This document shows, piece by piece, positions 1 through 53,453 of a stretch of DNA of 53,453 nucleotides. The DNA comes from a virus (taxonomy: Duplodnaviria > Caudoviricetes), in IMG/VR virus record IMGVR_UViG_3300017548_000187, positions 1-53,453 of that record, one strand, 5' to 3'. Made by a program: the position numbers and the translations under genes. Under the pieces are notes generated by a model that was given only the letters and a program-made list of their open reading frames with translations, had not been told where the DNA came from and ran no database searches. Within the stretch, counting starts at the first letter, position 1, and every line of letters starts with the position of its first letter.

Positions 1-813
1 CCTGCCGACCAGATGGCGCGCCATTTCCTTGAAGTGCTCGAACCGGAATTCCCGGCCATCGGCGGTCTGCCATCCCCACATGCCGAACAGAATCAACAAG
101 TCTTGCTCGGTAGGCTCCGCGCTAGCGGCAGGCTGCGCGGCCAGCGTAGCGCGCAAGCCATTGCGCGACCAAAAAGCATCGCCAGCCTTCCCGTAGCGGG
201 CCAGTGCCTGCACTCGCTCATAAACGGCATCCCATGCCTCGCGGACGTTTTTCAGGTCGTCATCGGCCACGCCTCGGCCTTCCATCCACTTCTGCCCGCC
301 ATAATGCCGGATCGCGGCCAGAACCCCGCCAAGCTCGTCGTCGGTTTTGTACTGCTCAGGCTCCGCGCTCGCGGCAGGCTGTGCACGATCAAGCGCCTTG
401 CTGGCCGTTCGCGCGTCGGCTAACAGGTCGCCCGTATCCAGGCCCGGCACGATTTTTTCCACCAGCTCGGTAAGCGCGCGTTCCATCGCATCATCGGCGA
501 CGGGTCTTGGCCACGCGCTCTGTGCAGGCTGCAATGGTGCCGAAGGAGTGCAATCCGGGCACGGCTCTGCATTCAGGATGTTGCCGACTGCGCCTTTGTC
601 GCCACAGGTGAGGCACGGCCCCCCTAAATGATCGGCGGCAGGTTGCGCGGCCAGGGCGGCGGATAGGCGCTGCACTTCGCGGCACAACGTGAGGATGTCG
701 GATCGTGCATCGTCTAGCGCGCAATAGATTGCCGCCGGAGATTGTTCCAACATCGCGCTAGGGTCGCTGGCCATCCATCGTTCGATCCCCCGACGTAGCT
801 TGCATTCAGCCAT
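1..813 (-). CDS. Mosaic early-region hypothetical protein (Ead/Ea22-like patchwork), truncated at window edge
   Basis: Read manually. ATG at 813 (MAECKLRRGIERW...) overlaps the upstream gene's stop, and the frame stays open to position 1. Contains a CxxC..CxxC segment and repeated AQPAASAEP linkers. Confidence 0.75.
   Translation of the reverse strand, partial: MAECKLRRGIERWMASDPSAMLEQSPAAIYCALDDARSDILTLCREVQRLSAALAAQPAADHLGGPCLTCGDKGAVGNILNAEPCPDCTPSAPLQPAQSAWPRPVADDAMERALTELVEKIVPGLDTGDLLADARTASKALDRAQPAASAEPEQYKTDDELGGVLAAIRHYGGQKWMEGRGVADDDLKNVREAWDAVYERVQALARYGKAGDAFWSRNGLRATLAAQPAASAEPTEQDLLILFGMWGWQTADGREFRFEHFKEMARHLVGR
112..381. repeat. Direct repeat encoding the QPAASAEP linker
   Basis: aggctccgcgct(a/c)gcggcaggctg at 112-135 and 358-381 (23/24 identical); partial third copy near 634-652. 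Confidence 0.8.
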
Positions 814-1564
814 TGCTTTCCCCTTTCGTAGCGGACAGGGCAGCGCACCATTCCGCGCGCGTGATCGTGATGCGCTCGACGGGAATGGTGTTACCGCTGG
901 AGAATTTCTCAGCCACCAGGTTATGCAGGCCACCCCCTCCGCTCTGCTGGCGGTCGTAAGTCTCGCGTGCAAATTTTCCTGCATGCCATGCATGTCCTGG
1001 GGCGTCCCCTGTATAGCTTCCAAGCGATTTTCCCGAGAAACCGTCGCGCCAATACTTCGCCAGATAGTCGCTATGCGGGTTGATAGGCAGCGCAACATCC
1101 CCCGCGCCCCTCGCGGGATTCTCGGCCGCTGGCGCGGCGAGTTTGTAGTGAGCTTCCGCATCGCGCCAGCCTTGGCAGTAGTAGACTCCCGGCATTTCGC
1201 CGCGAGTGAATTTCACGTTCGCAGTGATGTGGTCGTCCAGCCAACCGTCGGCGACCAGCTCCCGCGCCTCGGCGCTGGCCTGGGGCGCGGCGTAGAGAGG
1301 CACCCATTCCCCGGGCCTCTCATCGCGGAGCATCTTGCCCAAGTTGGAGTTGTTATGGTGCGGCCCTTCGTACAGCCCGCCGCGGCACGGCCGATACCAG
1401 AACAGCGGCTCGCCCGCTGCGCGCAGCGTGGTGCCGGCCTTGGCCAATTCACCCGCCCATCGCTTCACGTCTCCAAGCAGTCGCTCAGCCCGTTTCGGGT
1501 CCCGCGCCATGCATTCAGTGATCTTGGCCAAGGTCGTGTTGATGTTTTCAAGCAAGATGTTCAT
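806..1564 (-). CDS. Mosaic hypothetical phage protein
   Basis: 252-aa ORF coupled by an ATGA overlap to the MTase; typical 'PLYAAPQASAE' linker of phage early mosaic genes. Confidence 0.75.
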   Translation of the reverse strand: MNILLENINTTLAKITECMARDPKRAERLLGDVKRWAGELAKAGTTLRAAGEPLFWYRPCRGGLYEGPHHNNSNLGKMLRDERPGEWVPLYAAPQASAEARELVADGWLDDHITANVKFTRGEMPGVYYCQGWRDAEAHYKLAAPAAENPARGAGDVALPINPHSDYLAKYWRDGFSGKSLGSYTGDAPGHAWHAGKFARETYDRQQSGGGGLHNLVAEKFSSGNTIPVERITITRAEWCAALSATKGESNG

Positions 1565-3471
1565 GTGGTATCACCTCCGCGCACGGCCAGCGCCGTCGCA
1601 ATGGGCCGCACCCAGATAGGCGTGCTGGACAGTTGGAAGGATTCTCCGGCGCGCGCCAGCAGGATGGCCCGGCCGATCTCTTCGGCCATGGCCTTGGCGG
1701 CCTTCTTAGGCACAGCGTTCCCGATGCGTTCGCGCCAGGCCTGGTCCGAGCTGCCGTGCAGGATGAACTGCTCGCCGGCCTCGGCATAGTCGTCGGGGTC
1801 GTAGAGGCTCTGCAGGGCGGCGAGGTCCAGGGTGGTGAATGGGCGGTGCCAGGTGCCGTCCAGGGCGCGGATCACGCACACCAGCTTGTCGGTGGCCTCC
1901 GGCAGCCGCCAGTCGGCAACGCTCCAACGGCCGTTGTCGTGGCACGCCGACGCCGACACCGCGCCGGACGGCTCCGCCGGGTCCACGACGCCGTAATGGC
2001 CGGCGGTCAGGTAGTTGTCGCCGCGGCCGCGCTCCATGTTCGGGCGAGGGTCGGCCACTGCGTAGGCTCCGTTGGCGTTGCCGGCGATGACCGCCCGGGA
2101 AGGATCAGACCAGTCCGACACCGGATATTTGCCGTGCTGCTCAGCCGACGGGCGGCCTCCAAGAGGATCGGCCACGCACTGGCCCGTGCCGTGGGCACCG
2201 GTTACGGCGCGGGCCTGGCCGTCGAAGGGCACGATGCGGAACTCGTTGGAATGCTTGGCCGGGCCGGCATGGCGGGGGTCCGCGACGCTGAAGCTGCCCT
2301 GGCCAGGCGATTTAACGCCGATAACTGCGCCGGACGTGTCCGACATGCTCAACACGCCGTACTGCTGGTATTGGCTGGCGCCCGCCGCGGCGCGAGGGTC
2401 CGCAACGGAGAAGCGGCCGTTGCTGGGCAGGGATTCGCCCGCCACGGCGCCCGTAGGCGCTTCCCAGGCGTTGACCCCATAGCCGGCCGAGTAGACCTCC
2501 TGGCGCGGGTCGGCGATGCTGTAGGCGCCATTCGTGGGCCCACAGCGGCTCGATACGGTCCCGCTGGCATCTTCCCAGCGCTGCACGCCCAGGAAGCCAT
2601 GGTGGGCCTCGGGCACGATCAGGTAGTCGCGCAGGTGGCCGTTCTCGACGGCCAGCCGGTTCAGGCTACGCCAGTCCTTGCCGGCCTCGACGAAGGCCAG
2701 GCGCACCCAGGTTTTCCAGTTCAGGCTGGGGATGCGGTGCATCGGGCCCATGGCCGGGTCACCCGGGCGCCCGTAGCGGCTCAGCACCTCGCCCACCGAC
2801 CGCAGCGCCCGCTTGGGCGGCTCGTAGATGAAGGGCGGCACTTTGTCGGCGTGCCTGGCGATCAGCAGGAAGCGCTTGCGGCTCTGGGCCAGGCCGCCCA
2901 GCTCGCCGCAGTCGTGCGTGGTTTCGCGCACCACGTAGCCGTAATGGCGCAGCATGCCGGTGATCTGTTCGAGCAGGTGCCGGCCTCGCGTGGCGATGCG
3001 CGGCACGTTTTCGAACAGGATGACCTCGGGCGGATCGTCTGCCCAGGCCTCCAGCATCAGCCATACGCCGCGCAGCGTCAGGCGGTTCAGGGCCTGGTAC
3101 TTGGCGGTGGTGCTGCGGGTCTCCGACAGCAGGCCGGAGAAGCCCTTGCAGGGCGCCGACAGGAAGACGATGTTCGGGCGGTGGCCGTTCGCCGCGGCGC
3201 GCACGTCGGCCGGCATGGCCTCGATCCAGCCCGGGCCGGGCTCCCGGCCGTGGAAGTCCAGGTACTGGCTGCGGTCGAACAGGTCGCGCACGGTGCCGCG
3301 CACGCCCGTGAAGTGGTAGAAGTCCTCCGCGCCGGCCGGGTCAACGTCCATGCCGCCGATGCAGACCATTCGGCCGTGCAGGCCGGGAATCTCCGGGCGT
3401 GCTTCCTGGAAGCCGGCAGCGCCGCCGCCCAACCCGAAGAATAGGTGGAAGTGGTTGATGTCGGTGATCAA
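1561..3471 (-). CDS. DNA cytosine-C5 methyltransferase with repeated variable region
   Basis: Motif I FxGxGG (LFFGLGGG), motif IV (APCKGFS), VI ENV, VIII QSRKR, X IGNAV. Probable TTG start at 3471 behind a GGAG RBS. Confidence 0.92.
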   Translation of the reverse strand: MITDINHFHLFFGLGGGAAGFQEARPEIPGLHGRMVCIGGMDVDPAGAEDFYHFTGVRGTVRDLFDRSQYLDFHGREPGPGWIEAMPADVRAAANGHRPNIVFLSAPCKGFSGLLSETRSTTAKYQALNRLTLRGVWLMLEAWADDPPEVILFENVPRIATRGRHLLEQITGMLRHYGYVVRETTHDCGELGGLAQSRKRFLLIARHADKVPPFIYEPPKRALRSVGEVLSRYGRPGDPAMGPMHRIPSLNWKTWVRLAFVEAGKDWRSLNRLAVENGHLRDYLIVPEAHHGFLGVQRWEDASGTVSSRCGPTNGAYSIADPRQEVYSAGYGVNAWEAPTGAVAGESLPSNGRFSVADPRAAAGASQYQQYGVLSMSDTSGAVIGVKSPGQGSFSVADPRHAGPAKHSNEFRIVPFDGQARAVTGAHGTGQCVADPLGGRPSAEQHGKYPVSDWSDPSRAVIAGNANGAYAVADPRPNMERGRGDNYLTAGHYGVVDPAEPSGAVSASACHDNGRWSVADWRLPEATDKLVCVIRALDGTWHRPFTTLDLAALQSLYDPDDYAEAGEQFILHGSSDQAWRERIGNAVPKKAAKAMAEEIGRAILLARAGESFQLSSTPIWVRPIATALAVRGGDTT

Positions 3472-3521
3472 TGTGACACTCCAATGGGGGCGCGGTACGA
3501 TCCATCTGCGCAACTTGGCGT

Positions 3522-3767
3522 ATGGAGACAAAAATGGAAGACGGCTGGATCCATCAGTGCACCGGAAGTTCTGAGGGTTGGGAGTACGTAGTCGAGACAC
3601 AGGAACGTGGCGGAACGCATTTCGTTCGCATCAAAACGGCGAACAGGCCTTTTCGCGCTTTGGACGGTAGCTACGAATCTGAGGGCGAAGCGGTTGCTGC
3701 CGCCACGGCTTTCGCGACAGGATGGATACGGGACCAGCGTTCCGCTGAGGGCTATCCCGAAGCGTGA
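3522..3767 (+). CDS. Small hypothetical protein (counter-oriented insert)
   Basis: 81-aa ORF with GGAG upstream of the second Met, oriented against the early operon. Confidence 0.55.
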   Translation: METKMEDGWIHQCTGSSEGWEYVVETQERGGTHFVRIKTANRPFRALDGSYESEGEAVAAATAFATGWIRDQRSAEGYPEA

Positions 3768-3837
3768 TCGGATCGAGCCCACGGCTGACACTCCTGTTAC
3801 GGCGGGATACGGTCCCGGCCTTGAAATGGAGGGGGAG

Positions 3838-4209
3838 ATGAGCGACGCCGGCGGAAAATTTGAGTTCTCTACGAAGCTGCTGTATCGGTTCTGCCTCGCA
3901 CTTATCTGCATCGCGGTAGCGGCCCCGATAGCCGCTGCTTTGGGAGTCTTGAAACCGGAGGCCGTGCATACGGCAGCTTGGCTCCAACGGAGCGCTGCCA
4001 TCAGCACAGTCTTTTCCTTACTTGAATTTGAAGCCGCTGCATTCGCTCTCGGCCGGCTATACATGCCTGGGACGTACGGCGACGTGGACAAGTTGGCGAC
4101 ATATGCTGCGTATGTCCCAAGATTCAACGTGTTGCGATACTGGGCGGTCGGCATTACGGTCCTCGGGACGCTTCTTTGGGGTTATGGCGATCTATTGCCG
4201 CTGCCGTAA
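3838..4209 (+). CDS. Membrane protein (about 3 TM), counter-oriented moron
   Basis: Strong RBS GGAGGGGGAG before ATG 3838; hydrophobic segments; lower GC than flanks. Confidence 0.6.
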   Translation: MSDAGGKFEFSTKLLYRFCLALICIAVAAPIAAALGVLKPEAVHTAAWLQRSAAISTVFSLLEFEAAAFALGRLYMPGTYGDVDKLATYAAYVPRFNVLRYWAVGITVLGTLLWGYGDLLPLP

Positions 4210-4669
4210 CGCTTTCGAGTTCGGCCTTAACCTGCGTCTGGCGCAGCAGATCAAGCTGATCGTCCGGGTCCGCCATTGCCATGGCGCGACGCAGCGCTGG
4301 CATTTCCTTGTCCAGCTTCGCCAGCGTGGATTCCATGACGGGCGCCAAGTACTTAAGCGCGATGTGCAGCTCTCGCAGGCCCTCCAGGGGCAACGCGCGG
4401 CCATGCCGAGTGCAGTGCATCTCCATGTGCCAGATAACGCCCTCGATCGCGTCAGCCGACGGATACCACTGGCCGTCGCCGGCTTGAAAGACCGGGTAGC
4501 CCTTGCTGTCGGTGATGGCGGTACCGTCGCGTTCGAGCTGTTCGATGATTTGCTCGAGGGGGCGCAGCACAAGGTCAGTGCCGACGATCATGGGGGTGCG
4601 GATTGGCCGCGGGTGGTAGGGCTTGGTCCGCCGCTTTTCGCGGCGCGCCTTGCGGAATGGGTTGCTCAC
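4154..4669 (-). CDS. Hypothetical phage protein
   Basis: GTGA overlap with the ATPase stop; 171-aa product starting (M)SNPFRKARREKRR. Confidence 0.7.
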   Translation of the reverse strand: MSNPFRKARREKRRTKPYHPRPIRTPMIVGTDLVLRPLEQIIEQLERDGTAITDSKGYPVFQAGDGQWYPSADAIEGVIWHMEMHCTRHGRALPLEGLRELHIALKYLAPVMESTLAKLDKEMPALRRAMAMADPDDQLDLLRQTQVKAELESVTAAAIDRHNPKEASRGP

Positions 4670-6444
4670 GCCGCCTCCTTCAGCTTGGCCGCGCCGGCTC
4701 GGCCCTGCTCGACCCAATAGACGGTGAAGGCCTCGCTGGGGGCAGCAGGCGCCGCCTTGAGCGTGCCCAGCAGCAGCACGGTGTCGATGTCGCCGTCGGC
4801 GGCCAGAGCATCGAGCAGGCCCAGGACTTCGGAGCGGCCGGCCAGGTTCAGGCAGTCGAAGCGGTCCAGGATGGCGCAGCGCAGGCCCGACAGGTGGGCG
4901 ATGGCCAGCGCCAGCAGGGCGTCGGCGCGCCACTTCTCCGACTCAGAGAGCAGCCGGTAGGCGCGGCCGGCGGCAGTGATGGTCATGTCGCCGTCGATCT
5001 GGACGAGCGGCCAGCCCGCGCAATCCGACATCGCCACCAACTCGTCGTTGAAGGGCTGCAGGGCCTTGGCCAGGATCTCGCCGGGGATTCCGTCGGGCGA
5101 CAGCGCGCCGCCGATGGCGTCCCAGGCCATGACCTCGGCGTGGTACTCGGCAGCGTTCCGGGTGCGCTGCACGGCACCGACGGCCGCCTGCTTGGCCGCT
5201 AGCAGGGCGTCAACCCGGTCTTGCGCGGCGCCGCGCTCGGTGCGCAGGCCGGCCAGGTGGGCGCGGGCGGCCGCCACGTCTTCGTCGGCCACGGCCTCGG
5301 GCGCGGCGCGCGATTTCAGGTCTTCGGCCGCGGCTTCGGCGGCGGCGATGTCGCGCCGGCAGTTCTCGGCGGCGCGCGCCGACAGGTCGCGGGCCTCAAT
5401 GGCCTTGGGCAGCGCCGCGGCCGCTTCGGGGTCGCCGGCGGCGTCGAGGTGGCCGTATTGCTCGATGTAAGCCTTCAGCGCAGCCTGGGCCGCCCGATCT
5501 TCCGCCGTAACGGTCTCGATCTCGATGAAGCCCAGCAGATAGTCCACGGCACGCGCCAGGTCGTGCACCAGCCCCTGGCGCGGCCCCGTGCCGGCCTTGG
5601 CCTGCAGTTCCTGCACCCGGGCGGTCCAGGTTTCCAGGTCCTGCTGGTCGCATTCCAGCTTGGCGCGCAGCGAATCCAGGCGGCCGGCGCGCTCCTGCAG
5701 GGCCGCCAGCTGATCTTTCTGGCCCTGGTAGGCGCGTAGCTGCTGCTCCAGGCCGCCCACGGCCTTGGCGCCGGCCTCGATGCGGCCCTCGATGCCGGCC
5801 AGCTCGGTCTGCGCGGCGTCCAGGGCGGCCTGGTCGTAGGCCGGCACCTCGGCCTGCCAGGTTTCGCCCTTCTGGCTGCCCCAGGTTTCGTTGGTGACGC
5901 CGCGCCAGGCACCCTTGGCTTCGGTCGCCTGCTTCTTGGCGAACTCGGCGCCGGCCGCAAAGCCGCTGCGCAGGATAGGCTTCATCTGCGCCACCAGCAG
6001 CTTGTGGCAGCCGCGCTCGAGCAGCCGGCGCTCGATCTCGTCGGGTGTGGCACGCGTGCCGGTCAGCGTGAACAGCAGCTGGCGGCGGTCGTCGGGCTTG
6101 GCCGCCGCGAACAACTCGGGCGACAGCACGTAGGGCAGGGCCGGGTTGGAGGGCACGGCTTCCTCACCGCTGCGCTTGCCGCTGGGCAGCGCGATCGCCA
6201 CCGGCGCGCCGTCGACGTCCACTGCCACCGTGCCCAGCTTGGCGCCGTCGCGCACGACCTGGCCGAGTTCCTTTTTCAGGCTGACGCGCTCGGCGCTGCC
6301 CAGCAGGGCCATGCGCACGGCCTCGGCGATGGTGGACTTGCCGGCGTAGTTGTCGCCGGTGATGAAACCGATGGCGGTGGGCAGCGGAAGCTCGGCCGAC
6401 TGCACGCCCTGGAAGTTGGACACGGAGAGGTTGGTCAGGCGCAT
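4666..6444 (-). CDS. Rad50/SbcC-like AAA(ABC) ATPase with coiled coil
   Basis: N-terminal 'LSVSNFQG', Walker A GDNYAGKST, long coiled coil, C-terminal signature LSESE and Walker-B-like AILDRFD. Confidence 0.85.
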   Translation of the reverse strand: MRLTNLSVSNFQGVQSAELPLPTAIGFITGDNYAGKSTIAEAVRMALLGSAERVSLKKELGQVVRDGAKLGTVAVDVDGAPVAIALPSGKRSGEEAVPSNPALPYVLSPELFAAAKPDDRRQLLFTLTGTRATPDEIERRLLERGCHKLLVAQMKPILRSGFAAGAEFAKKQATEAKGAWRGVTNETWGSQKGETWQAEVPAYDQAALDAAQTELAGIEGRIEAGAKAVGGLEQQLRAYQGQKDQLAALQERAGRLDSLRAKLECDQQDLETWTARVQELQAKAGTGPRQGLVHDLARAVDYLLGFIEIETVTAEDRAAQAALKAYIEQYGHLDAAGDPEAAAALPKAIEARDLSARAAENCRRDIAAAEAAAEDLKSRAAPEAVADEDVAAARAHLAGLRTERGAAQDRVDALLAAKQAAVGAVQRTRNAAEYHAEVMAWDAIGGALSPDGIPGEILAKALQPFNDELVAMSDCAGWPLVQIDGDMTITAAGRAYRLLSESEKWRADALLALAIAHLSGLRCAILDRFDCLNLAGRSEVLGLLDALAADGDIDTVLLLGTLKAAPAAPSEAFTVYWVEQGRAGAAKLKEAA

Positions 6445-6448
6445 GGTG

Positions 6449-7135
6449 TCAGCCCTCGGTGCCGGTGGGCTGGCTGTCATCGGCGGCGCTGCCGTGCTCG
6501 TCGTGGAAGGTCTTCCAGCCCTTGACCCACTGGATGCACAGTTGCCCATCCATGACCGGGCAGGCAGACTCGGGCTGCCCGTCAGCGGCCGCCGCATACC
6601 CGTTGTCCCAGGCCTCATCCAGCTGCTCCTGCGTGGGCCCTTCGGGCGCCGGCAGCTCTTTGAAATCGGCGTCGACCACGTTGTCGTCTTCCATGCCGTC
6701 ACCGTCGTCGTCGGTGTACTCTTTGCCGAGGTCCATGGCGCGCTGGTCGCTTTCGCCGCGCACGGCGCCCATGCCGGCCGTATGGGTCTGGCTGTCGGCC
6801 ACCACGATCAGCACGGCCTTGCCTTGCGAGTCGTAGAGATCGTGCAGGGATTCAGCGCCTCGGCCGATCTTGATGACGACCTTGGCGCCATCCTTGATGG
6901 TGACCTGGTCCAGATCGCCCTGCACAACCGTGCGACCTTCGCTGGCGATCAGGTGCACGGCCATCTTGACGTTGTTTTCGACGCGGTCGCGCAGGCGGTC
7001 GATGATGTCGTCCTGCTTGGCCTGCGACAGCTTGTGCCACGGCTCGGGCAGCAGCTTCAGTTCCTGGATGAGGGCGGAAAGCAGGTCGCGGCCGACAGTG
7101 GTGGCGGTCATTTCGCGGGGGTCTTGATGGGACAT
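6449..7135 (-). CDS. Hypothetical protein with C-terminal RMF/CrpP-like domain
   Basis: C-terminal AWDNGYAAAADGQPESACP...WVKGW matches the RMF pattern AxxxGYxAGxxGxxxxxCPY...WxxGW. Confidence 0.75.
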   Translation of the reverse strand: MSHQDPREMTATTVGRDLLSALIQELKLLPEPWHKLSQAKQDDIIDRLRDRVENNVKMAVHLIASEGRTVVQGDLDQVTIKDGAKVVIKIGRGAESLHDLYDSQGKAVLIVVADSQTHTAGMGAVRGESDQRAMDLGKEYTDDDGDGMEDDNVVDADFKELPAPEGPTQEQLDEAWDNGYAAAADGQPESACPVMDGQLCIQWVKGWKTFHDEHGSAADDSQPTGTEG

Positions 7136-7389
7136 GGCTCAGGGCTCCGGGTGAGATATTCGGGCGCCGGTTACCCTCGTCCGGCCCTGCGTCAGACCCT
7201 GCGGCGGGCCATCTATGCAGTGGGTGCGGTCGGAATCGGCCGACCGTCAAGACTGCCGCCGGAGGCTCGGAGGCAATCGTCTCTATGCGGGCCTACCTCG
7301 GACAGATCAGCGCTCGACCCGCCTTCGGATTACCGCGATGCTCTGCGGCGCGGCCCTCTCGGGGTGCGTTCTTTGCTACCGGCGCGGGC

Positions 7390-8481
7390 TTACTCGGGAG
7401 CCGCCATGCGGCGGCGCTGGGTGGTCTGGCGGGGGCTGGAGGCTTGGGCTGCGGCGGGCTGCTGCTCGGCATGCGCCGCCTGCTTGATGACCTTGCGGCG
7501 CTGCTCGTAGACCTGTTCCAGATGCGCTTGTGCCTGGATGTCCAGCACGCCACCAATGGAATCGGCGGCCAGGTCCAGCACTTCCAGATCCTTGGCGGCC
7601 ATCAACTGCGCCTCGACGGCGTCCACGCTGAGGCCCCGCTGGGTGCTTTCCTCGGTGCCGGCCAGGTGGCCCTGGGCGCCGGCCTGCTGGGATGCAGGGG
7701 CGGCCGCTGACGCGCCCTGCGCCGGTTTACCGGCCTCGGCTTGCGCCTTCGCGGGGGAGGTATCCAGTACTTCGCCAGTCTCCGGGTCCACGTCGGCGAC
7801 GTCGGTCGGTTGGCGACGGGGCGTGGCATTGGTTTGCGTACCGCGCAATTCGTCCACGTTGACGCTGATCGTGCCGTCGGGCCCGGTTCGCGCGTCGAGC
7901 GTGTCGATGAGCTCTTCGTGGGAGGTCAGGCCCATGCTGATTTCCGGCGCATACGCACGTTGCCAGAAAGCGGCGGCCCGGTAGATGAACATCTGGTCGG
8001 GCATCGTGAGCCATTTGCTGCCGCTCTTCTTGTTCCAGCCTTCCGCCTTGACCATCTTCCAGTCGATCCACGTGCCGTACAGCTTTTCGCCCGTAGACTT
8101 TTCGATGGTCCAGGCACGGCAGCCGTAATCGTCGGTGCCAGGTTCTCCGCGCCACTCGTAGCGCAGAGTCTCGAAGCGGCCGCACGTGTTCACGCTGGCG
8201 ATCAGGAACTTGCTCGACCAGCCGGGGTTGCCGTGGACGATGTACAGGTTCTGCATCACCATCAGCTCGTCGGCCCGCAGGCGCCGTGCCAGGTTCAGCG
8301 CGATCATGCAGTTGGCGACGTTGTTCTGGTAGTGCTGCGGCACAAGGGTGGAAGAGGCAAAGGCCTTGGCCACGCGTTGCAGCAACTCGAAACCCTGGAG
8401 GTCGAAGAAGCCCGCGACGACGGGAGGCATACTGCTTTCGGCTGGCGCGCGCAGCGCCTGAACTGTGGTGGATTGCGACAT
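7390..8481 (-). CDS. RecT/Bet-like single-strand annealing protein
   Basis: VMQNLYIVHGNPGWSS, KWxTMPDQMxxYRAAAFW and APEISMGL motifs; adjacent to an exonuclease. Confidence 0.75.
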   Translation of the reverse strand: MSQSTTVQALRAPAESSMPPVVAGFFDLQGFELLQRVAKAFASSTLVPQHYQNNVANCMIALNLARRLRADELMVMQNLYIVHGNPGWSSKFLIASVNTCGRFETLRYEWRGEPGTDDYGCRAWTIEKSTGEKLYGTWIDWKMVKAEGWNKKSGSKWLTMPDQMFIYRAAAFWQRAYAPEISMGLTSHEELIDTLDARTGPDGTISVNVDELRGTQTNATPRRQPTDVADVDPETGEVLDTSPAKAQAEAGKPAQGASAAAPASQQAGAQGHLAGTEESTQRGLSVDAVEAQLMAAKDLEVLDLAADSIGGVLDIQAQAHLEQVYEQRRKVIKQAAHAEQQPAAAQASSPRQTTQRRRMAAPE

Positions 8482-8485
8482 GGGC

Positions 8486-9289
8486 TTATCCTTTGAACTT
8501 GCAGGAGGGGTGGCGGGGGCAATACTTGGCCGAACAGAGGTACGACTTCGGGTTGCCGTAGAAGCTGCCGCTGTGGATGATTCGGGAGGCGTGTTCGAGC
8601 AGGCCAGGGCTGTCGTCGGTGCCCACCAGCGCTCCGCGGGCCTCGACGATCTCGCCGGTGCCGACGCGTTGGGCCGCTGCAGTCTTGCCAGTTTGCAGGC
8701 CGATGATCTGCGCGGGCGCGGTCAGGGGTTCGCCAAGCGAGTATTCGGCAAGCAGCTCGTAGACGCCCATCTGCGGGCCGTGGCCGGCGGTGGCCACGCG
8801 GCCGTCGACGCCCACGGCGTTCTTGCCACTTTTCAGGTCAGCGATGCCAAGGCGGCCATCAGGGACGCGACGCACGCGGTCGGTCGTGCCAGTCAGCGCC
8901 AGGCCCAGGTCGGTGATCTCCAGGCGCTCGCAAGTGAGCTCGACCGCAACGTAATCCTGCTGTGGTGCGATCTCCGCGCAGTACCGCGTGTGCAGCGCCA
9001 GCGCGACGCGCTCGGCGTCGGCCGGCTGGGTGCCGTCCCAATCGACCTCTTCCATGGTGTCGTGCAGGACGTCGACCAGCGCGCCGGCGGCGTCGTCCGC
9101 AGTGATCGGGTTGCCGTCCAACCTGGCCTGGTCGAAGGCGGCGGTGCCGGCATGAATGGCCGTGCCCAGGCGCGCGGCAGCCGAGGACGGCATCCGCATC
9201 TTCAGGATGTGCTTGGCTTCCCACCTCGCCGGACAGTCGAACAGTTCGGCCAGGCTGGACGCCCGGATGGGGATGATGGTCTTTTGCAT
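8486..9289 (-). CDS. PD-(D/E)XK RecB/Cas4-like exonuclease
   Basis: N-terminal CP, GTAIH, GTTD...ADLKSG, QxxxY, and a C-terminal C-x4-C-x5-C cluster. Confidence 0.85.
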   Translation of the reverse strand: MQKTIIPIRASSLAELFDCPARWEAKHILKMRMPSSAAARLGTAIHAGTAAFDQARLDGNPITADDAAGALVDVLHDTMEEVDWDGTQPADAERVALALHTRYCAEIAPQQDYVAVELTCERLEITDLGLALTGTTDRVRRVPDGRLGIADLKSGKNAVGVDGRVATAGHGPQMGVYELLAEYSLGEPLTAPAQIIGLQTGKTAAAQRVGTGEIVEARGALVGTDDSPGLLEHASRIIHSGSFYGNPKSYLCSAKYCPRHPSCKFKG

Positions 9290-9291
9290 GG

Positions 9292-9492
9292 TCAGAATCC
9301 GGCTGCGCGGCCGACGAACGGCACGATGAAGAAAAGGAGGGCGAGGACGGCGCCTGCGCCGATCCACGCCAGGCGCGGGATGCGGTGGCTGTCGGGCGCC
9401 CAGCTGCCGCCCCAGTCGCTGGTGCGCTGGGCGCGACCGGTCCAGTTGCTGCTCGAGCGGTCAATACCGCCAGGCCAGTTTGCGGTGCTCAT
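9292..9492 (-). CDS. Small single-TM phage protein
   Basis: 66-aa ORF with GAGG RBS and C-terminal hydrophobic helix. Confidence 0.6.
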   Translation of the reverse strand: MSTANWPGGIDRSSSNWTGRAQRTSDWGGSWAPDSHRIPRLAWIGAGAVLALLFFIVPFVGRAAGF

Positions 9493-9603
9493 ATCAGCCT
9501 CGAATGCCAGCGACAGCCGCCGGCGGAGGGTTGTGATGGGAAACCCGGGCGGGCAGGGCCGACGAAGCGGCCAGAGCCAGCGCCAAGGCGGTAAGAATGC
9601 GGA

Positions 9604-9717
9604 TCACGCGTCACCCCGGCAGATGGCGGTGACGTGGTCGCCGAGCAGCGCCAGCGGAAATGCGACGGCCAAGCCGACGACGCTGAAAACGGCGACGAAG
9701 GTGAGGGCGTCGATCAC
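9604..9717 (-). CDS. Small hydrophobic peptide (37 aa)
   Basis: GTGA-coupled to the 121-aa ORF; sequence (M)IDALTFVAVFSVVGLAVAFPLALLG. Confidence 0.45.
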   Translation of the reverse strand: MIDALTFVAVFSVVGLAVAFPLALLGDHVTAICRGDA

Positions 9718-10079
9718 TGGTGCACCTCGAGCTCGTCGGCCGTCATGCCGGCCAGCAGCTTGCGGGCGCGCTTGAGCAGTTCGGCCTGCAGGGCGGCGAT
9801 GCCGGGGCCGCAGCGGTCGCGGTCGAAGTGCCAGGTGGTCATGGCAGCCAGCCCGACTTGGGCAAGGGCAGGGGCACTGATGTCGGTGAACGACTCGGCC
9901 CACCATTCCAGGTCCTCGCCATAAGCGCGGTCGATGCGGCCGGCAAACAGGTCGTAGATCGGGCCCAGCACCTGCTCGTCGTCGAGCTCCAGGGCCTTGA
10001 CGCCGCGGTCGCGCTGCAGTTGGCCGTAGTCGGCGGTGCGCGTGGCGTCGTCTGGCAGGGCGGCAAGATTGATCTGCAT
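9714..10079 (-). CDS. Hypothetical phage protein
   Basis: AGGAG RBS; GC3-rich codons. Confidence 0.75.
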   Translation of the reverse strand: MQINLAALPDDATRTADYGQLQRDRGVKALELDDEQVLGPIYDLFAGRIDRAYGEDLEWWAESFTDISAPALAQVGLAAMTTWHFDRDRCGPGIAALQAELLKRARKLLAGMTADELEVHQ

Positions 10080-10113
10080 GGTGTTCTCCTGGCCCGCGCG
10101 GCGGGCGCGAGGG

Positions 10114-10314
10114 TTAGCGGTCGCCGTTGGCGATGTCTCTGCGGAGATCGCGCGCTATGAGCGTCAGGCGCCCGAGCCTCGATTCGTAGCCCCAGTCGCC
10201 AGGGCTGCCGGCGTACTTCAGCAACTGGTCAAGCACGGCGATCCAGCGGGCGCGTTCTTCGATGGACAACTCGCACTCGGCGAGCGGGCATTCGTTGAAG
10301 GGTTTGGCGGCCAT
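10114..10314 (-). CDS. Hypothetical phage protein
   Basis: 66-aa ORF in the PL operon. Confidence 0.6.
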   Translation of the reverse strand: MAAKPFNECPLAECELSIEERARWIAVLDQLLKYAGSPGDWGYESRLGRLTLIARDLRRDIANGDR

Positions 10315-10317
10315 GAC

Positions 10318-10650
10318 TCACGCCGCCTTGATGTAGTTGGTGAACAGGCCGCGCCCGTGGTTGGCGCCGCCGCACTTGCATTCGCAGGCGCCGTTGTGCT
10401 TGCCATTCAGGCACTTGGCGTTGCACTCATGGCGCGAGGGGAAGGCCTTGTATTCGATCTTTCGGGTGATCGGCAGCACGGCGCCACCCAGGTTCCCGCC
10501 CACGTGGCCCACCAGCATCTGGTAGCCGTCGTAGCGGATACCCTTCACGCCAGGCCAGCGCGCGGCGAATTCCTTATTCGGCATGCCGTGCGGCGCGGTC
10601 AGCGAGACCGCTTCGCCGGTCACGTCGCTGAAGTACTTGATGCTTGCCAT
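10318..10650 (-). CDS. Cys-rich small protein, first gene of the PL operon
   Basis: GGAG RBS; C-terminal HECNAKCLNGKHNGACECKCGGANHG. Confidence 0.75.
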   Translation of the reverse strand: MASIKYFSDVTGEAVSLTAPHGMPNKEFAARWPGVKGIRYDGYQMLVGHVGGNLGGAVLPITRKIEYKAFPSRHECNAKCLNGKHNGACECKCGGANHGRGLFTNYIKAA

Positions 10651-10699
10651 GCTGATCTCTCCCATTCGCTGGCCCGGCGGACCGTGGTGATACGATGGG

Positions 10700-10750
10700 A
10701 GAATATTAGGCGAAGCCTTATTTAATGTAAATAGGCAAAGCCTTATTTAT
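10700..10750 (-). promoter_or_regulatory. PL promoter with two OL operators
   Basis: TAGGC-N3-GCCTT at 10707-10719 and 10732-10744, the same motif as OR. Minus strand reads TTTACA-17-TAATAT. Confidence 0.8.
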
Positions 10751-10841
10751 TTGTAACGTGTGCCGCGCCGGGGATGCCCGGCCCGCCGCGCCACGCGATG
10801 CGCTACGATTCTGGAATTATTTAGTTACCCGGAGGAGGGCC

Positions 10842-11111
10842 ATGAACCACGACTATCAGCTTGCTAGCATTGCAGCCGTCGGGCTGTACTATGTTGCTTG
10901 GCCCGTTGTTTGTTGGATTGCGTGCGCTTTTTTTTCGGCCTACATGGCCGGGCAGAAGGGCAGATGGGGCTTCGTGTGGTTCGTGTGGGGTGTCTTGTTC
11001 GGCCCCGTGGCTTTGGTCGCCATTGCTGGCCTGCCGCCTCGAGTTCAGCCCGTGGAGGAGGTGTCGTTGAGAGGACGCCCGAATCGAGGTGAAGAGCCGC
11101 GGCTGGTGTGA
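10842..11111 (+). CDS. Small membrane protein
   Basis: GGAGGAGG RBS; two hydrophobic segments, 'KGRWGFVWFVWGVLFGP'. Confidence 0.7.
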   Translation: MNHDYQLASIAAVGLYYVAWPVVCWIACAFFSAYMAGQKGRWGFVWFVWGVLFGPVALVAIAGLPPRVQPVEEVSLRGRPNRGEEPRLV

Positions 11112-11123
11112 ACGTGCGCCCAT

Positions 11124-11147
11124 AAAGAAAACCGCCCGGAGGCGGTT
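11124..11147 (-). terminator. Intrinsic terminator ending the cI-linked operon
   Basis: Hairpin AACCGCC-tccg-GGCGGTT followed by TTCTTT on the minus strand, between convergent genes. Confidence 0.65.
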
Positions 11148-11150
11148 GGG

Positions 11151-11663
11151 TTACTTGCTGGGCGGCGAGGGAGTGGGCGGCGGTGTGCTCTGTGCCTGCA
11201 GTCCAGCCTGGAAGGCTGAAAGCATGTTTGCGGTAAGGGTGCCATTGAACGCGGCGATCCCCAACACGATGGCGACGACCGTCACGATAGCGGTGGTGAT
11301 GATCGTCGTCTTCAGCCCGCCAAGCTTTTCAGCCGTCGTGCGATTTTCGGCCCGGATTTCCTTCACCGATTCGGCGACCGCTTTGACCGCGTCTTCGATA
11401 CGCGCAACTCGCCCCTCCATGCGGGCCTCTATGGCCTGCAGCTTGGCGTCGAGTTCGGGACGGGAGACAGGTTCCATGGCCTGATTATCGCTCAACTGCG
11501 CTTTGCGGTCACCCACAGAAGGTTTCGTGGCGCCTGACAAGTAATCGCTGAATCTATCAATGAAGTCATCAAGCCGATTGGACTCGTACGGTTGGTGAAC
11601 GCCGCGCGCGAGCTGCGCAATGACATCCATGTACCGTTTGTTGGCGGCCGGATCAACTTGCAT
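11151..11663 (-). CDS. Coiled-coil protein with C-terminal TM helix
   Basis: Heptad region followed by IITTAIVTVVAIVLGIAAF. Confidence 0.65.
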   Translation of the reverse strand: MQVDPAANKRYMDVIAQLARGVHQPYESNRLDDFIDRFSDYLSGATKPSVGDRKAQLSDNQAMEPVSRPELDAKLQAIEARMEGRVARIEDAVKAVAESVKEIRAENRTTAEKLGGLKTTIITTAIVTVVAIVLGIAAFNGTLTANMLSAFQAGLQAQSTPPPTPSPPSK

Positions 11664-11892
11664 CCCCGTCTCCCTCCGAGGCCTTTCTGGCGAGGCTCTT
11701 AAAAAAGTCGAGAACTGCCGCGACGCCGGCCGTGTGTTCCTTCGGCGTGAACTGTTCTATTCGAGCGGCAAGTGCAGCGCCGTCAACCGCTTTTGCGGCC
11801 AGCAATTCCTTTGTAAGAGCGCTCAATACGACGAGATACGAAATATCCGCGTCTCCAGGTTCAATGGTCGCCTTCTCTTTTTGTTCAGCCAT
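11653..11892 (-). CDS. Small hypothetical protein
   Basis: GAGG RBS; overlaps the next gene's start. Confidence 0.6.
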   Translation of the reverse strand: MAEQKEKATIEPGDADISYLVVLSALTKELLAAKAVDGAALAARIEQFTPKEHTAGVAAVLDFFKSLARKASEGDGDAS

Positions 11893-11951
11893 TCAATCCT
11901 CGTGTAGTTCTATTTGACCTGCGTTGTCAGCTTCTCGGTGGGGTGGGGCGC

Positions 11952-12149
11952 TTAGCGCAAAAAAGGCGACGACAGCGCATTCCTCGATGACGATCCCGCG
12001 GCGATCAGGTCGATGACCGAGATCACCGTCACCACGATCGTGATCACCGCAAGAACTTTGGCGAACTTGTTCACGTCTGGCTTGGTGAGACTAGCCACCA
12101 TGCGGGTGATAATGTAAGCAGCGAGCATGAAACCTATGGCTGGGATCAA
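11952..12149 (-). CDS. Small 2-TM membrane protein
   Basis: Probable TTG start behind GGAG; two hydrophobic helices. Confidence 0.55.
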   Translation of the reverse strand: MIPAIGFMLAAYIITRMVASLTKPDVNKFAKVLAVITIVVTVISVIDLIAAGSSSRNALSSPFLR

Positions 12150-12171
12150 GGTTCTCTCCGTGATTTGGCGG

Positions 12172-12834
12172 TTACTGCGGCGCCGTGCCAAACGGGAAGT
12201 CGACCCGATTACCCGACGGCTTAGGTTTTTTCAGGACGCCGCGAAGCTCTTCAGGGAACTCATCCTCGACGTTGAAGCTGTTGCAGAGGGCTTCGTTAAG
12301 GCCCCAGGTCTGGCCAGTACGCACTCTCCCGTCAGATTCTTCGCAGGTCATCCAATGATCGGTTTGGCCGAGCAGGTAATCCATGCGCGCCCAGAAAGTG
12401 TCGTAAATGGCAGTTCCTTGGACTGCGGCTCCCCCGTAGCCAGGCAAAGTTGCTACGGAGGCACCGCCGTTGGTCGTTGCCATCGGGGCCATCATTCCGC
12501 CCGTGGTCGTCGAAACTCCTATCGAGGCCTTGGTCCCATCGGGGGAGGGCGTTGCGCGGAGCAGCCAAGTGTCGCTTCCCGCCGCCGCGGCTAATACCAG
12601 ATACACCGACCATGGCCGCACGGCCGTCATCGTATCTTCTGTGTAGGAAATCTGGAAGTCGGCCCCATCCGCCAGCCGGAACAACTTCTCTGCAGCTTTG
12701 AAGACTTCGTCCGGGGATTTGCCTGGATATGTTCGTTGGGTTGCCGACAGCCACTCATCACGGGTCATTTGCCGCGGCGCCGCGCATCCGGTCAACAGGA
12801 CCGCCAAAGAAATCAAAAGAAGCAGTTTTCGCAT
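12172..12834 (-). CDS. Lipoprotein downstream of cI
   Basis: MRKLLLLISLAVLLTGC: signal peptide with lipobox. Confidence 0.8.
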   Translation of the reverse strand: MRKLLLLISLAVLLTGCAAPRQMTRDEWLSATQRTYPGKSPDEVFKAAEKLFRLADGADFQISYTEDTMTAVRPWSVYLVLAAAAGSDTWLLRATPSPDGTKASIGVSTTTGGMMAPMATTNGGASVATLPGYGGAAVQGTAIYDTFWARMDYLLGQTDHWMTCEESDGRVRTGQTWGLNEALCNSFNVEDEFPEELRGVLKKPKPSGNRVDFPFGTAPQ

Positions 12835-12867
12835 TTGGTCACTCATAGGCGAAAATTTTTGGCCCAT

Positions 12868-13584
12868 TTAAAAATCCTCGCTGCGCCAGACCTTCAAAAC
12901 GCGACCGAAAACTTCGAAGTCCATCGAGCTGTCAATCACCCAGTCTCGATAGGCATTGTTTTCCGAGATGGCCAGCAGGCCTTTGCCAGGCACGCGCTGC
13001 AGGCGCTTGATGAAGCCCTCGTTGCCGACACGGAAGAAGTACACGGCATCGAACTCCACTGAGTTCACGCTGGAATCTAGGATCAGCGGATCACCGGGGT
13101 TGAACATCGGGCGCATGGAATCGCCAAAGCCAGTCACGATGCACAGGCTGTTCACCTGAGAGTAGCCGCGCACGTTCTTCTCCAGCCATTCCCGACTGAC
13201 CCGCCAACTTTCGATGACGCCCGGCTGATCCCTCAGCTCCACTCCTGCCACTCCCATCCTGCCACCCGTGTCATATTGACTGATGGTAACGGAAGATGTC
13301 GATGTGTCGGGAAGTGGGGTTAACCCGGCCGAGGTTTCTGTTCCTTCGTCCTCGGCCAATGGCGCCGCTGGCCACTCTCGCAACCCCCAGTGTTCAGGCC
13401 CGACCACATCCGCGAAGTAGCTCCAGAGCTTGGGAAGCTTGTCTTTCCCAATGACGCCGCGGTTAAGCCAATCCTGCACAGACGGGGGGGTCACGCCAAA
13501 TTCAGACGCAACGGCCTTTTGGGTGACCCCTTTCTTCTTGATGGCGGCGCGTATGGCGCGCCCGAGTTGTTCGCCAGTAAGCAT
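12868..13584 (-). CDS. cI: CI repressor (XRE HTH + S24 peptidase)
   Basis: N-terminal HTH (TQKAVASEFGVTPPSVQDW); S24 motifs GDSMRP and FIKRL; divergent from cro. Confidence 0.95.
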   Translation of the reverse strand: MLTGEQLGRAIRAAIKKKGVTQKAVASEFGVTPPSVQDWLNRGVIGKDKLPKLWSYFADVVGPEHWGLREWPAAPLAEDEGTETSAGLTPLPDTSTSSVTISQYDTGGRMGVAGVELRDQPGVIESWRVSREWLEKNVRGYSQVNSLCIVTGFGDSMRPMFNPGDPLILDSSVNSVEFDAVYFFRVGNEGFIKRLQRVPGKGLLAISENNAYRDWVIDSSMDFEVFGRVLKVWRSEDF

Positions 13585-13660
13585 TGCCTAATTTCGCCTG
13601 TGCGCCTCAGATTCGGCAATGCCTATTGATTAAAATTAGGCTAAGCCTTATTATCGCCGC
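13578..13660. promoter_or_regulatory. OR with three operators, PR and PRM
   Basis: TAAGCATTGCCTA 13578-90, TCGGCAATGCCTA 13613-25, TAGGCTAAGCCTT 13637-49. PR is TTGATT(13626)-17-TATTAT(13649). Confidence 0.85.
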
Positions 13661-13903
13661 ATGAACGAGACCATGCAGCGCGCCGCCGACGCGTGCGGGG
13701 GGCAGGCCAAGCTGGCCCGCCTCATCGGCGTCACGAATCCGACGGTGAACCAGTGGGTTCGAGGGAGTCGACCGGTACCGATAGAACGCTGCCCGGACAT
13801 CGAGCGCGCAACTGGTGGCGCCGTAACTCGCCGCGACCTGCGACCCGACGACTGGCAGCGGATTTGGCCGGAACTCGCAAAGAGCGAGGCCGCCCATGTG
13901 TGA
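13661..13903 (+). CDS. cro: Cro-like repressor (YdaS-type)
   Basis: GGQAKLARLIGVTNPTVNQW...IERATGGAVTRRDLRPD. Confidence 0.92.
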   Translation: MNETMQRAADACGGQAKLARLIGVTNPTVNQWVRGSRPVPIERCPDIERATGGAVTRRDLRPDDWQRIWPELAKSEAAHV

Positions 13904-14037
13904 CCCCGACCCCAAAGACGAACGTATCCCCATCGGCCCGACCGACGTGTGATCCCGCTGTGTGCATGGCGTTGTCATGCACAAATTTTTGTCCACTTTT
14001 GCCTCTCAACACCTCACAACTGTCTTGCGAAGCAACC

Positions 14038-14442
14038 ATGACCCAAGGTGAATTGACCCTGCAGAACATCGCCGTGCGCCCGGAAGAGGTCGCCCGCAAA
14101 CAGTCCCTCGGTGCCGCCATAGAGCTGTGCGCCGAGCTGGCCGGCTTCTCGCTGGACAAGGAGCTGCAGATGGCCCTGGACGTGGACAAGGGCCAGTTCT
14201 CGCGCTGGCAGTCGGGCCAGGAAGGCATCAAGTGGGACAAGTTCGTCGCGCTGATGAACGCCTGCGGCAACGATGCGCCAATCCTGTGGATGCTGCACCA
14301 GCGCGGCTACGACCTGCATGCGCTGCGCAAGCGCGAAACCGAGACGCAGCGCGAGTTGCGCGAGGCGCGCGAGCGCATTGCCGAGCTCGAACGCGAGCGG
14401 GCCCTGACCATCCGCGTGCTGCGCGACGTGAGGGCTGCCTGA
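14038..14442 (+). CDS. CII-like HTH regulator
   Basis: HTH 'LDVDKGQFSRW' and C-terminal coiled coil; positioned after cro. Confidence 0.7.
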   Translation: MTQGELTLQNIAVRPEEVARKQSLGAAIELCAELAGFSLDKELQMALDVDKGQFSRWQSGQEGIKWDKFVALMNACGNDAPILWMLHQRGYDLHALRKRETETQRELREARERIAELERERALTIRVLRDVRAA

Positions 14443-14963
14443 TGTCCGAAATCCTGCTGGTCAAGCAAGACCCCGTCGAAGTGTCCGAAGCGGACCGGGC
14501 GGCCGCGCGCCGTGTGATCTTCGGCGCAGTCGATGGCTTGGGTGAGCGCGGCAGGAAGCAGTGGCGCCGTCTGTGGAATCGCATATTCAAGCTGCAGCCC
14601 GGCGAGGCGATGGAGATCATCACGCACCAGGAACGGCTGGGCTGGTATCACCGCAAGCACATGGCGCTTGAGCAGCGCGTGTTCGAGGCGCAGGAGGTCT
14701 TTGAGCATTTTCGTACCTTCCGCGCGTGGCTGAAGATCGGCGCCGGGCACGTCGAATTCGTGCCGGGGGCTGATGGCCAGCTGCAGGCCGTGCCGCTTTC
14801 CATCAGCTACGCCGAAATGGAGCAGGCGCAGATGGAGGAATTTCACGATGCCGCCGTGGCGTTTCTGCGTTCGCCGCGCGGCGCGTCGCAGCTTTGGCCG
14901 CACCTTCCGGTGCTGGCCGCCGGCGGCATGATCGATGCAATCCTCGGAGATTTCGGCGAATGA
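14442..14963 (+). CDS. DUF1367-like protein
   Basis: YHRKHMAL, FRAWLKIGAGH and PLSISYAEMEQ..EEF motifs. Confidence 0.7.
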   Translation: MSEILLVKQDPVEVSEADRAAARRVIFGAVDGLGERGRKQWRRLWNRIFKLQPGEAMEIITHQERLGWYHRKHMALEQRVFEAQEVFEHFRTFRAWLKIGAGHVEFVPGADGQLQAVPLSISYAEMEQAQMEEFHDAAVAFLRSPRGASQLWPHLPVLAAGGMIDAILGDFGE

Positions 14964-15322
14964 AAGGCCGCTCAACCAATGCGGCGCAACGCCGCTTTCA
15001 TGATGCGCTGTGCAGCCTGGGCTGCATCGCCTGTCGCCGGCGTGGCATCCGCAACACGTATTGCAGCGTGCACCACATCGACGGCCGCACGAAACCCTGG
15101 GCCCACTGGTTGGTGCTGCCTTTGTGCGGCCCACACCACCAGGACGACGGCACCACGGGCGCCATCGCCGTGCACCCGCACAAGGCGCAATTCGAGCAGA
15201 TGTTCGGCAAGCAGCGCGACTTGTTGCGCATGTGCTTAAACATGCTGGCAGAGCAGGGCGTTGAGGTGCCTGAGCCGGCGCGGCGTGCCGCCAATGGCCA
15301 ATGGACAAGGATGGTCGCATGA
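14960..15322 (+). CDS. Ref-like (recombination enhancement) HNH-type Zn nuclease
   Basis: GCIAC, HHIDGRTKP, LPLCxxHHQ. Confidence 0.8.
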   Translation: MKGRSTNAAQRRFHDALCSLGCIACRRRGIRNTYCSVHHIDGRTKPWAHWLVLPLCGPHHQDDGTTGAIAVHPHKAQFEQMFGKQRDLLRMCLNMLAEQGVEVPEPARRAANGQWTRMVA

Positions 15323-17835
15323 AGACGTATGAGGAATTCTTGCGCGAGAAAGTGAAGCTCGCGGCGTTCACCGGCTTCGATGTTGATCCGGCCGAAATCA
15401 ATCCGGCGCTGAAGCCGCACACCCGCGACATCGTTCGCTGGATGGTGAAGGGTGGTAACCGCGCCGTGTTCGCCAGCTTCGGCTTGCACAAGACCGCGAC
15501 GCAGCTGGAAGCGCTGCGGCTGATCGGCGCCCACCGTTCAGGCCTGCGCCTGCAGGTGCTGCCGCTGGGTGTGCGGCAGGAATTCTTCCGCGAGGCCCGC
15601 GAGCGATTCCAGGGAGACTTCGCAGTCGATCTGCGCTTCATCCGCAGCGACAGCGAAATCGGCGATGAACGCACCATCTACCTGACGAACTACGAGAGCG
15701 TGCGCGAGGGGAAAGTGTCACCGTCGCTGTTCCGCGCCACCAGCCTGGACGAAGCCGCCATCCTGCGCAGTTTCGGCAGCAAGACCTACCAGGAGTTCCT
15801 GCCGGCGTTCGCCCCGGTCGAGTTCAAGTACGTGGCCACGGCCACGCCGGATCCGAACCGCTACAAGGAATTGATCCACTACGCCGGCTACCTGGGCGTC
15901 ATGGACACCGGCCAGGCTCTGACGCGCTTCTTTCAGCGCGACAGCGAAAAGGCCGGCAACCTGACCCTGTACCCGCACAAGGAACAGGAGTTCTGGCTTT
16001 GGGTCGCCAGTTGGGCGGTGTTCATCACGAAGCCCAGCGACCTGGGCCATAGCGATGACGGCTATGTCCTGCCCGATCTGGACGTGCGTTGGCACGAAAT
16101 TCCGAGCGACTACGCAGCGGCGGGCACCGAGAAGAGCGGCCAAGGCCTGCTGGTGCCCGACCTGGCCATGGGCCTGTCGGCCGCCGCGCGCGAGAAGCGC
16201 GACAGTTTGCCGGCTCGGGTCGAACTGGTGCGCGATCTGGTGGACCAGGATCCGGAGGACCATTTCATCGTCTGGCACGACCTGGAAGATGAGCGCCACG
16301 CCATTCAGAAGGCCATTCCCGAGGCGGTGAGCGTGTGGGGGTCGCAGCCACTGGAAGAGCGCGAGCAGCGCATCATTGACTTCAGCGATGGCCAGCACCG
16401 GATACTGTCCACAAAGCCGGTCATCGCGGGCAGCGGCTGCAATTTCCAACGGCACTGCCACCGCGAGATATTCGCCGGCGTCGGGTTCAAGTTCAACGAC
16501 TTCATCCAGGCCGTGCACCGGACGTTCCGATTCGGCCAGACCAAGCGCGTGCGCCTGGACATCATCCACACCGAGGCCGAACGCGAAGTGGTGGCGACGC
16601 TGAAGGCCAAGTGGAAGCGCCACGACGAGCAGCAGGCGCGCATGGCGGCCCTGGTGCGTCAGTATGGCCTGGATCACCTGGCGATGCAGGACACGCTGGC
16701 CAGGACCATCGGGATCGAGCGTCGGGTCGTGCGAGGCCAGTGCTTTGAGGTCGCCAACAACGACTGCGTTCTGGAAGCGATGGAGCAGCCGGAGAATTCG
16801 GTCGACCTGATCGTCACCAGCATCCCGTTCGCCAACCACTACGAGTACACGCCCAGCTACAACGACTTCGGCCACACCGAGGATAACGACCACTTCTGGG
16901 CCCAGATGGACTACCTGACCCCGGAGCTGCTACGGATCCTCAAGCCGGGCCGGATGTACTGCTGCCACGTGAAGGACCGGATCAATTTCGGAAACGTCAC
17001 GGGCGCCGGCGTGCCCACCGTCAGCCCATTCCACGCCGAGGCGATCTTTCACGCCCGCAAGCACGGTTTCGACTACATGGGCATGATCACCGTGGTGACC
17101 GACGTGGTGCGCGAAAACAACCAGACGTACCGCCTGGGTTACAGCGAAATGTGTAAGGACGGCTCGAAAATGGGGGTGGGCAGCCCTGAGTATGTGCTGC
17201 TATTCCACAAGCCGCAGTCCGATCGCGGCCGCGGCTATGCCGATACCCCGATAGCGAAAAGCAAGGCGGAGTACAGCCTGGCGCGCTGGCAGATCGACGC
17301 CCACGCCTTCTGGCGCTCGAGCGGCAACCGCCTGCTGACCGCCGACGAGATGGCCATGATGGGCCCGGACCGCCTAGCTAAGTTCTTCACCGAGGACAGC
17401 CTGCAGCGGGTCTACGACTTCGAGCATCACCGCCAGATTGGCGAGCAGCTGCAGGCACGCAATGCGCTTCCCAGCGATTTCATGAGCCTGGCGCCGGGGA
17501 GCCACCACCCCGACGTCTGGCACGACGTCAATCGCATGCTGACGCTCAACGGCGACCAGTCGCGGCGCGCCGTTGAAAAGCACGTATGCCCGCTGCAATT
17601 TGACATCGTGGACCGCCTGATCGAGCGCTACAGCATGAAAGGCGAGCGTGTCTACGACCCGTTCCATGGGCTGGGTACGGTCGGCGTGCGCGCCATCAAG
17701 CTGGGCCGTACGGCCGGCGGATCGGAGCTCAGCGCCGCCTATTTTAAGGATCAGGTGCACTACCTGCAGGCAGCCGAGCGCGAAGCCACCATGCCCACGC
17801 TGTTCGATTTCGATGAGCTTGAGGCTGCGGCATGA
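15319..17835 (+). CDS. SNF2-like helicase fused to N4/N6 DNA methyltransferase
   Basis: GLHKT, LDEAA, TATP, QAVHRTFRFGQ, then TSIPF (SPPY-like), HVCPLQ and DPFHGLGT. Confidence 0.88.
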   Translation: MKTYEEFLREKVKLAAFTGFDVDPAEINPALKPHTRDIVRWMVKGGNRAVFASFGLHKTATQLEALRLIGAHRSGLRLQVLPLGVRQEFFREARERFQGDFAVDLRFIRSDSEIGDERTIYLTNYESVREGKVSPSLFRATSLDEAAILRSFGSKTYQEFLPAFAPVEFKYVATATPDPNRYKELIHYAGYLGVMDTGQALTRFFQRDSEKAGNLTLYPHKEQEFWLWVASWAVFITKPSDLGHSDDGYVLPDLDVRWHEIPSDYAAAGTEKSGQGLLVPDLAMGLSAAAREKRDSLPARVELVRDLVDQDPEDHFIVWHDLEDERHAIQKAIPEAVSVWGSQPLEEREQRIIDFSDGQHRILSTKPVIAGSGCNFQRHCHREIFAGVGFKFNDFIQAVHRTFRFGQTKRVRLDIIHTEAEREVVATLKAKWKRHDEQQARMAALVRQYGLDHLAMQDTLARTIGIERRVVRGQCFEVANNDCVLEAMEQPENSVDLIVTSIPFANHYEYTPSYNDFGHTEDNDHFWAQMDYLTPELLRILKPGRMYCCHVKDRINFGNVTGAGVPTVSPFHAEAIFHARKHGFDYMGMITVVTDVVRENNQTYRLGYSEMCKDGSKMGVGSPEYVLLFHKPQSDRGRGYADTPIAKSKAEYSLARWQIDAHAFWRSSGNRLLTADEMAMMGPDRLAKFFTEDSLQRVYDFEHHRQIGEQLQARNALPSDFMSLAPGSHHPDVWHDVNRMLTLNGDQSRRAVEKHVCPLQFDIVDRLIERYSMKGERVYDPFHGLGTVGVRAIKLGRTAGGSELSAAYFKDQVHYLQAAEREATMPTLFDFDELEAAA

Positions 17836-18179
17836 CAGCGCCGCTTATCAGCAGCCAGCGCTACCTCGATCCGCAGCTGGTCGAGCGTAAGGCCCGCACG
17901 TTCCGGGTGTTCGTCGTGTCCACGCTTCAAACGCAGCTGCGCGGCAAAACCTATCGCGTGCTGCTGGACGGCCACCACAATCTCGCCGCCGCTCGACTGG
18001 CGGGTGTCGCACCGGACTGGCGCGGCCCGTCCAACAAGATGCGGCGGATCATGGCCAGCATGCCGCCGGCCGACTTCGAGCGCATGCTCATCAACAATCT
18101 GACCGATTCGGAGTGGTATTTCGTCGACACCGGCGAGGTGGTGCCCGATCTGCTGGGCGTCGAGCGGGAGGCCGCATGA
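17832..18179 (+). CDS. ParB/Srx N-terminal-like protein
   Basis: VLLDGHHNLAAA motif; coupled to the MTase. Confidence 0.7.
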   Translation: MTAPLISSQRYLDPQLVERKARTFRVFVVSTLQTQLRGKTYRVLLDGHHNLAAARLAGVAPDWRGPSNKMRRIMASMPPADFERMLINNLTDSEWYFVDTGEVVPDLLGVEREAA

Positions 18180-18769
18180 AGTGGTCCGAACACACCATTG
18201 CCCGCGCGCTGGTACGCCAGACGTTCAACCGCAAGTACCTGGTGGTGGTGCCCAACTGCAACTGGACGGGCCACGAATGCGACCTGCTGGTGGTGACGGA
18301 GAACCTGCGCATCATCGACGTCGAAATCAAGATCACCCGCGCTGACCTGAAGGCGGATGCCAAGAAGGACAAATGGTGGCACCGCCAGTACGTAGGCGCG
18401 CCGCGCTGCGTGGACCAGTTCAATCGCCACGGGCGACTAATCAGTCGTCGGCACGTGTACGCCCAGCAGTTCGAGCTTCGGGACTGGCCTCACAAGGTCT
18501 GGAAGCACTACTACGCGCTGCCCAAGGAAATCTGGCGGCCCGAGCTGCTGTCGGTCCTGCCGAGCCAGCACAGCGGCGTCCTGTTGCTGGATGGCGACGG
18601 CTACCCACGGCCGGCGGGCGACATCATGCGGATCGATTGCGTGCGTCGCGCCACGCCAAACCGGGACGCGCCGGCGATCAGCCCGGCCGCGGCGGTCGAT
18701 ATCGCGCGCCTGGCGAGTCTCCGCATGTGGGAGGCGTACGGGCGCCTGGAAAGCAAGGAGGCCGCGTGA
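18176..18769 (+). CDS. PD-(D/E)XK (MmcB-like) nuclease-fold protein
   Basis: ECDLLVV...EIKITRADLKAD.KKDKW. Confidence 0.65.
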   Translation: MKWSEHTIARALVRQTFNRKYLVVVPNCNWTGHECDLLVVTENLRIIDVEIKITRADLKADAKKDKWWHRQYVGAPRCVDQFNRHGRLISRRHVYAQQFELRDWPHKVWKHYYALPKEIWRPELLSVLPSQHSGVLLLDGDGYPRPAGDIMRIDCVRRATPNRDAPAISPAAAVDIARLASLRMWEAYGRLESKEAA

Positions 18770-19737
18770 TGGCCAGCCCTGAACCCCTGACACCCCCTGA
18801 CTGCAACCTGCAGGACTTCCAATTCATGCCGCTGGACGTGCTGCGCCTGCGCGACTCCGAGCTGGCATCGAACGAAACCCCCGAGGCATGCTGGGCCGCC
18901 GTGCTTCTGTGGTGCGCGGCCTGGCACCAGGTGCCGGCCGGCTCAATCCCGAACGACGAGCAGTGGATCGCCAAGCAGGCCGGCTACGCCAGGCGCGGCC
19001 GCATCGACAAGGAATGGGCCGACGTTCGACCTGGGGCCTTGCGGGGCTGGATCGAGTGCAGCGACGGCCGCCTGTATCACCCTGTGGTGGCCGAGAAGGC
19101 GCGCGATGCGTGGCAATCGAAGCTCGAGCAGCGCTGGCGGTCGGAGTGTGGCCGCGTCAAGAAGCACAACCAGCGCCACGGGACAAAGGTGGTCGCGCCC
19201 GATTTTGTCACCTGGCTGTCGCTTGGTTGTCCCCAGGGACAACCGTTGCCTGTCCCCGGGGACAACGCACAACAGGAGCAGGGACAAGGGGTCAATGTCC
19301 CCGGCCCAGGCGCCGCAAGTCCCCAGGACACCCCCGGGGACACGGGGTCCAAGGGACAGGGAGAGGGACAGGGACAGGGAGACTCTTCCGTAGAACCTAG
19401 TGGTTCTACGGCCGCTGGCGCGGCGCCGAAGCCGCCCGACCAGATGACCAAGGACGAGCTGTGGGCGGCCGGCAAGAGCCTGCTCAGCCAGGCCGGCATG
19501 CCCGCCGCGCAGTGCGGCTCGTTCGTCGGCAAGCTGGTCAAGGACCACGGGCCCGACGTAGTCGTCGATGCCGTGCGCAGCGCCGTGCTGGAACGCCCCG
19601 CAGACCCGGCGTCGTTCCTGAGGGCCGCCTGCCAGCGCCGCGTGGGCCAGCGCCAGACCCCCAACCGCCAGGAAGCCCTGGAAGCCCGCAACCGCGAAGT
19701 GGCGCGCCGCCTGGCCGCCGGAGGAACCGCATCGTGA
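18769..19737 (+). CDS. Replication initiator (DUF1376/YdaU-like, O-analogue)
   Basis: FMPLDVxRLRDS, LWCAAWHQVPAGSIPNDE; internal iteron region. Confidence 0.8.
   Translation: MASPEPLTPPDCNLQDFQFMPLDVLRLRDSELASNETPEACWAAVLLWCAAWHQVPAGSIPNDEQWIAKQAGYARRGRIDKEWADVRPGALRGWIECSDGRLYHPVVAEKARDAWQSKLEQRWRSECGRVKKHNQRHGTKVVAPDFVTWLSLGCPQGQPLPVPGDNAQQEQGQGVNVPGPGAASPQDTPGDTGSKGQGEGQGQGDSSVEPSGSTAAGAAPKPPDQMTKDELWAAGKSLLSQAGMPAAQCGSFVGKLVKDHGPDVVVDAVRSAVLERPADPASFLRAACQRRVGQRQTPNRQEALEARNREVARRLAAGGTAS
19180..19385. repeat. Putative origin of replication (iterons)
   Basis: Palindromic TGTCCC-N2-GGGACA at 19228-41 and 19251-64, plus many GGGACA/TGTCCC half-sites inside the initiator gene, as in lambdoid ori. 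Confidence 0.7.
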
Positions 19738-20381
19738 CCGAATCCGACCGCGAACCGTTTTTCACCCTGCTGGCTGACGTCTACGCCTTCTACCGGGCGG
19801 ACCTCTCGACCTTCGTGGGCAGCGTCTGGTGGACCGCCATGCAGCCCTACGACCTGGCTGCCGTGAACGACGCCATGGGCCGGCATTGCGCCAACCCGGA
19901 CACCGGCCAGTACCTGCCGAAACCCGCCGACGTCGTGCGCATGCTCCAGGGCAGCACGCAGGACAGCGCCCTGGTGGCTTGGGCCAAGGTCGATCGCGCC
20001 GTGCGCCAGGTCGGCACCTGGCAGTCCGTGGTGTTCGACGACGCCCTGATCCATCGCGTGCTGCACGACATGGGCGGCTGGCTGGCGCTCGAGCGCAATA
20101 CCGAGGACGACTGGCCGTTCGTGGCCAAGGAATTCCAGAACCGGTACCGCGGCTACCGAGGGCGCAGCGAGCGCCCCGACTACCCGCCGGTGCTGGTCGG
20201 CGCCACGCAGGCGCACAACAGCCGGGTGGGTGGCGGCGCGCCGGCGCCGGTGCTGATCGGCGACGCCGGCCAGGCCCGGGCGGTGCTGGCCGGCGGCACG
20301 ACGTCGCCGCTGGTCGGCTTTTCCCAGGTCACGCGGCCCGAGCTGCTTGCGCTGGCCGCGCCGAATCGGGAGGCCGCGTGA
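19734..20381 (+). CDS. Replication accessory protein (DUF6475-like, P-position)
   Basis: GTGA-coupled; PKPADVV and SVVFDDALIHRV..MGGW motifs. Confidence 0.7.
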   Translation: MTESDREPFFTLLADVYAFYRADLSTFVGSVWWTAMQPYDLAAVNDAMGRHCANPDTGQYLPKPADVVRMLQGSTQDSALVAWAKVDRAVRQVGTWQSVVFDDALIHRVLHDMGGWLALERNTEDDWPFVAKEFQNRYRGYRGRSERPDYPPVLVGATQAHNSRVGGGAPAPVLIGDAGQARAVLAGGTTSPLVGFSQVTRPELLALAAPNREAA

Positions 20382-20551
20382 TGGCCGCCGAACAGCAGGG
20401 CATGCCGGCCCAGCCGCTGCGCGACCCGCGCCGCTGGGCGCGCAAGATCCTGGCCGAGCAGCAACGCCGCGGCGGCCACCGGTATCCGCCGGCAGTGCTG
20501 GCCATGGCCGAGCGCGCCATCACGGCGCCGGCCGGGGAGGGGCGGTCATGA
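20381..20551 (+). CDS. Small hypothetical protein
   Basis: Translationally coupled; DPRRWARKIL motif. Confidence 0.55.
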   Translation: MAAEQQGMPAQPLRDPRRWARKILAEQQRRGGHRYPPAVLAMAERAITAPAGEGRS

Positions 20552-20655
20552 TCTGGGTATTCGCCGTCCTGGGGGTGGTGCTGGTGGCCTGCCTCGGCTT
20601 GGCGATCTGGGCGCTGGCCGCCGCCTACAAGCGGGAGTACGACGAATGGCTGTGA
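20548..20655 (+). CDS. Small TM peptide
   Basis: ATGA overlap and GGAGG RBS; MIWVFAVLGVVLVACLGLAIWALAA. Confidence 0.5.
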   Translation: MIWVFAVLGVVLVACLGLAIWALAAAYKREYDEWL

Positions 20656-20906
20656 GAGGCGGTTACCTCGCCATTGGCGTCTGGCCGGTGGTCCGTGAGC
20701 AGGGTTGGGGCATCCTGCCGTTCCGCGGCGACAAGGTCCATTACTTCCACCGCGGCGCGCTGACGGCCGAAGGCGGCCGGTTCGTGTACTCGAGCTGCGG
20801 CGTCCGTGGCGCCGAGACAACCCAGGTGCCGCTGCTGGTGCCCGGGAACTTCCCGCGCTGCCAGAACTGCACGCGCGCTTTGCCAGCCTGGAAGCGGTAC
20901 GCATGA
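20646..20906 (+). CDS. Small Zn-finger-like protein
   Basis: H..SCG...CQNC. Confidence 0.55.
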   Translation: MAVRGGYLAIGVWPVVREQGWGILPFRGDKVHYFHRGALTAEGGRFVYSSCGVRGAETTQVPLLVPGNFPRCQNCTRALPAWKRYA

Positions 20907-21154
20907 CGCCGCCAAATACCGTCCAGTGCGTCGGCTGCCGCCTGTTCAGCTTGCAGAAGCACGCGGCCATGGCAGAGCAGCAGCTCGGCAAGTGCGAGCT
21001 CGAGGCGTCTACACATCCCGGCCGATTCCGCGGCGCCCACCGCGTCCACGAATGCCCGAATTTCGCCGCGGCGCTAGCCCCGGTGGTTGAAAAACGAGCT
21101 GAATGGCTGCGCAAGCGCCGTGAGGATAGGAGGTTGATGTGCTTGAATTCGTGA
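20903..21154 (+). CDS. Small Cys-rich protein
   Basis: CVGC...GKC...CPNF. Confidence 0.55.
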   Translation: MTPPNTVQCVGCRLFSLQKHAAMAEQQLGKCELEASTHPGRFRGAHRVHECPNFAAALAPVVEKRAEWLRKRREDRRLMCLNS

Positions 21155-21585
21155 TTCCCGGGGTTCCCGCTGGAAAAGGGCGGCCACGCACGCTCAGGCG
21201 CGGCAACCACATCAAATTGGTTACCCCGGACGAAACTGCTGCATACGAAAGCAAGGTCGCTCTGGCCGGCCACCAGGCTATGGCTGGGCGCGCATTGCTG
21301 AGCGGGCCCGTACGCGCAGTGCTCACGATCAAGCTGCCAATCCCGGCGTCTTGGTCCAAGCGCAAGCAGGCCGCCGCGCTGGCGGGCACCGAACTACCCA
21401 CCAAGAAGCCGGACGCCGACAACGTCGTCAAGGCCATATTTGATGGCCTCAATGGCGTCGTCTGGAACGACGACACCCAGGTGGTCGACATGGTGGTCCG
21501 CAAGCGCTACGCGGCCGTGCCGGGCGTGGCCGTCAGGATCGCCATCGTCGAATTTCAACCTGAAGACCTTCTGGAAGCCCTCTGA
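21139..21585 (+). CDS. rusA: RusA Holliday-junction resolvase
   Basis: GKGRPR and KPDADNVVKAIFDGLNGVVWNDDTQV. Confidence 0.92.
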   Translation: MLEFVIPGVPAGKGRPRTLRRGNHIKLVTPDETAAYESKVALAGHQAMAGRALLSGPVRAVLTIKLPIPASWSKRKQAAALAGTELPTKKPDADNVVKAIFDGLNGVVWNDDTQVVDMVVRKRYAAVPGVAVRIAIVEFQPEDLLEAL

Positions 21586-22256
21586 TGCAATCCGCCGCCG
21601 CAGTGCACCGCGACGCGCTGGCCACCCCGGCCGGCGAGCCGCTGTTTTCCAGCGCCCACGCCGCGCTGACGTTCGCCTTCAACCACACCGCCCAGGTGTA
21701 CGACCGGCCGCTGATGGCGCGCCTGGCCAGTAAGCCCCGCCCCGGTGGCGGCAAGGGCCTGGGCGGCACGGATGGCGCCGGCCAGGCCGGCATGATCCTG
21801 GCCAAGTTGGATCAACTGACGGAGCTGCACCAGTTGATCATCCTGGCAAGGTTCCTGCCGCAGACGGCGTGCTGCTCGCATTGCGGCAGCGATGCCTGGG
21901 ACGCCGATTGGCTGGCCGTAATTCGCAAAATATCGGACGCCGCCATGCTCCATGGTGTGCTGTCCGGACACATCATCCACAGGGCAGTGCGGGACGCCCT
22001 GGTGATGCGCTACTTCGCCAACAAGGCCAATCGCAAGCGCATCTTGTTGGGCACGATTGCCGCCAAGGCCGGCATCAGCGACCGCACGGTGACCGACCAG
22101 AACAGCAAGATCGTGCTATGGCTCAAGGGCAGCCGGTTCACGAAGGCTGGCAAGGGGCAGCTCGCCGCCGGGCAGAAGGGTGAAGATGCGCGGGCCATGG
22201 AACGCGTCGAGGCGGCGCTGGTGGCGGCCGGGATGATTGGCACCGACGAAGATTGA
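21585..22256 (+). CDS. Late-gene antiterminator (Q-like)
   Basis: Last early gene before a promoter-terminator pair; CxxC and C-terminal HTH (IAAKAGISDRTV). Confidence 0.65.
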   Translation: MQSAAAVHRDALATPAGEPLFSSAHAALTFAFNHTAQVYDRPLMARLASKPRPGGGKGLGGTDGAGQAGMILAKLDQLTELHQLIILARFLPQTACCSHCGSDAWDADWLAVIRKISDAAMLHGVLSGHIIHRAVRDALVMRYFANKANRKRILLGTIAAKAGISDRTVTDQNSKIVLWLKGSRFTKAGKGQLAAGQKGEDARAMERVEAALVAAGMIGTDED

Positions 22257-22265
22257 CGATTCAGC

Positions 22266-22294
22266 TTGACGCTCGGGAAAAAAATCCGCAAAAT
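22266..22294 (+). promoter_or_regulatory. Late promoter pR'
   Basis: TTGACG-17-CAAAAT immediately after the Q-like gene. Confidence 0.6.
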
Positions 22295-22333
22295 CCTTTG
22301 TATTCCGTCAAGGTGCATAAGTGCGCCCAGAAG

Positions 22334-22363
22334 AAGCCCCGGGCGAGAGCCGGGGCTTTTTTT
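22334..22363 (+). terminator. tR'-like terminator
   Basis: AAGCCCCGG-loop-CCGGGGC followed by T7. Confidence 0.8.
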
Positions 22364-22381
22364 AGGCATTGGTATCGCCAG

Positions 22382-22690
22382 TCACTGACAGTTTTCACGA
22401 ATGGCCTTCGCGATTGCTGCGCGAGACGGAGGGCGCCATCCAATCACTTTAGTCGCCTGGATGACTGCAAAACCACGAGTCTGGCCTCTACCGACACGAG
22501 TAACGAGCAGTCCGTGCTCTTTTTCCGCCTGAGCAGCAATCTTTGATTCGGTGGATTTGTTCATATTTTCTCGTCCGCTGAGTTTCTTCATTTGCTCAAG
22601 TGTTAGGTAGTAGCGTCCGTACGATTTCCCACCAAATTCAGAGTGATAGAGCTGATTTAGTGCGGCGGCAATATTTGCGATCTCGAACAT
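22382..22690 (-). CDS. Low-GC moron, small basic hypothetical protein
   Basis: AAGGA RBS; 102 aa; AT-rich upstream region. Confidence 0.75.
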   Translation of the reverse strand: MFEIANIAAALNQLYHSEFGGKSYGRYYLTLEQMKKLSGRENMNKSTESKIAAQAEKEHGLLVTRVGRGQTRGFAVIQATKVIGWRPPSRAAIAKAIRENCQ

Positions 22691-22710
22691 GATTTTCCTT
22701 TTTCTAGAAT

Positions 22711-22765
22711 ATCTATAGATTGAAATTGAATTGATCTATAGATTGAACGAATGATATCTATGGAT
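22711..22765. promoter_or_regulatory. Three palindromic operator-like boxes
   Basis: ATCTATAGAT at 22711 and 22734, ATCTATGGAT at 22756. Confidence 0.6.
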
Positions 22766-22767
22766 AG

Positions 22768-22885
22768 CCAATTTGACAAGTAATTAAGCTGCTTTTTTTG
22801 ATTTTTTTAAATCCAAAAAGCTTGATTGAGCCGTCGCCGAAGAACTCGTCAAATTGGAAGTCGCCTTCGGGCGGCTTTTTCTTTT
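22768..22885 (+). ncRNA. Candidate structured small RNA with terminator
   Basis: CCAATTTGAC/GTCAAATTGG outer stem with a nested inner stem, then hairpin AAGTCGCC-ttcg-GGCGGCTT and a U-tract. Confidence 0.4.
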
Positions 22886-23200
22886 GCGCAAACCCGGCGC
22901 GCATCTCCGCCGTCCTGGCCGTGAGGCCGCTGGCACCCATCCGCGCGCCTTTGCCCGGACAAGCCGGTCAGTGTCCGCAACAACGCCGGCAGCGCGCCAT
23001 GTCGGCGGTCCGCCCCATCTCCTGACGGGTCGGTGGTAGGGGCGCGCACACCACCTCACTCCAGGAGAACCGCCATGTTCGGTGCCGACGCCCCGATCAA
23101 CTGCCCGTTCAGCCCGCCGCGCAAGCAGGGTCTGGGTCCTGGCGCAGCTTCGTGACCATGTCCTGCCAGGCCGACACGGCTGAGACATGAAGGAGCGCCC

Positions 23201-23446
23201 ATGTTCGATTTCGAGAAGCGCGGCATGACGACGCGCGAGCTGCTGTCTGTGGTCGTGCTGCTCGCCAGGCAGTGCGGCTACGAGGTTGGGCCCGGCGGCA
23301 CGCTGATCGACAAGAAGACCGGCCGGATCCTCGCCGACGGCCGTACCGAGGCCGAAATGCTGCGTGACGCCGTCAATGACGGTGATATCCGCGCCTTGCG
23401 CGAGCTGCTGAAAGAGCCCGGCCACGAAGGCCAGGGCCGCGCATAG
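23201..23446 (+). CDS. Hypothetical protein
   Basis: AAGGAG RBS; 81 aa. Confidence 0.65.
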   Translation: MFDFEKRGMTTRELLSVVVLLARQCGYEVGPGGTLIDKKTGRILADGRTEAEMLRDAVNDGDIRALRELLKEPGHEGQGRA

Positions 23447-23622
23447 CCCCCAGAACCGAATCTTCCCGACGGACCGCCCAGCCAGCCGGGTGCCCGCGTG
23501 CGGGTAAACACGCGGGAAACTTGTCCCGGGCTCGTCCCCGGACGCTGGCAGACGATAACCGCGGCGCCCAGCCCGCAACGGCGGGTAGGCCGGTATGGGC
23601 GCCAACCACAGGAAGCACCACC

Positions 23623-24240
23623 ATGAAAGCTCAACTTGCCAGGCGACCGCGTCCGCCGCAGGAATTGGCCACTGGTTGTGCATTCTTGCCGGCCCCCGAG
23701 GTGGCCGCCTGGGTCGAGGCCCAGATGCTCGCCGACGGCGGGCCACTCCATAACCCCGACCACCAGCACCTGATCGGTGCCGACTTGGTGTTCCTGTGGG
23801 CGTCGCAAGCCTTCGCCAAGGCTGGCCGCACAGTGCTGGGCCAGGCCGAGCAGGTCATGATCCGCGCTGGCGGCTGGCAGAAGGCGCGCCAGGAACAGCA
23901 GCTTATCGAGTGGTTCGGTCGCGTGCCGGCCTTCCTCATCACGCTGGCGGCCGACTACTGCGCCATTTGCTCGGACGCCGAGTTCTGCGCGCTGGTCGAG
24001 CACGAGCTGTACCACGTGGCCCAGCTGCCCGACGAGTTCGGCGCGCCGGCATTCTTCAGGGACGGCCGACCCAAGCTGGGCATTCGTGGCCACGACGTCG
24101 AGGAATTCGTTGGCGTGGTGCGCCGGTACGGGGCTTCCGAAGAGGTGGCCCAGATGGTGGTGGCCGCCAAGAAGCCGGCCGAGGTCGCGCAGATCAACAT
24201 CGCCAGGGCGTGCGGCACCTGCCTGCTCAAAGCGGCATAA
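23623..24240 (+). CDS. Putative phage metallopeptidase
   Basis: ALVEHELYH (HExxH) and HDVEEF. Confidence 0.8.
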   Translation: MKAQLARRPRPPQELATGCAFLPAPEVAAWVEAQMLADGGPLHNPDHQHLIGADLVFLWASQAFAKAGRTVLGQAEQVMIRAGGWQKARQEQQLIEWFGRVPAFLITLAADYCAICSDAEFCALVEHELYHVAQLPDEFGAPAFFRDGRPKLGIRGHDVEEFVGVVRRYGASEEVAQMVVAAKKPAEVAQINIARACGTCLLKAA

Positions 24241-24802
24241 CACCTTTGGTCATCGCAGCATTCCACGGCACCAAACGTTCGGACTGCTTGTTGCAGAGCC
24301 ATCGCTCGACTGCGGCAGCGATCCCTTCACTGTCGTCTCCAAGAGCAGTGAAGGCAGATAACGGAGGGCCGATTCGCTGTAAGAGGGTCCCTAGGGAGTG
24401 ACCGGTAATCGCGCGGACCTCGTACCAGGTCGAGAGCTGAGCAGTAATTTCGCGCTCTATATGTTTCCAGCATTGGCTGTGAAACAACTGATCGCGGGCA
24501 AGTCGAGTCATGGTCATAGCGTCGTACGCAGGGCAGGTACGCCAACGATCCTTCAGTCGGTTGCGCGAGATGCCGACATAGCGGATTCCGAAATCGTTCC
24601 CAGCGACCATGTAAAGACATGGCTCCCTTCGCCGCCAAGCGGCATCGTTCAGAAGGTCATATTCCGCTTGAAGCCAGGGACCAATGCGGGTGCCAGACGC
24701 GACATTTCGCTTCCAATGCGTCCCTCCCAGTGAGTGGATCCTGATCACAGGTGTTGCTGCCTCGTAGATCACGTGGGCAATAGATTCAGCTGGCGACTTC
24801 AT
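24227..24802 (-). CDS. GIY-YIG-like nuclease moron
   Basis: CLY...YVGISRNRLKDRW...VERWL; lower GC; opposite strand. Confidence 0.65.
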   Translation of the reverse strand: MKSPAESIAHVIYEAATPVIRIHSLGGTHWKRNVASGTRIGPWLQAEYDLLNDAAWRRREPCLYMVAGNDFGIRYVGISRNRLKDRWRTCPAYDAMTMTRLARDQLFHSQCWKHIEREITAQLSTWYEVRAITGHSLGTLLQRIGPPLSAFTALGDDSEGIAAAVERWLCNKQSERLVPWNAAMTKGVMPL

Positions 24803-24908
24803 TCCATCTACGGTTGTGCTCGGCGGGCCGTGAAGATAGCAGACTGACTCGATAGTTGTAAATAAACGTTTCAGTAAGCGCTACCCCGCCTTTACGGATT
24901 CAAGAAAT

Positions 24909-25400
24909 ATGGCAACGCTCAACGATGCGGCCAAGCGCTTCATTGTTCAGGCGCTGGCCTGTTACGACACACCAACGCAGGTGGCGGAAGCGGTAAAGGA
25001 AGAGTTCGGCCTCGAAGTTCATCGCGCCCATATTGCCCAGTACGATCCGACGAAAGCGTCCGGGCAGAAGCTGGCCAAGAAGTGGCGCGTTATTTTCGAG
25101 GACACGCGGCGCCAGTTCCGCGAACATGTGGCAGAGATTCCAATTGCGCAGCGGGCATTTCGCCTTCGCACGTTGCAGCGTTTGGCGAGTAAAGCCGAGG
25201 GGCAGCGCAACATTGTCTTGGCCATGCAGGCATTGGAGCAGGCCGCCAAGGAAATGGGTGACGCCTACGTGAATCGTCGGCTTGACCAGCCCGGCCGGCC
25301 GCCTGGGGGCGATGCCGGCGGCGGCGACCCGGCAGACATGACAGCTGACGAATACGTGCTGCGGCCCGACGAAGATGCTCCAGCGAACCCGATCCTTTGA
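24909..25400 (+). CDS. terS: Terminase small subunit (DUF2280)
   Basis: FIVQALACYDTP..VAEAVKEEFG, YDPTK, LEQAAKE. Confidence 0.85.
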   Translation: MATLNDAAKRFIVQALACYDTPTQVAEAVKEEFGLEVHRAHIAQYDPTKASGQKLAKKWRVIFEDTRRQFREHVAEIPIAQRAFRLRTLQRLASKAEGQRNIVLAMQALEQAAKEMGDAYVNRRLDQPGRPPGGDAGGGDPADMTADEYVLRPDEDAPANPIL

Positions 25401-26706
25401 AGGCCCGGTATCGCTGACGCCCAAGCAGGCGAACATCTACGTCTGGGGCTGGCAGCGGCAGGCGCGGTTTCGGGATGCCGTCTGCGGCCGGCGCTTCGGC
25501 AAGACCTTCCTGGGCAAAGCCGAGATCCGGCGCGCCGCGCGCCTGGCCGTGAAGTGGCAGGTCAGCGTCGAGGACGAGATCTGGTACGCGGCGCCGACGT
25601 TCAAGCAGGCCAAGCGAGTCTTCTGGCGGCGCCTGAAGCAGGCCATCCCCAGGGACTGGCGCGCCGGCAAGCCGAACGAAACCGAGTGCAGCATTACGCT
25701 GCGCAGCGGTCACGTGATCCGGATCGTGGGCCTGGACGCCTACGACAACCTGCGCGGCTCAGGTCTGTTCTTCGTGCTGATCGACGAATGGGCAGACTGT
25801 CCCTACGAGGCGTGGGAAGAGGTGGTCCGGCCCATGTTGTCGACCTGTAGATATGTGGTCGACGGTGTCGAGTACGTCGGCGGCCACGCCCTGCGGATCG
25901 GCACTCCGAAGGGCTTCAACCACTGCTACGACACCTACCTGGATGGCCAGGAAGGCCGCCAACCCGACCACAAGAGCTGGCTGTACACGTCGCTGCAGGG
26001 CGGCAATGTGCCGGCCGAGGAAATCGAGGCGGCGCGCCGCCGGATGGACCCGAAGACCTTCCGGCAGGAATACGACGCCAGCTTCGAGAATTACACGGGC
26101 GTCGTCTACTACTGCTTCGATCGCCGGAAGAATCACACCGACGACCGCGTGCGCAAGGGCGACGTCCTGCACATCGGCATGGACTTCAACGTCAGCAAGA
26201 TGGCGGCCGTGGTGTTCGTGGTACGCGAGGATGGCTGGCCGCGCGCGGTCGACGAGGTGATGGACGTCTTCGACACGCCCACGATGATCGAGAAGCTGAA
26301 AGAGCGCTTCGCTGGCCATTCGATCACGGTTTACCCGGACGCCTCAGGCGACAGCCGCAAGACCAACAACGCCAACGAGTCCGATATCTCGTTGCTGCGC
26401 AAGGCCGGCTTCGTGGTGCGAGTGAATCCGGCGAACCCGGCCGTGAAAGACCGCATCAACAGTATGAACGCCATGCTGTGCAACACCTACGGCGAGCGCC
26501 GCCTGCTGGTGAACACCGACCAGTGCCCGAAGTTCACGCAGGCGCTGGAGCGCCAGATCTACGACGACAAGGGCAAGCCCGGCAAGGCGCTGGAACCCGA
26601 CAAGAAGCTCGGTTTCGACCACCCCAACGATGCCGGCGGCTACTTCATCGTCCATCGCTACCCGATCAATTCCCGGAACGCCACCGTCACCTCCCTGCGC
26701 ATGTAA
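25375..26706 (+). CDS. terL: Terminase large subunit
   Basis: Walker A GRRFGKT, LIDE, GTP, nuclease motifs GMDFN and DHPNDA. Confidence 0.95.
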   Translation: MLQRTRSFEGPVSLTPKQANIYVWGWQRQARFRDAVCGRRFGKTFLGKAEIRRAARLAVKWQVSVEDEIWYAAPTFKQAKRVFWRRLKQAIPRDWRAGKPNETECSITLRSGHVIRIVGLDAYDNLRGSGLFFVLIDEWADCPYEAWEEVVRPMLSTCRYVVDGVEYVGGHALRIGTPKGFNHCYDTYLDGQEGRQPDHKSWLYTSLQGGNVPAEEIEAARRRMDPKTFRQEYDASFENYTGVVYYCFDRRKNHTDDRVRKGDVLHIGMDFNVSKMAAVVFVVREDGWPRAVDEVMDVFDTPTMIEKLKERFAGHSITVYPDASGDSRKTNNANESDISLLRKAGFVVRVNPANPAVKDRINSMNAMLCNTYGERRLLVNTDQCPKFTQALERQIYDDKGKPGKALEPDKKLGFDHPNDAGGYFIVHRYPINSRNATVTSLRM

Positions 26707-26708
26707 CC

Positions 26709-28097
26709 ATGACCCTGACCGTAGACCAACAGAGCGACGCCGTGAAGGCGATGGCCGAACACTGGCCCATCGTCGACGCGCTGCTCGGCGGCACGCCGGC
26801 CATGCGCAAGGCAGCCCAGGCTTACTTGCCCAAGTGGCCGAATGAGGACCACGAGAGCTACGAGGCACGCCGGAAGACGGCAACCCTGTATCCGGCGTTT
26901 GAGCGCACCTTGGGCGTCATGGCGGGCAAGCCATTCAGCAAGGAGCTGACCTTCGGCGACGATGTGCCAGAGGCCATTCGTCAGTGGTGCCAGAACTGCG
27001 ACCTCGAGGGCCGTAATCTGCACAGCTTCATGGCGGATCAGATGGCCGAATGCTTGGGGTACGGCATTGCGGGCGTGCTGGTCGATTTTCCGCGTACCAC
27101 CGGTCTGCGCACCCGCGCTGACGAGGCTGCCGCTGGCGTGCGTCCGTATCTGGTCATGATCAAGCATGCTCAGTTGCTGGGCTGGCGCACATCACGTGGC
27201 GCCGACGGTGTGACCCGGCTGACGCAGCTGCGCCTGGCCGAGGTCGCCGAGGTTGACGATGGTGAATACGGCACCAAGGAAGTGCAGCGGGTGCGCGTGC
27301 TACGACCTGGTAGCTGGGAACTCTGGGAGCAGGGTGACCGTGCCTGGACGAAGATCGACGAAGGCGCGACCACCCTGGACGTGATCCCGTACGTGCCGTT
27401 CTACGGCCGGCGCACGGGCTTCATGACCGGCAAGTCGCCGCTGCTGAACCTGGCCTACCTGAACGTCAAGCACTGGCAGAGCCAGAGCGACCAGGACACG
27501 ATCCTGCACGTGGCCCGGGTGCCGATCCTGTTCACCAAGGGGTTTCAGGAGGGCGAGACCATCACGGTTGGCGCATCGGCCGCCGTGCGCAGCGAGAACG
27601 ACCAGGCCGACATGAAGTACGTCGAGCACACCGGTGCGGCGATTGAGGCTGGCCGCCAGGCGCTGGAAGACCTGCAGGACCAGATGATCCAGACGGGCGC
27701 CGAGCTGCTGGTAGCCCAGCCAGGCGAGCGCAGCGCTACCGAGGCGAACAACGACGCCGAGGCCAATAAGTCAGAGCTGCAGCGCATCGTCGAGGGCTTC
27801 GAGGATTCCATCGACCAATGCCTGCAGCTGATGGCCGACTGGGCGCGGCTCGGCGAGGGCGGCCATGCGAGCCTCTACAAGGACTTCACGGCAGCCACGC
27901 TGACCGACGCATCGGCGCAGCTCGTCCTGAACCTGCAGCAAGCCGGCCTGATTACCAAGAAGACAGCCATCCGGGAACAGCAGCGCCGCGGCATGCTGGC
28001 GCCCGACGTGAACCCCGACGACGAGCTGGACGCCGTCGCGGAAGAGGGACCGTCGCTCGGCAGCCTAGGTACGGGCGATGGCGGCCGCGCAGACTGA
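26709..28097 (+). CDS. Portal protein (DUF4055-type)
   Basis: Position after terL; YLPKWPNE..Y..R and PLLNLAYLNVKHWQSQSD. Confidence 0.88.
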   Translation: MTLTVDQQSDAVKAMAEHWPIVDALLGGTPAMRKAAQAYLPKWPNEDHESYEARRKTATLYPAFERTLGVMAGKPFSKELTFGDDVPEAIRQWCQNCDLEGRNLHSFMADQMAECLGYGIAGVLVDFPRTTGLRTRADEAAAGVRPYLVMIKHAQLLGWRTSRGADGVTRLTQLRLAEVAEVDDGEYGTKEVQRVRVLRPGSWELWEQGDRAWTKIDEGATTLDVIPYVPFYGRRTGFMTGKSPLLNLAYLNVKHWQSQSDQDTILHVARVPILFTKGFQEGETITVGASAAVRSENDQADMKYVEHTGAAIEAGRQALEDLQDQMIQTGAELLVAQPGERSATEANNDAEANKSELQRIVEGFEDSIDQCLQLMADWARLGEGGHASLYKDFTAATLTDASAQLVLNLQQAGLITKKTAIREQQRRGMLAPDVNPDDELDAVAEEGPSLGSLGTGDGGRAD

Positions 28098-29814
28098 AAT
28101 CGTTGACGCGTCGATCCGTCATCAGATCGACCTGGTCAAGTACTCCAACGGGGTCGTTCGCAAGATCATCGCGCTATTGAATCGGGTGGATCCTGACCTG
28201 GTGGCGCAGCTGACGGCCGCCCTGGAACGCTTGGCGCCGCAAGATTTCACCGTCCAGCGCCTGGATGCCTTGCTGAAGGACGTGCGCCAGCTCAACGAGC
28301 AGGCCTACCGCCAGGTGCGGGGCGAGCTCGAAGGTGAACTGCAGGACCTGGTCAGCACCGAGATCGGCTTCCAGGCCAGCCTGTTCGATTCGCTGGCCAT
28401 CGAGTACTCGACGCAGGGTGTCACGTCGGCCCAGGTCTACGCCGGCGCCATGGCGCGGCCGTTCCAGGGTCGGCTGCTGCGCGAGTGGATGGATGGTTTG
28501 GAGGCCGGCCGGGCCCAGCGAATCCGCGACGCCGTGCGCATGGGCTACGTCGAGGGCCAGACCACCGCCCAGATCGTGCGGCGCATCCGTGGCACCAAGG
28601 CAGCCGGGTATGCCGACGGCCTGCTGGAGATCGACCGGCGCCACGCCGAGACTATCGTGCGCACCGCCCTGAGCCACACGGCCGGCTTTGCCCGGGATCG
28701 GTTCTACGACGCCAACGACGACATCATTGGCGCCCTGGGGTGGGTCAGCACGCTGGACGGGCGCACCAGCCCGATGTGCCGGCTGCGCGACGGCCTGCGG
28801 TACACCACCGACCACAAGCCCATCGGCCACAAGGTGCCGTGGGGGGCCGGGCCCGGGCGGCTGCACATGTGCTGCCGGTCGACGTCGCTGCCCATCCTGA
28901 AGGGTATGGAGGACGAGCCGCTGTTCGGCACGCGGGCATCCCAGGGCGGCCCCGTCAAGGCCAGCACGACCTACGCCGACTGGCTGAAGGGCCAGTCACA
29001 GGCCGTCCAGGACGACGTCCTTGGCAAGAGCAAGGGGGCGCTGTTCCGCAGCGGCAAGCTGCCGCTGGACAAGTTCTACAACGACAAGGGCCAGACCTTG
29101 ACGTTGAACCAGCTCAAGGCCAAGTTCCCGGCGCCGGCGGCAAAGGCCGGCCTGACGCTGCCCTACCAGCCGCCGCTGGGCCAGCCCAAGGACGCCATCG
29201 CCAAGTTCCTGGCGTCGCCGCAGGCGCAGCAGGATCTACTGGGCCGGCTGTACCGGGGCGAGTCCATGGACTACGCCGCCCACGCCCGGCGCGTAGCCGA
29301 GATCAAGGCGGCCGAGGGTTACAATTCGACGGTCGAATCGCTGGCTGCCGTGCGGTACTACACGGGCAGCGGTTTCCTGCCGATCAACCGGCGCATGCGC
29401 GAGACGGGCGGCACCCTGGAAGACCGGCAGTTTGCGTCGCTGACGGTGTCCAGCTTCCCGGGCATCGGCGAGCACCGCGGCGAGATCTGGCGGGCGCCGA
29501 CCACCCGAGCGGCCAACGCCAACACCTGGTGGGATCGCGCGGCCGTTGGCGAGCCCCTGGACTTAGGCAACCAGCTGCTGTCATTCTCGCGAGCGGTCGA
29601 GGTGCCGGCCAATTGGGCCGGATCGGCTGACGTCCTGCTGCGCATTGGCTCGCCGCGGCACGGGGTGTATATTGAGCCGTTGACCCTGAACGGCGGCGAG
29701 CATGAGGTGCTGCTGCCGCCGGGGCTGAAATACCGGGTCGCCGGCAAGAGCACGGCGACAGTAAGAGGGCGCACCTACAGGGTGATTGACCTGGAGATCG
29801 AAGATGGCGACTGA
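28078..29814 (+). CDS. MuF/SPP1-gp7 minor head protein with C-terminal ADP-ribosyltransferase
   Basis: MuF core STLDGRTSPMC...HMCCRS; C-terminal YTGSGF.PIN..MR, IWR, SFS, EHEVLLPPG. Confidence 0.88.
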   Translation: MAAAQTEIVDASIRHQIDLVKYSNGVVRKIIALLNRVDPDLVAQLTAALERLAPQDFTVQRLDALLKDVRQLNEQAYRQVRGELEGELQDLVSTEIGFQASLFDSLAIEYSTQGVTSAQVYAGAMARPFQGRLLREWMDGLEAGRAQRIRDAVRMGYVEGQTTAQIVRRIRGTKAAGYADGLLEIDRRHAETIVRTALSHTAGFARDRFYDANDDIIGALGWVSTLDGRTSPMCRLRDGLRYTTDHKPIGHKVPWGAGPGRLHMCCRSTSLPILKGMEDEPLFGTRASQGGPVKASTTYADWLKGQSQAVQDDVLGKSKGALFRSGKLPLDKFYNDKGQTLTLNQLKAKFPAPAAKAGLTLPYQPPLGQPKDAIAKFLASPQAQQDLLGRLYRGESMDYAAHARRVAEIKAAEGYNSTVESLAAVRYYTGSGFLPINRRMRETGGTLEDRQFASLTVSSFPGIGEHRGEIWRAPTTRAANANTWWDRAAVGEPLDLGNQLLSFSRAVEVPANWAGSADVLLRIGSPRHGVYIEPLTLNGGEHEVLLPPGLKYRVAGKSTATVRGRTYRVIDLEIEDGD

Positions 29815-29998
29815 GCAACTACGCGTGAAGGACCCGAGGACGTACACCGTCTTCGGCCTGCTCGCGGCCGGCTCGCGCTTCACCGACGACTACGGCGCCG
29901 ACGACGCCGTGCGCCAGTACCTGGAACTGCACCCGGACGCCGACGAGAAGGCAGTCCGCGACGAGCTCGACGCCGAGCTGGCCAAACACACCGCCTGA
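29804..29998 (+). CDS. Small acidic protein (candidate immunity)
   Basis: GGAG RBS; overlaps the MuF-ART stop; 64 aa. Confidence 0.65.
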   Translation: MATEQLRVKDPRTYTVFGLLAAGSRFTDDYGADDAVRQYLELHPDADEKAVRDELDAELAKHTA

Positions 29999-30243
29999 TG
30001 GCCCTGCACCTGGTCCCCGACGCCGACAAGCCAGTCGAGACACCGGCCGACCAGGTTCGCAAGCGCGTGCGGTCGTACGCCAAGCCCAAGGGCATGATCC
30101 AGTGCCATAAATGCGGTGGCCGCGAGGTCATCGAGACCAAGACTGGCGTGCTGACGGCCGACGGCCGCAAGTACAGCGGCGGCACGAAGAGCCTGCTGTG
30201 CGCCAACTGTTTTATGAAGGGCGAAAGGGTGGTGCTGCTGTGA
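29998..30243 (+). CDS. Zn-ribbon small protein
   Basis: CHKC...CANC. Confidence 0.7.
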   Translation: MALHLVPDADKPVETPADQVRKRVRSYAKPKGMIQCHKCGGREVIETKTGVLTADGRKYSGGTKSLLCANCFMKGERVVLL

Positions 30244-30533
30244 AGTCCCTGGATGAATTGCGTAATGGCCCGTTGACGCTCGCGTATGACGAAAAGCGGC
30301 AGGGCTACTTTGTACTCGGTGCGGGATTTGATTTTTTCCTGTACTTCACTGGCCACTGCCTTGAGTGTGATGCGGTCCGCCGCGAAGGTGGGGACTTTGT
30401 ACTACATATGGAGATTCCCCTACCACCCAGTGGGAAAGCCGATCACGATGTACTGCTCACCCAGGTCATGCACGAGTTGTCGCAATACTGGGATATCGAT
30501 GGTATCCAAGTAGACCCCACCCGATACAGATAA
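30240..30533 (+). CDS. Low-GC hypothetical protein
   Basis: GTGA overlap; 97 aa. Confidence 0.55.
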   Translation: MKSLDELRNGPLTLAYDEKRQGYFVLGAGFDFFLYFTGHCLECDAVRREGGDFVLHMEIPLPPSGKADHDVLLTQVMHELSQYWDIDGIQVDPTRYR

Positions 30534-30543
30534 CCGAAGAATG

Positions 30544-30604
30544 TCCCGCTCAGTGCGGGCCTTTTTATTTCAGCCCCTCCGGCTCACACCGGCGGGGCTT
30601 TTTC
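30544..30604 (+). terminator. Tandem intrinsic terminators
   Basis: Two hairpins, each followed by a T-run. Confidence 0.6.
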
Positions 30605-30675
30605 ATGCCCGCAAGTGGACACCGAGGGCGCGATGGGCCGGATGGCTCGCAAGTAACCGGGCGGATGCCCAGAGG

Positions 30676-31458
30676 ATGAACGTGAAGCTCAAGACGATCG
30701 AAGTGGAAGGCAAGGTGTACGCCGAGGTGCAGGATGGCAAACCGGTGTATGTGGAAGACGACGGCAAAGAGGTTGCATTTGATGCCGTGGGGACCCGCAC
30801 CACCATCAGCCGGCTGAACGGCGAGGCGAAATCCCACCGGGAGCGCGCCGAAGCTGCCGAGGGAAAGCTGAAGGCCTTCGATGGCATCGAAGACGGCGAC
30901 GCCGCGCGCAAGGCGCTGGAAACGGTAAAGAACCTGGACCAGAAGAAGCTCATCGACGCAGGCGAAGTCGACAAGGTCAAGGCCGAAATCAGCAAGTCGT
31001 TCCAGACCAAGCTGGATGACGCCGAGGCCCGCGCCAAGAAGTTGGAAGACCAGCTGTACGGCGAGAAGATCGGCGGTGCCTTCGCGCGCTCGCCCCTGAT
31101 CGTCGGCGACAAGGCCAAGGTCGCCATCCCGGCCGACATGGTGCAGGCGCGGTTCGGCCAGCACTTCAAGGTCGAGGACGGCAATGTCGTGGCGTACGAC
31201 GCCAATGGCAACAAGCTGTTCTCGCCGGCGCGGCCCGGCGAGCTGGCCACCTTCGACGAAGCACTCGACATCCTCATCGAGCAATACCCCCACAAAGACC
31301 ACATCCTGAAGGGCTCCGGTGCCAACGGCGGCGGTGCCCGAGGCGGTGGCGGCGGGGGCAACAATCCTGCGCTCAAACGCTCGGAAATGAAGCCCGAACA
31401 AATGCGGGAATTCATCGCCGAGCATGGGCGCGACGCCTATCTGCAACTGCCCAAATGA
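30676..31458 (+). CDS. Capsid scaffolding protein (DUF6651-like)
   Basis: Coiled-coil and charged, Gly-rich linker and C-terminal helix; directly before the MCP. Confidence 0.8.
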   Translation: MNVKLKTIEVEGKVYAEVQDGKPVYVEDDGKEVAFDAVGTRTTISRLNGEAKSHRERAEAAEGKLKAFDGIEDGDAARKALETVKNLDQKKLIDAGEVDKVKAEISKSFQTKLDDAEARAKKLEDQLYGEKIGGAFARSPLIVGDKAKVAIPADMVQARFGQHFKVEDGNVVAYDANGNKLFSPARPGELATFDEALDILIEQYPHKDHILKGSGANGGGARGGGGGGNNPALKRSEMKPEQMREFIAEHGRDAYLQLPK

Positions 31459-31466
31459 GGTAAATC

Positions 31467-32456
31467 ATGGCTACCACGCTGAACAGCGACATGGTCATCT
31501 ACAACGACCTTGCGCAAACCGCCTACCTGGAGCGCATCCAGGACGTGCTGGATGTCTTCAATGCTTCGTCTGCGGGCGCCATCCGCTTGGTGAACGACAA
31601 CATCGAAGGCGACTTCAAGAAGCGCGCCTTCTACACTGTCGGTGGTTCGATCGTGCACCGCAACGTCAACACCGATGCGACCGTCACCCCGGCCAAGATC
31701 GGCTCCGGCGAAATGGTGGGGGTGAAATACCCCTGGAAGTATGGCCCCTACGCCAGCACGGAAGAAGCCTTCAAGCGGCGCGCTCGCACGCCCGAAGAGT
31801 TCTCGATCCTGGTGGGCCAGGACATGGCTGACGCCGTGATCGCGGGCTACATCGAGATCGCCTTCGCGGCCCTGGCGGCCGCCATCGGCGCCAATGCCGC
31901 CATGAACGCCTCGGGCTCGTTCGCCACCGACCACAAGAAGGTGCTGACCAAGGGCATGCGCAAGTTCGGCGACCGCTTCAACCGCGTCGCGCTGTTCGGC
32001 ATGGACTCGGGCACCTACTTCGACCTGGTCGACGACGCCATCGACGAGAAGATCTACGAGGAAGCCGGGATCGTCGTCTACGGTGGCACGCCGGGCACCA
32101 TGGGCAAGCCGGTGCTGGTGTCGGACCGCATCCCGGCCGACCGCATCTTCGGCCTGCAGGCGGGGGCCATCACCCTGACCGAGTCGCAGGTGCCGGGTGT
32201 GCGCAGCTATCCCATCAACGACCAGGAAAACCTGGCCCTGGGCTTCCGGGCCGAGGGCACGGTGAACCTGGACCTGCTGGGCTACAGCTGGAAGGATGAC
32301 ACCGCCGGCGCGAACCCGAGCCTGGCGGCCCTGGGCACGGGTGCCAACTGGACCAAGTACGCCATCAGTGACAAGGCGACGGCGGGCGTGCTGATCACGC
32401 TGACCGGTGGCTCTGGCTCGGCGTCGGCGCCGTCGGGCTCGGGTTCTGGCGTCTAA
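31467..32456 (+). CDS. Major capsid protein with Ser/Gly C-terminal extension
   Basis: GAGGT RBS, strong codon bias, position after scaffold; ends ...AGVLITL-TGGSGSASAPSGSGSGV. Confidence 0.9.
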   Translation: MATTLNSDMVIYNDLAQTAYLERIQDVLDVFNASSAGAIRLVNDNIEGDFKKRAFYTVGGSIVHRNVNTDATVTPAKIGSGEMVGVKYPWKYGPYASTEEAFKRRARTPEEFSILVGQDMADAVIAGYIEIAFAALAAAIGANAAMNASGSFATDHKKVLTKGMRKFGDRFNRVALFGMDSGTYFDLVDDAIDEKIYEEAGIVVYGGTPGTMGKPVLVSDRIPADRIFGLQAGAITLTESQVPGVRSYPINDQENLALGFRAEGTVNLDLLGYSWKDDTAGANPSLAALGTGANWTKYAISDKATAGVLITLTGGSGSASAPSGSGSGV

Positions 32457-32459
32457 GCC

Positions 32460-33443
32460 ATGCGCGTCGGAATCTACGCCGGCGCCAGCCATCCGGCGGT
32501 GACAGCGCTGCTGCAGGGTTTTGCCCTGTGCGGCGCCACCGCGCACGCCCGCAATTCCGCCTACCACCGCGGCGAGATCGAGAATTTCGACTTGGTCGTG
32601 GTGTACGGGTTGCGGGCGGGCTGCCGGGTGCGCGACGCCTACCAGGCCGCTGGCGTGGCCGTGGTCGTGTTTGACTGGGGCTACTTGGCGCGGGTAAACG
32701 AGCCCAGCCAAACCAGTACCGGCCACTTTCAATTCGGCTTGGGCGGGCTGAACCGGCCGCCGGCATTCGCGTGCCCGACGGATCGCTTCGACTCCCTGGG
32801 CCTGACCATTGCGGAGCAGGGCGGCGATCCGGACGGTTACGTGCTGCTCTGCGGCCAGGTGCCGGGCGATGCCGCCCATGGCTTGGACGCCCAGCAGATC
32901 GAAAGCTGGGCCCGCGAGGCCGCTGCCCACTGGCCCAACGTTCGGTACCGGCCACATCCGCGCGGCGGCATCGACATCGCGGGCCTCGAATCGGACCGCT
33001 CGCCGCTTGCCAAGGCGCTGGCCGGCGCGCGCCGAGTCGTGACGATCAACAGCAACGTCGGCCACGACGCTCTGCTGGCAGGTGTGCCGGTTCTTGCCGA
33101 CGGCCCGGCGGCATATGCTGAGCTGGCCGGCGACGTTCTGCCCACGGTCGAAGCGCGCCGCGAATACTTCGCGCGGCTCGCCTACGGCCAGTGGACGGTG
33201 GCCGAAATGGCCAGCGGCGCCTGCCCGCGTTTCCTGCTCGACCACCTGGTGCCAGGTGTTGGCCCGGCTATCGAGGGCCAACGGCCGGACGATGCCGAGC
33301 CTGGCGTGCAGGAGTCGGCCGGCAGCGAAGACCCACGGCCGATCACGCCGGCGACGCCCGCCGCCGCGGTTCAAGCCCCCGCTGCTGCCAAACAGGCGCG
33401 CCGCGGGCGTGGCAAGGGGAAGGCGCATGCCGCTGATCGTTGA
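32460..33443 (+). CDS. KpsS/KpsC-like (Capsule_synth) glycosyltransferase
   Basis: GQVPGD (QxxxD), RPHP, VTINSNVGHDALLAGVPV..G.A.Y. Confidence 0.78.
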   Translation: MRVGIYAGASHPAVTALLQGFALCGATAHARNSAYHRGEIENFDLVVVYGLRAGCRVRDAYQAAGVAVVVFDWGYLARVNEPSQTSTGHFQFGLGGLNRPPAFACPTDRFDSLGLTIAEQGGDPDGYVLLCGQVPGDAAHGLDAQQIESWAREAAAHWPNVRYRPHPRGGIDIAGLESDRSPLAKALAGARRVVTINSNVGHDALLAGVPVLADGPAAYAELAGDVLPTVEARREYFARLAYGQWTVAEMASGACPRFLLDHLVPGVGPAIEGQRPDDAEPGVQESAGSEDPRPITPATPAAAVQAPAAAKQARRGRGKGKAHAADR

Positions 33444-33912
33444 GGACGGCTCCGGGCTGGCCAACGCCGACAGCTATGTGTCGGTGGCCGACTGTCAGGC
33501 CTACGCCACGGCCCACGGCCTGACGTTCGACGGCGATGCTGCGGCGCTCGACGCCGCGCTGCGCAACGCCACGATCTACCTGGACACGGCATACACCTTC
33601 CGCGGCGAGCGCAAGACGTGTGAGCAGGCTCTGGAATGGCCGCGGCGCTGCGTGCCGGCCGAAGGCGTGCCGCGCGAGGTGGTGTCGGCCTGCTGCGAGC
33701 TGGGTGTGCGCGCGCTGGCCGGGCCACTCTGGCAGGATGTGGACGCCACGGCCGAGGGGGCGGTCACCGAGGAAACCATCGGGCCGATCACGACCCGGTA
33801 CGCCGCCGCGCGTGGCGCGCGGGCGGACGGCCAGACCCAATACGCCGGCGTGACGGCGCTGCTGCGGCGCTGGACCGGCCCGAGCTCGATGGTCAGGCTG
33901 GTGAGGGCGTGA
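33427..33912 (+). CDS. Head-tail adaptor (DnaT-like ssDNA-binding family)
   Basis: MPLIVEDGSGLANADSYVSV and QALEWPR. Confidence 0.85.
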   Translation: MPLIVEDGSGLANADSYVSVADCQAYATAHGLTFDGDAAALDAALRNATIYLDTAYTFRGERKTCEQALEWPRRCVPAEGVPREVVSACCELGVRALAGPLWQDVDATAEGAVTEETIGPITTRYAAARGARADGQTQYAGVTALLRRWTGPSSMVRLVRA

Positions 33913-33913
33913 C

Positions 33914-34081
33914 GTGGAAATCGGCGACGGCTTTTATCTGCCCGAGGACGGTATCGACGGCGTCGTGGTTGATCTGCTCTACGACGACTGCATGAAGCCC
34001 GTAAGCGCTGTCGTCGAGCTAGCCGATGGCGGCTATGCCGCAGTCGATCTGACGCGCGTCGAGCCGGTGACGGTGCACTGA
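33914..34081 (+). CDS. Small acidic hypothetical protein (55 aa)
   Basis: Read manually: GTG 33914 to TGA 34081, filling the gap between head-completion genes. Confidence 0.5.
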   Translation: MEIGDGFYLPEDGIDGVVVDLLYDDCMKPVSAVVELADGGYAAVDLTRVEPVTVH

Positions 34082-34458
34082 TGGTCAAGTTCAACTATGG
34101 CCGGCCGGCAGCCACGGCATTGCGCATGCTCAAGCGCTATGGCGGCCCGGTGACGCTGCGCCGGCCCGGCACAGGCGAATATGACCCCAGCACGGGCACC
34201 GTCGACAGCGCGCCGACCGACTACCCGGGCACGGGCGCCAAGTTCGACTACGAGCAGCGCAACATCGACGGCACCAAGATCCTGCAGGGCGACCAGCAGG
34301 TGTACCTGGCGGTGCAGCAGGACAACGGTCAGGCCATGCCGCGGCCGAAGGCGGGCGACCTGATCCTGATCGGCACCGAGGCCTGGCGCGTCGTCACCGC
34401 CGAGGCCATCGAGCCCGCCAGCGTACCGGTGCTGTACATCGTCCAGGTGCGTAAGTGA
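34081..34458 (+). CDS. Head closure protein
   Basis: YDPSTG and IDGTKILQGD; position in the module. Confidence 0.75.
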   Translation: MVKFNYGRPAATALRMLKRYGGPVTLRRPGTGEYDPSTGTVDSAPTDYPGTGAKFDYEQRNIDGTKILQGDQQVYLAVQQDNGQAMPRPKAGDLILIGTEAWRVVTAEAIEPASVPVLYIVQVRK

Positions 34459-34856
34459 CGTTCTCGGCCGATATCGCCAAGTTCGTGGTGCAGGCCAAGG
34501 GCAACATCGACGAAGCAGCCCGCCGCGCCACGATCCTGCTGGCGCAGGGCGTGATTCTGAAATCGCCGGTGGACACTGGCCGGTTCCGCGGCAACTGGAT
34601 GTTCGCCGCCGGCGCCGTGCCGCGCCAGACGCTGACGACTACCGACCCATCAGGCCAGGCGACGCTGTCGCGCCTGATCGCGCAAATCGACACCACGGGC
34701 GCCGGCGGCATTACCTACCTGTCGAACAACCTTCCCTATGCCGTGCGCCTGGAAAACGGCTGGTCCAAGCAGGCGCCGCAGGGCATGGTCCGACTGACCG
34801 CCCAGGAATTCCAGGCCTATGTCAGCAAGGCCGCCAACGAGGTGCACAACAAATGA
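34455..34856 (+). CDS. HK97 gp10-like tail completion protein
   Basis: SPVDTGRFRGNW and NNLPYAVRLENGWSKQAPQGMV. Confidence 0.88.
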   Translation: MTFSADIAKFVVQAKGNIDEAARRATILLAQGVILKSPVDTGRFRGNWMFAAGAVPRQTLTTTDPSGQATLSRLIAQIDTTGAGGITYLSNNLPYAVRLENGWSKQAPQGMVRLTAQEFQAYVSKAANEVHNK

Positions 34857-35275
34857 GCCAGCAAACGATCCGCGCGGCCTTCGAGAGCCGGCTCGCTACG
34901 TGGGCCGCCGCCCAGGTGCCGCCGCTGAAGGTCGCCTTCGAGAATGTGTCATTCGAGCCGCCTGAGGGCCAGGATTACCTGCGGGCGTTCGTGTTGCCTG
35001 CGGCGACGCGCAGCGGCGACATGGGCGGCACGCACCGCGAGTGGCGCGGCATTTTCCAGGTGACGGCGGTGACGCTCCCTGGCCGCGGGCCCGGGCGCGC
35101 CGCTCAGATTCTGGCCGCCATGGATGCGCTGTTCCCCGTCAACCTGGCCATGGTGCGTGACGGCCTGCTGGTGCGCGTGCAGGACCCGGCCAGCGCCGAG
35201 ACGCCCGACGACACCGACATTGCCTACGAGTTGCCCATCAGCATCGCCTACCAGGCGCAGATCTACCTGCCCTGA
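34853..35275 (+). CDS. Tail terminator protein (DUF4128-like)
   Basis: AFENVSFEPP and GIFQV; position in the module. Confidence 0.8.
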   Translation: MSQQTIRAAFESRLATWAAAQVPPLKVAFENVSFEPPEGQDYLRAFVLPAATRSGDMGGTHREWRGIFQVTAVTLPGRGPGRAAQILAAMDALFPVNLAMVRDGLLVRVQDPASAETPDDTDIAYELPISIAYQAQIYLP

Positions 35276-35298
35276 TTCATTTCACCGATTCACCACTT

Positions 35299-35323
35299 GC
35301 CCGGCCTTGAGCTGGGCTTTTTT
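35299..35323 (+). terminator. Intrinsic terminator
   Basis: GCCCGGC-loop-GCTGGGC followed by T6. Confidence 0.6.
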
Positions 35324-35337
35324 CGTTAGGAGCCGCC

Positions 35338-35994
35338 ATGAGCGCGATTTTCCCGAACGGCACCATCTTCTCGGTGTCCACCGCCCTCGGCGCCGCCATC
35401 GCGGTGTCGGCCATTTCCAATGCCAACCCGGGTGTTGCCACGGCCGCCGCGCCGCCGGCTGACGGTGCCATCGGCGTCATCACGTCGGGCTGGGCCGCCC
35501 TGACCGAGCGCGTCGTGCGCGTCGCCAATGCCGATTCCGGCTCGTTCGAATTGGAGGGCATCGACACCACCAATCTAACGCGGTACCCCGCCGGGCAGGG
35601 GGCTGGATCGTTCGCCGTCGCCACCGGGTTTGTCGACCTGTCGCAGGTCACCAATTCCGAGAAGTCGGGCGGCGAGCAGCAGTTCTACCAGTGGCAGTAT
35701 CTGGAGGATCGTGGCGGGCGCCAGCGCCAGCGGCCGACCTTCAAGAATGCCAAAGTGCTGACCGTCACCCTCGACTACGACCCGGCGCTAGCCTGGTACA
35801 ACGCGCTGGTCGAGGCCGACGCGCTACGCGAGCCAGTTGTGCTGCGCGCCACGCTGCCCAACGGCGTGCAGCTCTACTACTACGTCTACCCGTCCTTCGA
35901 CGGCGACCCTTCGCTGGTGATGAACACGAACATGCAGAACGTGGCGACGTTTTCCATGATCTCGGACTTCACCCGTTACGAGGCTGCGGCTTAA
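35338..35994 (+). CDS. Major tail tube protein
   Basis: PNG..ISNANP, SGGEQQF, LPNG; AGGAG RBS. Confidence 0.88.
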   Translation: MSAIFPNGTIFSVSTALGAAIAVSAISNANPGVATAAAPPADGAIGVITSGWAALTERVVRVANADSGSFELEGIDTTNLTRYPAGQGAGSFAVATGFVDLSQVTNSEKSGGEQQFYQWQYLEDRGGRQRQRPTFKNAKVLTVTLDYDPALAWYNALVEADALREPVVLRATLPNGVQLYYYVYPSFDGDPSLVMNTNMQNVATFSMISDFTRYEAAA

Positions 35995-36003
35995 GGGGCA
36001 GAC

Positions 36004-36336
36004 ATGGCTGGGAAGGTCATTTTCAAGCTGCAGCCTCCGGCCACTTTCACCGAGGAAGTGGCCATCCCGGTGCCTGGCGGCGAACCTGTCAAGATCGATA
36101 TTGTCTTTCGCCGCATGACGCGGGACGAGCGTGTCGACTTCATGAAGCGCGCAGCGGACGCAACCCCGGAAAACGAAATCGACCTCTTCATGGAGATGGT
36201 GGCCGGTTGGGGGCGCGTTGATGCCGAGTTCTCCCGCGAGGCGGTTGGCCTGCTCATGCAGAACTACGAGGGCGCAGTGCCGGCCATCTTGGCGGAATTC
36301 AACATGGCGCACATCCGGGGTCGCCGAAAAAACTGA
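36004..36336 (+). CDS. Tail assembly chaperone (gpG-like)
   Basis: Between tube and tape measure; ends RKN at a slippery site. Confidence 0.85.
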   Translation: MAGKVIFKLQPPATFTEEVAIPVPGGEPVKIDIVFRRMTRDERVDFMKRAADATPENEIDLFMEMVAGWGRVDAEFSREAVGLLMQNYEGAVPAILAEFNMAHIRGRRKN

Positions 36337-36644
36337 TTGCCGCGGCCCAGGCGCTCTACAAGGCGCCGCCTGACCACGCTGCCCTGGCCGAATTCGGCCT
36401 GAAGCCGGAAGACCTTCCGGACGAAGAGATCGAGCTGTGGCCGGAAAACGTGCGCGTGAAGGACGCCTTCATGCTCATGGAGACGCAGTGGCGAACTGGC
36501 TTCTCCGGGCCGACCGGACTGGACTACGGCGCGTTGCCGATGGTCTTCCGGTCGCTGGCCATTTCCGACGACGACCAGGTCGACGTGTTTGACGGCCTGC
36601 GCGTCATGGAAGCCGCGGCACTCAGTGAAATGCGAAAGCAGTAG
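36327..36644 (+). CDS. -1 frameshift extension of the tail chaperone (gpGT; DUF1799-like)
   Basis: A-AAA-AAC at 36327-33; the -1 frame is open to 36644 (WPEN...TQWR..GLDY). Confidence 0.82.
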   Translation, partial: KKLIAAAQALYKAPPDHAALAEFGLKPEDLPDEEIELWPENVRVKDAFMLMETQWRTGFSGPTGLDYGALPMVFRSLAISDDDQVDVFDGLRVMEAAALSEMRKQ

Positions 36645-36676
36645 CCCGCCTCACGGGCCTTTTTTTATGGTGAAAC

Positions 36677-39283
36677 ATGCCCGATCAGGTTGCCTCCCTT
36701 GTCCTGAAGGTGGACAGCACCCAGGCCAAGGGTGCCGACGCCGATCTGGACAGCCTCGCGCAGGCCAGCCAGAAAGCTGAAGCCGCCGTCGGCAGTCTTG
36801 GAGCAAGCAGCAAGACCGCCGGGGCGGGCGTGGGGTCTCTGCGCCAGGCGGCGCGCGCTGCGCAAGCGCAAACCGAGTCCATAGGCATGTCGGCCAAGCA
36901 AACCGCCAATGCCTTGCGGATGCTGCCGGCTCAGATGACCGATATTGCGGTCGGACTGACCACTGGTCAGTCGCCTTTCATGGTCATGATGCAGCAGGGC
37001 GGCCAGCTCAAGGACATCTTCGGCGGCATCGGACCGGCGGCGCGTGCGGTTGGCGGCTACATCATGGGCCTGGTCAACCCGTTCACGCTCGCGGCCGCCG
37101 GCGCCGGGGCCCTGGCGTTCGCCTACTACCGCGGATCGGAGGAAGCGGACCGGTATAACGAGGCGATTCTGCTGACCGGCAACTACGCCGGCACCACCAC
37201 GGGCCAACTCAGCGCGATGGCTGGGCGGATCGGCGATACCGTCGGTACCACCGGCAAGGCTGCTGATGCCCTGACAAAGCTGGTTGAGACCGGCAAGATC
37301 ACTGGCGACGTGATCGAGCAGTTGGGCATGGCCGCCATCCAGATGGAAGCCGCCACGGGCAAGGCTGTCGGCGAGACCGTCAAGGAATACGAGCGGATCG
37401 CCGACGCGCCTGCCGAGGCGATTGCCAAGCTCAACGAGCGTTACCACTTCCTGACGGCGGCAGTCTACGAGCAAGTCAGCGCGCTGCAGCGGGAAGGCCG
37501 GGAGCTGGACGCCGCGCGTCTTGCCATGACTACCTATGCAGAGGCGCTGCAACGGCGCTCGCAGGAGGTGGTGCAGAACGTTGGCTACATTGAGCGCGCT
37601 TGGCGAGGCTTGGGCGCCGTCGTCAAGAGTGTGTGGGACGAAATGGCCGGCATTGGCCGGCCTCAAACCCTCGAGGATCAGCTCACCAGCGCGCAGGCGC
37701 GCCTGGTTCAGCTGCAGGACGACGGCTACCGGCGCGGCGCAGCCCGCCGCGTCAAACAAGTCGAAGAGGCGCGCGCTGTCGTTGATGATTTGCAGGAACG
37801 GATTCGCCTGCAGAACAAGCTCGCGGCTGACGAGCGCCAGCAAGCGCAGGTGCAGCAGGCCGCCATTCGTGCGCAAGACGAGGTCGAGAAGCAACGCGAT
37901 CAGGCTGCCAGCAAGCAGGAAAAGCTGAACAAGGCACTGAGCGACTACCGCCAGAACATCGAGGCGATCCGCAAGGCGGACCCGAATAGCGCGTTCCTGG
38001 ACCCGAAGAAGATAGCAGCCGACGAGGCAGCGATTCGCAAGCAGTTCGCTGATCGCGGCGCTGGCGGCTCATCCATTGCCGCCGGCGTGCGCATGCTGGA
38101 GCAGGCGCGCCAGCGCCAGGCCGTGCTGGAGCAGCAACTGGCCACCAGCGAAAAGCTGACCACCGCCCAGCAGGACCTGGCCAAGTTCGAGCAGCAGGTC
38201 GCCGACATCAAGGGCAAGCAGACTCTGACGGCCGCTGAGAGGAGCGTCCTGGCCGAGGAAGCCGTGACGCGAGCGGTGCTGGAGCGCAACGTCGAGCTGC
38301 AGAAGGAAATCCAGCTGCGCCAGGAAATGGTGCAGCTGCAGGTCATGCAACGCGCGGCTGCCGACACGCTGAACACCGACCGCCAGCGGTACACGGACGA
38401 ATTGGCGTCGTTCGGCCTGGGCCCGCGCGCCCGCGAGCAGATCCAGGCCCAGCAGCGCCTGTACGAAGACTTCCGCCGACAGGCCCAGAACGCCGCGCGG
38501 GACCTGGCCCGGGGCCAGCTGTCGGACGCCGGCTACGAGAACCAGATGGAGGTGCTGCGCCAGAACCTCGCCGACCGCCTGGACCTGCAGCGGCAGTACT
38601 ACGCCGACCTGCGGACGCTGGAGGCCGACTGGCGCGCCGGCGCGGCCGGCGGGCTGGCCGACTACGCCGACATGGCCTCCAACGTGGCAGAAGGCATGCG
38701 CAGCGCCTTCTCCGACGCCTTCCGCGGCGCCGAGGATGTGCTGACCACGTTCGTCGCCACCGGCAAGCTGAGCTTTTCCGACCTGGCCAACAGCATCATC
38801 AGCGACCTGGCGCGCATTGCGATCCGGCAGAGCATCACCGGGCCGCTGGCCGCTGCGTTGGGCGGGATATTTGGCGGCATCAGCGCCGCGTCGGGCTTTT
38901 CGTCGGGCGGTGCGGCTATGGGCAGCACGGCCGGCATGACGGGCACCTGGGGTGGCATGCGCGCCAGCGGTGGACCGACTGCGCCCGGCCGGTTCTACGA
39001 AGTCAACGAAAAGGGTCCCGAACTCTACACGGAGGCCGGCCGCACGTTCCTGATGTCTGGCGCGCGCGGCGGCTATGTGACGCCGCTGGCACCGTCGAGC
39101 GCAGCGACAACTGCGGCCGCGCCCAAGGTCGAGGTCAACGTCATCAATCAGGGCGGCGAACAAATGACCGCCCAGGCCAGCGGGCCGCGCTTTGACGGCG
39201 AGCAGTGGGTGATCGACGTGGTGCTGAAGAAGGCCCGGAACAACCGGGCATTCCGCAATCAACTGAAAGAGGCGGTGGCGTAA
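36677..39283 (+). CDS. Tape measure protein
   Basis: [21 protein letters not shown]; helical Ala/Gln-rich; lambda-like C-terminus. Confidence 0.93.
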
Positions 39284-39630
39284 TGGCAGCATTCCCGACC
39301 TACGCCCGCCTGCTGCTGGAAGGCTATTCGGAGGCGCCCGATTACGGCGTGCTGCGCACCGATATGGATGACGGCCTGGCCAAGCAGCGTGCGCGCCGCT
39401 CCAAGCCCATCGTGACACGCAGTGCGGCCGTGATGGTGCAGTCGCTCGAGGACCGGCTGGAGTTCGACCAGTGGATAGATCAGGACCTGCACGGCGGCGC
39501 CGGCTGGTTCGACTTCCGCACTCTGGCCGGCACCGTGCGGCCGGCCCGCATCGTCGGCGGCCGCATCAGCTGGTCGAGCCCTGGCGGCGGCATTTGGCTC
39601 GGCCAGGTGCAGATCGAGACGGTGGGCTGA
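39283..39630 (+). CDS. Distal tail protein
   Basis: RTDMDDG..KQR and GAGWF; follows the tape measure gene. Confidence 0.75.
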   Translation: MAAFPTYARLLLEGYSEAPDYGVLRTDMDDGLAKQRARRSKPIVTRSAAVMVQSLEDRLEFDQWIDQDLHGGAGWFDFRTLAGTVRPARIVGGRISWSSPGGGIWLGQVQIETVG

Positions 39631-39631
39631 C

Positions 39632-40174
39632 ATGCCGCATGCCTATTCCAACGCGGCGCGCCGCAACCTGTTGGCGACCAGTGCCGACGAGCCGTACCTG
39701 ACGCTGCTGGAAATCCGGCACCCAGACCTGGCGGAACCAGTGCGCCTGGTCAACGACGTCGAGGACCTTACGGTCAACGACCCGGAGCTGGGCCCGCTGG
39801 TGTACGTGGCCTGCCCCTTTCGGCTGGTCAAGCCCGATGACGTCGATCAACAGGAGCCGAAGGCCAGCCTCGAGGTCGACAACATCGGCCGCGAGCTGAC
39901 GCAATGGCTGGAGGCCAGCAACGGCGGCAAGGGCGCCAGGTGCCGGCTCATGGAGTGCCTGCGGTCGTCGAACGAAGAATACGCCGAAGACTACTTCGCC
40001 GAGGACTACACGCTGGCCGCCAACGTCGACATTGAATTCGACATGGAGCTCGACCTGATGGGTCTGTATGTCGACAACCAGGTGGTGGGCGGCACGCTGG
40101 GCTTCGAGGACACCCTGAATCAAGCGGCCGTCACGGTGCGCTTTGACCCAACCACGGCGCCGGGCCTGTGGTGA
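39632..40174 (+). CDS. DUF1833 tail tip protein
   Basis: LLEIRHPDLAEPVRLV, ACPF, FDPTTAPGLW. Confidence 0.8.
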   Translation: MPHAYSNAARRNLLATSADEPYLTLLEIRHPDLAEPVRLVNDVEDLTVNDPELGPLVYVACPFRLVKPDDVDQQEPKASLEVDNIGRELTQWLEASNGGKGARCRLMECLRSSNEEYAEDYFAEDYTLAANVDIEFDMELDLMGLYVDNQVVGGTLGFEDTLNQAAVTVRFDPTTAPGLW

Positions 40175-40200
40175 ACCAGAACAACGAGCAGGACTGAAGA

Positions 40201-41745
40201 ATGGCTATCACATACCGGAGCGAGAAGGGCTCGCCACTGACAAACGCGGAAGTCGATGGCAACTTCCAAGATCTGGACACGCGTGCCACGGCCAACCAGC
40301 AAGCAGCCATCGCTGCGCAGCAGGACGCAGATAGCGCCGGCGAGGCGGCCGTCAACGTGGCGGCGGCTCTCGCCACGCACAAAGCCAGCGGCGACCACGA
40401 CGCGCGCTATCTGCGGCGCGACGTGCCCGACACCGCGCCGTTGCTGGGCGGCATCGCGCAGGTTGGCGTGGTCGGCCTGCCCGGCGACCTCGATGCGCTG
40501 CGCACGGCGATCCGCCAGGCGCTGTATGGCAGCGGGCCGTACCCATCGCTGGACGAGCGCTTTGTGGGCGCCGAGCGTCTGAGCCCGCGCTGGTCGTTCC
40601 TGCGTACCACAACGGCGACCCTTCGCGGCGCCGACCGCCTGCTGCACGTGGCGGCTGTGGACGAACCGCGATTCGATCATGACTCGGTAACCGGTGCCGC
40701 CCTGGGGCTGCGCCTGGAGCCGGGCGCCACCAACTTCGTCACATTCTCCGACGATTTCACGAATGGCGCGTGGACGTCATTGAACCAGGTCGCGGGCGCG
40801 CGCGGGGCTGACGGATGGTCCAGGTTGGGCGAAGACACGGCCACCGGCCAGCGGCGCCTGTATCGCAATGTGGCGGTGACGGCGGGCCGCGACTTTGTCA
40901 TGTCGTTGTCGATCAAGTCCGATGTCGGCCGCGAGGCCATCGTGCTGTACCCGAACGTGGGCGGCAACGGCTGCCTGGTGCGCTTTGACCTCGCCAACCA
41001 GGTCGCCGAGGTCGTGCCGGTGGGCACCGCCACGGGGTCTGCGTGGCTGGACCGGGACGAGGGCGGCTTTCGGCTGTCGGTGCAGGTGACGTTCGCCGAC
41101 ATCGTGTCGGCCCTGCAGTTTGGCATGTATTTCGGGCCCACCGGCGGCCAGGGCAACGCCACCTACACCGGCGATGGCGTGTCTGGGATCTATGTCCGGC
41201 GCGCCCAGGTTGTCGCGGGTACTGCCCGCAGTTCGTACATCCCGACTGAAAGCACGGCGGTGAGCCGTGCCGACGACCTGGCCGTCATCGAAGGCGCTGA
41301 ATTCAGCGACTGGTTCAATCCGGCCGAAGGCACGTTTCTCATCGAGGCGGCCAACCTGGGCGACGGCATATCGGATTCGACGATCCTGGTGATCGATGAC
41401 GGCGGTACGGGGCAAGCCAACCAGATCAGCATTCGCACGTCGTCAGCCGGCCAGACTTGGCGCCTCACGCCGCGGGCCGACGGCGCCAACATCTTCAACG
41501 CCGAGCTGGGAACAGTGCCGACTGGCACGGTCTGCCGGGTGGCCTTTTCCTACGGCCCCAGTGGTTGGCTGGTGTCGTTCAATGGCGCCGCCGCCATCGT
41601 TGTCGCTGGGGCCGTGCCTGACGGGCTCTCTCGTCTCAGGTTGGGCGTGCGGGGCAGCGGGTCTGTCTCTCACATGCTGGCGCGCCGGGCCGCCTACTGG
41701 CCGATCTCGCGGGCGGCCGCTGAACTTCAGGAGCTGACATCGTGA
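40201..41745 (+). CDS. Accessory fibre/spike with lectin (LamG-like) domains
   Basis: N-terminal KGSPLTNAEVDGNF, GLRLEPGATN, SSYIPT..RADD, C-terminal beta-sandwich. Confidence 0.72.
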   Translation: MAITYRSEKGSPLTNAEVDGNFQDLDTRATANQQAAIAAQQDADSAGEAAVNVAAALATHKASGDHDARYLRRDVPDTAPLLGGIAQVGVVGLPGDLDALRTAIRQALYGSGPYPSLDERFVGAERLSPRWSFLRTTTATLRGADRLLHVAAVDEPRFDHDSVTGAALGLRLEPGATNFVTFSDDFTNGAWTSLNQVAGARGADGWSRLGEDTATGQRRLYRNVAVTAGRDFVMSLSIKSDVGREAIVLYPNVGGNGCLVRFDLANQVAEVVPVGTATGSAWLDRDEGGFRLSVQVTFADIVSALQFGMYFGPTGGQGNATYTGDGVSGIYVRRAQVVAGTARSSYIPTESTAVSRADDLAVIEGAEFSDWFNPAEGTFLIEAANLGDGISDSTILVIDDGGTGQANQISIRTSSAGQTWRLTPRADGANIFNAELGTVPTGTVCRVAFSYGPSGWLVSFNGAAAIVVAGAVPDGLSRLRLGVRGSGSVSHMLARRAAYWPISRAAAELQELTS

Positions 41746-42134
41746 AGCGAGCAATCCTCCGGCTTCCGGCCGGAACACGGTTCGACACTCTGACCGCAGA
41801 GCAGCAGGCGGCGATTTCCAGCGTTTTCGCGCAGTTCGTGCTGCCCATGCCGGGCACCACGGTGGCGGACGGCTACGAACTCGTCGATGGCCTGGCCGGC
41901 GACAACTTCGACCCTGCCGTCATGCCGGGCCTCGACATGGATTGGCCGGTCGTTGGCCTGTGGCAGTGGAATGGCGCGGCTGGCCTGGCGGCGCTCCAGC
42001 CGCTGGACGAGGCGGTGCTGCTTGCCCATTTGGCCCCGGTCGTGGAACTGGACGCCGATGGCAACGTGGTGGGCAGCGAGCCCGCCGTCTTGCGCATGCC
42101 GCACGCCTGGTGCGGCTGGCCGCCGGTGCTGTAA
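41742..42134 (+). CDS. Probable fibre chaperone/partner
   Basis: GTGA-coupled to the fibre gene. Confidence 0.55.
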   Translation: MKRAILRLPAGTRFDTLTAEQQAAISSVFAQFVLPMPGTTVADGYELVDGLAGDNFDPAVMPGLDMDWPVVGLWQWNGAAGLAALQPLDEAVLLAHLAPVVELDADGNVVGSEPAVLRMPHAWCGWPPVL

Positions 42135-42150
42135 CAACGCTCAACGCAGG

Positions 42151-42175
42151 AGCCGCCTTAGGGCGGCTTTTTTTT
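42151..42175 (+). terminator. Intrinsic terminator after the fibre cassette
   Basis: AGCCGCC-ttag-GGCGGCT followed by a T-run. Confidence 0.75.
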
Positions 42176-42568
42176 ATGCCTCATTGGTCCGACGCCTACA
42201 TAGGGCAGCCGTACATCCACGACACGGGCGACTGCGCCGTCCTGGCCGAGCGGGTGGCGCGCGAGCAGTTCGGTCTGCAGATCGGCCTGCCGGTGGTGCA
42301 CGCCGAGGGCTACCGCGCGCAGGCCGCCCAGATCCGTGAATTGAAAGATGACTACGCGGAGCGTATCGACGGGCCGGTCGACGGTTGCCCGGTGCTGCTG
42401 ATTGGCCGCGGCCAGGACTGCCACATCGGCGTCATGTGCTGGCTTGCCCACGAATGGTGGGTGCTGCACGCCAACCAGGATTTCGGCGCGGTGACGCGCG
42501 AGCGCTTGCGTGTGCTGACGCGCCTCCATTTCAAGGTTGAAGGCTACTACCGATGGAAAACGCAGTAA
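42176..42568 (+). CDS. NlpC/P60 tail-assembly protein (gpK-like)
   Basis: YIGQPY, DC, HIGV, VLHA. Confidence 0.82.
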   Translation: MPHWSDAYIGQPYIHDTGDCAVLAERVAREQFGLQIGLPVVHAEGYRAQAAQIRELKDDYAERIDGPVDGCPVLLIGRGQDCHIGVMCWLAHEWWVLHANQDFGAVTRERLRVLTRLHFKVEGYYRWKTQ

Positions 42569-45500
42569 CCGACCAGCGGCCGCCGCTGGTGTGCCTGCCG
42601 CACGCCGTGACGTCCGACGGGCGCCAGCTGTCCTATGCAGCCTTCCTGCCGCGCGAGACGCTGGGGGCCTACATCGAGCGCACCGGCGTCATCGTGCCGC
42701 GCGGGGCGGTGGTGGTCTGGCACAACGGCCGGCGCGTGCCGGACGCGCTCTGGCGGCGCCTGATCCCGCGTACCGGCGACCAGGTCGTGATCCGGGCGCG
42801 CGTGCGCGGCGGCGGTGGCGGCGGCAAGCTGTTCCGCACGGTGGCGCTGATTGCGCTGACCATTGTGGCGAACGTGTACGGCGCGTCCCTGGGTACGGCG
42901 TTGGGGCTGACCGGCAATCTGGCAACGGCGGTCGGGACGGCCGCCATCATGGTCGGCGGCACGCTGGTCATCAACGCATTGCTGCCGCCGCCGGCGGCCA
43001 CGAACATCGGGTCGAACGACAAATACACGTCCAGCCCCACCTATGCCATCCAGGGCGGCCGAAATCGGCCGCGACAGTGGGAGCCCATGATCCTGGTGTT
43101 CGGGCGCCATAAGGTGGTGCCGGATCTCGCGGCGAACCCCTATACCGAATACGTCGGCGACGATCAGTACCTGCGCCAGGCCTTCCACTTCGGGCTGCAG
43201 CCTGACCTGAACATCGGCGAGATTCGCATCGGCTCCACGCCGATCAGCGAATACAAGGGCGTTCAGGTGACGCGCTCCGACACCGCGACCGGCGCGCTGC
43301 CTTCCATCGCTGGCAACGTCGACACGCTGCAGGGCTTCGAGCTGCGCTATGCCGACGGCTGGAACAGCCGCACGACGCCCGACGACACCGAGGCCATCGA
43401 GATCGAGCTGGCCGCGCGGCTGTTCGCCATCGACGAAGACGACGGGTCGTTCCTGACGCGCAGCGTACTGGTGCAGATGGAGTATCGCAAGGTCGGTGCT
43501 GCCGACTGGATCGGCCTCGGGAACATCAAGGATCCCGTCTACGCGAAAAATTATTGGTCGCTGGGCCGCATGACCACGTCGGGCAACGGAGAAAGCACGG
43601 GCACGCCATTCTGGCAGCAGGTCGATTATGGGTCAGCCGACCCGACCGAGCATACAGAAGGCGAGACCGTTACGAGCTGCAGCGGCACGGGTGGCGATGC
43701 GGGCTACCACTGCGTCACGTACAGCTGGCGCTGGATGGCGCACCCGTACGCCATGAATCGCCCCTGGCGCGGCCTGGCGCCCAATCCGCTGCTTGGCTAC
43801 ACCGAAACCGACGGCTACCGGCTGTCGGGGCGCTCGTCGGACATCGTCCGCAAGACCGTTACCGTCGAGGTCGAGCGCGGCCAGTATGAGATACGCATTC
43901 GCAAGCGCACGGCGGACCTGGATGGCAATTCCGAATCGAACGCCACGTCGGTGTCGCAGATCCGCGCCTACCAGGCCGACGACGCCGACTACACCGGCCA
44001 GTTGCGGCTGGGCGTCAGCATTCGGGCGTCGGCGCAGCTTAACGGTGCCATCGACGAGCTGAGCGCCATTGCTTCGGCGCAGTGCTGGGTGTGGACAGGC
44101 ACCGCCTGGGAAATTCAAGAAACCAGCAATCCGGCGTGGTGGTACCTCTGGTACGCCCGCGGTAAACGCGACAAGGATGGCCGCCGCTTGTACGGCGCTG
44201 GCCTCGTTGACACGCGCATCGAGATCGAGGCCATCAAGGCCTGGGCGGCCTGGTGCGACGAGAAGAAGTTGACCTTCGACTATGTCCTGGATCGGGGCGC
44301 CAAGATCGGCGACGTACTGCAGCGGATCGCGCGCGCCGGCCGGGCCTCGCCTTCCTGGCAGACAGGGCGGCTCGGCGTGATCTGGGATGCCGCTGATCTG
44401 CCTGTTACCGCGATGTTCGGCCCGTTCAACATCAAGGCCGGCAGCTTCAAGATTGAGTACATCAACGACGGTACCGCCGACGAGGTCGTCGTCAATTTCG
44501 CCAACAAGGACCGGGACTACGACCTCGACGAGGTACGGGTGCCGGTGCCTGGCGCCGCGGTCACGAACAACCCGCTGACGGTGGACCTGGAAGGCTGCGT
44601 TCACGACGAGATGGCCGGCAAGGAGGCGAACCTGCTGGCTGCCTCCCAGGTCTGGCATCGCCGCCGCGTGTCGTGGGAAACCGATATCGAGGGCTACGTC
44701 GCCAGCCGCGGCGACGTCATCCAGATGAGCCACGACCTGACGGTGTGGGACTACTCCGGGCGTCTGATGCCGGGTAGCGGTGGCCAGACCATGGTGCTGG
44801 ACAAGGCGGTGCCCTCAGGTGGCTCGGGCATCGTCATGCTGCGCTCGCCCGAGGGCCGCATGAAGGTGGTGTCGGTGGTGTCTGATGTCGGCGAGATCGA
44901 CCGCTTGACCATCACGACGCCGCTGGACGGCGACGACGACGGCGAAGAGCCTTTCCCGATGCCTGGCGACGACGGCTACGACGGCGTGGTGCCCATGGAC
45001 TGGGCGTGGTTCTTCGGTCCGCTGGCCACGCCCGGCCGGCGCCTGAAGGTCACCAAAGTCAAGCCCAAGGTCGACGGCGTGGCGTTTTCCGCCATCGACG
45101 ACGATCCGCAGTACTACCTCAGCGAGAACGATCCCTATCAGTACACGCCGCCGCGCGACGGCGCGCTGCTGGGCGGCATCGTGCTGGGCATGCAGTTCGG
45201 CGAGACCATCCGAAACATTGCGGCCGACGATATCCAGGTCCAGGTCAGCTGGGCGCTTTCGGTGTCCGGCACTGCCAATGTCGACGTGGCGGTCAACGGC
45301 GTGGCGGCGACGAGCATTACCACGGGTGGCCGCCAGATCCTGATCGATGCCAAGACGAACGACGTGCTCGAGGTCACGATCCGGCCGACGGGCTTGAACG
45401 GCGCCGGCCAGCCGGTGACACGCGAGTATCTGGTGCAGGGCCTGCTGGCGCCGCTGCCTGCGGTTGTCGGGCTGACCAACGTCTTCCGCGATGGCCTGAC

Positions 45501-46464
45501 CACGCTGGTATGGAACCCTGTGGCCGACGTTCGGGCGCCGGGCTTCGAGATCCGCGTCGGGCCGTCCTGGGACAACGCGCGGCCGGTGGCCACGGTGGCC
45601 ACCAACGAATACCTGGTGGCCGGCAATGGTCTGCACTGGGCGGCCGCGCGCTACACCGCCGGCGGCACGACCATCTACGGCGCCGCGGACAGCATCCTGT
45701 TGTCGGGTGCGGCGCTCGAGCGCAACGTGCTGATCTCGCAGGACGAGGCGCCCGCCTGGGGTGGCACGCTGTCCGATGGTGCGGTCGTGGTCAATAACGA
45801 GCTGACGCTGGCCGGCTCCACGGATCTGCTCGAAGAGCCCGACATCCTGGCGCTGGATGACGTGCTGCTGGGCGCAGGCGTGGTGGAAGCGGCGCTATAC
45901 ACCATTGCGGAAGCCGACCAGGTCGATATCGGCTACGTCGCCGGCGTGCGGCTGGATTTCCTGCTCGACTACTACGCCATCAACCTGAATCAGAACATTC
46001 TGGCCGACGCCGACATATTGGCCAACGACGACATTCTGAACGGGTCGGACGCCCAGTATTACCGTGTCCAGCCGCAGTTCCGAGTGGCAGGCGAAGACGG
46101 CGTGTTCGGGCCCTGGCGCAATCCGGTGCCCGGCGTGGTCAGCGGCCGGTACTTCGATTTCAGGCTGTCGCTGGCCACCCAGGTGCCGACCATCATCCCG
46201 TTCGTACGGCATTTCACCTGGGTGGTCGATGTGCCTGATCTGATCCAGCAGGGTACCGATGTCACGGTTCCTGACACGGGTTTGTCGGTGGTCTACGGCA
46301 AGGATTTTCACGCTCAGCCGAACACGCATATCGCCATCCTCGATGCTCAGGATGGCGACCGCTTCGTACTGACCAATCAAACGCTTTCTGGGTTCGACGT
46401 GCAGGCCATGAATGGCTCCACGCCCGTCGAACGGCAAATCAACTGGCGCTCTCAGGGGTACTGA
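42553..46464 (+). CDS. Central tail fibre/host specificity protein (gpI-gpJ fusion, TipJ)
   Basis: 1303 aa; GGGGG after a ubiquitin-like N-terminus, TSNPAW, FN3-like repeats. Confidence 0.9.
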   Translation: MENAVTDQRPPLVCLPHAVTSDGRQLSYAAFLPRETLGAYIERTGVIVPRGAVVVWHNGRRVPDALWRRLIPRTGDQVVIRARVRGGGGGGKLFRTVALIALTIVANVYGASLGTALGLTGNLATAVGTAAIMVGGTLVINALLPPPAATNIGSNDKYTSSPTYAIQGGRNRPRQWEPMILVFGRHKVVPDLAANPYTEYVGDDQYLRQAFHFGLQPDLNIGEIRIGSTPISEYKGVQVTRSDTATGALPSIAGNVDTLQGFELRYADGWNSRTTPDDTEAIEIELAARLFAIDEDDGSFLTRSVLVQMEYRKVGAADWIGLGNIKDPVYAKNYWSLGRMTTSGNGESTGTPFWQQVDYGSADPTEHTEGETVTSCSGTGGDAGYHCVTYSWRWMAHPYAMNRPWRGLAPNPLLGYTETDGYRLSGRSSDIVRKTVTVEVERGQYEIRIRKRTADLDGNSESNATSVSQIRAYQADDADYTGQLRLGVSIRASAQLNGAIDELSAIASAQCWVWTGTAWEIQETSNPAWWYLWYARGKRDKDGRRLYGAGLVDTRIEIEAIKAWAAWCDEKKLTFDYVLDRGAKIGDVLQRIARAGRASPSWQTGRLGVIWDAADLPVTAMFGPFNIKAGSFKIEYINDGTADEVVVNFANKDRDYDLDEVRVPVPGAAVTNNPLTVDLEGCVHDEMAGKEANLLAASQVWHRRRVSWETDIEGYVASRGDVIQMSHDLTVWDYSGRLMPGSGGQTMVLDKAVPSGGSGIVMLRSPEGRMKVVSVVSDVGEIDRLTITTPLDGDDDGEEPFPMPGDDGYDGVVPMDWAWFFGPLATPGRRLKVTKVKPKVDGVAFSAIDDDPQYYLSENDPYQYTPPRDGALLGGIVLGMQFGETIRNIAADDIQVQVSWALSVSGTANVDVAVNGVAATSITTGGRQILIDAKTNDVLEVTIRPTGLNGAGQPVTREYLVQGLLAPLPAVVGLTNVFRDGLTTLVWNPVADVRAPGFEIRVGPSWDNARPVATVATNEYLVAGNGLHWAAARYTAGGTTIYGAADSILLSGAALERNVLISQDEAPAWGGTLSDGAVVVNNELTLAGSTDLLEEPDILALDDVLLGAGVVEAALYTIAEADQVDIGYVAGVRLDFLLDYYAINLNQNILADADILANDDILNGSDAQYYRVQPQFRVAGEDGVFGPWRNPVPGVVSGRYFDFRLSLATQVPTIIPFVRHFTWVVDVPDLIQQGTDVTVPDTGLSVVYGKDFHAQPNTHIAILDAQDGDRFVLTNQTLSGFDVQAMNGSTPVERQINWRSQGY

Positions 46465-47417
46465 TGTCGAACGCACCTATCCAAGTTTCCACCACGTCGC
46501 CGCTGCCTGGTACGCAGCTCGTAAACGAGATCAACGCGGCGCTTCAGGCGCTGGGCACGAACTTCTCCGGCGCGACCGATCCGGCCGCCAACGCGGGGCC
46601 GTACATGATCTGGGCGGATACCAGCACGGGCCGGCGGCGCATGCGCAATGGCGCTGGTACTGCCTGGATCGACCTGGGCCCGTTGCAGGCCGAGGCAGTG
46701 GACCCAATCGACGGCGCCTTGATGGCCTCGCAGGCATGGGTGTTGAAGAAGTTCGGGGCGCTGGTGCCGTGGCTGACGTTTTACGACAGCGTGCCGGCCA
46801 CCAATGTCTCGGTCGGCAAAGATATCTACGTCAACGGCATCGGCATCTGCTACTGGGATGCGACGGATGAGGTCTATTACCTGCGCCAGGACTTCAGCAC
46901 GCTGGTGACCTTCACGACCAGTGGCTCGATCACGATTCCGGCCTACATCAAGTCGGTGCGGCTTTCGGGCTGCGGCGGTGGCGGCGGGGGCGGTAGTTTG
47001 GGTGGTGGGGGTGGTGGGGCCAGCATTATCGAATACGAAGTCGAGGTTGCGCCGGGGTCCGCTTACGCGGTCACGATTGGCGCCGGTGGCTCTGGTGGCA
47101 ATCCTACTGGTAATGAAGGTGGTGCTACGAGCTTTGGTTCTTTGCTAGTCCTCGCCGGCGGTGGGGGGGGCTCCGGCGGCAGCGGTGGCGGAGGCGGCGC
47201 GGCGACAGCACCTGCGATACCGGGCCAAGGCGGTACGGATGCATCGAGCACCGGCGTCGCAGGCGAGGGGGGCAGCTCAATGTTCGGCGTGGGCGCAGGC
47301 ACCAACAACGGCTCGCCCACGGTTAACGCAGCCATCGGTTATGGCGCCGGCGGCAACGGTGGGCGGGGTTCTCCTGGGTACAGCGGTACGCCGGGCATTC
47401 TTCACGTGAGGTATTGA
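46464..47417 (+). CDS. Glycine-rich tail fibre
   Basis: INAALQAL.TNFSG..DP N-terminus; GGGGGG glycine-rich C-terminal domain. Confidence 0.8.
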   Translation: MSNAPIQVSTTSPLPGTQLVNEINAALQALGTNFSGATDPAANAGPYMIWADTSTGRRRMRNGAGTAWIDLGPLQAEAVDPIDGALMASQAWVLKKFGALVPWLTFYDSVPATNVSVGKDIYVNGIGICYWDATDEVYYLRQDFSTLVTFTTSGSITIPAYIKSVRLSGCGGGGGGGSLGGGGGGASIIEYEVEVAPGSAYAVTIGAGGSGGNPTGNEGGATSFGSLLVLAGGGGGSGGSGGGGGAATAPAIPGQGGTDASSTGVAGEGGSSMFGVGAGTNNGSPTVNAAIGYGAGGNGGRGSPGYSGTPGILHVRY

Positions 47418-47418
47418 A

Positions 47419-47829
47419 ATGCGCGCACACATTGTGTCGAGCGGAATCGTGGTCGATACGATCATGGTCAACAATCTGGATTACGACGCGGGCCCGGGCA
47501 AGACGGTGATCGACGGCAGCATCGGGGGCATCGGCTGGACGTACGCCAACGGGGTTCTGACGCCGCCAGCGGGCGCAGCGGTGCCAACCGTTCCGCAGTC
47601 GGTCACGGCGGCGCAGGGCGGCATCGCCTTGATCCAGGCGGGGCTGATGACTGTTGTGCAGGAGGCGGTTGACGCGCCGGATACGCCCGCCGATGTGAAG
47701 TGGGCCTGGGCGCGCGCCGCCACCTGGGAACGGGGCAGCGCTGCGCTGGCGTACCTGGCCGACAAGGCGGGGATCACGGCGCAGCAGATGGACGATCTAT
47801 TCGTGTCCGCAGCTGAGATCGAAGCGTAG
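47419..47829 (+). CDS. Tail fibre chaperone
   Basis: GIGWTY.NG and QMDDLF..A. Confidence 0.7.
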   Translation: MRAHIVSSGIVVDTIMVNNLDYDAGPGKTVIDGSIGGIGWTYANGVLTPPAGAAVPTVPQSVTAAQGGIALIQAGLMTVVQEAVDAPDTPADVKWAWARAATWERGSAALAYLADKAGITAQQMDDLFVSAAEIEA

Positions 47830-47890
47830 GACAGGTGTAGCCTCCCTAGGAGGCGAAGCGCGCAGCATGTACCCGGAAAGATGGAGGATT

Positions 47891-49852
47891 CTACGGGAGG
47901 GCGGGTGCCAGCACCTCTCGCAATCGCGTCGCGCCACCATCGGTAAGGTGATGTTTGTCGCGGTACAGAGTATGCCCGTCTTCGGCCACCAAGCATCCGC
48001 GCTCGTCGCACAAGAACGGCGCTGGATCCAGGATCGTGAAACCATACTTGTCCTGCAGGGCGCGGATTTCAGTTTCAACCTTGTGCTGGCGTGCCCGGTG
48101 ATGGGACATCGTCGGGCCCATTTGCTCAGCGCCCCGTTCTCGCATGCTTCGCATGGCCTTCTCAAATGGCATTCGATTCGATGCCAGCAGAGGTACGTCC
48201 AGCATCAGAAATATCTGGCGGCCAGGGCGTGATAGTTTTTGCAATGTGCGCTCGAGTCCGGCCGATAGAATTGACTCGCCTTCCGCTCGGGGCGCCCCGC
48301 GCAGATCGCTGAAGGCCTCATCGGTGCCGACCCAATAGCCGGCCAGGATGATGCGGTCGATCGGTGACTTGGCGAGGTAGTCCATTACAGCCTCCGTAAT
48401 CCGCAGGCATAGCGGGCGTGTAGGCGGCACAGCATCGAGCATCGGCACACAGCCAGCGAAGGTGAGTGCGATACCTTTTATGCCCCGTTCCTGAGCCAGC
48501 AGGTCAGCGCCAGCCGTCCACATGCGGGCGTGTGAATCGCCGGCCAGGGCAAACTGTGGCGCGCGGCCCGCGTTGACGCCGAGTGGGCAACCTGCCGCGC
48601 CGGCGCGGATCAGGTCCAACTCGGGTTTACCTTCGCACGCGAGGCCGGGTTTAACCGAGACGTCCTTGTCGAGTTGCTGAACGGCAGGCAACAGCGGTTG
48701 CTTGATCGGTGAGCCCTTTGTGACGATTCGTTGAGCCAGTAGGCCAGTTCCGTAGCATGCCGCCAGAGTGATAGCGGCGACGGCTAGGACGATCCAATCC
48801 GGTACGTTGTTCCAGCCACGGCGGAAAGGCTGTTCGAGGAATCGCCACGACGCCCATGAGATCGCCAGGACCAGCACCAGAATAGCGCCCACTGGGATCG
48901 TTGGCAGCGAATGCGCGCTCCAGCCGGCCGAGCGCATGGTGACTAGCAGTGGCCAATGCCACAAGTACATCGAGTACGAAATCAGCCCGATCCAGACCAG
49001 CGGCCTCAGGCCGAGCATGCGGCTGACCCAGCCTGCCTGTGCGCCGCCGCCTGCGTAGATGACAAGCATGGCCCCAACGGTGGGTAGCGCAGCGTGTAGA
49101 CCCGGGAAGGCTGTTTCAGTGGTGTACGCAAAGACTGGCCATAGGATCATCGATAAGCCCACAGCTCCAGCGACATTGGCCTGCATCAAAGTTCTGGGTG
49201 CGCCGGCGCCGGCTACAACGCGCGAGGCCAGCAAAGACCCTAGTGCGAGTTGCCAGGCGCGCGCCGGCAGCGTGTAGAAAGCTGCAGCAGGATCATGGCG
49301 CATCAGCCAGAGGCTGATGGCAGCACTCAGCGCAACAAGGATTGCTAGGGCCGTCGTCAACCCGCGTTTGCTGCCGGCCCAGAACCACAGCGCTAGCAAT
49401 GCGGGCGTGACGACGTAGAACTGCTCTTCGACGGCCAACGACCATGTGTGTAGAAGTGGTTGGCTCGCGAGGGCGCTTTGCTGCCAGTAGTCGTTCTGGG
49501 TGTGCCAGAAGAGGTGATTGGAAAAGAAATATGCCAGCTTTTCGGCCGCGCGCCCGGCCTCCTTAAAGTCGGCCGGCAACAGGAAGAAGAAGCCGGCCAC
49601 GAGCGTGGCGAACACCATCGTTAACAGTGCCGGGAAGATGCGCCGCACACGTCGCGTGTAGAAATGGCACAGCGAGAACTGGCCGGCGGCAAAGTCGACG
49701 AGCAGCAGTCGCGTAATCAGGTATCCCGATATAACGAAGAAGACGTCGACACCGACGAAGCCGCCGCTGAAGGGGGATATTTCGGCATGGAACAGAACGA
49801 CCGGGATGACGGCCAGTGCACGTAGGCCGTCAATGTCGGGCCGGTATTTCAT
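47891..49852 (-). CDS. oafA: AT3-SGNH O-acetyltransferase (surface glycan conversion moron)
   Basis: YRPDIDGLRALAV, FFVISGY, RRIFP, HTWSLAVEEQFY; SGNH motifs GDSHA and DKHH. Confidence 0.93.
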   Translation of the reverse strand: MKYRPDIDGLRALAVIPVVLFHAEISPFSGGFVGVDVFFVISGYLITRLLLVDFAAGQFSLCHFYTRRVRRIFPALLTMVFATLVAGFFFLLPADFKEAGRAAEKLAYFFSNHLFWHTQNDYWQQSALASQPLLHTWSLAVEEQFYVVTPALLALWFWAGSKRGLTTALAILVALSAAISLWLMRHDPAAAFYTLPARAWQLALGSLLASRVVAGAGAPRTLMQANVAGAVGLSMILWPVFAYTTETAFPGLHAALPTVGAMLVIYAGGGAQAGWVSRMLGLRPLVWIGLISYSMYLWHWPLLVTMRSAGWSAHSLPTIPVGAILVLVLAISWASWRFLEQPFRRGWNNVPDWIVLAVAAITLAACYGTGLLAQRIVTKGSPIKQPLLPAVQQLDKDVSVKPGLACEGKPELDLIRAGAAGCPLGVNAGRAPQFALAGDSHARMWTAGADLLAQERGIKGIALTFAGCVPMLDAVPPTRPLCLRITEAVMDYLAKSPIDRIILAGYWVGTDEAFSDLRGAPRAEGESILSAGLERTLQKLSRPGRQIFLMLDVPLLASNRMPFEKAMRSMRERGAEQMGPTMSHHRARQHKVETEIRALQDKYGFTILDPAPFLCDERGCLVAEDGHTLYRDKHHLTDGGATRLREVLAPALP

Positions 49853-49932
49853 TCGGGGTTTGCGCAGTTGATGAAAGTTTCGGATTGTAAATCAGCGTCC
49901 GCTCAATGCGGCTTTTTGCCTGGACGAAATGA

Positions 49933-50364
49933 ATGAACGAGCACCACGACGTCGCCGCAGCAGCGCAGTTCGCGCAGTTGGCTGAGAGCCTTTCGAACCA
50001 ACGTGAAGACATCAGGGACATGAAGGCCACGCTCGAGCGCATGAGCCAGAGCATGGTGCAGATGGCGACGATGCAGCGCGATCTGATTTACGTCGACGAG
50101 AAGATCCGCTACTTGCTGGGCGTAGCTGATCAGCGTGGGCCGGCAATGGCCGCGCTGGACAAGCGCCTGACGTCAGTGGAGCGCTGGAACCGGATCGTCG
50201 GCGTCGCGATCCTGTCATGCACCGGCGTCGTCGGCTGGGGCTGGCAAAAGGTCGATGAAATGTACAGGCTGGATCAAAGGGTTGCCATTCTTGAGTTGCT
50301 GATCAACGGGAAGCAGGTCGAGCGCGCGCTGGGCAATCCGCCTACGGCGGTGGGGGAGAAGTAA
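49933..50364 (+). CDS. Coiled-coil single-TM lysis-cassette protein (holin/antiholin-like)
   Basis: Coiled coil and one TM helix; coupled to the endolysin. Confidence 0.6.
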   Translation: MNEHHDVAAAAQFAQLAESLSNQREDIRDMKATLERMSQSMVQMATMQRDLIYVDEKIRYLLGVADQRGPAMAALDKRLTSVERWNRIVGVAILSCTGVVGWGWQKVDEMYRLDQRVAILELLINGKQVERALGNPPTAVGEK

Positions 50365-50879
50365 TGGATTTCGATATGGCATTCGAACGCCTGATCGGGC
50401 ACGAGGGGCGATTCACCAACAACCCCAAGGACCGCGGCAACTGGACCAGCGGCAAGGTCGGCCTGGGCTCGCTCAAGGGCACGAAGTTCGGAATTTCGGC
50501 CATGGCCTACCCGCACCTGGACATCAAGAACCTGACCGTCGAGCAGGCCCGGGCAATCTACCTGGCCGACTATTGGAAGCGCGCCGGCGCGGACCAGTAC
50601 GACGGGGCCATCGGCTTCCAGGTGTTCGATTCCGCTGTGAACCACGGCATCGAGAACGCCGTCCGCTTCCTGCAGCGCGCAGTCGACGTGGCTGACGACG
50701 GCGATGTCGGCCCGATTACCCTCTCCGCCGTCAAGGCGCAGACCGTCACCGACGTGCTGATGCGGTTCAACGCCGAGCGGCTGGAGTTTTTCACCAAGCT
50801 GTCCACCTGGGACGAGTTCGGCAAGGGCTGGGCGCGTCGCGTGGTGGGCAATCTGCGGTACGCCGCGAAGGATGCATGA
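50364..50879 (+). CDS. Endolysin, GH108 with PG-binding domain
   Basis: HEG....DRG..T.FGI, FDSAVNHG, FGKGWARR. Confidence 0.92.
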   Translation: MDFDMAFERLIGHEGRFTNNPKDRGNWTSGKVGLGSLKGTKFGISAMAYPHLDIKNLTVEQARAIYLADYWKRAGADQYDGAIGFQVFDSAVNHGIENAVRFLQRAVDVADDGDVGPITLSAVKAQTVTDVLMRFNAERLEFFTKLSTWDEFGKGWARRVVGNLRYAAKDA

Positions 50880-51112
50880 CCATGAAGCTGCAACTTGTCG
50901 AAGACTGGCGCCGCGGCCGGCGCTGGATTTCCGTGAACTGCATGGCGGCTGTGGCTGCCATTCAGGGCACCTGGATGCTGATGCCCGACGACCTGAAGGC
51001 GGGCATCCCGTCCAGCTGGGTGAGCGGTGTGTCGGTCGCCACGCTGGTGCTGGGCGCGCTGGGCCGATTCATCAAACAAGGGGGCGCCGATGCTGACAAG
51101 CCTGCTGAGTAG
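50876..51112 (+). CDS. Holin
   Basis: 2 TM; LVEDWR..W.SV...RFIKQ. Confidence 0.75.
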   Translation: MTMKLQLVEDWRRGRRWISVNCMAAVAAIQGTWMLMPDDLKAGIPSSWVSGVSVATLVLGALGRFIKQGGADADKPAE

Positions 51113-51362
51113 CTTCAGTGGCTACATCGTGGCCGCGGTGGTGGCGCTGGTGGCTGTGGCAGGCGCCTACCTGCGCGGCCGCGCCAGCGGCAAGACAGCC
51201 GAGCGCACGGAGCGCGGCGCCAAGATCAACGACCAGGCCGCTCAGGCGCGCCGGGAAGCGCAGGAGGTGCGCAATGAAACGGCTGCTATGGCTGACGATG
51301 CTGTTGCTGCTGAGCTGGCAGATAAGTGGGTGCGCAAGCCGGCCGGCAAGGGTGGGCGTTGA
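51090..51362 (+). CDS. Rz-like i-spanin
   Basis: N-terminal TM followed by a helical region. Confidence 0.7.
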   Translation: MLTSLLSSFSGYIVAAVVALVAVAGAYLRGRASGKTAERTERGAKINDQAAQARREAQEVRNETAAMADDAVAAELADKWVRKPAGKGGR

Positions 51363-51489
51363 GTACTGCGATCACGCACGGCCGATCTGGTTTGACACGG
51401 CCGAGCAGGTAGAGGTGACGCCCGCGCCCGTGCGTCGGCAGATCCTGGATCATGACCGGACCTGGGAACGGCTGTGTGGCCGGAAGTAG
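51274..51489 (+). CDS. Rz1-like o-spanin lipoprotein
   Basis: MKRLLWLTMLLLLSWQISGC lipobox; overlaps Rz. Confidence 0.75.
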   Translation: MKRLLWLTMLLLLSWQISGCASRPARVGVEYCDHARPIWFDTAEQVEVTPAPVRRQILDHDRTWERLCGRK

Positions 51490-51496
51490 GGCAACA

Positions 51497-51796
51497 TCAA
51501 TCCCAGGTGATGTACCAGCCCTGGTAATAGCGGGCGCCCTCAATTTCTTCGAACCCTCGCACCATCATGGCCCGGTCGGTAGAGAAGGTAAGCAACTCGA
51601 CGTCCATCAGGTCCGGAATTGGCGACGGCAGCGCCGCGCCGCCGTTCATCCGCATGACCCTGAAGCACTGGACATAACGGCGCATGTTCTCCCGGTAGAT
51701 CGAATACATCGAAATGGGGCCGGGTACGGGCTTCCAATCCCGCTCTTGCAGCTGGCGTCCGTAGCTGTGGGTTCGTCGAACGGTGCAGGCTGGCAT
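51497..51796 (-). CDS. Hypothetical protein
   Basis: GGAG RBS; 99 aa ending GFE...YYQGW. Confidence 0.7.
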   Translation of the reverse strand: MPACTVRRTHSYGRQLQERDWKPVPGPISMYSIYRENMRRYVQCFRVMRMNGGAALPSPIPDLMDVELLTFSTDRAMMVRGFEEIEGARYYQGWYITWD

Positions 51797-51807
51797 AGCT
51801 TGCTCCC

Positions 51808-52338
51808 CTATCGACTGCTGCGCCGGCCCTGGAAGCGCCTGTGTAGACGGCCGCGCACACCGGGCCGGGTCTCTGTGGCGGTCGTCATGACCTGGTCTTC
51901 GCCAAAACGCACGCGGTCGCCCACCTGAAAGCGGCTGGCCGTCACCAGCTGCTCAACGATGATGCCGTCGTAGTAGCCGCCAACCTTCGCCGGCTTGGCG
52001 ACGACACGCACGGGTATCCACCGCTCGGTCGAGTGCGCGACCAGCCGAACCGTTTGGCCCTCGGCCAGTTGCAAGGCGCCAGGCATGCGATGCGTGTCGT
52101 GGTGGCCCACCGTCACCCGGAACTCGTTGGGTCCGTGCAACACGAATGAACCACGGATTTCGAGCTCAAGCGCTTGAACGTCGGAAAGCGCCTGGTCGAG
52201 TTCCGCCGCGGCGCAGCCCTGGAGCTGAGCTGCGTCAGCTGGGGTCATGCTGTCGACGACGACAGAGCGCGCCGCCGCGCGGGCAGTCGCGGGTACGCCC
52301 AGCAGGCGGGCGATGAGGTCGAATTGGTAGCTGGTCAT
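51808..52338 (-). CDS. TrfB/KorA-like HTH protein with C-terminal beta domain
   Basis: MTSYQF...ARSVVVD...DAA...G pattern of TrfB-like HTH. Confidence 0.55.
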   Translation of the reverse strand: MTSYQFDLIARLLGVPATARAAARSVVVDSMTPADAAQLQGCAAAELDQALSDVQALELEIRGSFVLHGPNEFRVTVGHHDTHRMPGALQLAEGQTVRLVAHSTERWIPVRVVAKPAKVGGYYDGIIVEQLVTASRFQVGDRVRFGEDQVMTTATETRPGVRGRLHRRFQGRRSSR

Positions 52339-52355
52339 GCTTAAGGTGCTAGAAA

Positions 52356-52375
52356 TACTGGTTATTTGTACAGTA
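52356..52375. promoter_or_regulatory. LexA SOS box
   Basis: TACTG-GTTATTTGTA-CAGTA (CTG-N10-CAG), about 18 bp upstream of ATG 52338. Confidence 0.8.
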
Positions 52376-52405
52376 TATCTAGTCCCGAAATCGGGGCCAT
52401 GTCCC

Positions 52406-53071
52406 TTATTTTGGCTCCGGCGTGGCGACCAGCGCGTCGGCCGGGTAGGGCTGCAGGAAATCCCGGGTATCAGCTGCCGGCGCGGTCAGCCAGTCGTCGT
52501 AGGCGCCATCCGGCAGGATCACTACCATCCGCTTCTCGTCGTTGGGCCGGTGGTACTCGCGGAACAGCGGGTGGTGGTCGGCGTTGATGGTCAGCATGGT
52601 GTAGCTGAGCCGCCAGTTGCCGTCGGCGTCCTTGTGCTGATCCCACAGGCCTGCGATGCCCAGCGGCGCGCCGTCGGCTCTGGTGAACCTGGTCGCCACG
52701 GCCTTGCCCGAGCGCCAGTCCGGTTCATAGACAGCCTCGGCAGGCACGATGCACCGCTGACCCTTACGCCAGGCGTTGCTGAAGGTGAAGGACTTGTGGG
52801 CGGTTTCGGATCGCGCATTGAACGTCGACAGTTTCTCCGCCTTCGCCAGCCCGTCGGCGCGCGTCATGCCCGAAATCAACCCCCAGCGCCCGATCTCCAC
52901 CTCCCGCTCTGGGACGGCCTCATCCCCGGAATCCCATTCGGGCGGTCTTCTGACGAACTCCCCAAGGCGGCGCGGCCACATGTCCCAGTTTGGCGGCAGA
53001 GGAATGCCCCGGGTGCGGAAGTACTTCTCCAGCTGCTCGCGCTTTTTGATGCCTTGGTAGTGGCTGCACAT
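52406..53071 (-). CDS. SOS response-associated peptidase (SRAP/YedK/HMCES)
   Basis: Met-Cys2 start, WGL, NARSET, RC..PA, HRP..EKRM. Confidence 0.92.
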   Translation of the reverse strand: MCSHYQGIKKREQLEKYFRTRGIPLPPNWDMWPRRLGEFVRRPPEWDSGDEAVPEREVEIGRWGLISGMTRADGLAKAEKLSTFNARSETAHKSFTFSNAWRKGQRCIVPAEAVYEPDWRSGKAVATRFTRADGAPLGIAGLWDQHKDADGNWRLSYTMLTINADHHPLFREYHRPNDEKRMVVILPDGAYDDWLTAPAADTRDFLQPYPADALVATPEPK

Positions 53072-53093
53072 GCCAATCATCCTGGCTAGGAAC

Positions 53094-53453
53094 TTAATTA
53101 TCGCCCTTCCGCTTACTTTCCCAAATTTTTTGCAGCCGATCGGATAGCGACTTCTCTACACGAACTTTATATTGCTGGCCAACGGATGTGCCAAAAACGA
53201 AGTTCAGTCTTTCGAAATTAGCGGAATTTTCGGTGCCAGTGAACTTCTCCACCATCGAAGCCCACTGTTCAAATGGATGGCACCACCGAGCCTCTGCCCC
53301 ATCGTCAAGCACAACGGGCAGTGAGCTGGACAAACCATCGGCCTGATCGGTCATCTGGACGAAGTTCTTTTTACGTCGCCAACCGGTCACGTACTCCCAT
53401 CCGATGAACGTGACCTTTGCAGGACGGCGCCCGGTGTTTATTACCTCGAGCAT
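53094..53453 (-). CDS. Low-GC hypothetical protein, N-terminus probably outside window
   Basis: Open frame to the window edge. Confidence 0.55.
   Translation of the reverse strand: MLEVINTGRRPAKVTFIGWEYVTGWRRKKNFVQMTDQADGLSSSLPVVLDDGAEARWCHPFEQWASMVEKFTGTENSANFERLNFVFGTSVGQQYKVRVEKSLSDRLQKIWESKRKGDN

Follow-up and report, generated by a model that had tools for sequence, protein, structure and literature searches.

The window analysed here, the whole 53,453-nt stretch of IMG/VR record IMGVR_UViG_3300017548_000187, is a prophage of a Gram-negative bacterium whose head module is set out in Table 1. In addition to the matches listed there, the scaffolding gene matched phrog_206 (head scaffolding, E 1.4e-30) and Pfam DUF6651 (E 1.9e-43), and the major capsid protein (MCP) matched phrog_247 in PHROGs (E 1.9e-67). 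The MCP family profile also found a solved capsid protein in the PDB (8xb6, E 1e-35), an entry for which a literature search returned nothing. As the sequence-only reading of this DNA had noted, the MCP ends in a 17-aa Ser/Gly tail (TGGSGSASAPSGSGSGV; Ser at six positions, Thr at one), and the gene of a putative glycosyltransferase is inserted directly between the MCP and the head-tail adaptor. This gene begins 3 nt past the MCP stop, and its last 17 nt overlap the start of the adaptor gene.

Table 1. Features of the head module, with positions in the window.
Feature	Position	Strand	Remarks
Head scaffolding protein gene	30541..31458	+	5' of capsid gene; phrog_784 E 1.2e-110
Major capsid protein (MCP), Gp13-like HK97-type, 329 aa	31467..32456	+	Pfam PF20036 (Gp13-like) E 2.4e-102
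Ser/Gly C-terminal tail of MCP, 17 aa (residues 313-329), candidate acceptor	32403..32453	+	sequence
Transferase ORF, 327 aa	32460..33443	+	start 3 nt past MCP stop
Transferase catalytic core, residues 1-270	32460..33269	+	two alpha/beta domains; Q133xxxD137, H166-P167, T195-x-N-S198
Transferase C-terminal part: disordered Pro/Ala-rich acidic linker, then basic end (...RRGRGKGK...)	33270..33443	+	
Head-tail adaptor Ad1 gene	33427..33912	+	phrog_477 E 2.2e-45; Pfam DnaT_2 E 3.3e-47

The motifs previously read in the transferase ORF, GQVPGD (about residues 131-137), RPHP (164-167) and VTINSNVGHDALLAGVPV (194-211), are in place and are not chance resemblances, because an alignment of 41 homologues (39-67% identity) shows no variation at Q133, D137, R164, H166, P167, S198, G201 or G208. 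When the family profile was compared with the PDB, it retrieved five KpsC sequences (best E 2.3e-5) and four WbbB sequences (best E 6.6e-3), the sole other match being one unrelated chain at E 0.3. With the AF2 model of the enzyme (pLDDT 87.9), ranks 1-27 in Foldseek were all KpsC, WbbB or KrkA (E 6.5e-10, for the best match KpsC, to 1.8e-6) and the first different fold appeared at E 2e-5. In a VIA structure comparison KpsC reached Z 15.0 (234 aa, 4.1 A), WbbB Z 14.4 and KrkA Z 11.4, whereas epimerases and other GT-B folds did not exceed Z 9.2. The KpsC/WbbB-type fold proposed earlier was thus borne out, whereas a match to the Pfam family Capsule_synth was not obtained above threshold: PF05159 scored 17.8 bits (E 0.0025; curated gathering cut-off 20) over residues 182-220 only. 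Among scanned homologues PF05159 reached 20.9 bits in P0092 and stayed under the cut-off in P0029 and P0037; a precomputed match exists for 5 of the 120 homologues listed. No PHROG family matched the transferase. Altogether, profile and model comparison mark the ORF product as a compact, one-module relative of KpsC/KpsS, WbbB and KrkA, the retaining beta-Kdo transferases.

Within this group, the best structural match is the N-terminal module of KpsC (E. coli, group 2 capsule synthesis; PDB 6mgc, 8fuw, 8fux), which belongs to CAZy GT107; the N-terminal beta-Kdo transferase domain of WbbB belongs to GT99. At 19% identity, KpsC and the phage enzyme have in common the two-domain fold, QxxxD, a (T/N)S..G..ALLAG.PV segment and the HP motif, but KpsC is a dual-module enzyme and the phage transferase a single module of ~270 aa whose gene lies in a head operon. 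WbbB (Raoultella O-antigen terminator; PDB 5fa0/5fa1, 8cs*) and KrkA (9yfx-9yfz) share the fold and the QxxxD/HP logic at 14-16% identity; these proteins cap or build glycans, whereas the phage transferase has no glycan-synthesis genes nearby. The D137 of the phage enzyme aligns with the position at which the KpsC D160N and D160C chains carry N and C, that is, with Asp160, which PMC10148158 describes as the proven nucleophile of KpsC and the Asp of an invariant QXXXD motif. H166-P167 aligns with ...VHP... of KpsC, an HP motif that the same source describes as common to beta-Kdo transferases and CMP-sialic acid transferases (PMC10148158). Asp72 (at least 90% conserved) falls over the KpsC general base Glu66, and Arg52 over Arg45, in a profile segment that is itself non-significant (-0.4 bits). 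For the general acid His94 of KpsC, transferase alignment A1 held no clearly conserved equivalent, His89 varying between H, Y and N. The likeness of fold and motifs makes a double displacement through an Asp-Kdo adduct plausible. That the protein is instead a structural head or decoration protein, which kept the transferase fold and lost its activity, would fit the slot of enzyme-free relatives, which is taken by small head proteins, Ig-like decoration domains among them. We consider this very unlikely: the nucleophile Asp, the QxxxD Gln and HP are invariant in 41/41 homologues, even at 39% identity, a sign that catalysis has been retained.

The tie between enzyme and capsid gene extends far past this one record. 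A Gp13-like MCP gene lies on the strand of the transferase in 46 of 55 viral loci, and in 45 of these 46 (hence 45/55) the distance from the MCP stop to the start of the transferase is -11 to +74 nt; 10/11 genome loci show the same arrangement. At L055 and L045, the transferase gene lies 3' of P22-type capsid genes (phrog_283). In the window, no promoter-like sites were detected within 30400-34600 and no terminator-like sites adjoining the transferase gene, the GC content of which (0.68-0.72) is the same as that of the adjoining genes. Judged by this layout, it is a late head-module gene; a moron or lysogenic-conversion gene is rejected by the operon structure (no promoter or terminator of its own, typical GC, short gap and overlap). 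At E <=1e-3 the family counts 1600 clusters, and at E <=1e-10 it counts 541; the Atlas clusters nearest to the transferase are 76-97% viral. Among cultured phages it occurs in 1 of 50,697 records, and the named hosts of transferase-bearing genome loci are all Gram-negative. Culturable hosts include Pusillimonas noertemannii DSM 10065 (L080, with 10 Ser in the capsid tail), Paracandidimonas soli DSM 100048 (L088, with a short tail) and Orrella sp. JC864 (L078), as well as Ectopseudomonas composti LY1 and Pseudomonas sp. P818 (L084, L085), in which the capsid is tail-less.

These observations bear on what the enzyme modifies. One candidate is a host envelope glycolipid or glycan (LPS, a capsule anchor, an O-antigen end), modified for superinfection exclusion or less binding of progeny to debris. 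KpsC and WbbB do use glycolipid or glycan acceptors, as far as PMC10148158 and the PDB titles describe them, and the source name of one homologue reads 'Capsular polysaccharide biosynthesis pr...'. Several features make an envelope acceptor quite unlikely, however: the coupling to the late head genes has been described above, and the position of the gene 3' of the capsid gene is kept in several capsid lineages. In addition, KpsC has an amphipathic membrane anchor, in place of which the phage protein has a disordered linker and a basic end (in the AF2 model no helix or other secondary structure is formed past residue 263 and residues 284-313 have pLDDT <50). Of the acceptor residues of KpsC, neither Trp42 nor Asp67 is retained, as judged from a weak alignment.

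A head protein is another candidate; the sequence-only reading had proposed that the Ser/Gly tail of the MCP may be the acceptor, with its co-occurrence with the enzyme as a check. Alignments to the MCP stop at residue 309-313 of 329 for the 60 phage matches listed (of 384 records), which places the tail outside the conserved fold. In HK97-type capsid proteins the C-terminus is generally external. Among close MCP relatives, tails of at least 9 aa were found at 9/14 enzyme-linked and 1/15 enzyme-free C-termini (Fisher p 0.0017) and enzyme-linked tails were richer in Ser than enzyme-free ones (Mann-Whitney p 4e-5), both comparisons being between phylogenetically non-independent sequences. (GS)n expansions to 16-28 aa were present only beside the enzyme. 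On the MCP tree, enzyme presence requires four changes, of which at least three are forced, and no transferase copy was found elsewhere in 16 enzyme-free records (positive control 5/5). Structure prediction was of little help: the AF2 model built for the MCP with 16 sequences reached a pLDDT of just 46.3, too poor to say where the tail sits, and a complex prediction of transferase residues 1-283 with the MCP, run without controls, gave scores of 0.66, 0.00 and 0.00, which speak neither for nor against an interaction.

Across the family, the association between tail and enzyme did not hold. In 32 of the 46 MCP-linked viral loci the capsid protein has no tail (ending in ...AGVVIQSR, QSR, KSR, KSK or similar), and enzyme-free relatives of such capsids (L104, L107) have an identical kind of C-terminal end. 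Short S/T/G/P tails of 3-11 aa are also found in enzyme-free close MCP relatives, and one enzyme-linked tail (TGDAGAGS, at L078) is not Ser-rich. All but one of the 15 tail-linked enzymes group together in the transferase tree, in a single clade inside the tail-less diversity, indicating that the tail is a late, lineage-specific feature. A role of the tail as family-wide acceptor is therefore rejected, since most linked capsids lack it and enzyme-free capsids share their ends or carry short tails, and what stands of the earlier proposal is an association within one capsid clade. The enzyme could then glycosylate virion proteins elsewhere, at a site shared by tailed and tail-less capsids or on some other head protein (scaffold, portal, decoration protein), in which case the composition of the tail would be a side effect or unrelated. 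Tail-less capsid genes are linked to the enzyme as tightly as tailed ones, and Y75, Q91, L97 and R109 of the N-terminal, acceptor-side domain are invariant across tail-linked and tail-less enzymes; both points favour such a site, as does the nested position of the tail-linked clade. We nevertheless regard it as unlikely, because close MCP relatives do change their tails along with the enzyme over the forced changes, the long (GS)n expansions are exclusive to enzyme-linked capsids, and no other head protein rich in Ser/Thr came to light.

HeH-like or basic modules are present at the C-terminus of roughly half of the 120 homologues: a basic RGR-type patch ends 25 of them and an HeH/SAP-like motif 23 (3 more by eye), while 44 have no C-terminal extension. 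These modules hint at DNA binding and are left unexplained by a capsid-glycosylation model. They could hold the enzyme on phage DNA through an AT-hook-like or HeH/SAP-like contact for late DNA glycosylation around packaging, an idea with which the HeH and SAP profile scores in P0029 and P0004 agree, though under threshold. The phage also encodes a C5 cytosine methylase (1561-3600). A precedent exists in GT94 (Pyle et al., bioRxiv 10.1101/2023.12.21.572611), a phage enzyme reported there to place a Kdo-like sugar acid, drawn from the host pool as proposed here, on 5hmC. Yet GT94 is described in that preprint as T4 beta-GT-like and is encoded beside C5-methyltransferase and 5mYOX genes, whereas the present enzyme is KpsC-like and is conserved next to the capsid gene instead of DNA-modification genes. 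Pfam and PHROG scans returned no Tet/JBP dioxygenase, and none was seen in the window and 4 relatives, a weak argument since the search control was also silent. The homologues that have no extension count further against DNA as the target, and so does the HeH/Ish1 module that ends non-enzymatic proteins in the matching slot of enzyme-free phages, which points to a head-related module. Altogether, we judge late DNA glycosylation improbable.

We thus return to the virion: the transferase probably sugar-coats a head protein, and the Ser-rich capsid tail can be only part of the story. In the specific form that we favour, tentatively and at somewhat below even probability, the enzyme transfers a CMP-activated ulosonic acid, in the simplest case Kdo from CMP-Kdo, to a head protein that here is most likely the MCP through its Ser/Gly tail. 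The transferase would be made late, from one transcript with the capsid and adaptor genes, and would work in the host cytoplasm with a CMP-activated ulosonic acid that the host provides. A covalent sugar adduct would form on Asp137, as it does on Asp160 of KpsC, and the sugar would then be moved onto a hydroxyl of a head protein; the likeliest acceptor in this phage lineage would be the exposed Ser/Gly tail, which would become acidic thereby. PMC10148158 gives 220.18 Da as the mass of a Kdo adduct. CMP-Kdo would be the simplest donor because it is present in every LPS-making host and the phage has no cytidylyltransferase gene; PF02348 was found in 0/6 transferase-bearing records, with the control positive in 11/14 genomes. 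The fold, the conserved motifs, the gene linkage and, in one capsid clade, the tail association are observed; the catalytic activity, the donor sugar, the acceptor and any biological effect are what we infer here. Against a protein acceptor counts the fact that the solved relatives (KpsC, WbbB, KrkA) all act on a glycan or glycolipid. We know of no protein O-Kdo modification, and we found no published report of one or of a Kdo-type transferase acting on protein.

Virion glycosylation by phage enzymes has already been reported for mycobacteriophages (Freeman et al. 2023, Cell Host Microbe, as cited in PMC12619734), where capsid and tail-tube subunits are said to bear glycans C-terminally; in phages of Gram-negative bacteria, we found no published description of it. 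Both the mycobacteriophages and the present phage encode a transferase beside structural genes, and a feature of the mycobacteriophage-type O-glycosylation, a Ser/Thr-rich C-terminal extension of the MCP adjoining the transferase, is present here, though not in the 32 tail-less loci. The two cases differ in that the present phage has a Gram-negative host and a predicted enzyme of the CMP-ulosonic-acid type. It also carries the tail on its capsid protein only, the tail tube protein (35338-35994) ending in ...YEAAA, and its enzyme family mostly adjoins tail-less capsids.

A broader view is possible but doubtful: compact Kdo-type transferases, borne near-wholly by phages, would be an optional head-module gene of Gram-negative siphophages and would sugar capsid hydroxyls with an acidic ulosonic acid. 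Swappable HeH-like, AT-hook-like or other C-terminal modules would bring the enzyme to its target, and (Gly-Ser)n tails would provide extra acceptor sites in one lineage. The question is directly testable, since several culturable strains harbour such prophages. If true, capsid modification by this enzyme would be the first protein O-Kdo glycosylation and would mean that a large, mostly viral family marks capsids with an acidic bacterial sugar. Such a sugar coat would bear on the charge and stability of the particle, on its recognition by antibodies or capsid-sensing host defences, and on the range of reactions known for the beta-Kdo transferase fold.

Judged from sequence libraries only, the predicted transferase encoded directly behind the major capsid protein (MCP) gene is nearly blank. 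A PHROG search gave no match, and Pfam Capsule_synth aligned over residues 182-220 only, at 17.8 bits, which by the family's own cut-off (20 bits) places the protein outside PF05159. Among 8000 candidates scored, 130 relatives were found at E 1e-3 or better, and a 50%-identity library held 1600 related clusters at E <=1e-3, 541 at <=1e-10 and 67 at <=1e-30. In an alignment of 41 relatives (39-67% identity), Q133, D137, R164, H166, P167, S198, G201 and G208 were invariant. With an E limit of 10, the profile of this alignment matched ten PDB sequences, namely five KpsC (best 2.3e-5), four WbbB (best 6.6e-3) and one unrelated (E 0.3). The transferase HP was aligned on the HP of KpsC, and the D137 column holds the substituted residue, N or C, in the KpsC D160N and D160C chains; a passage of PMC10148158 describes Asp160 of the QXXXD motif as the KpsC nucleophile, trapped experimentally, and the HP motif as common to beta-Kdo transferases and CMP-sialic acid transferases. 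A weak, non-significant profile segment puts Asp72 on the KpsC general base Glu66 and Arg52 on Arg45, and leaves the KpsC acceptor residues Trp42 and Asp67 without a match, which may be a hint, rather than a result, that the acceptor differs from that of KpsC. The AF2 model of the transferase is confident (pLDDT 87.9, residues 284-313 disordered), and with it Foldseek returned only KpsC, WbbB or KrkA at ranks 1-27 (E 6.5e-10 to 1.8e-6), unrelated folds appearing from E 2e-5 on. VIA-align Z was 15.0 for KpsC (234 residues, 4.1 A), 14.4 for WbbB and 11.4 for KrkA, whereas generic GT-B enzymes and epimerases reached no more than 9.2. Altogether, the structural ranking, the PDB profile and the QxxxD and HP columns agree with the sequence-only reading, which had assigned this ORF to the Kdo-transferase type; at the level of fold and motifs, it is well supported that the predicted enzyme is a compact, catalytically plausible relative of the retaining beta-Kdo transferases.

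With 53,453 bases, the window corresponds to one IMG/VR provirus record rated as complete, and its layout is of the lambdoid siphovirus type (Pfam, PHROG). Between the MCP stop and the transferase ORF lie 3 nt, and the final 17 nt of the ORF overlap the adaptor gene; downstream come genes for head closure, tail completion and the tail terminator, followed by tube, chaperone, tape measure, tip and lysis genes. No promoter-like site was found in 30400-34600, and the sole terminator-like site is distant from the transferase gene, whose GC (0.68-0.72) is like that of its neighbours. These features, together with the tight spacing, led us to discard a moron reading: the transferase gene lies inside the late head operon. 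In the same module, an ADP-ribosyltransferase domain (residues 521-573, Pfam ADPrib_exo_Tox E 6.6e-8) forms the C-terminal part of the Mu-F-like head morphogenesis protein, which may be a head-packaged, injected enzyme. The window also encodes two methylase fusions and, near the provirus right end, an SRAP (SOS response associated peptidase) gene.

Coordinates of features in the window and in the compared loci
Record	Feature	Position	Strand	Details
Window	Large DNA-methylase fusion	1561-3600	-	679 aa, C5 cytosine methylase domain
Window	Helicase-like protein	15301-17835	+	844 aa, fused to N6/N4 methylase domain
Window	Terminase	25375-26706
Window	Portal-like gene	26478-28097
Window	Mu-F-like head protein	28078-29814	+	phrog_241 E 4.6e-145
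Window	Scaffold	30541-31458
Window	Terminator-like site	30545
Window	MCP	31467-32456	+	Gp13-like, Pfam E 2.4e-102
Window	Transferase	32460-33443	+
Window	Transferase C-terminus, disordered linker then basic patch	33270-33443	+	RGR-type
Window	Head-tail adaptor	33427-33912
Window	SRAP	52406-53080	-	Pfam E 4.5e-33
L045	SAM-dependent methyltransferase	1700-2347
L054	Sialyltransferase-like gene and two transferase copies	2891-6376		phrog_4603 E 7.8e-43 (first gene)
L056 (MW202713)	SAM-dependent methyltransferase	4205-4801
L103	ORF directly after MCP gene	3468-3779
L111	ORF directly after MCP gene	3503-3865
L119 (Pseudomonas phage phiAH14a)	Coiled-coil protein	2189-2800
L120 (Acinetobacter phage Acba_16)	Coiled-coil protein	2223-2888

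The Atlas clusters nearest to the transferase are 76-97% viral, and its BFVD look-alikes belong to uncultured Caudovirales, Caulobacter phage CcrColossus and Tetraselmis virus 1. One of 50,697 deposited phage records held a relative (MW202713, 32% identity, placed after a methyltransferase gene). A Gp13-like MCP lies on the same strand in 46 of the 55 viral-contig loci with a transferase relative, and in 45 of these 46 the distance from the MCP stop to the transferase start is -11 to +74 nt (900 nt in L023). Many of the loci are near-copies, with 48 distinct enzyme cores among 57 used. The same adjacency was observed in 10 of 11 bacterial genome loci, and the named hosts (Orrella, Pusillimonas, Pigmentiphaga, Paracandidimonas, Pseudomonas/Ectopseudomonas, Bowmanella, Rhodanobacter and Desulfuromonas) are all Gram-negative. 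Of the remaining nine viral loci, L044 and L048 are cut at the transferase 5' end; in L039, L034 and L041 the gene directly upstream encodes a Gp13-type MCP that is very distant (phrog_247 E 6e-103 in L039, sub-threshold Pfam matches only in L034 and L041); L055 has a P22-type MCP just upstream (phrog_283 E 1e-105); L045 has a phrog_283 MCP followed by a small HeH-like protein, a SAM methyltransferase and then the transferase; in L052, a weakly MCP-like gene and one resembling Mu gp36 precede the transferase; and L054 is the ninth. The capsid linkage spans MCPs that are ~30% identical and two capsid families, and nothing argues more strongly that the role is related to the head; by synteny, a role in the head module is well supported.

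Other genes accompany the transferase in a few contigs. In L054, a sialyltransferase-like gene precedes two tandem KpsC-like copies, an array that looks like a small CMP-sugar transferase cluster. A SAM-dependent methyltransferase gene is directly upstream in two unrelated phage contigs, L045 and MW202713, and in the latter a TibC-like glycosyltransferase and a PLP-dependent enzyme are encoded close by.

In many homologues, the core of ~270 residues is extended by a disordered linker, acidic or rich in Pro/Ala, and by a small terminal module, and about half end in such interchangeable modules. Counted by pattern over 120 homologues, 44 had no extension, 25 (including the window's own protein) a basic RGR-type patch at the end, 23 a HeH/SAP-like motif (plus 3 recognised by eye) and 6 a KGRGxYSV module; the core motif was not found in 11. 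Pfam HeH and SAP matches were sub-threshold (homologue P0029, HeH 25.9 bits vs 28.9), and a precomputed PF12949 match exists for 3 of the 120. In enzyme-free relatives, other genes fill the slot after the MCP gene: an Ig-like domain protein in Klebsiella and E. coli phages, and elsewhere ~200-residue coiled-coil proteins, as in phiAH14a and Acba_16, the latter with a terminal Ish1/HeH module above cut-off (E 9e-8). In L103 and L111-L116, the MCP gene is directly followed by an ORF of ~100-120 aa with a basic patch at its end; its match to the transferase profile is confined to positions 2-65 (E 2e-5 to 5e-4), and it may be the remnant of a lost transferase. The C-terminal module may serve in DNA binding or in directing proteins to the head. 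It keeps alive the alternative that the transferase glycosylates DNA, and a section of bioRxiv 10.1101/2023.12.21.572611 reports a Kdo-like sugar on 5hmC for another, T4 beta-GT-like phage enzyme. However, a 5mC dioxygenase was not detected in Pfam and PHROG scans or in a dedicated search (with a silent control), and the conserved neighbour of the transferase is the capsid gene.

CMP-Kdo is required for LPS. No cytidylyltransferase was found in six enzyme-bearing virus records (the window and five others; control positive in 11 of 14 reference genomes), and therefore a donor made by all these hosts would be needed. As to the activity, sugar and target of the transferase, all of which we infer, CMP-Kdo would be the simplest candidate donor. 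A full-text literature search turned up neither a phage head module with a KpsC-type enzyme nor a case of protein O-Kdo; the precedent is mycobacteriophage virion glycosylation (Freeman et al. 2023, as described in a passage of PMC12619734 and cited in one of PMC12582341).

Would the capsid tail be the acceptor? The window MCP ends in TGGSGSASAPSGSGSGV, exactly the Ser/Gly extension first read from the sequence. Phage MCP matches (60 listed of 384 records) align only to residue 309-313, so that the 17-residue tail is an appendage to the conserved fold. Transferase-adjacent MCPs form two groups. Group A MCPs match that of the window at E 1e-100 or better and come from 14 viral loci, 5 genome loci and the window itself; each ends in a G/S/A-rich tail, 6-28 residues long, for example PSSGSGSASASGSASGSGSGV in Pusillimonas and 28 residues with 13 Ser in a Pigmentiphaga MAG. 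In group B (32 viral loci), MCPs are tail-less and end 3 residues past the last strand (QSR, KSR, KSK etc.); enzyme-free group B relatives with enough downstream sequence have the same or similar ends (L104 KSR, L107 QSR, L108 RTQ, L109 ISG). Enzyme-free group A relatives (16 complete viral loci and 5 cultured phages) are also tailed, with 3-11 residues of other composition, often Pro, Thr, Glu or Asp. No transferase copy was found elsewhere in the 16 enzyme-free records (completeness 90% or higher in 5; same search positive in 5/5 controls). Comparing distinct C-termini (14 enzyme-linked vs 15 enzyme-free, truncated L065 and all group B rows excluded), tails of at least 9 aa occurred in 9/14 vs 1/15 (Fisher p 0.0017), Ser counts were 1-13 vs 0-2 (Mann-Whitney p 4e-5) and an acidic residue was present in 2/14 vs 8/15 (Fisher p 0.05), p-values that overstate the case as the rows are mutually related. 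The proposed co-occurrence of tail and transferase is thus partly supported: among close MCP relatives, tails are longer and Ser-richer with the enzyme, but 32 enzyme-linked loci are tail-less; the Ser/Gly tail is a plausible acceptor for the window lineage and cannot explain the whole enzyme family.

An MCP tree computed with tail columns omitted requires 4 changes of the enzyme label, of which well-supported branches force at least 3; as a contrasting example, L011 (enzyme present, ANGSGSTSA) and Acba_16 (enzyme absent, SGTATTG) are sisters. Of the 15 enzymes linked to group A, 14 group together in the transferase tree (97/96), in a clade that sits within the diversity linked to group B. In our reading, the role of the transferase is older than the tail and does not require it, and Ser/Gly tails expanded in one lineage with the enzyme present, which fits, rather than proves, that they provide extra or preferred acceptor sites.
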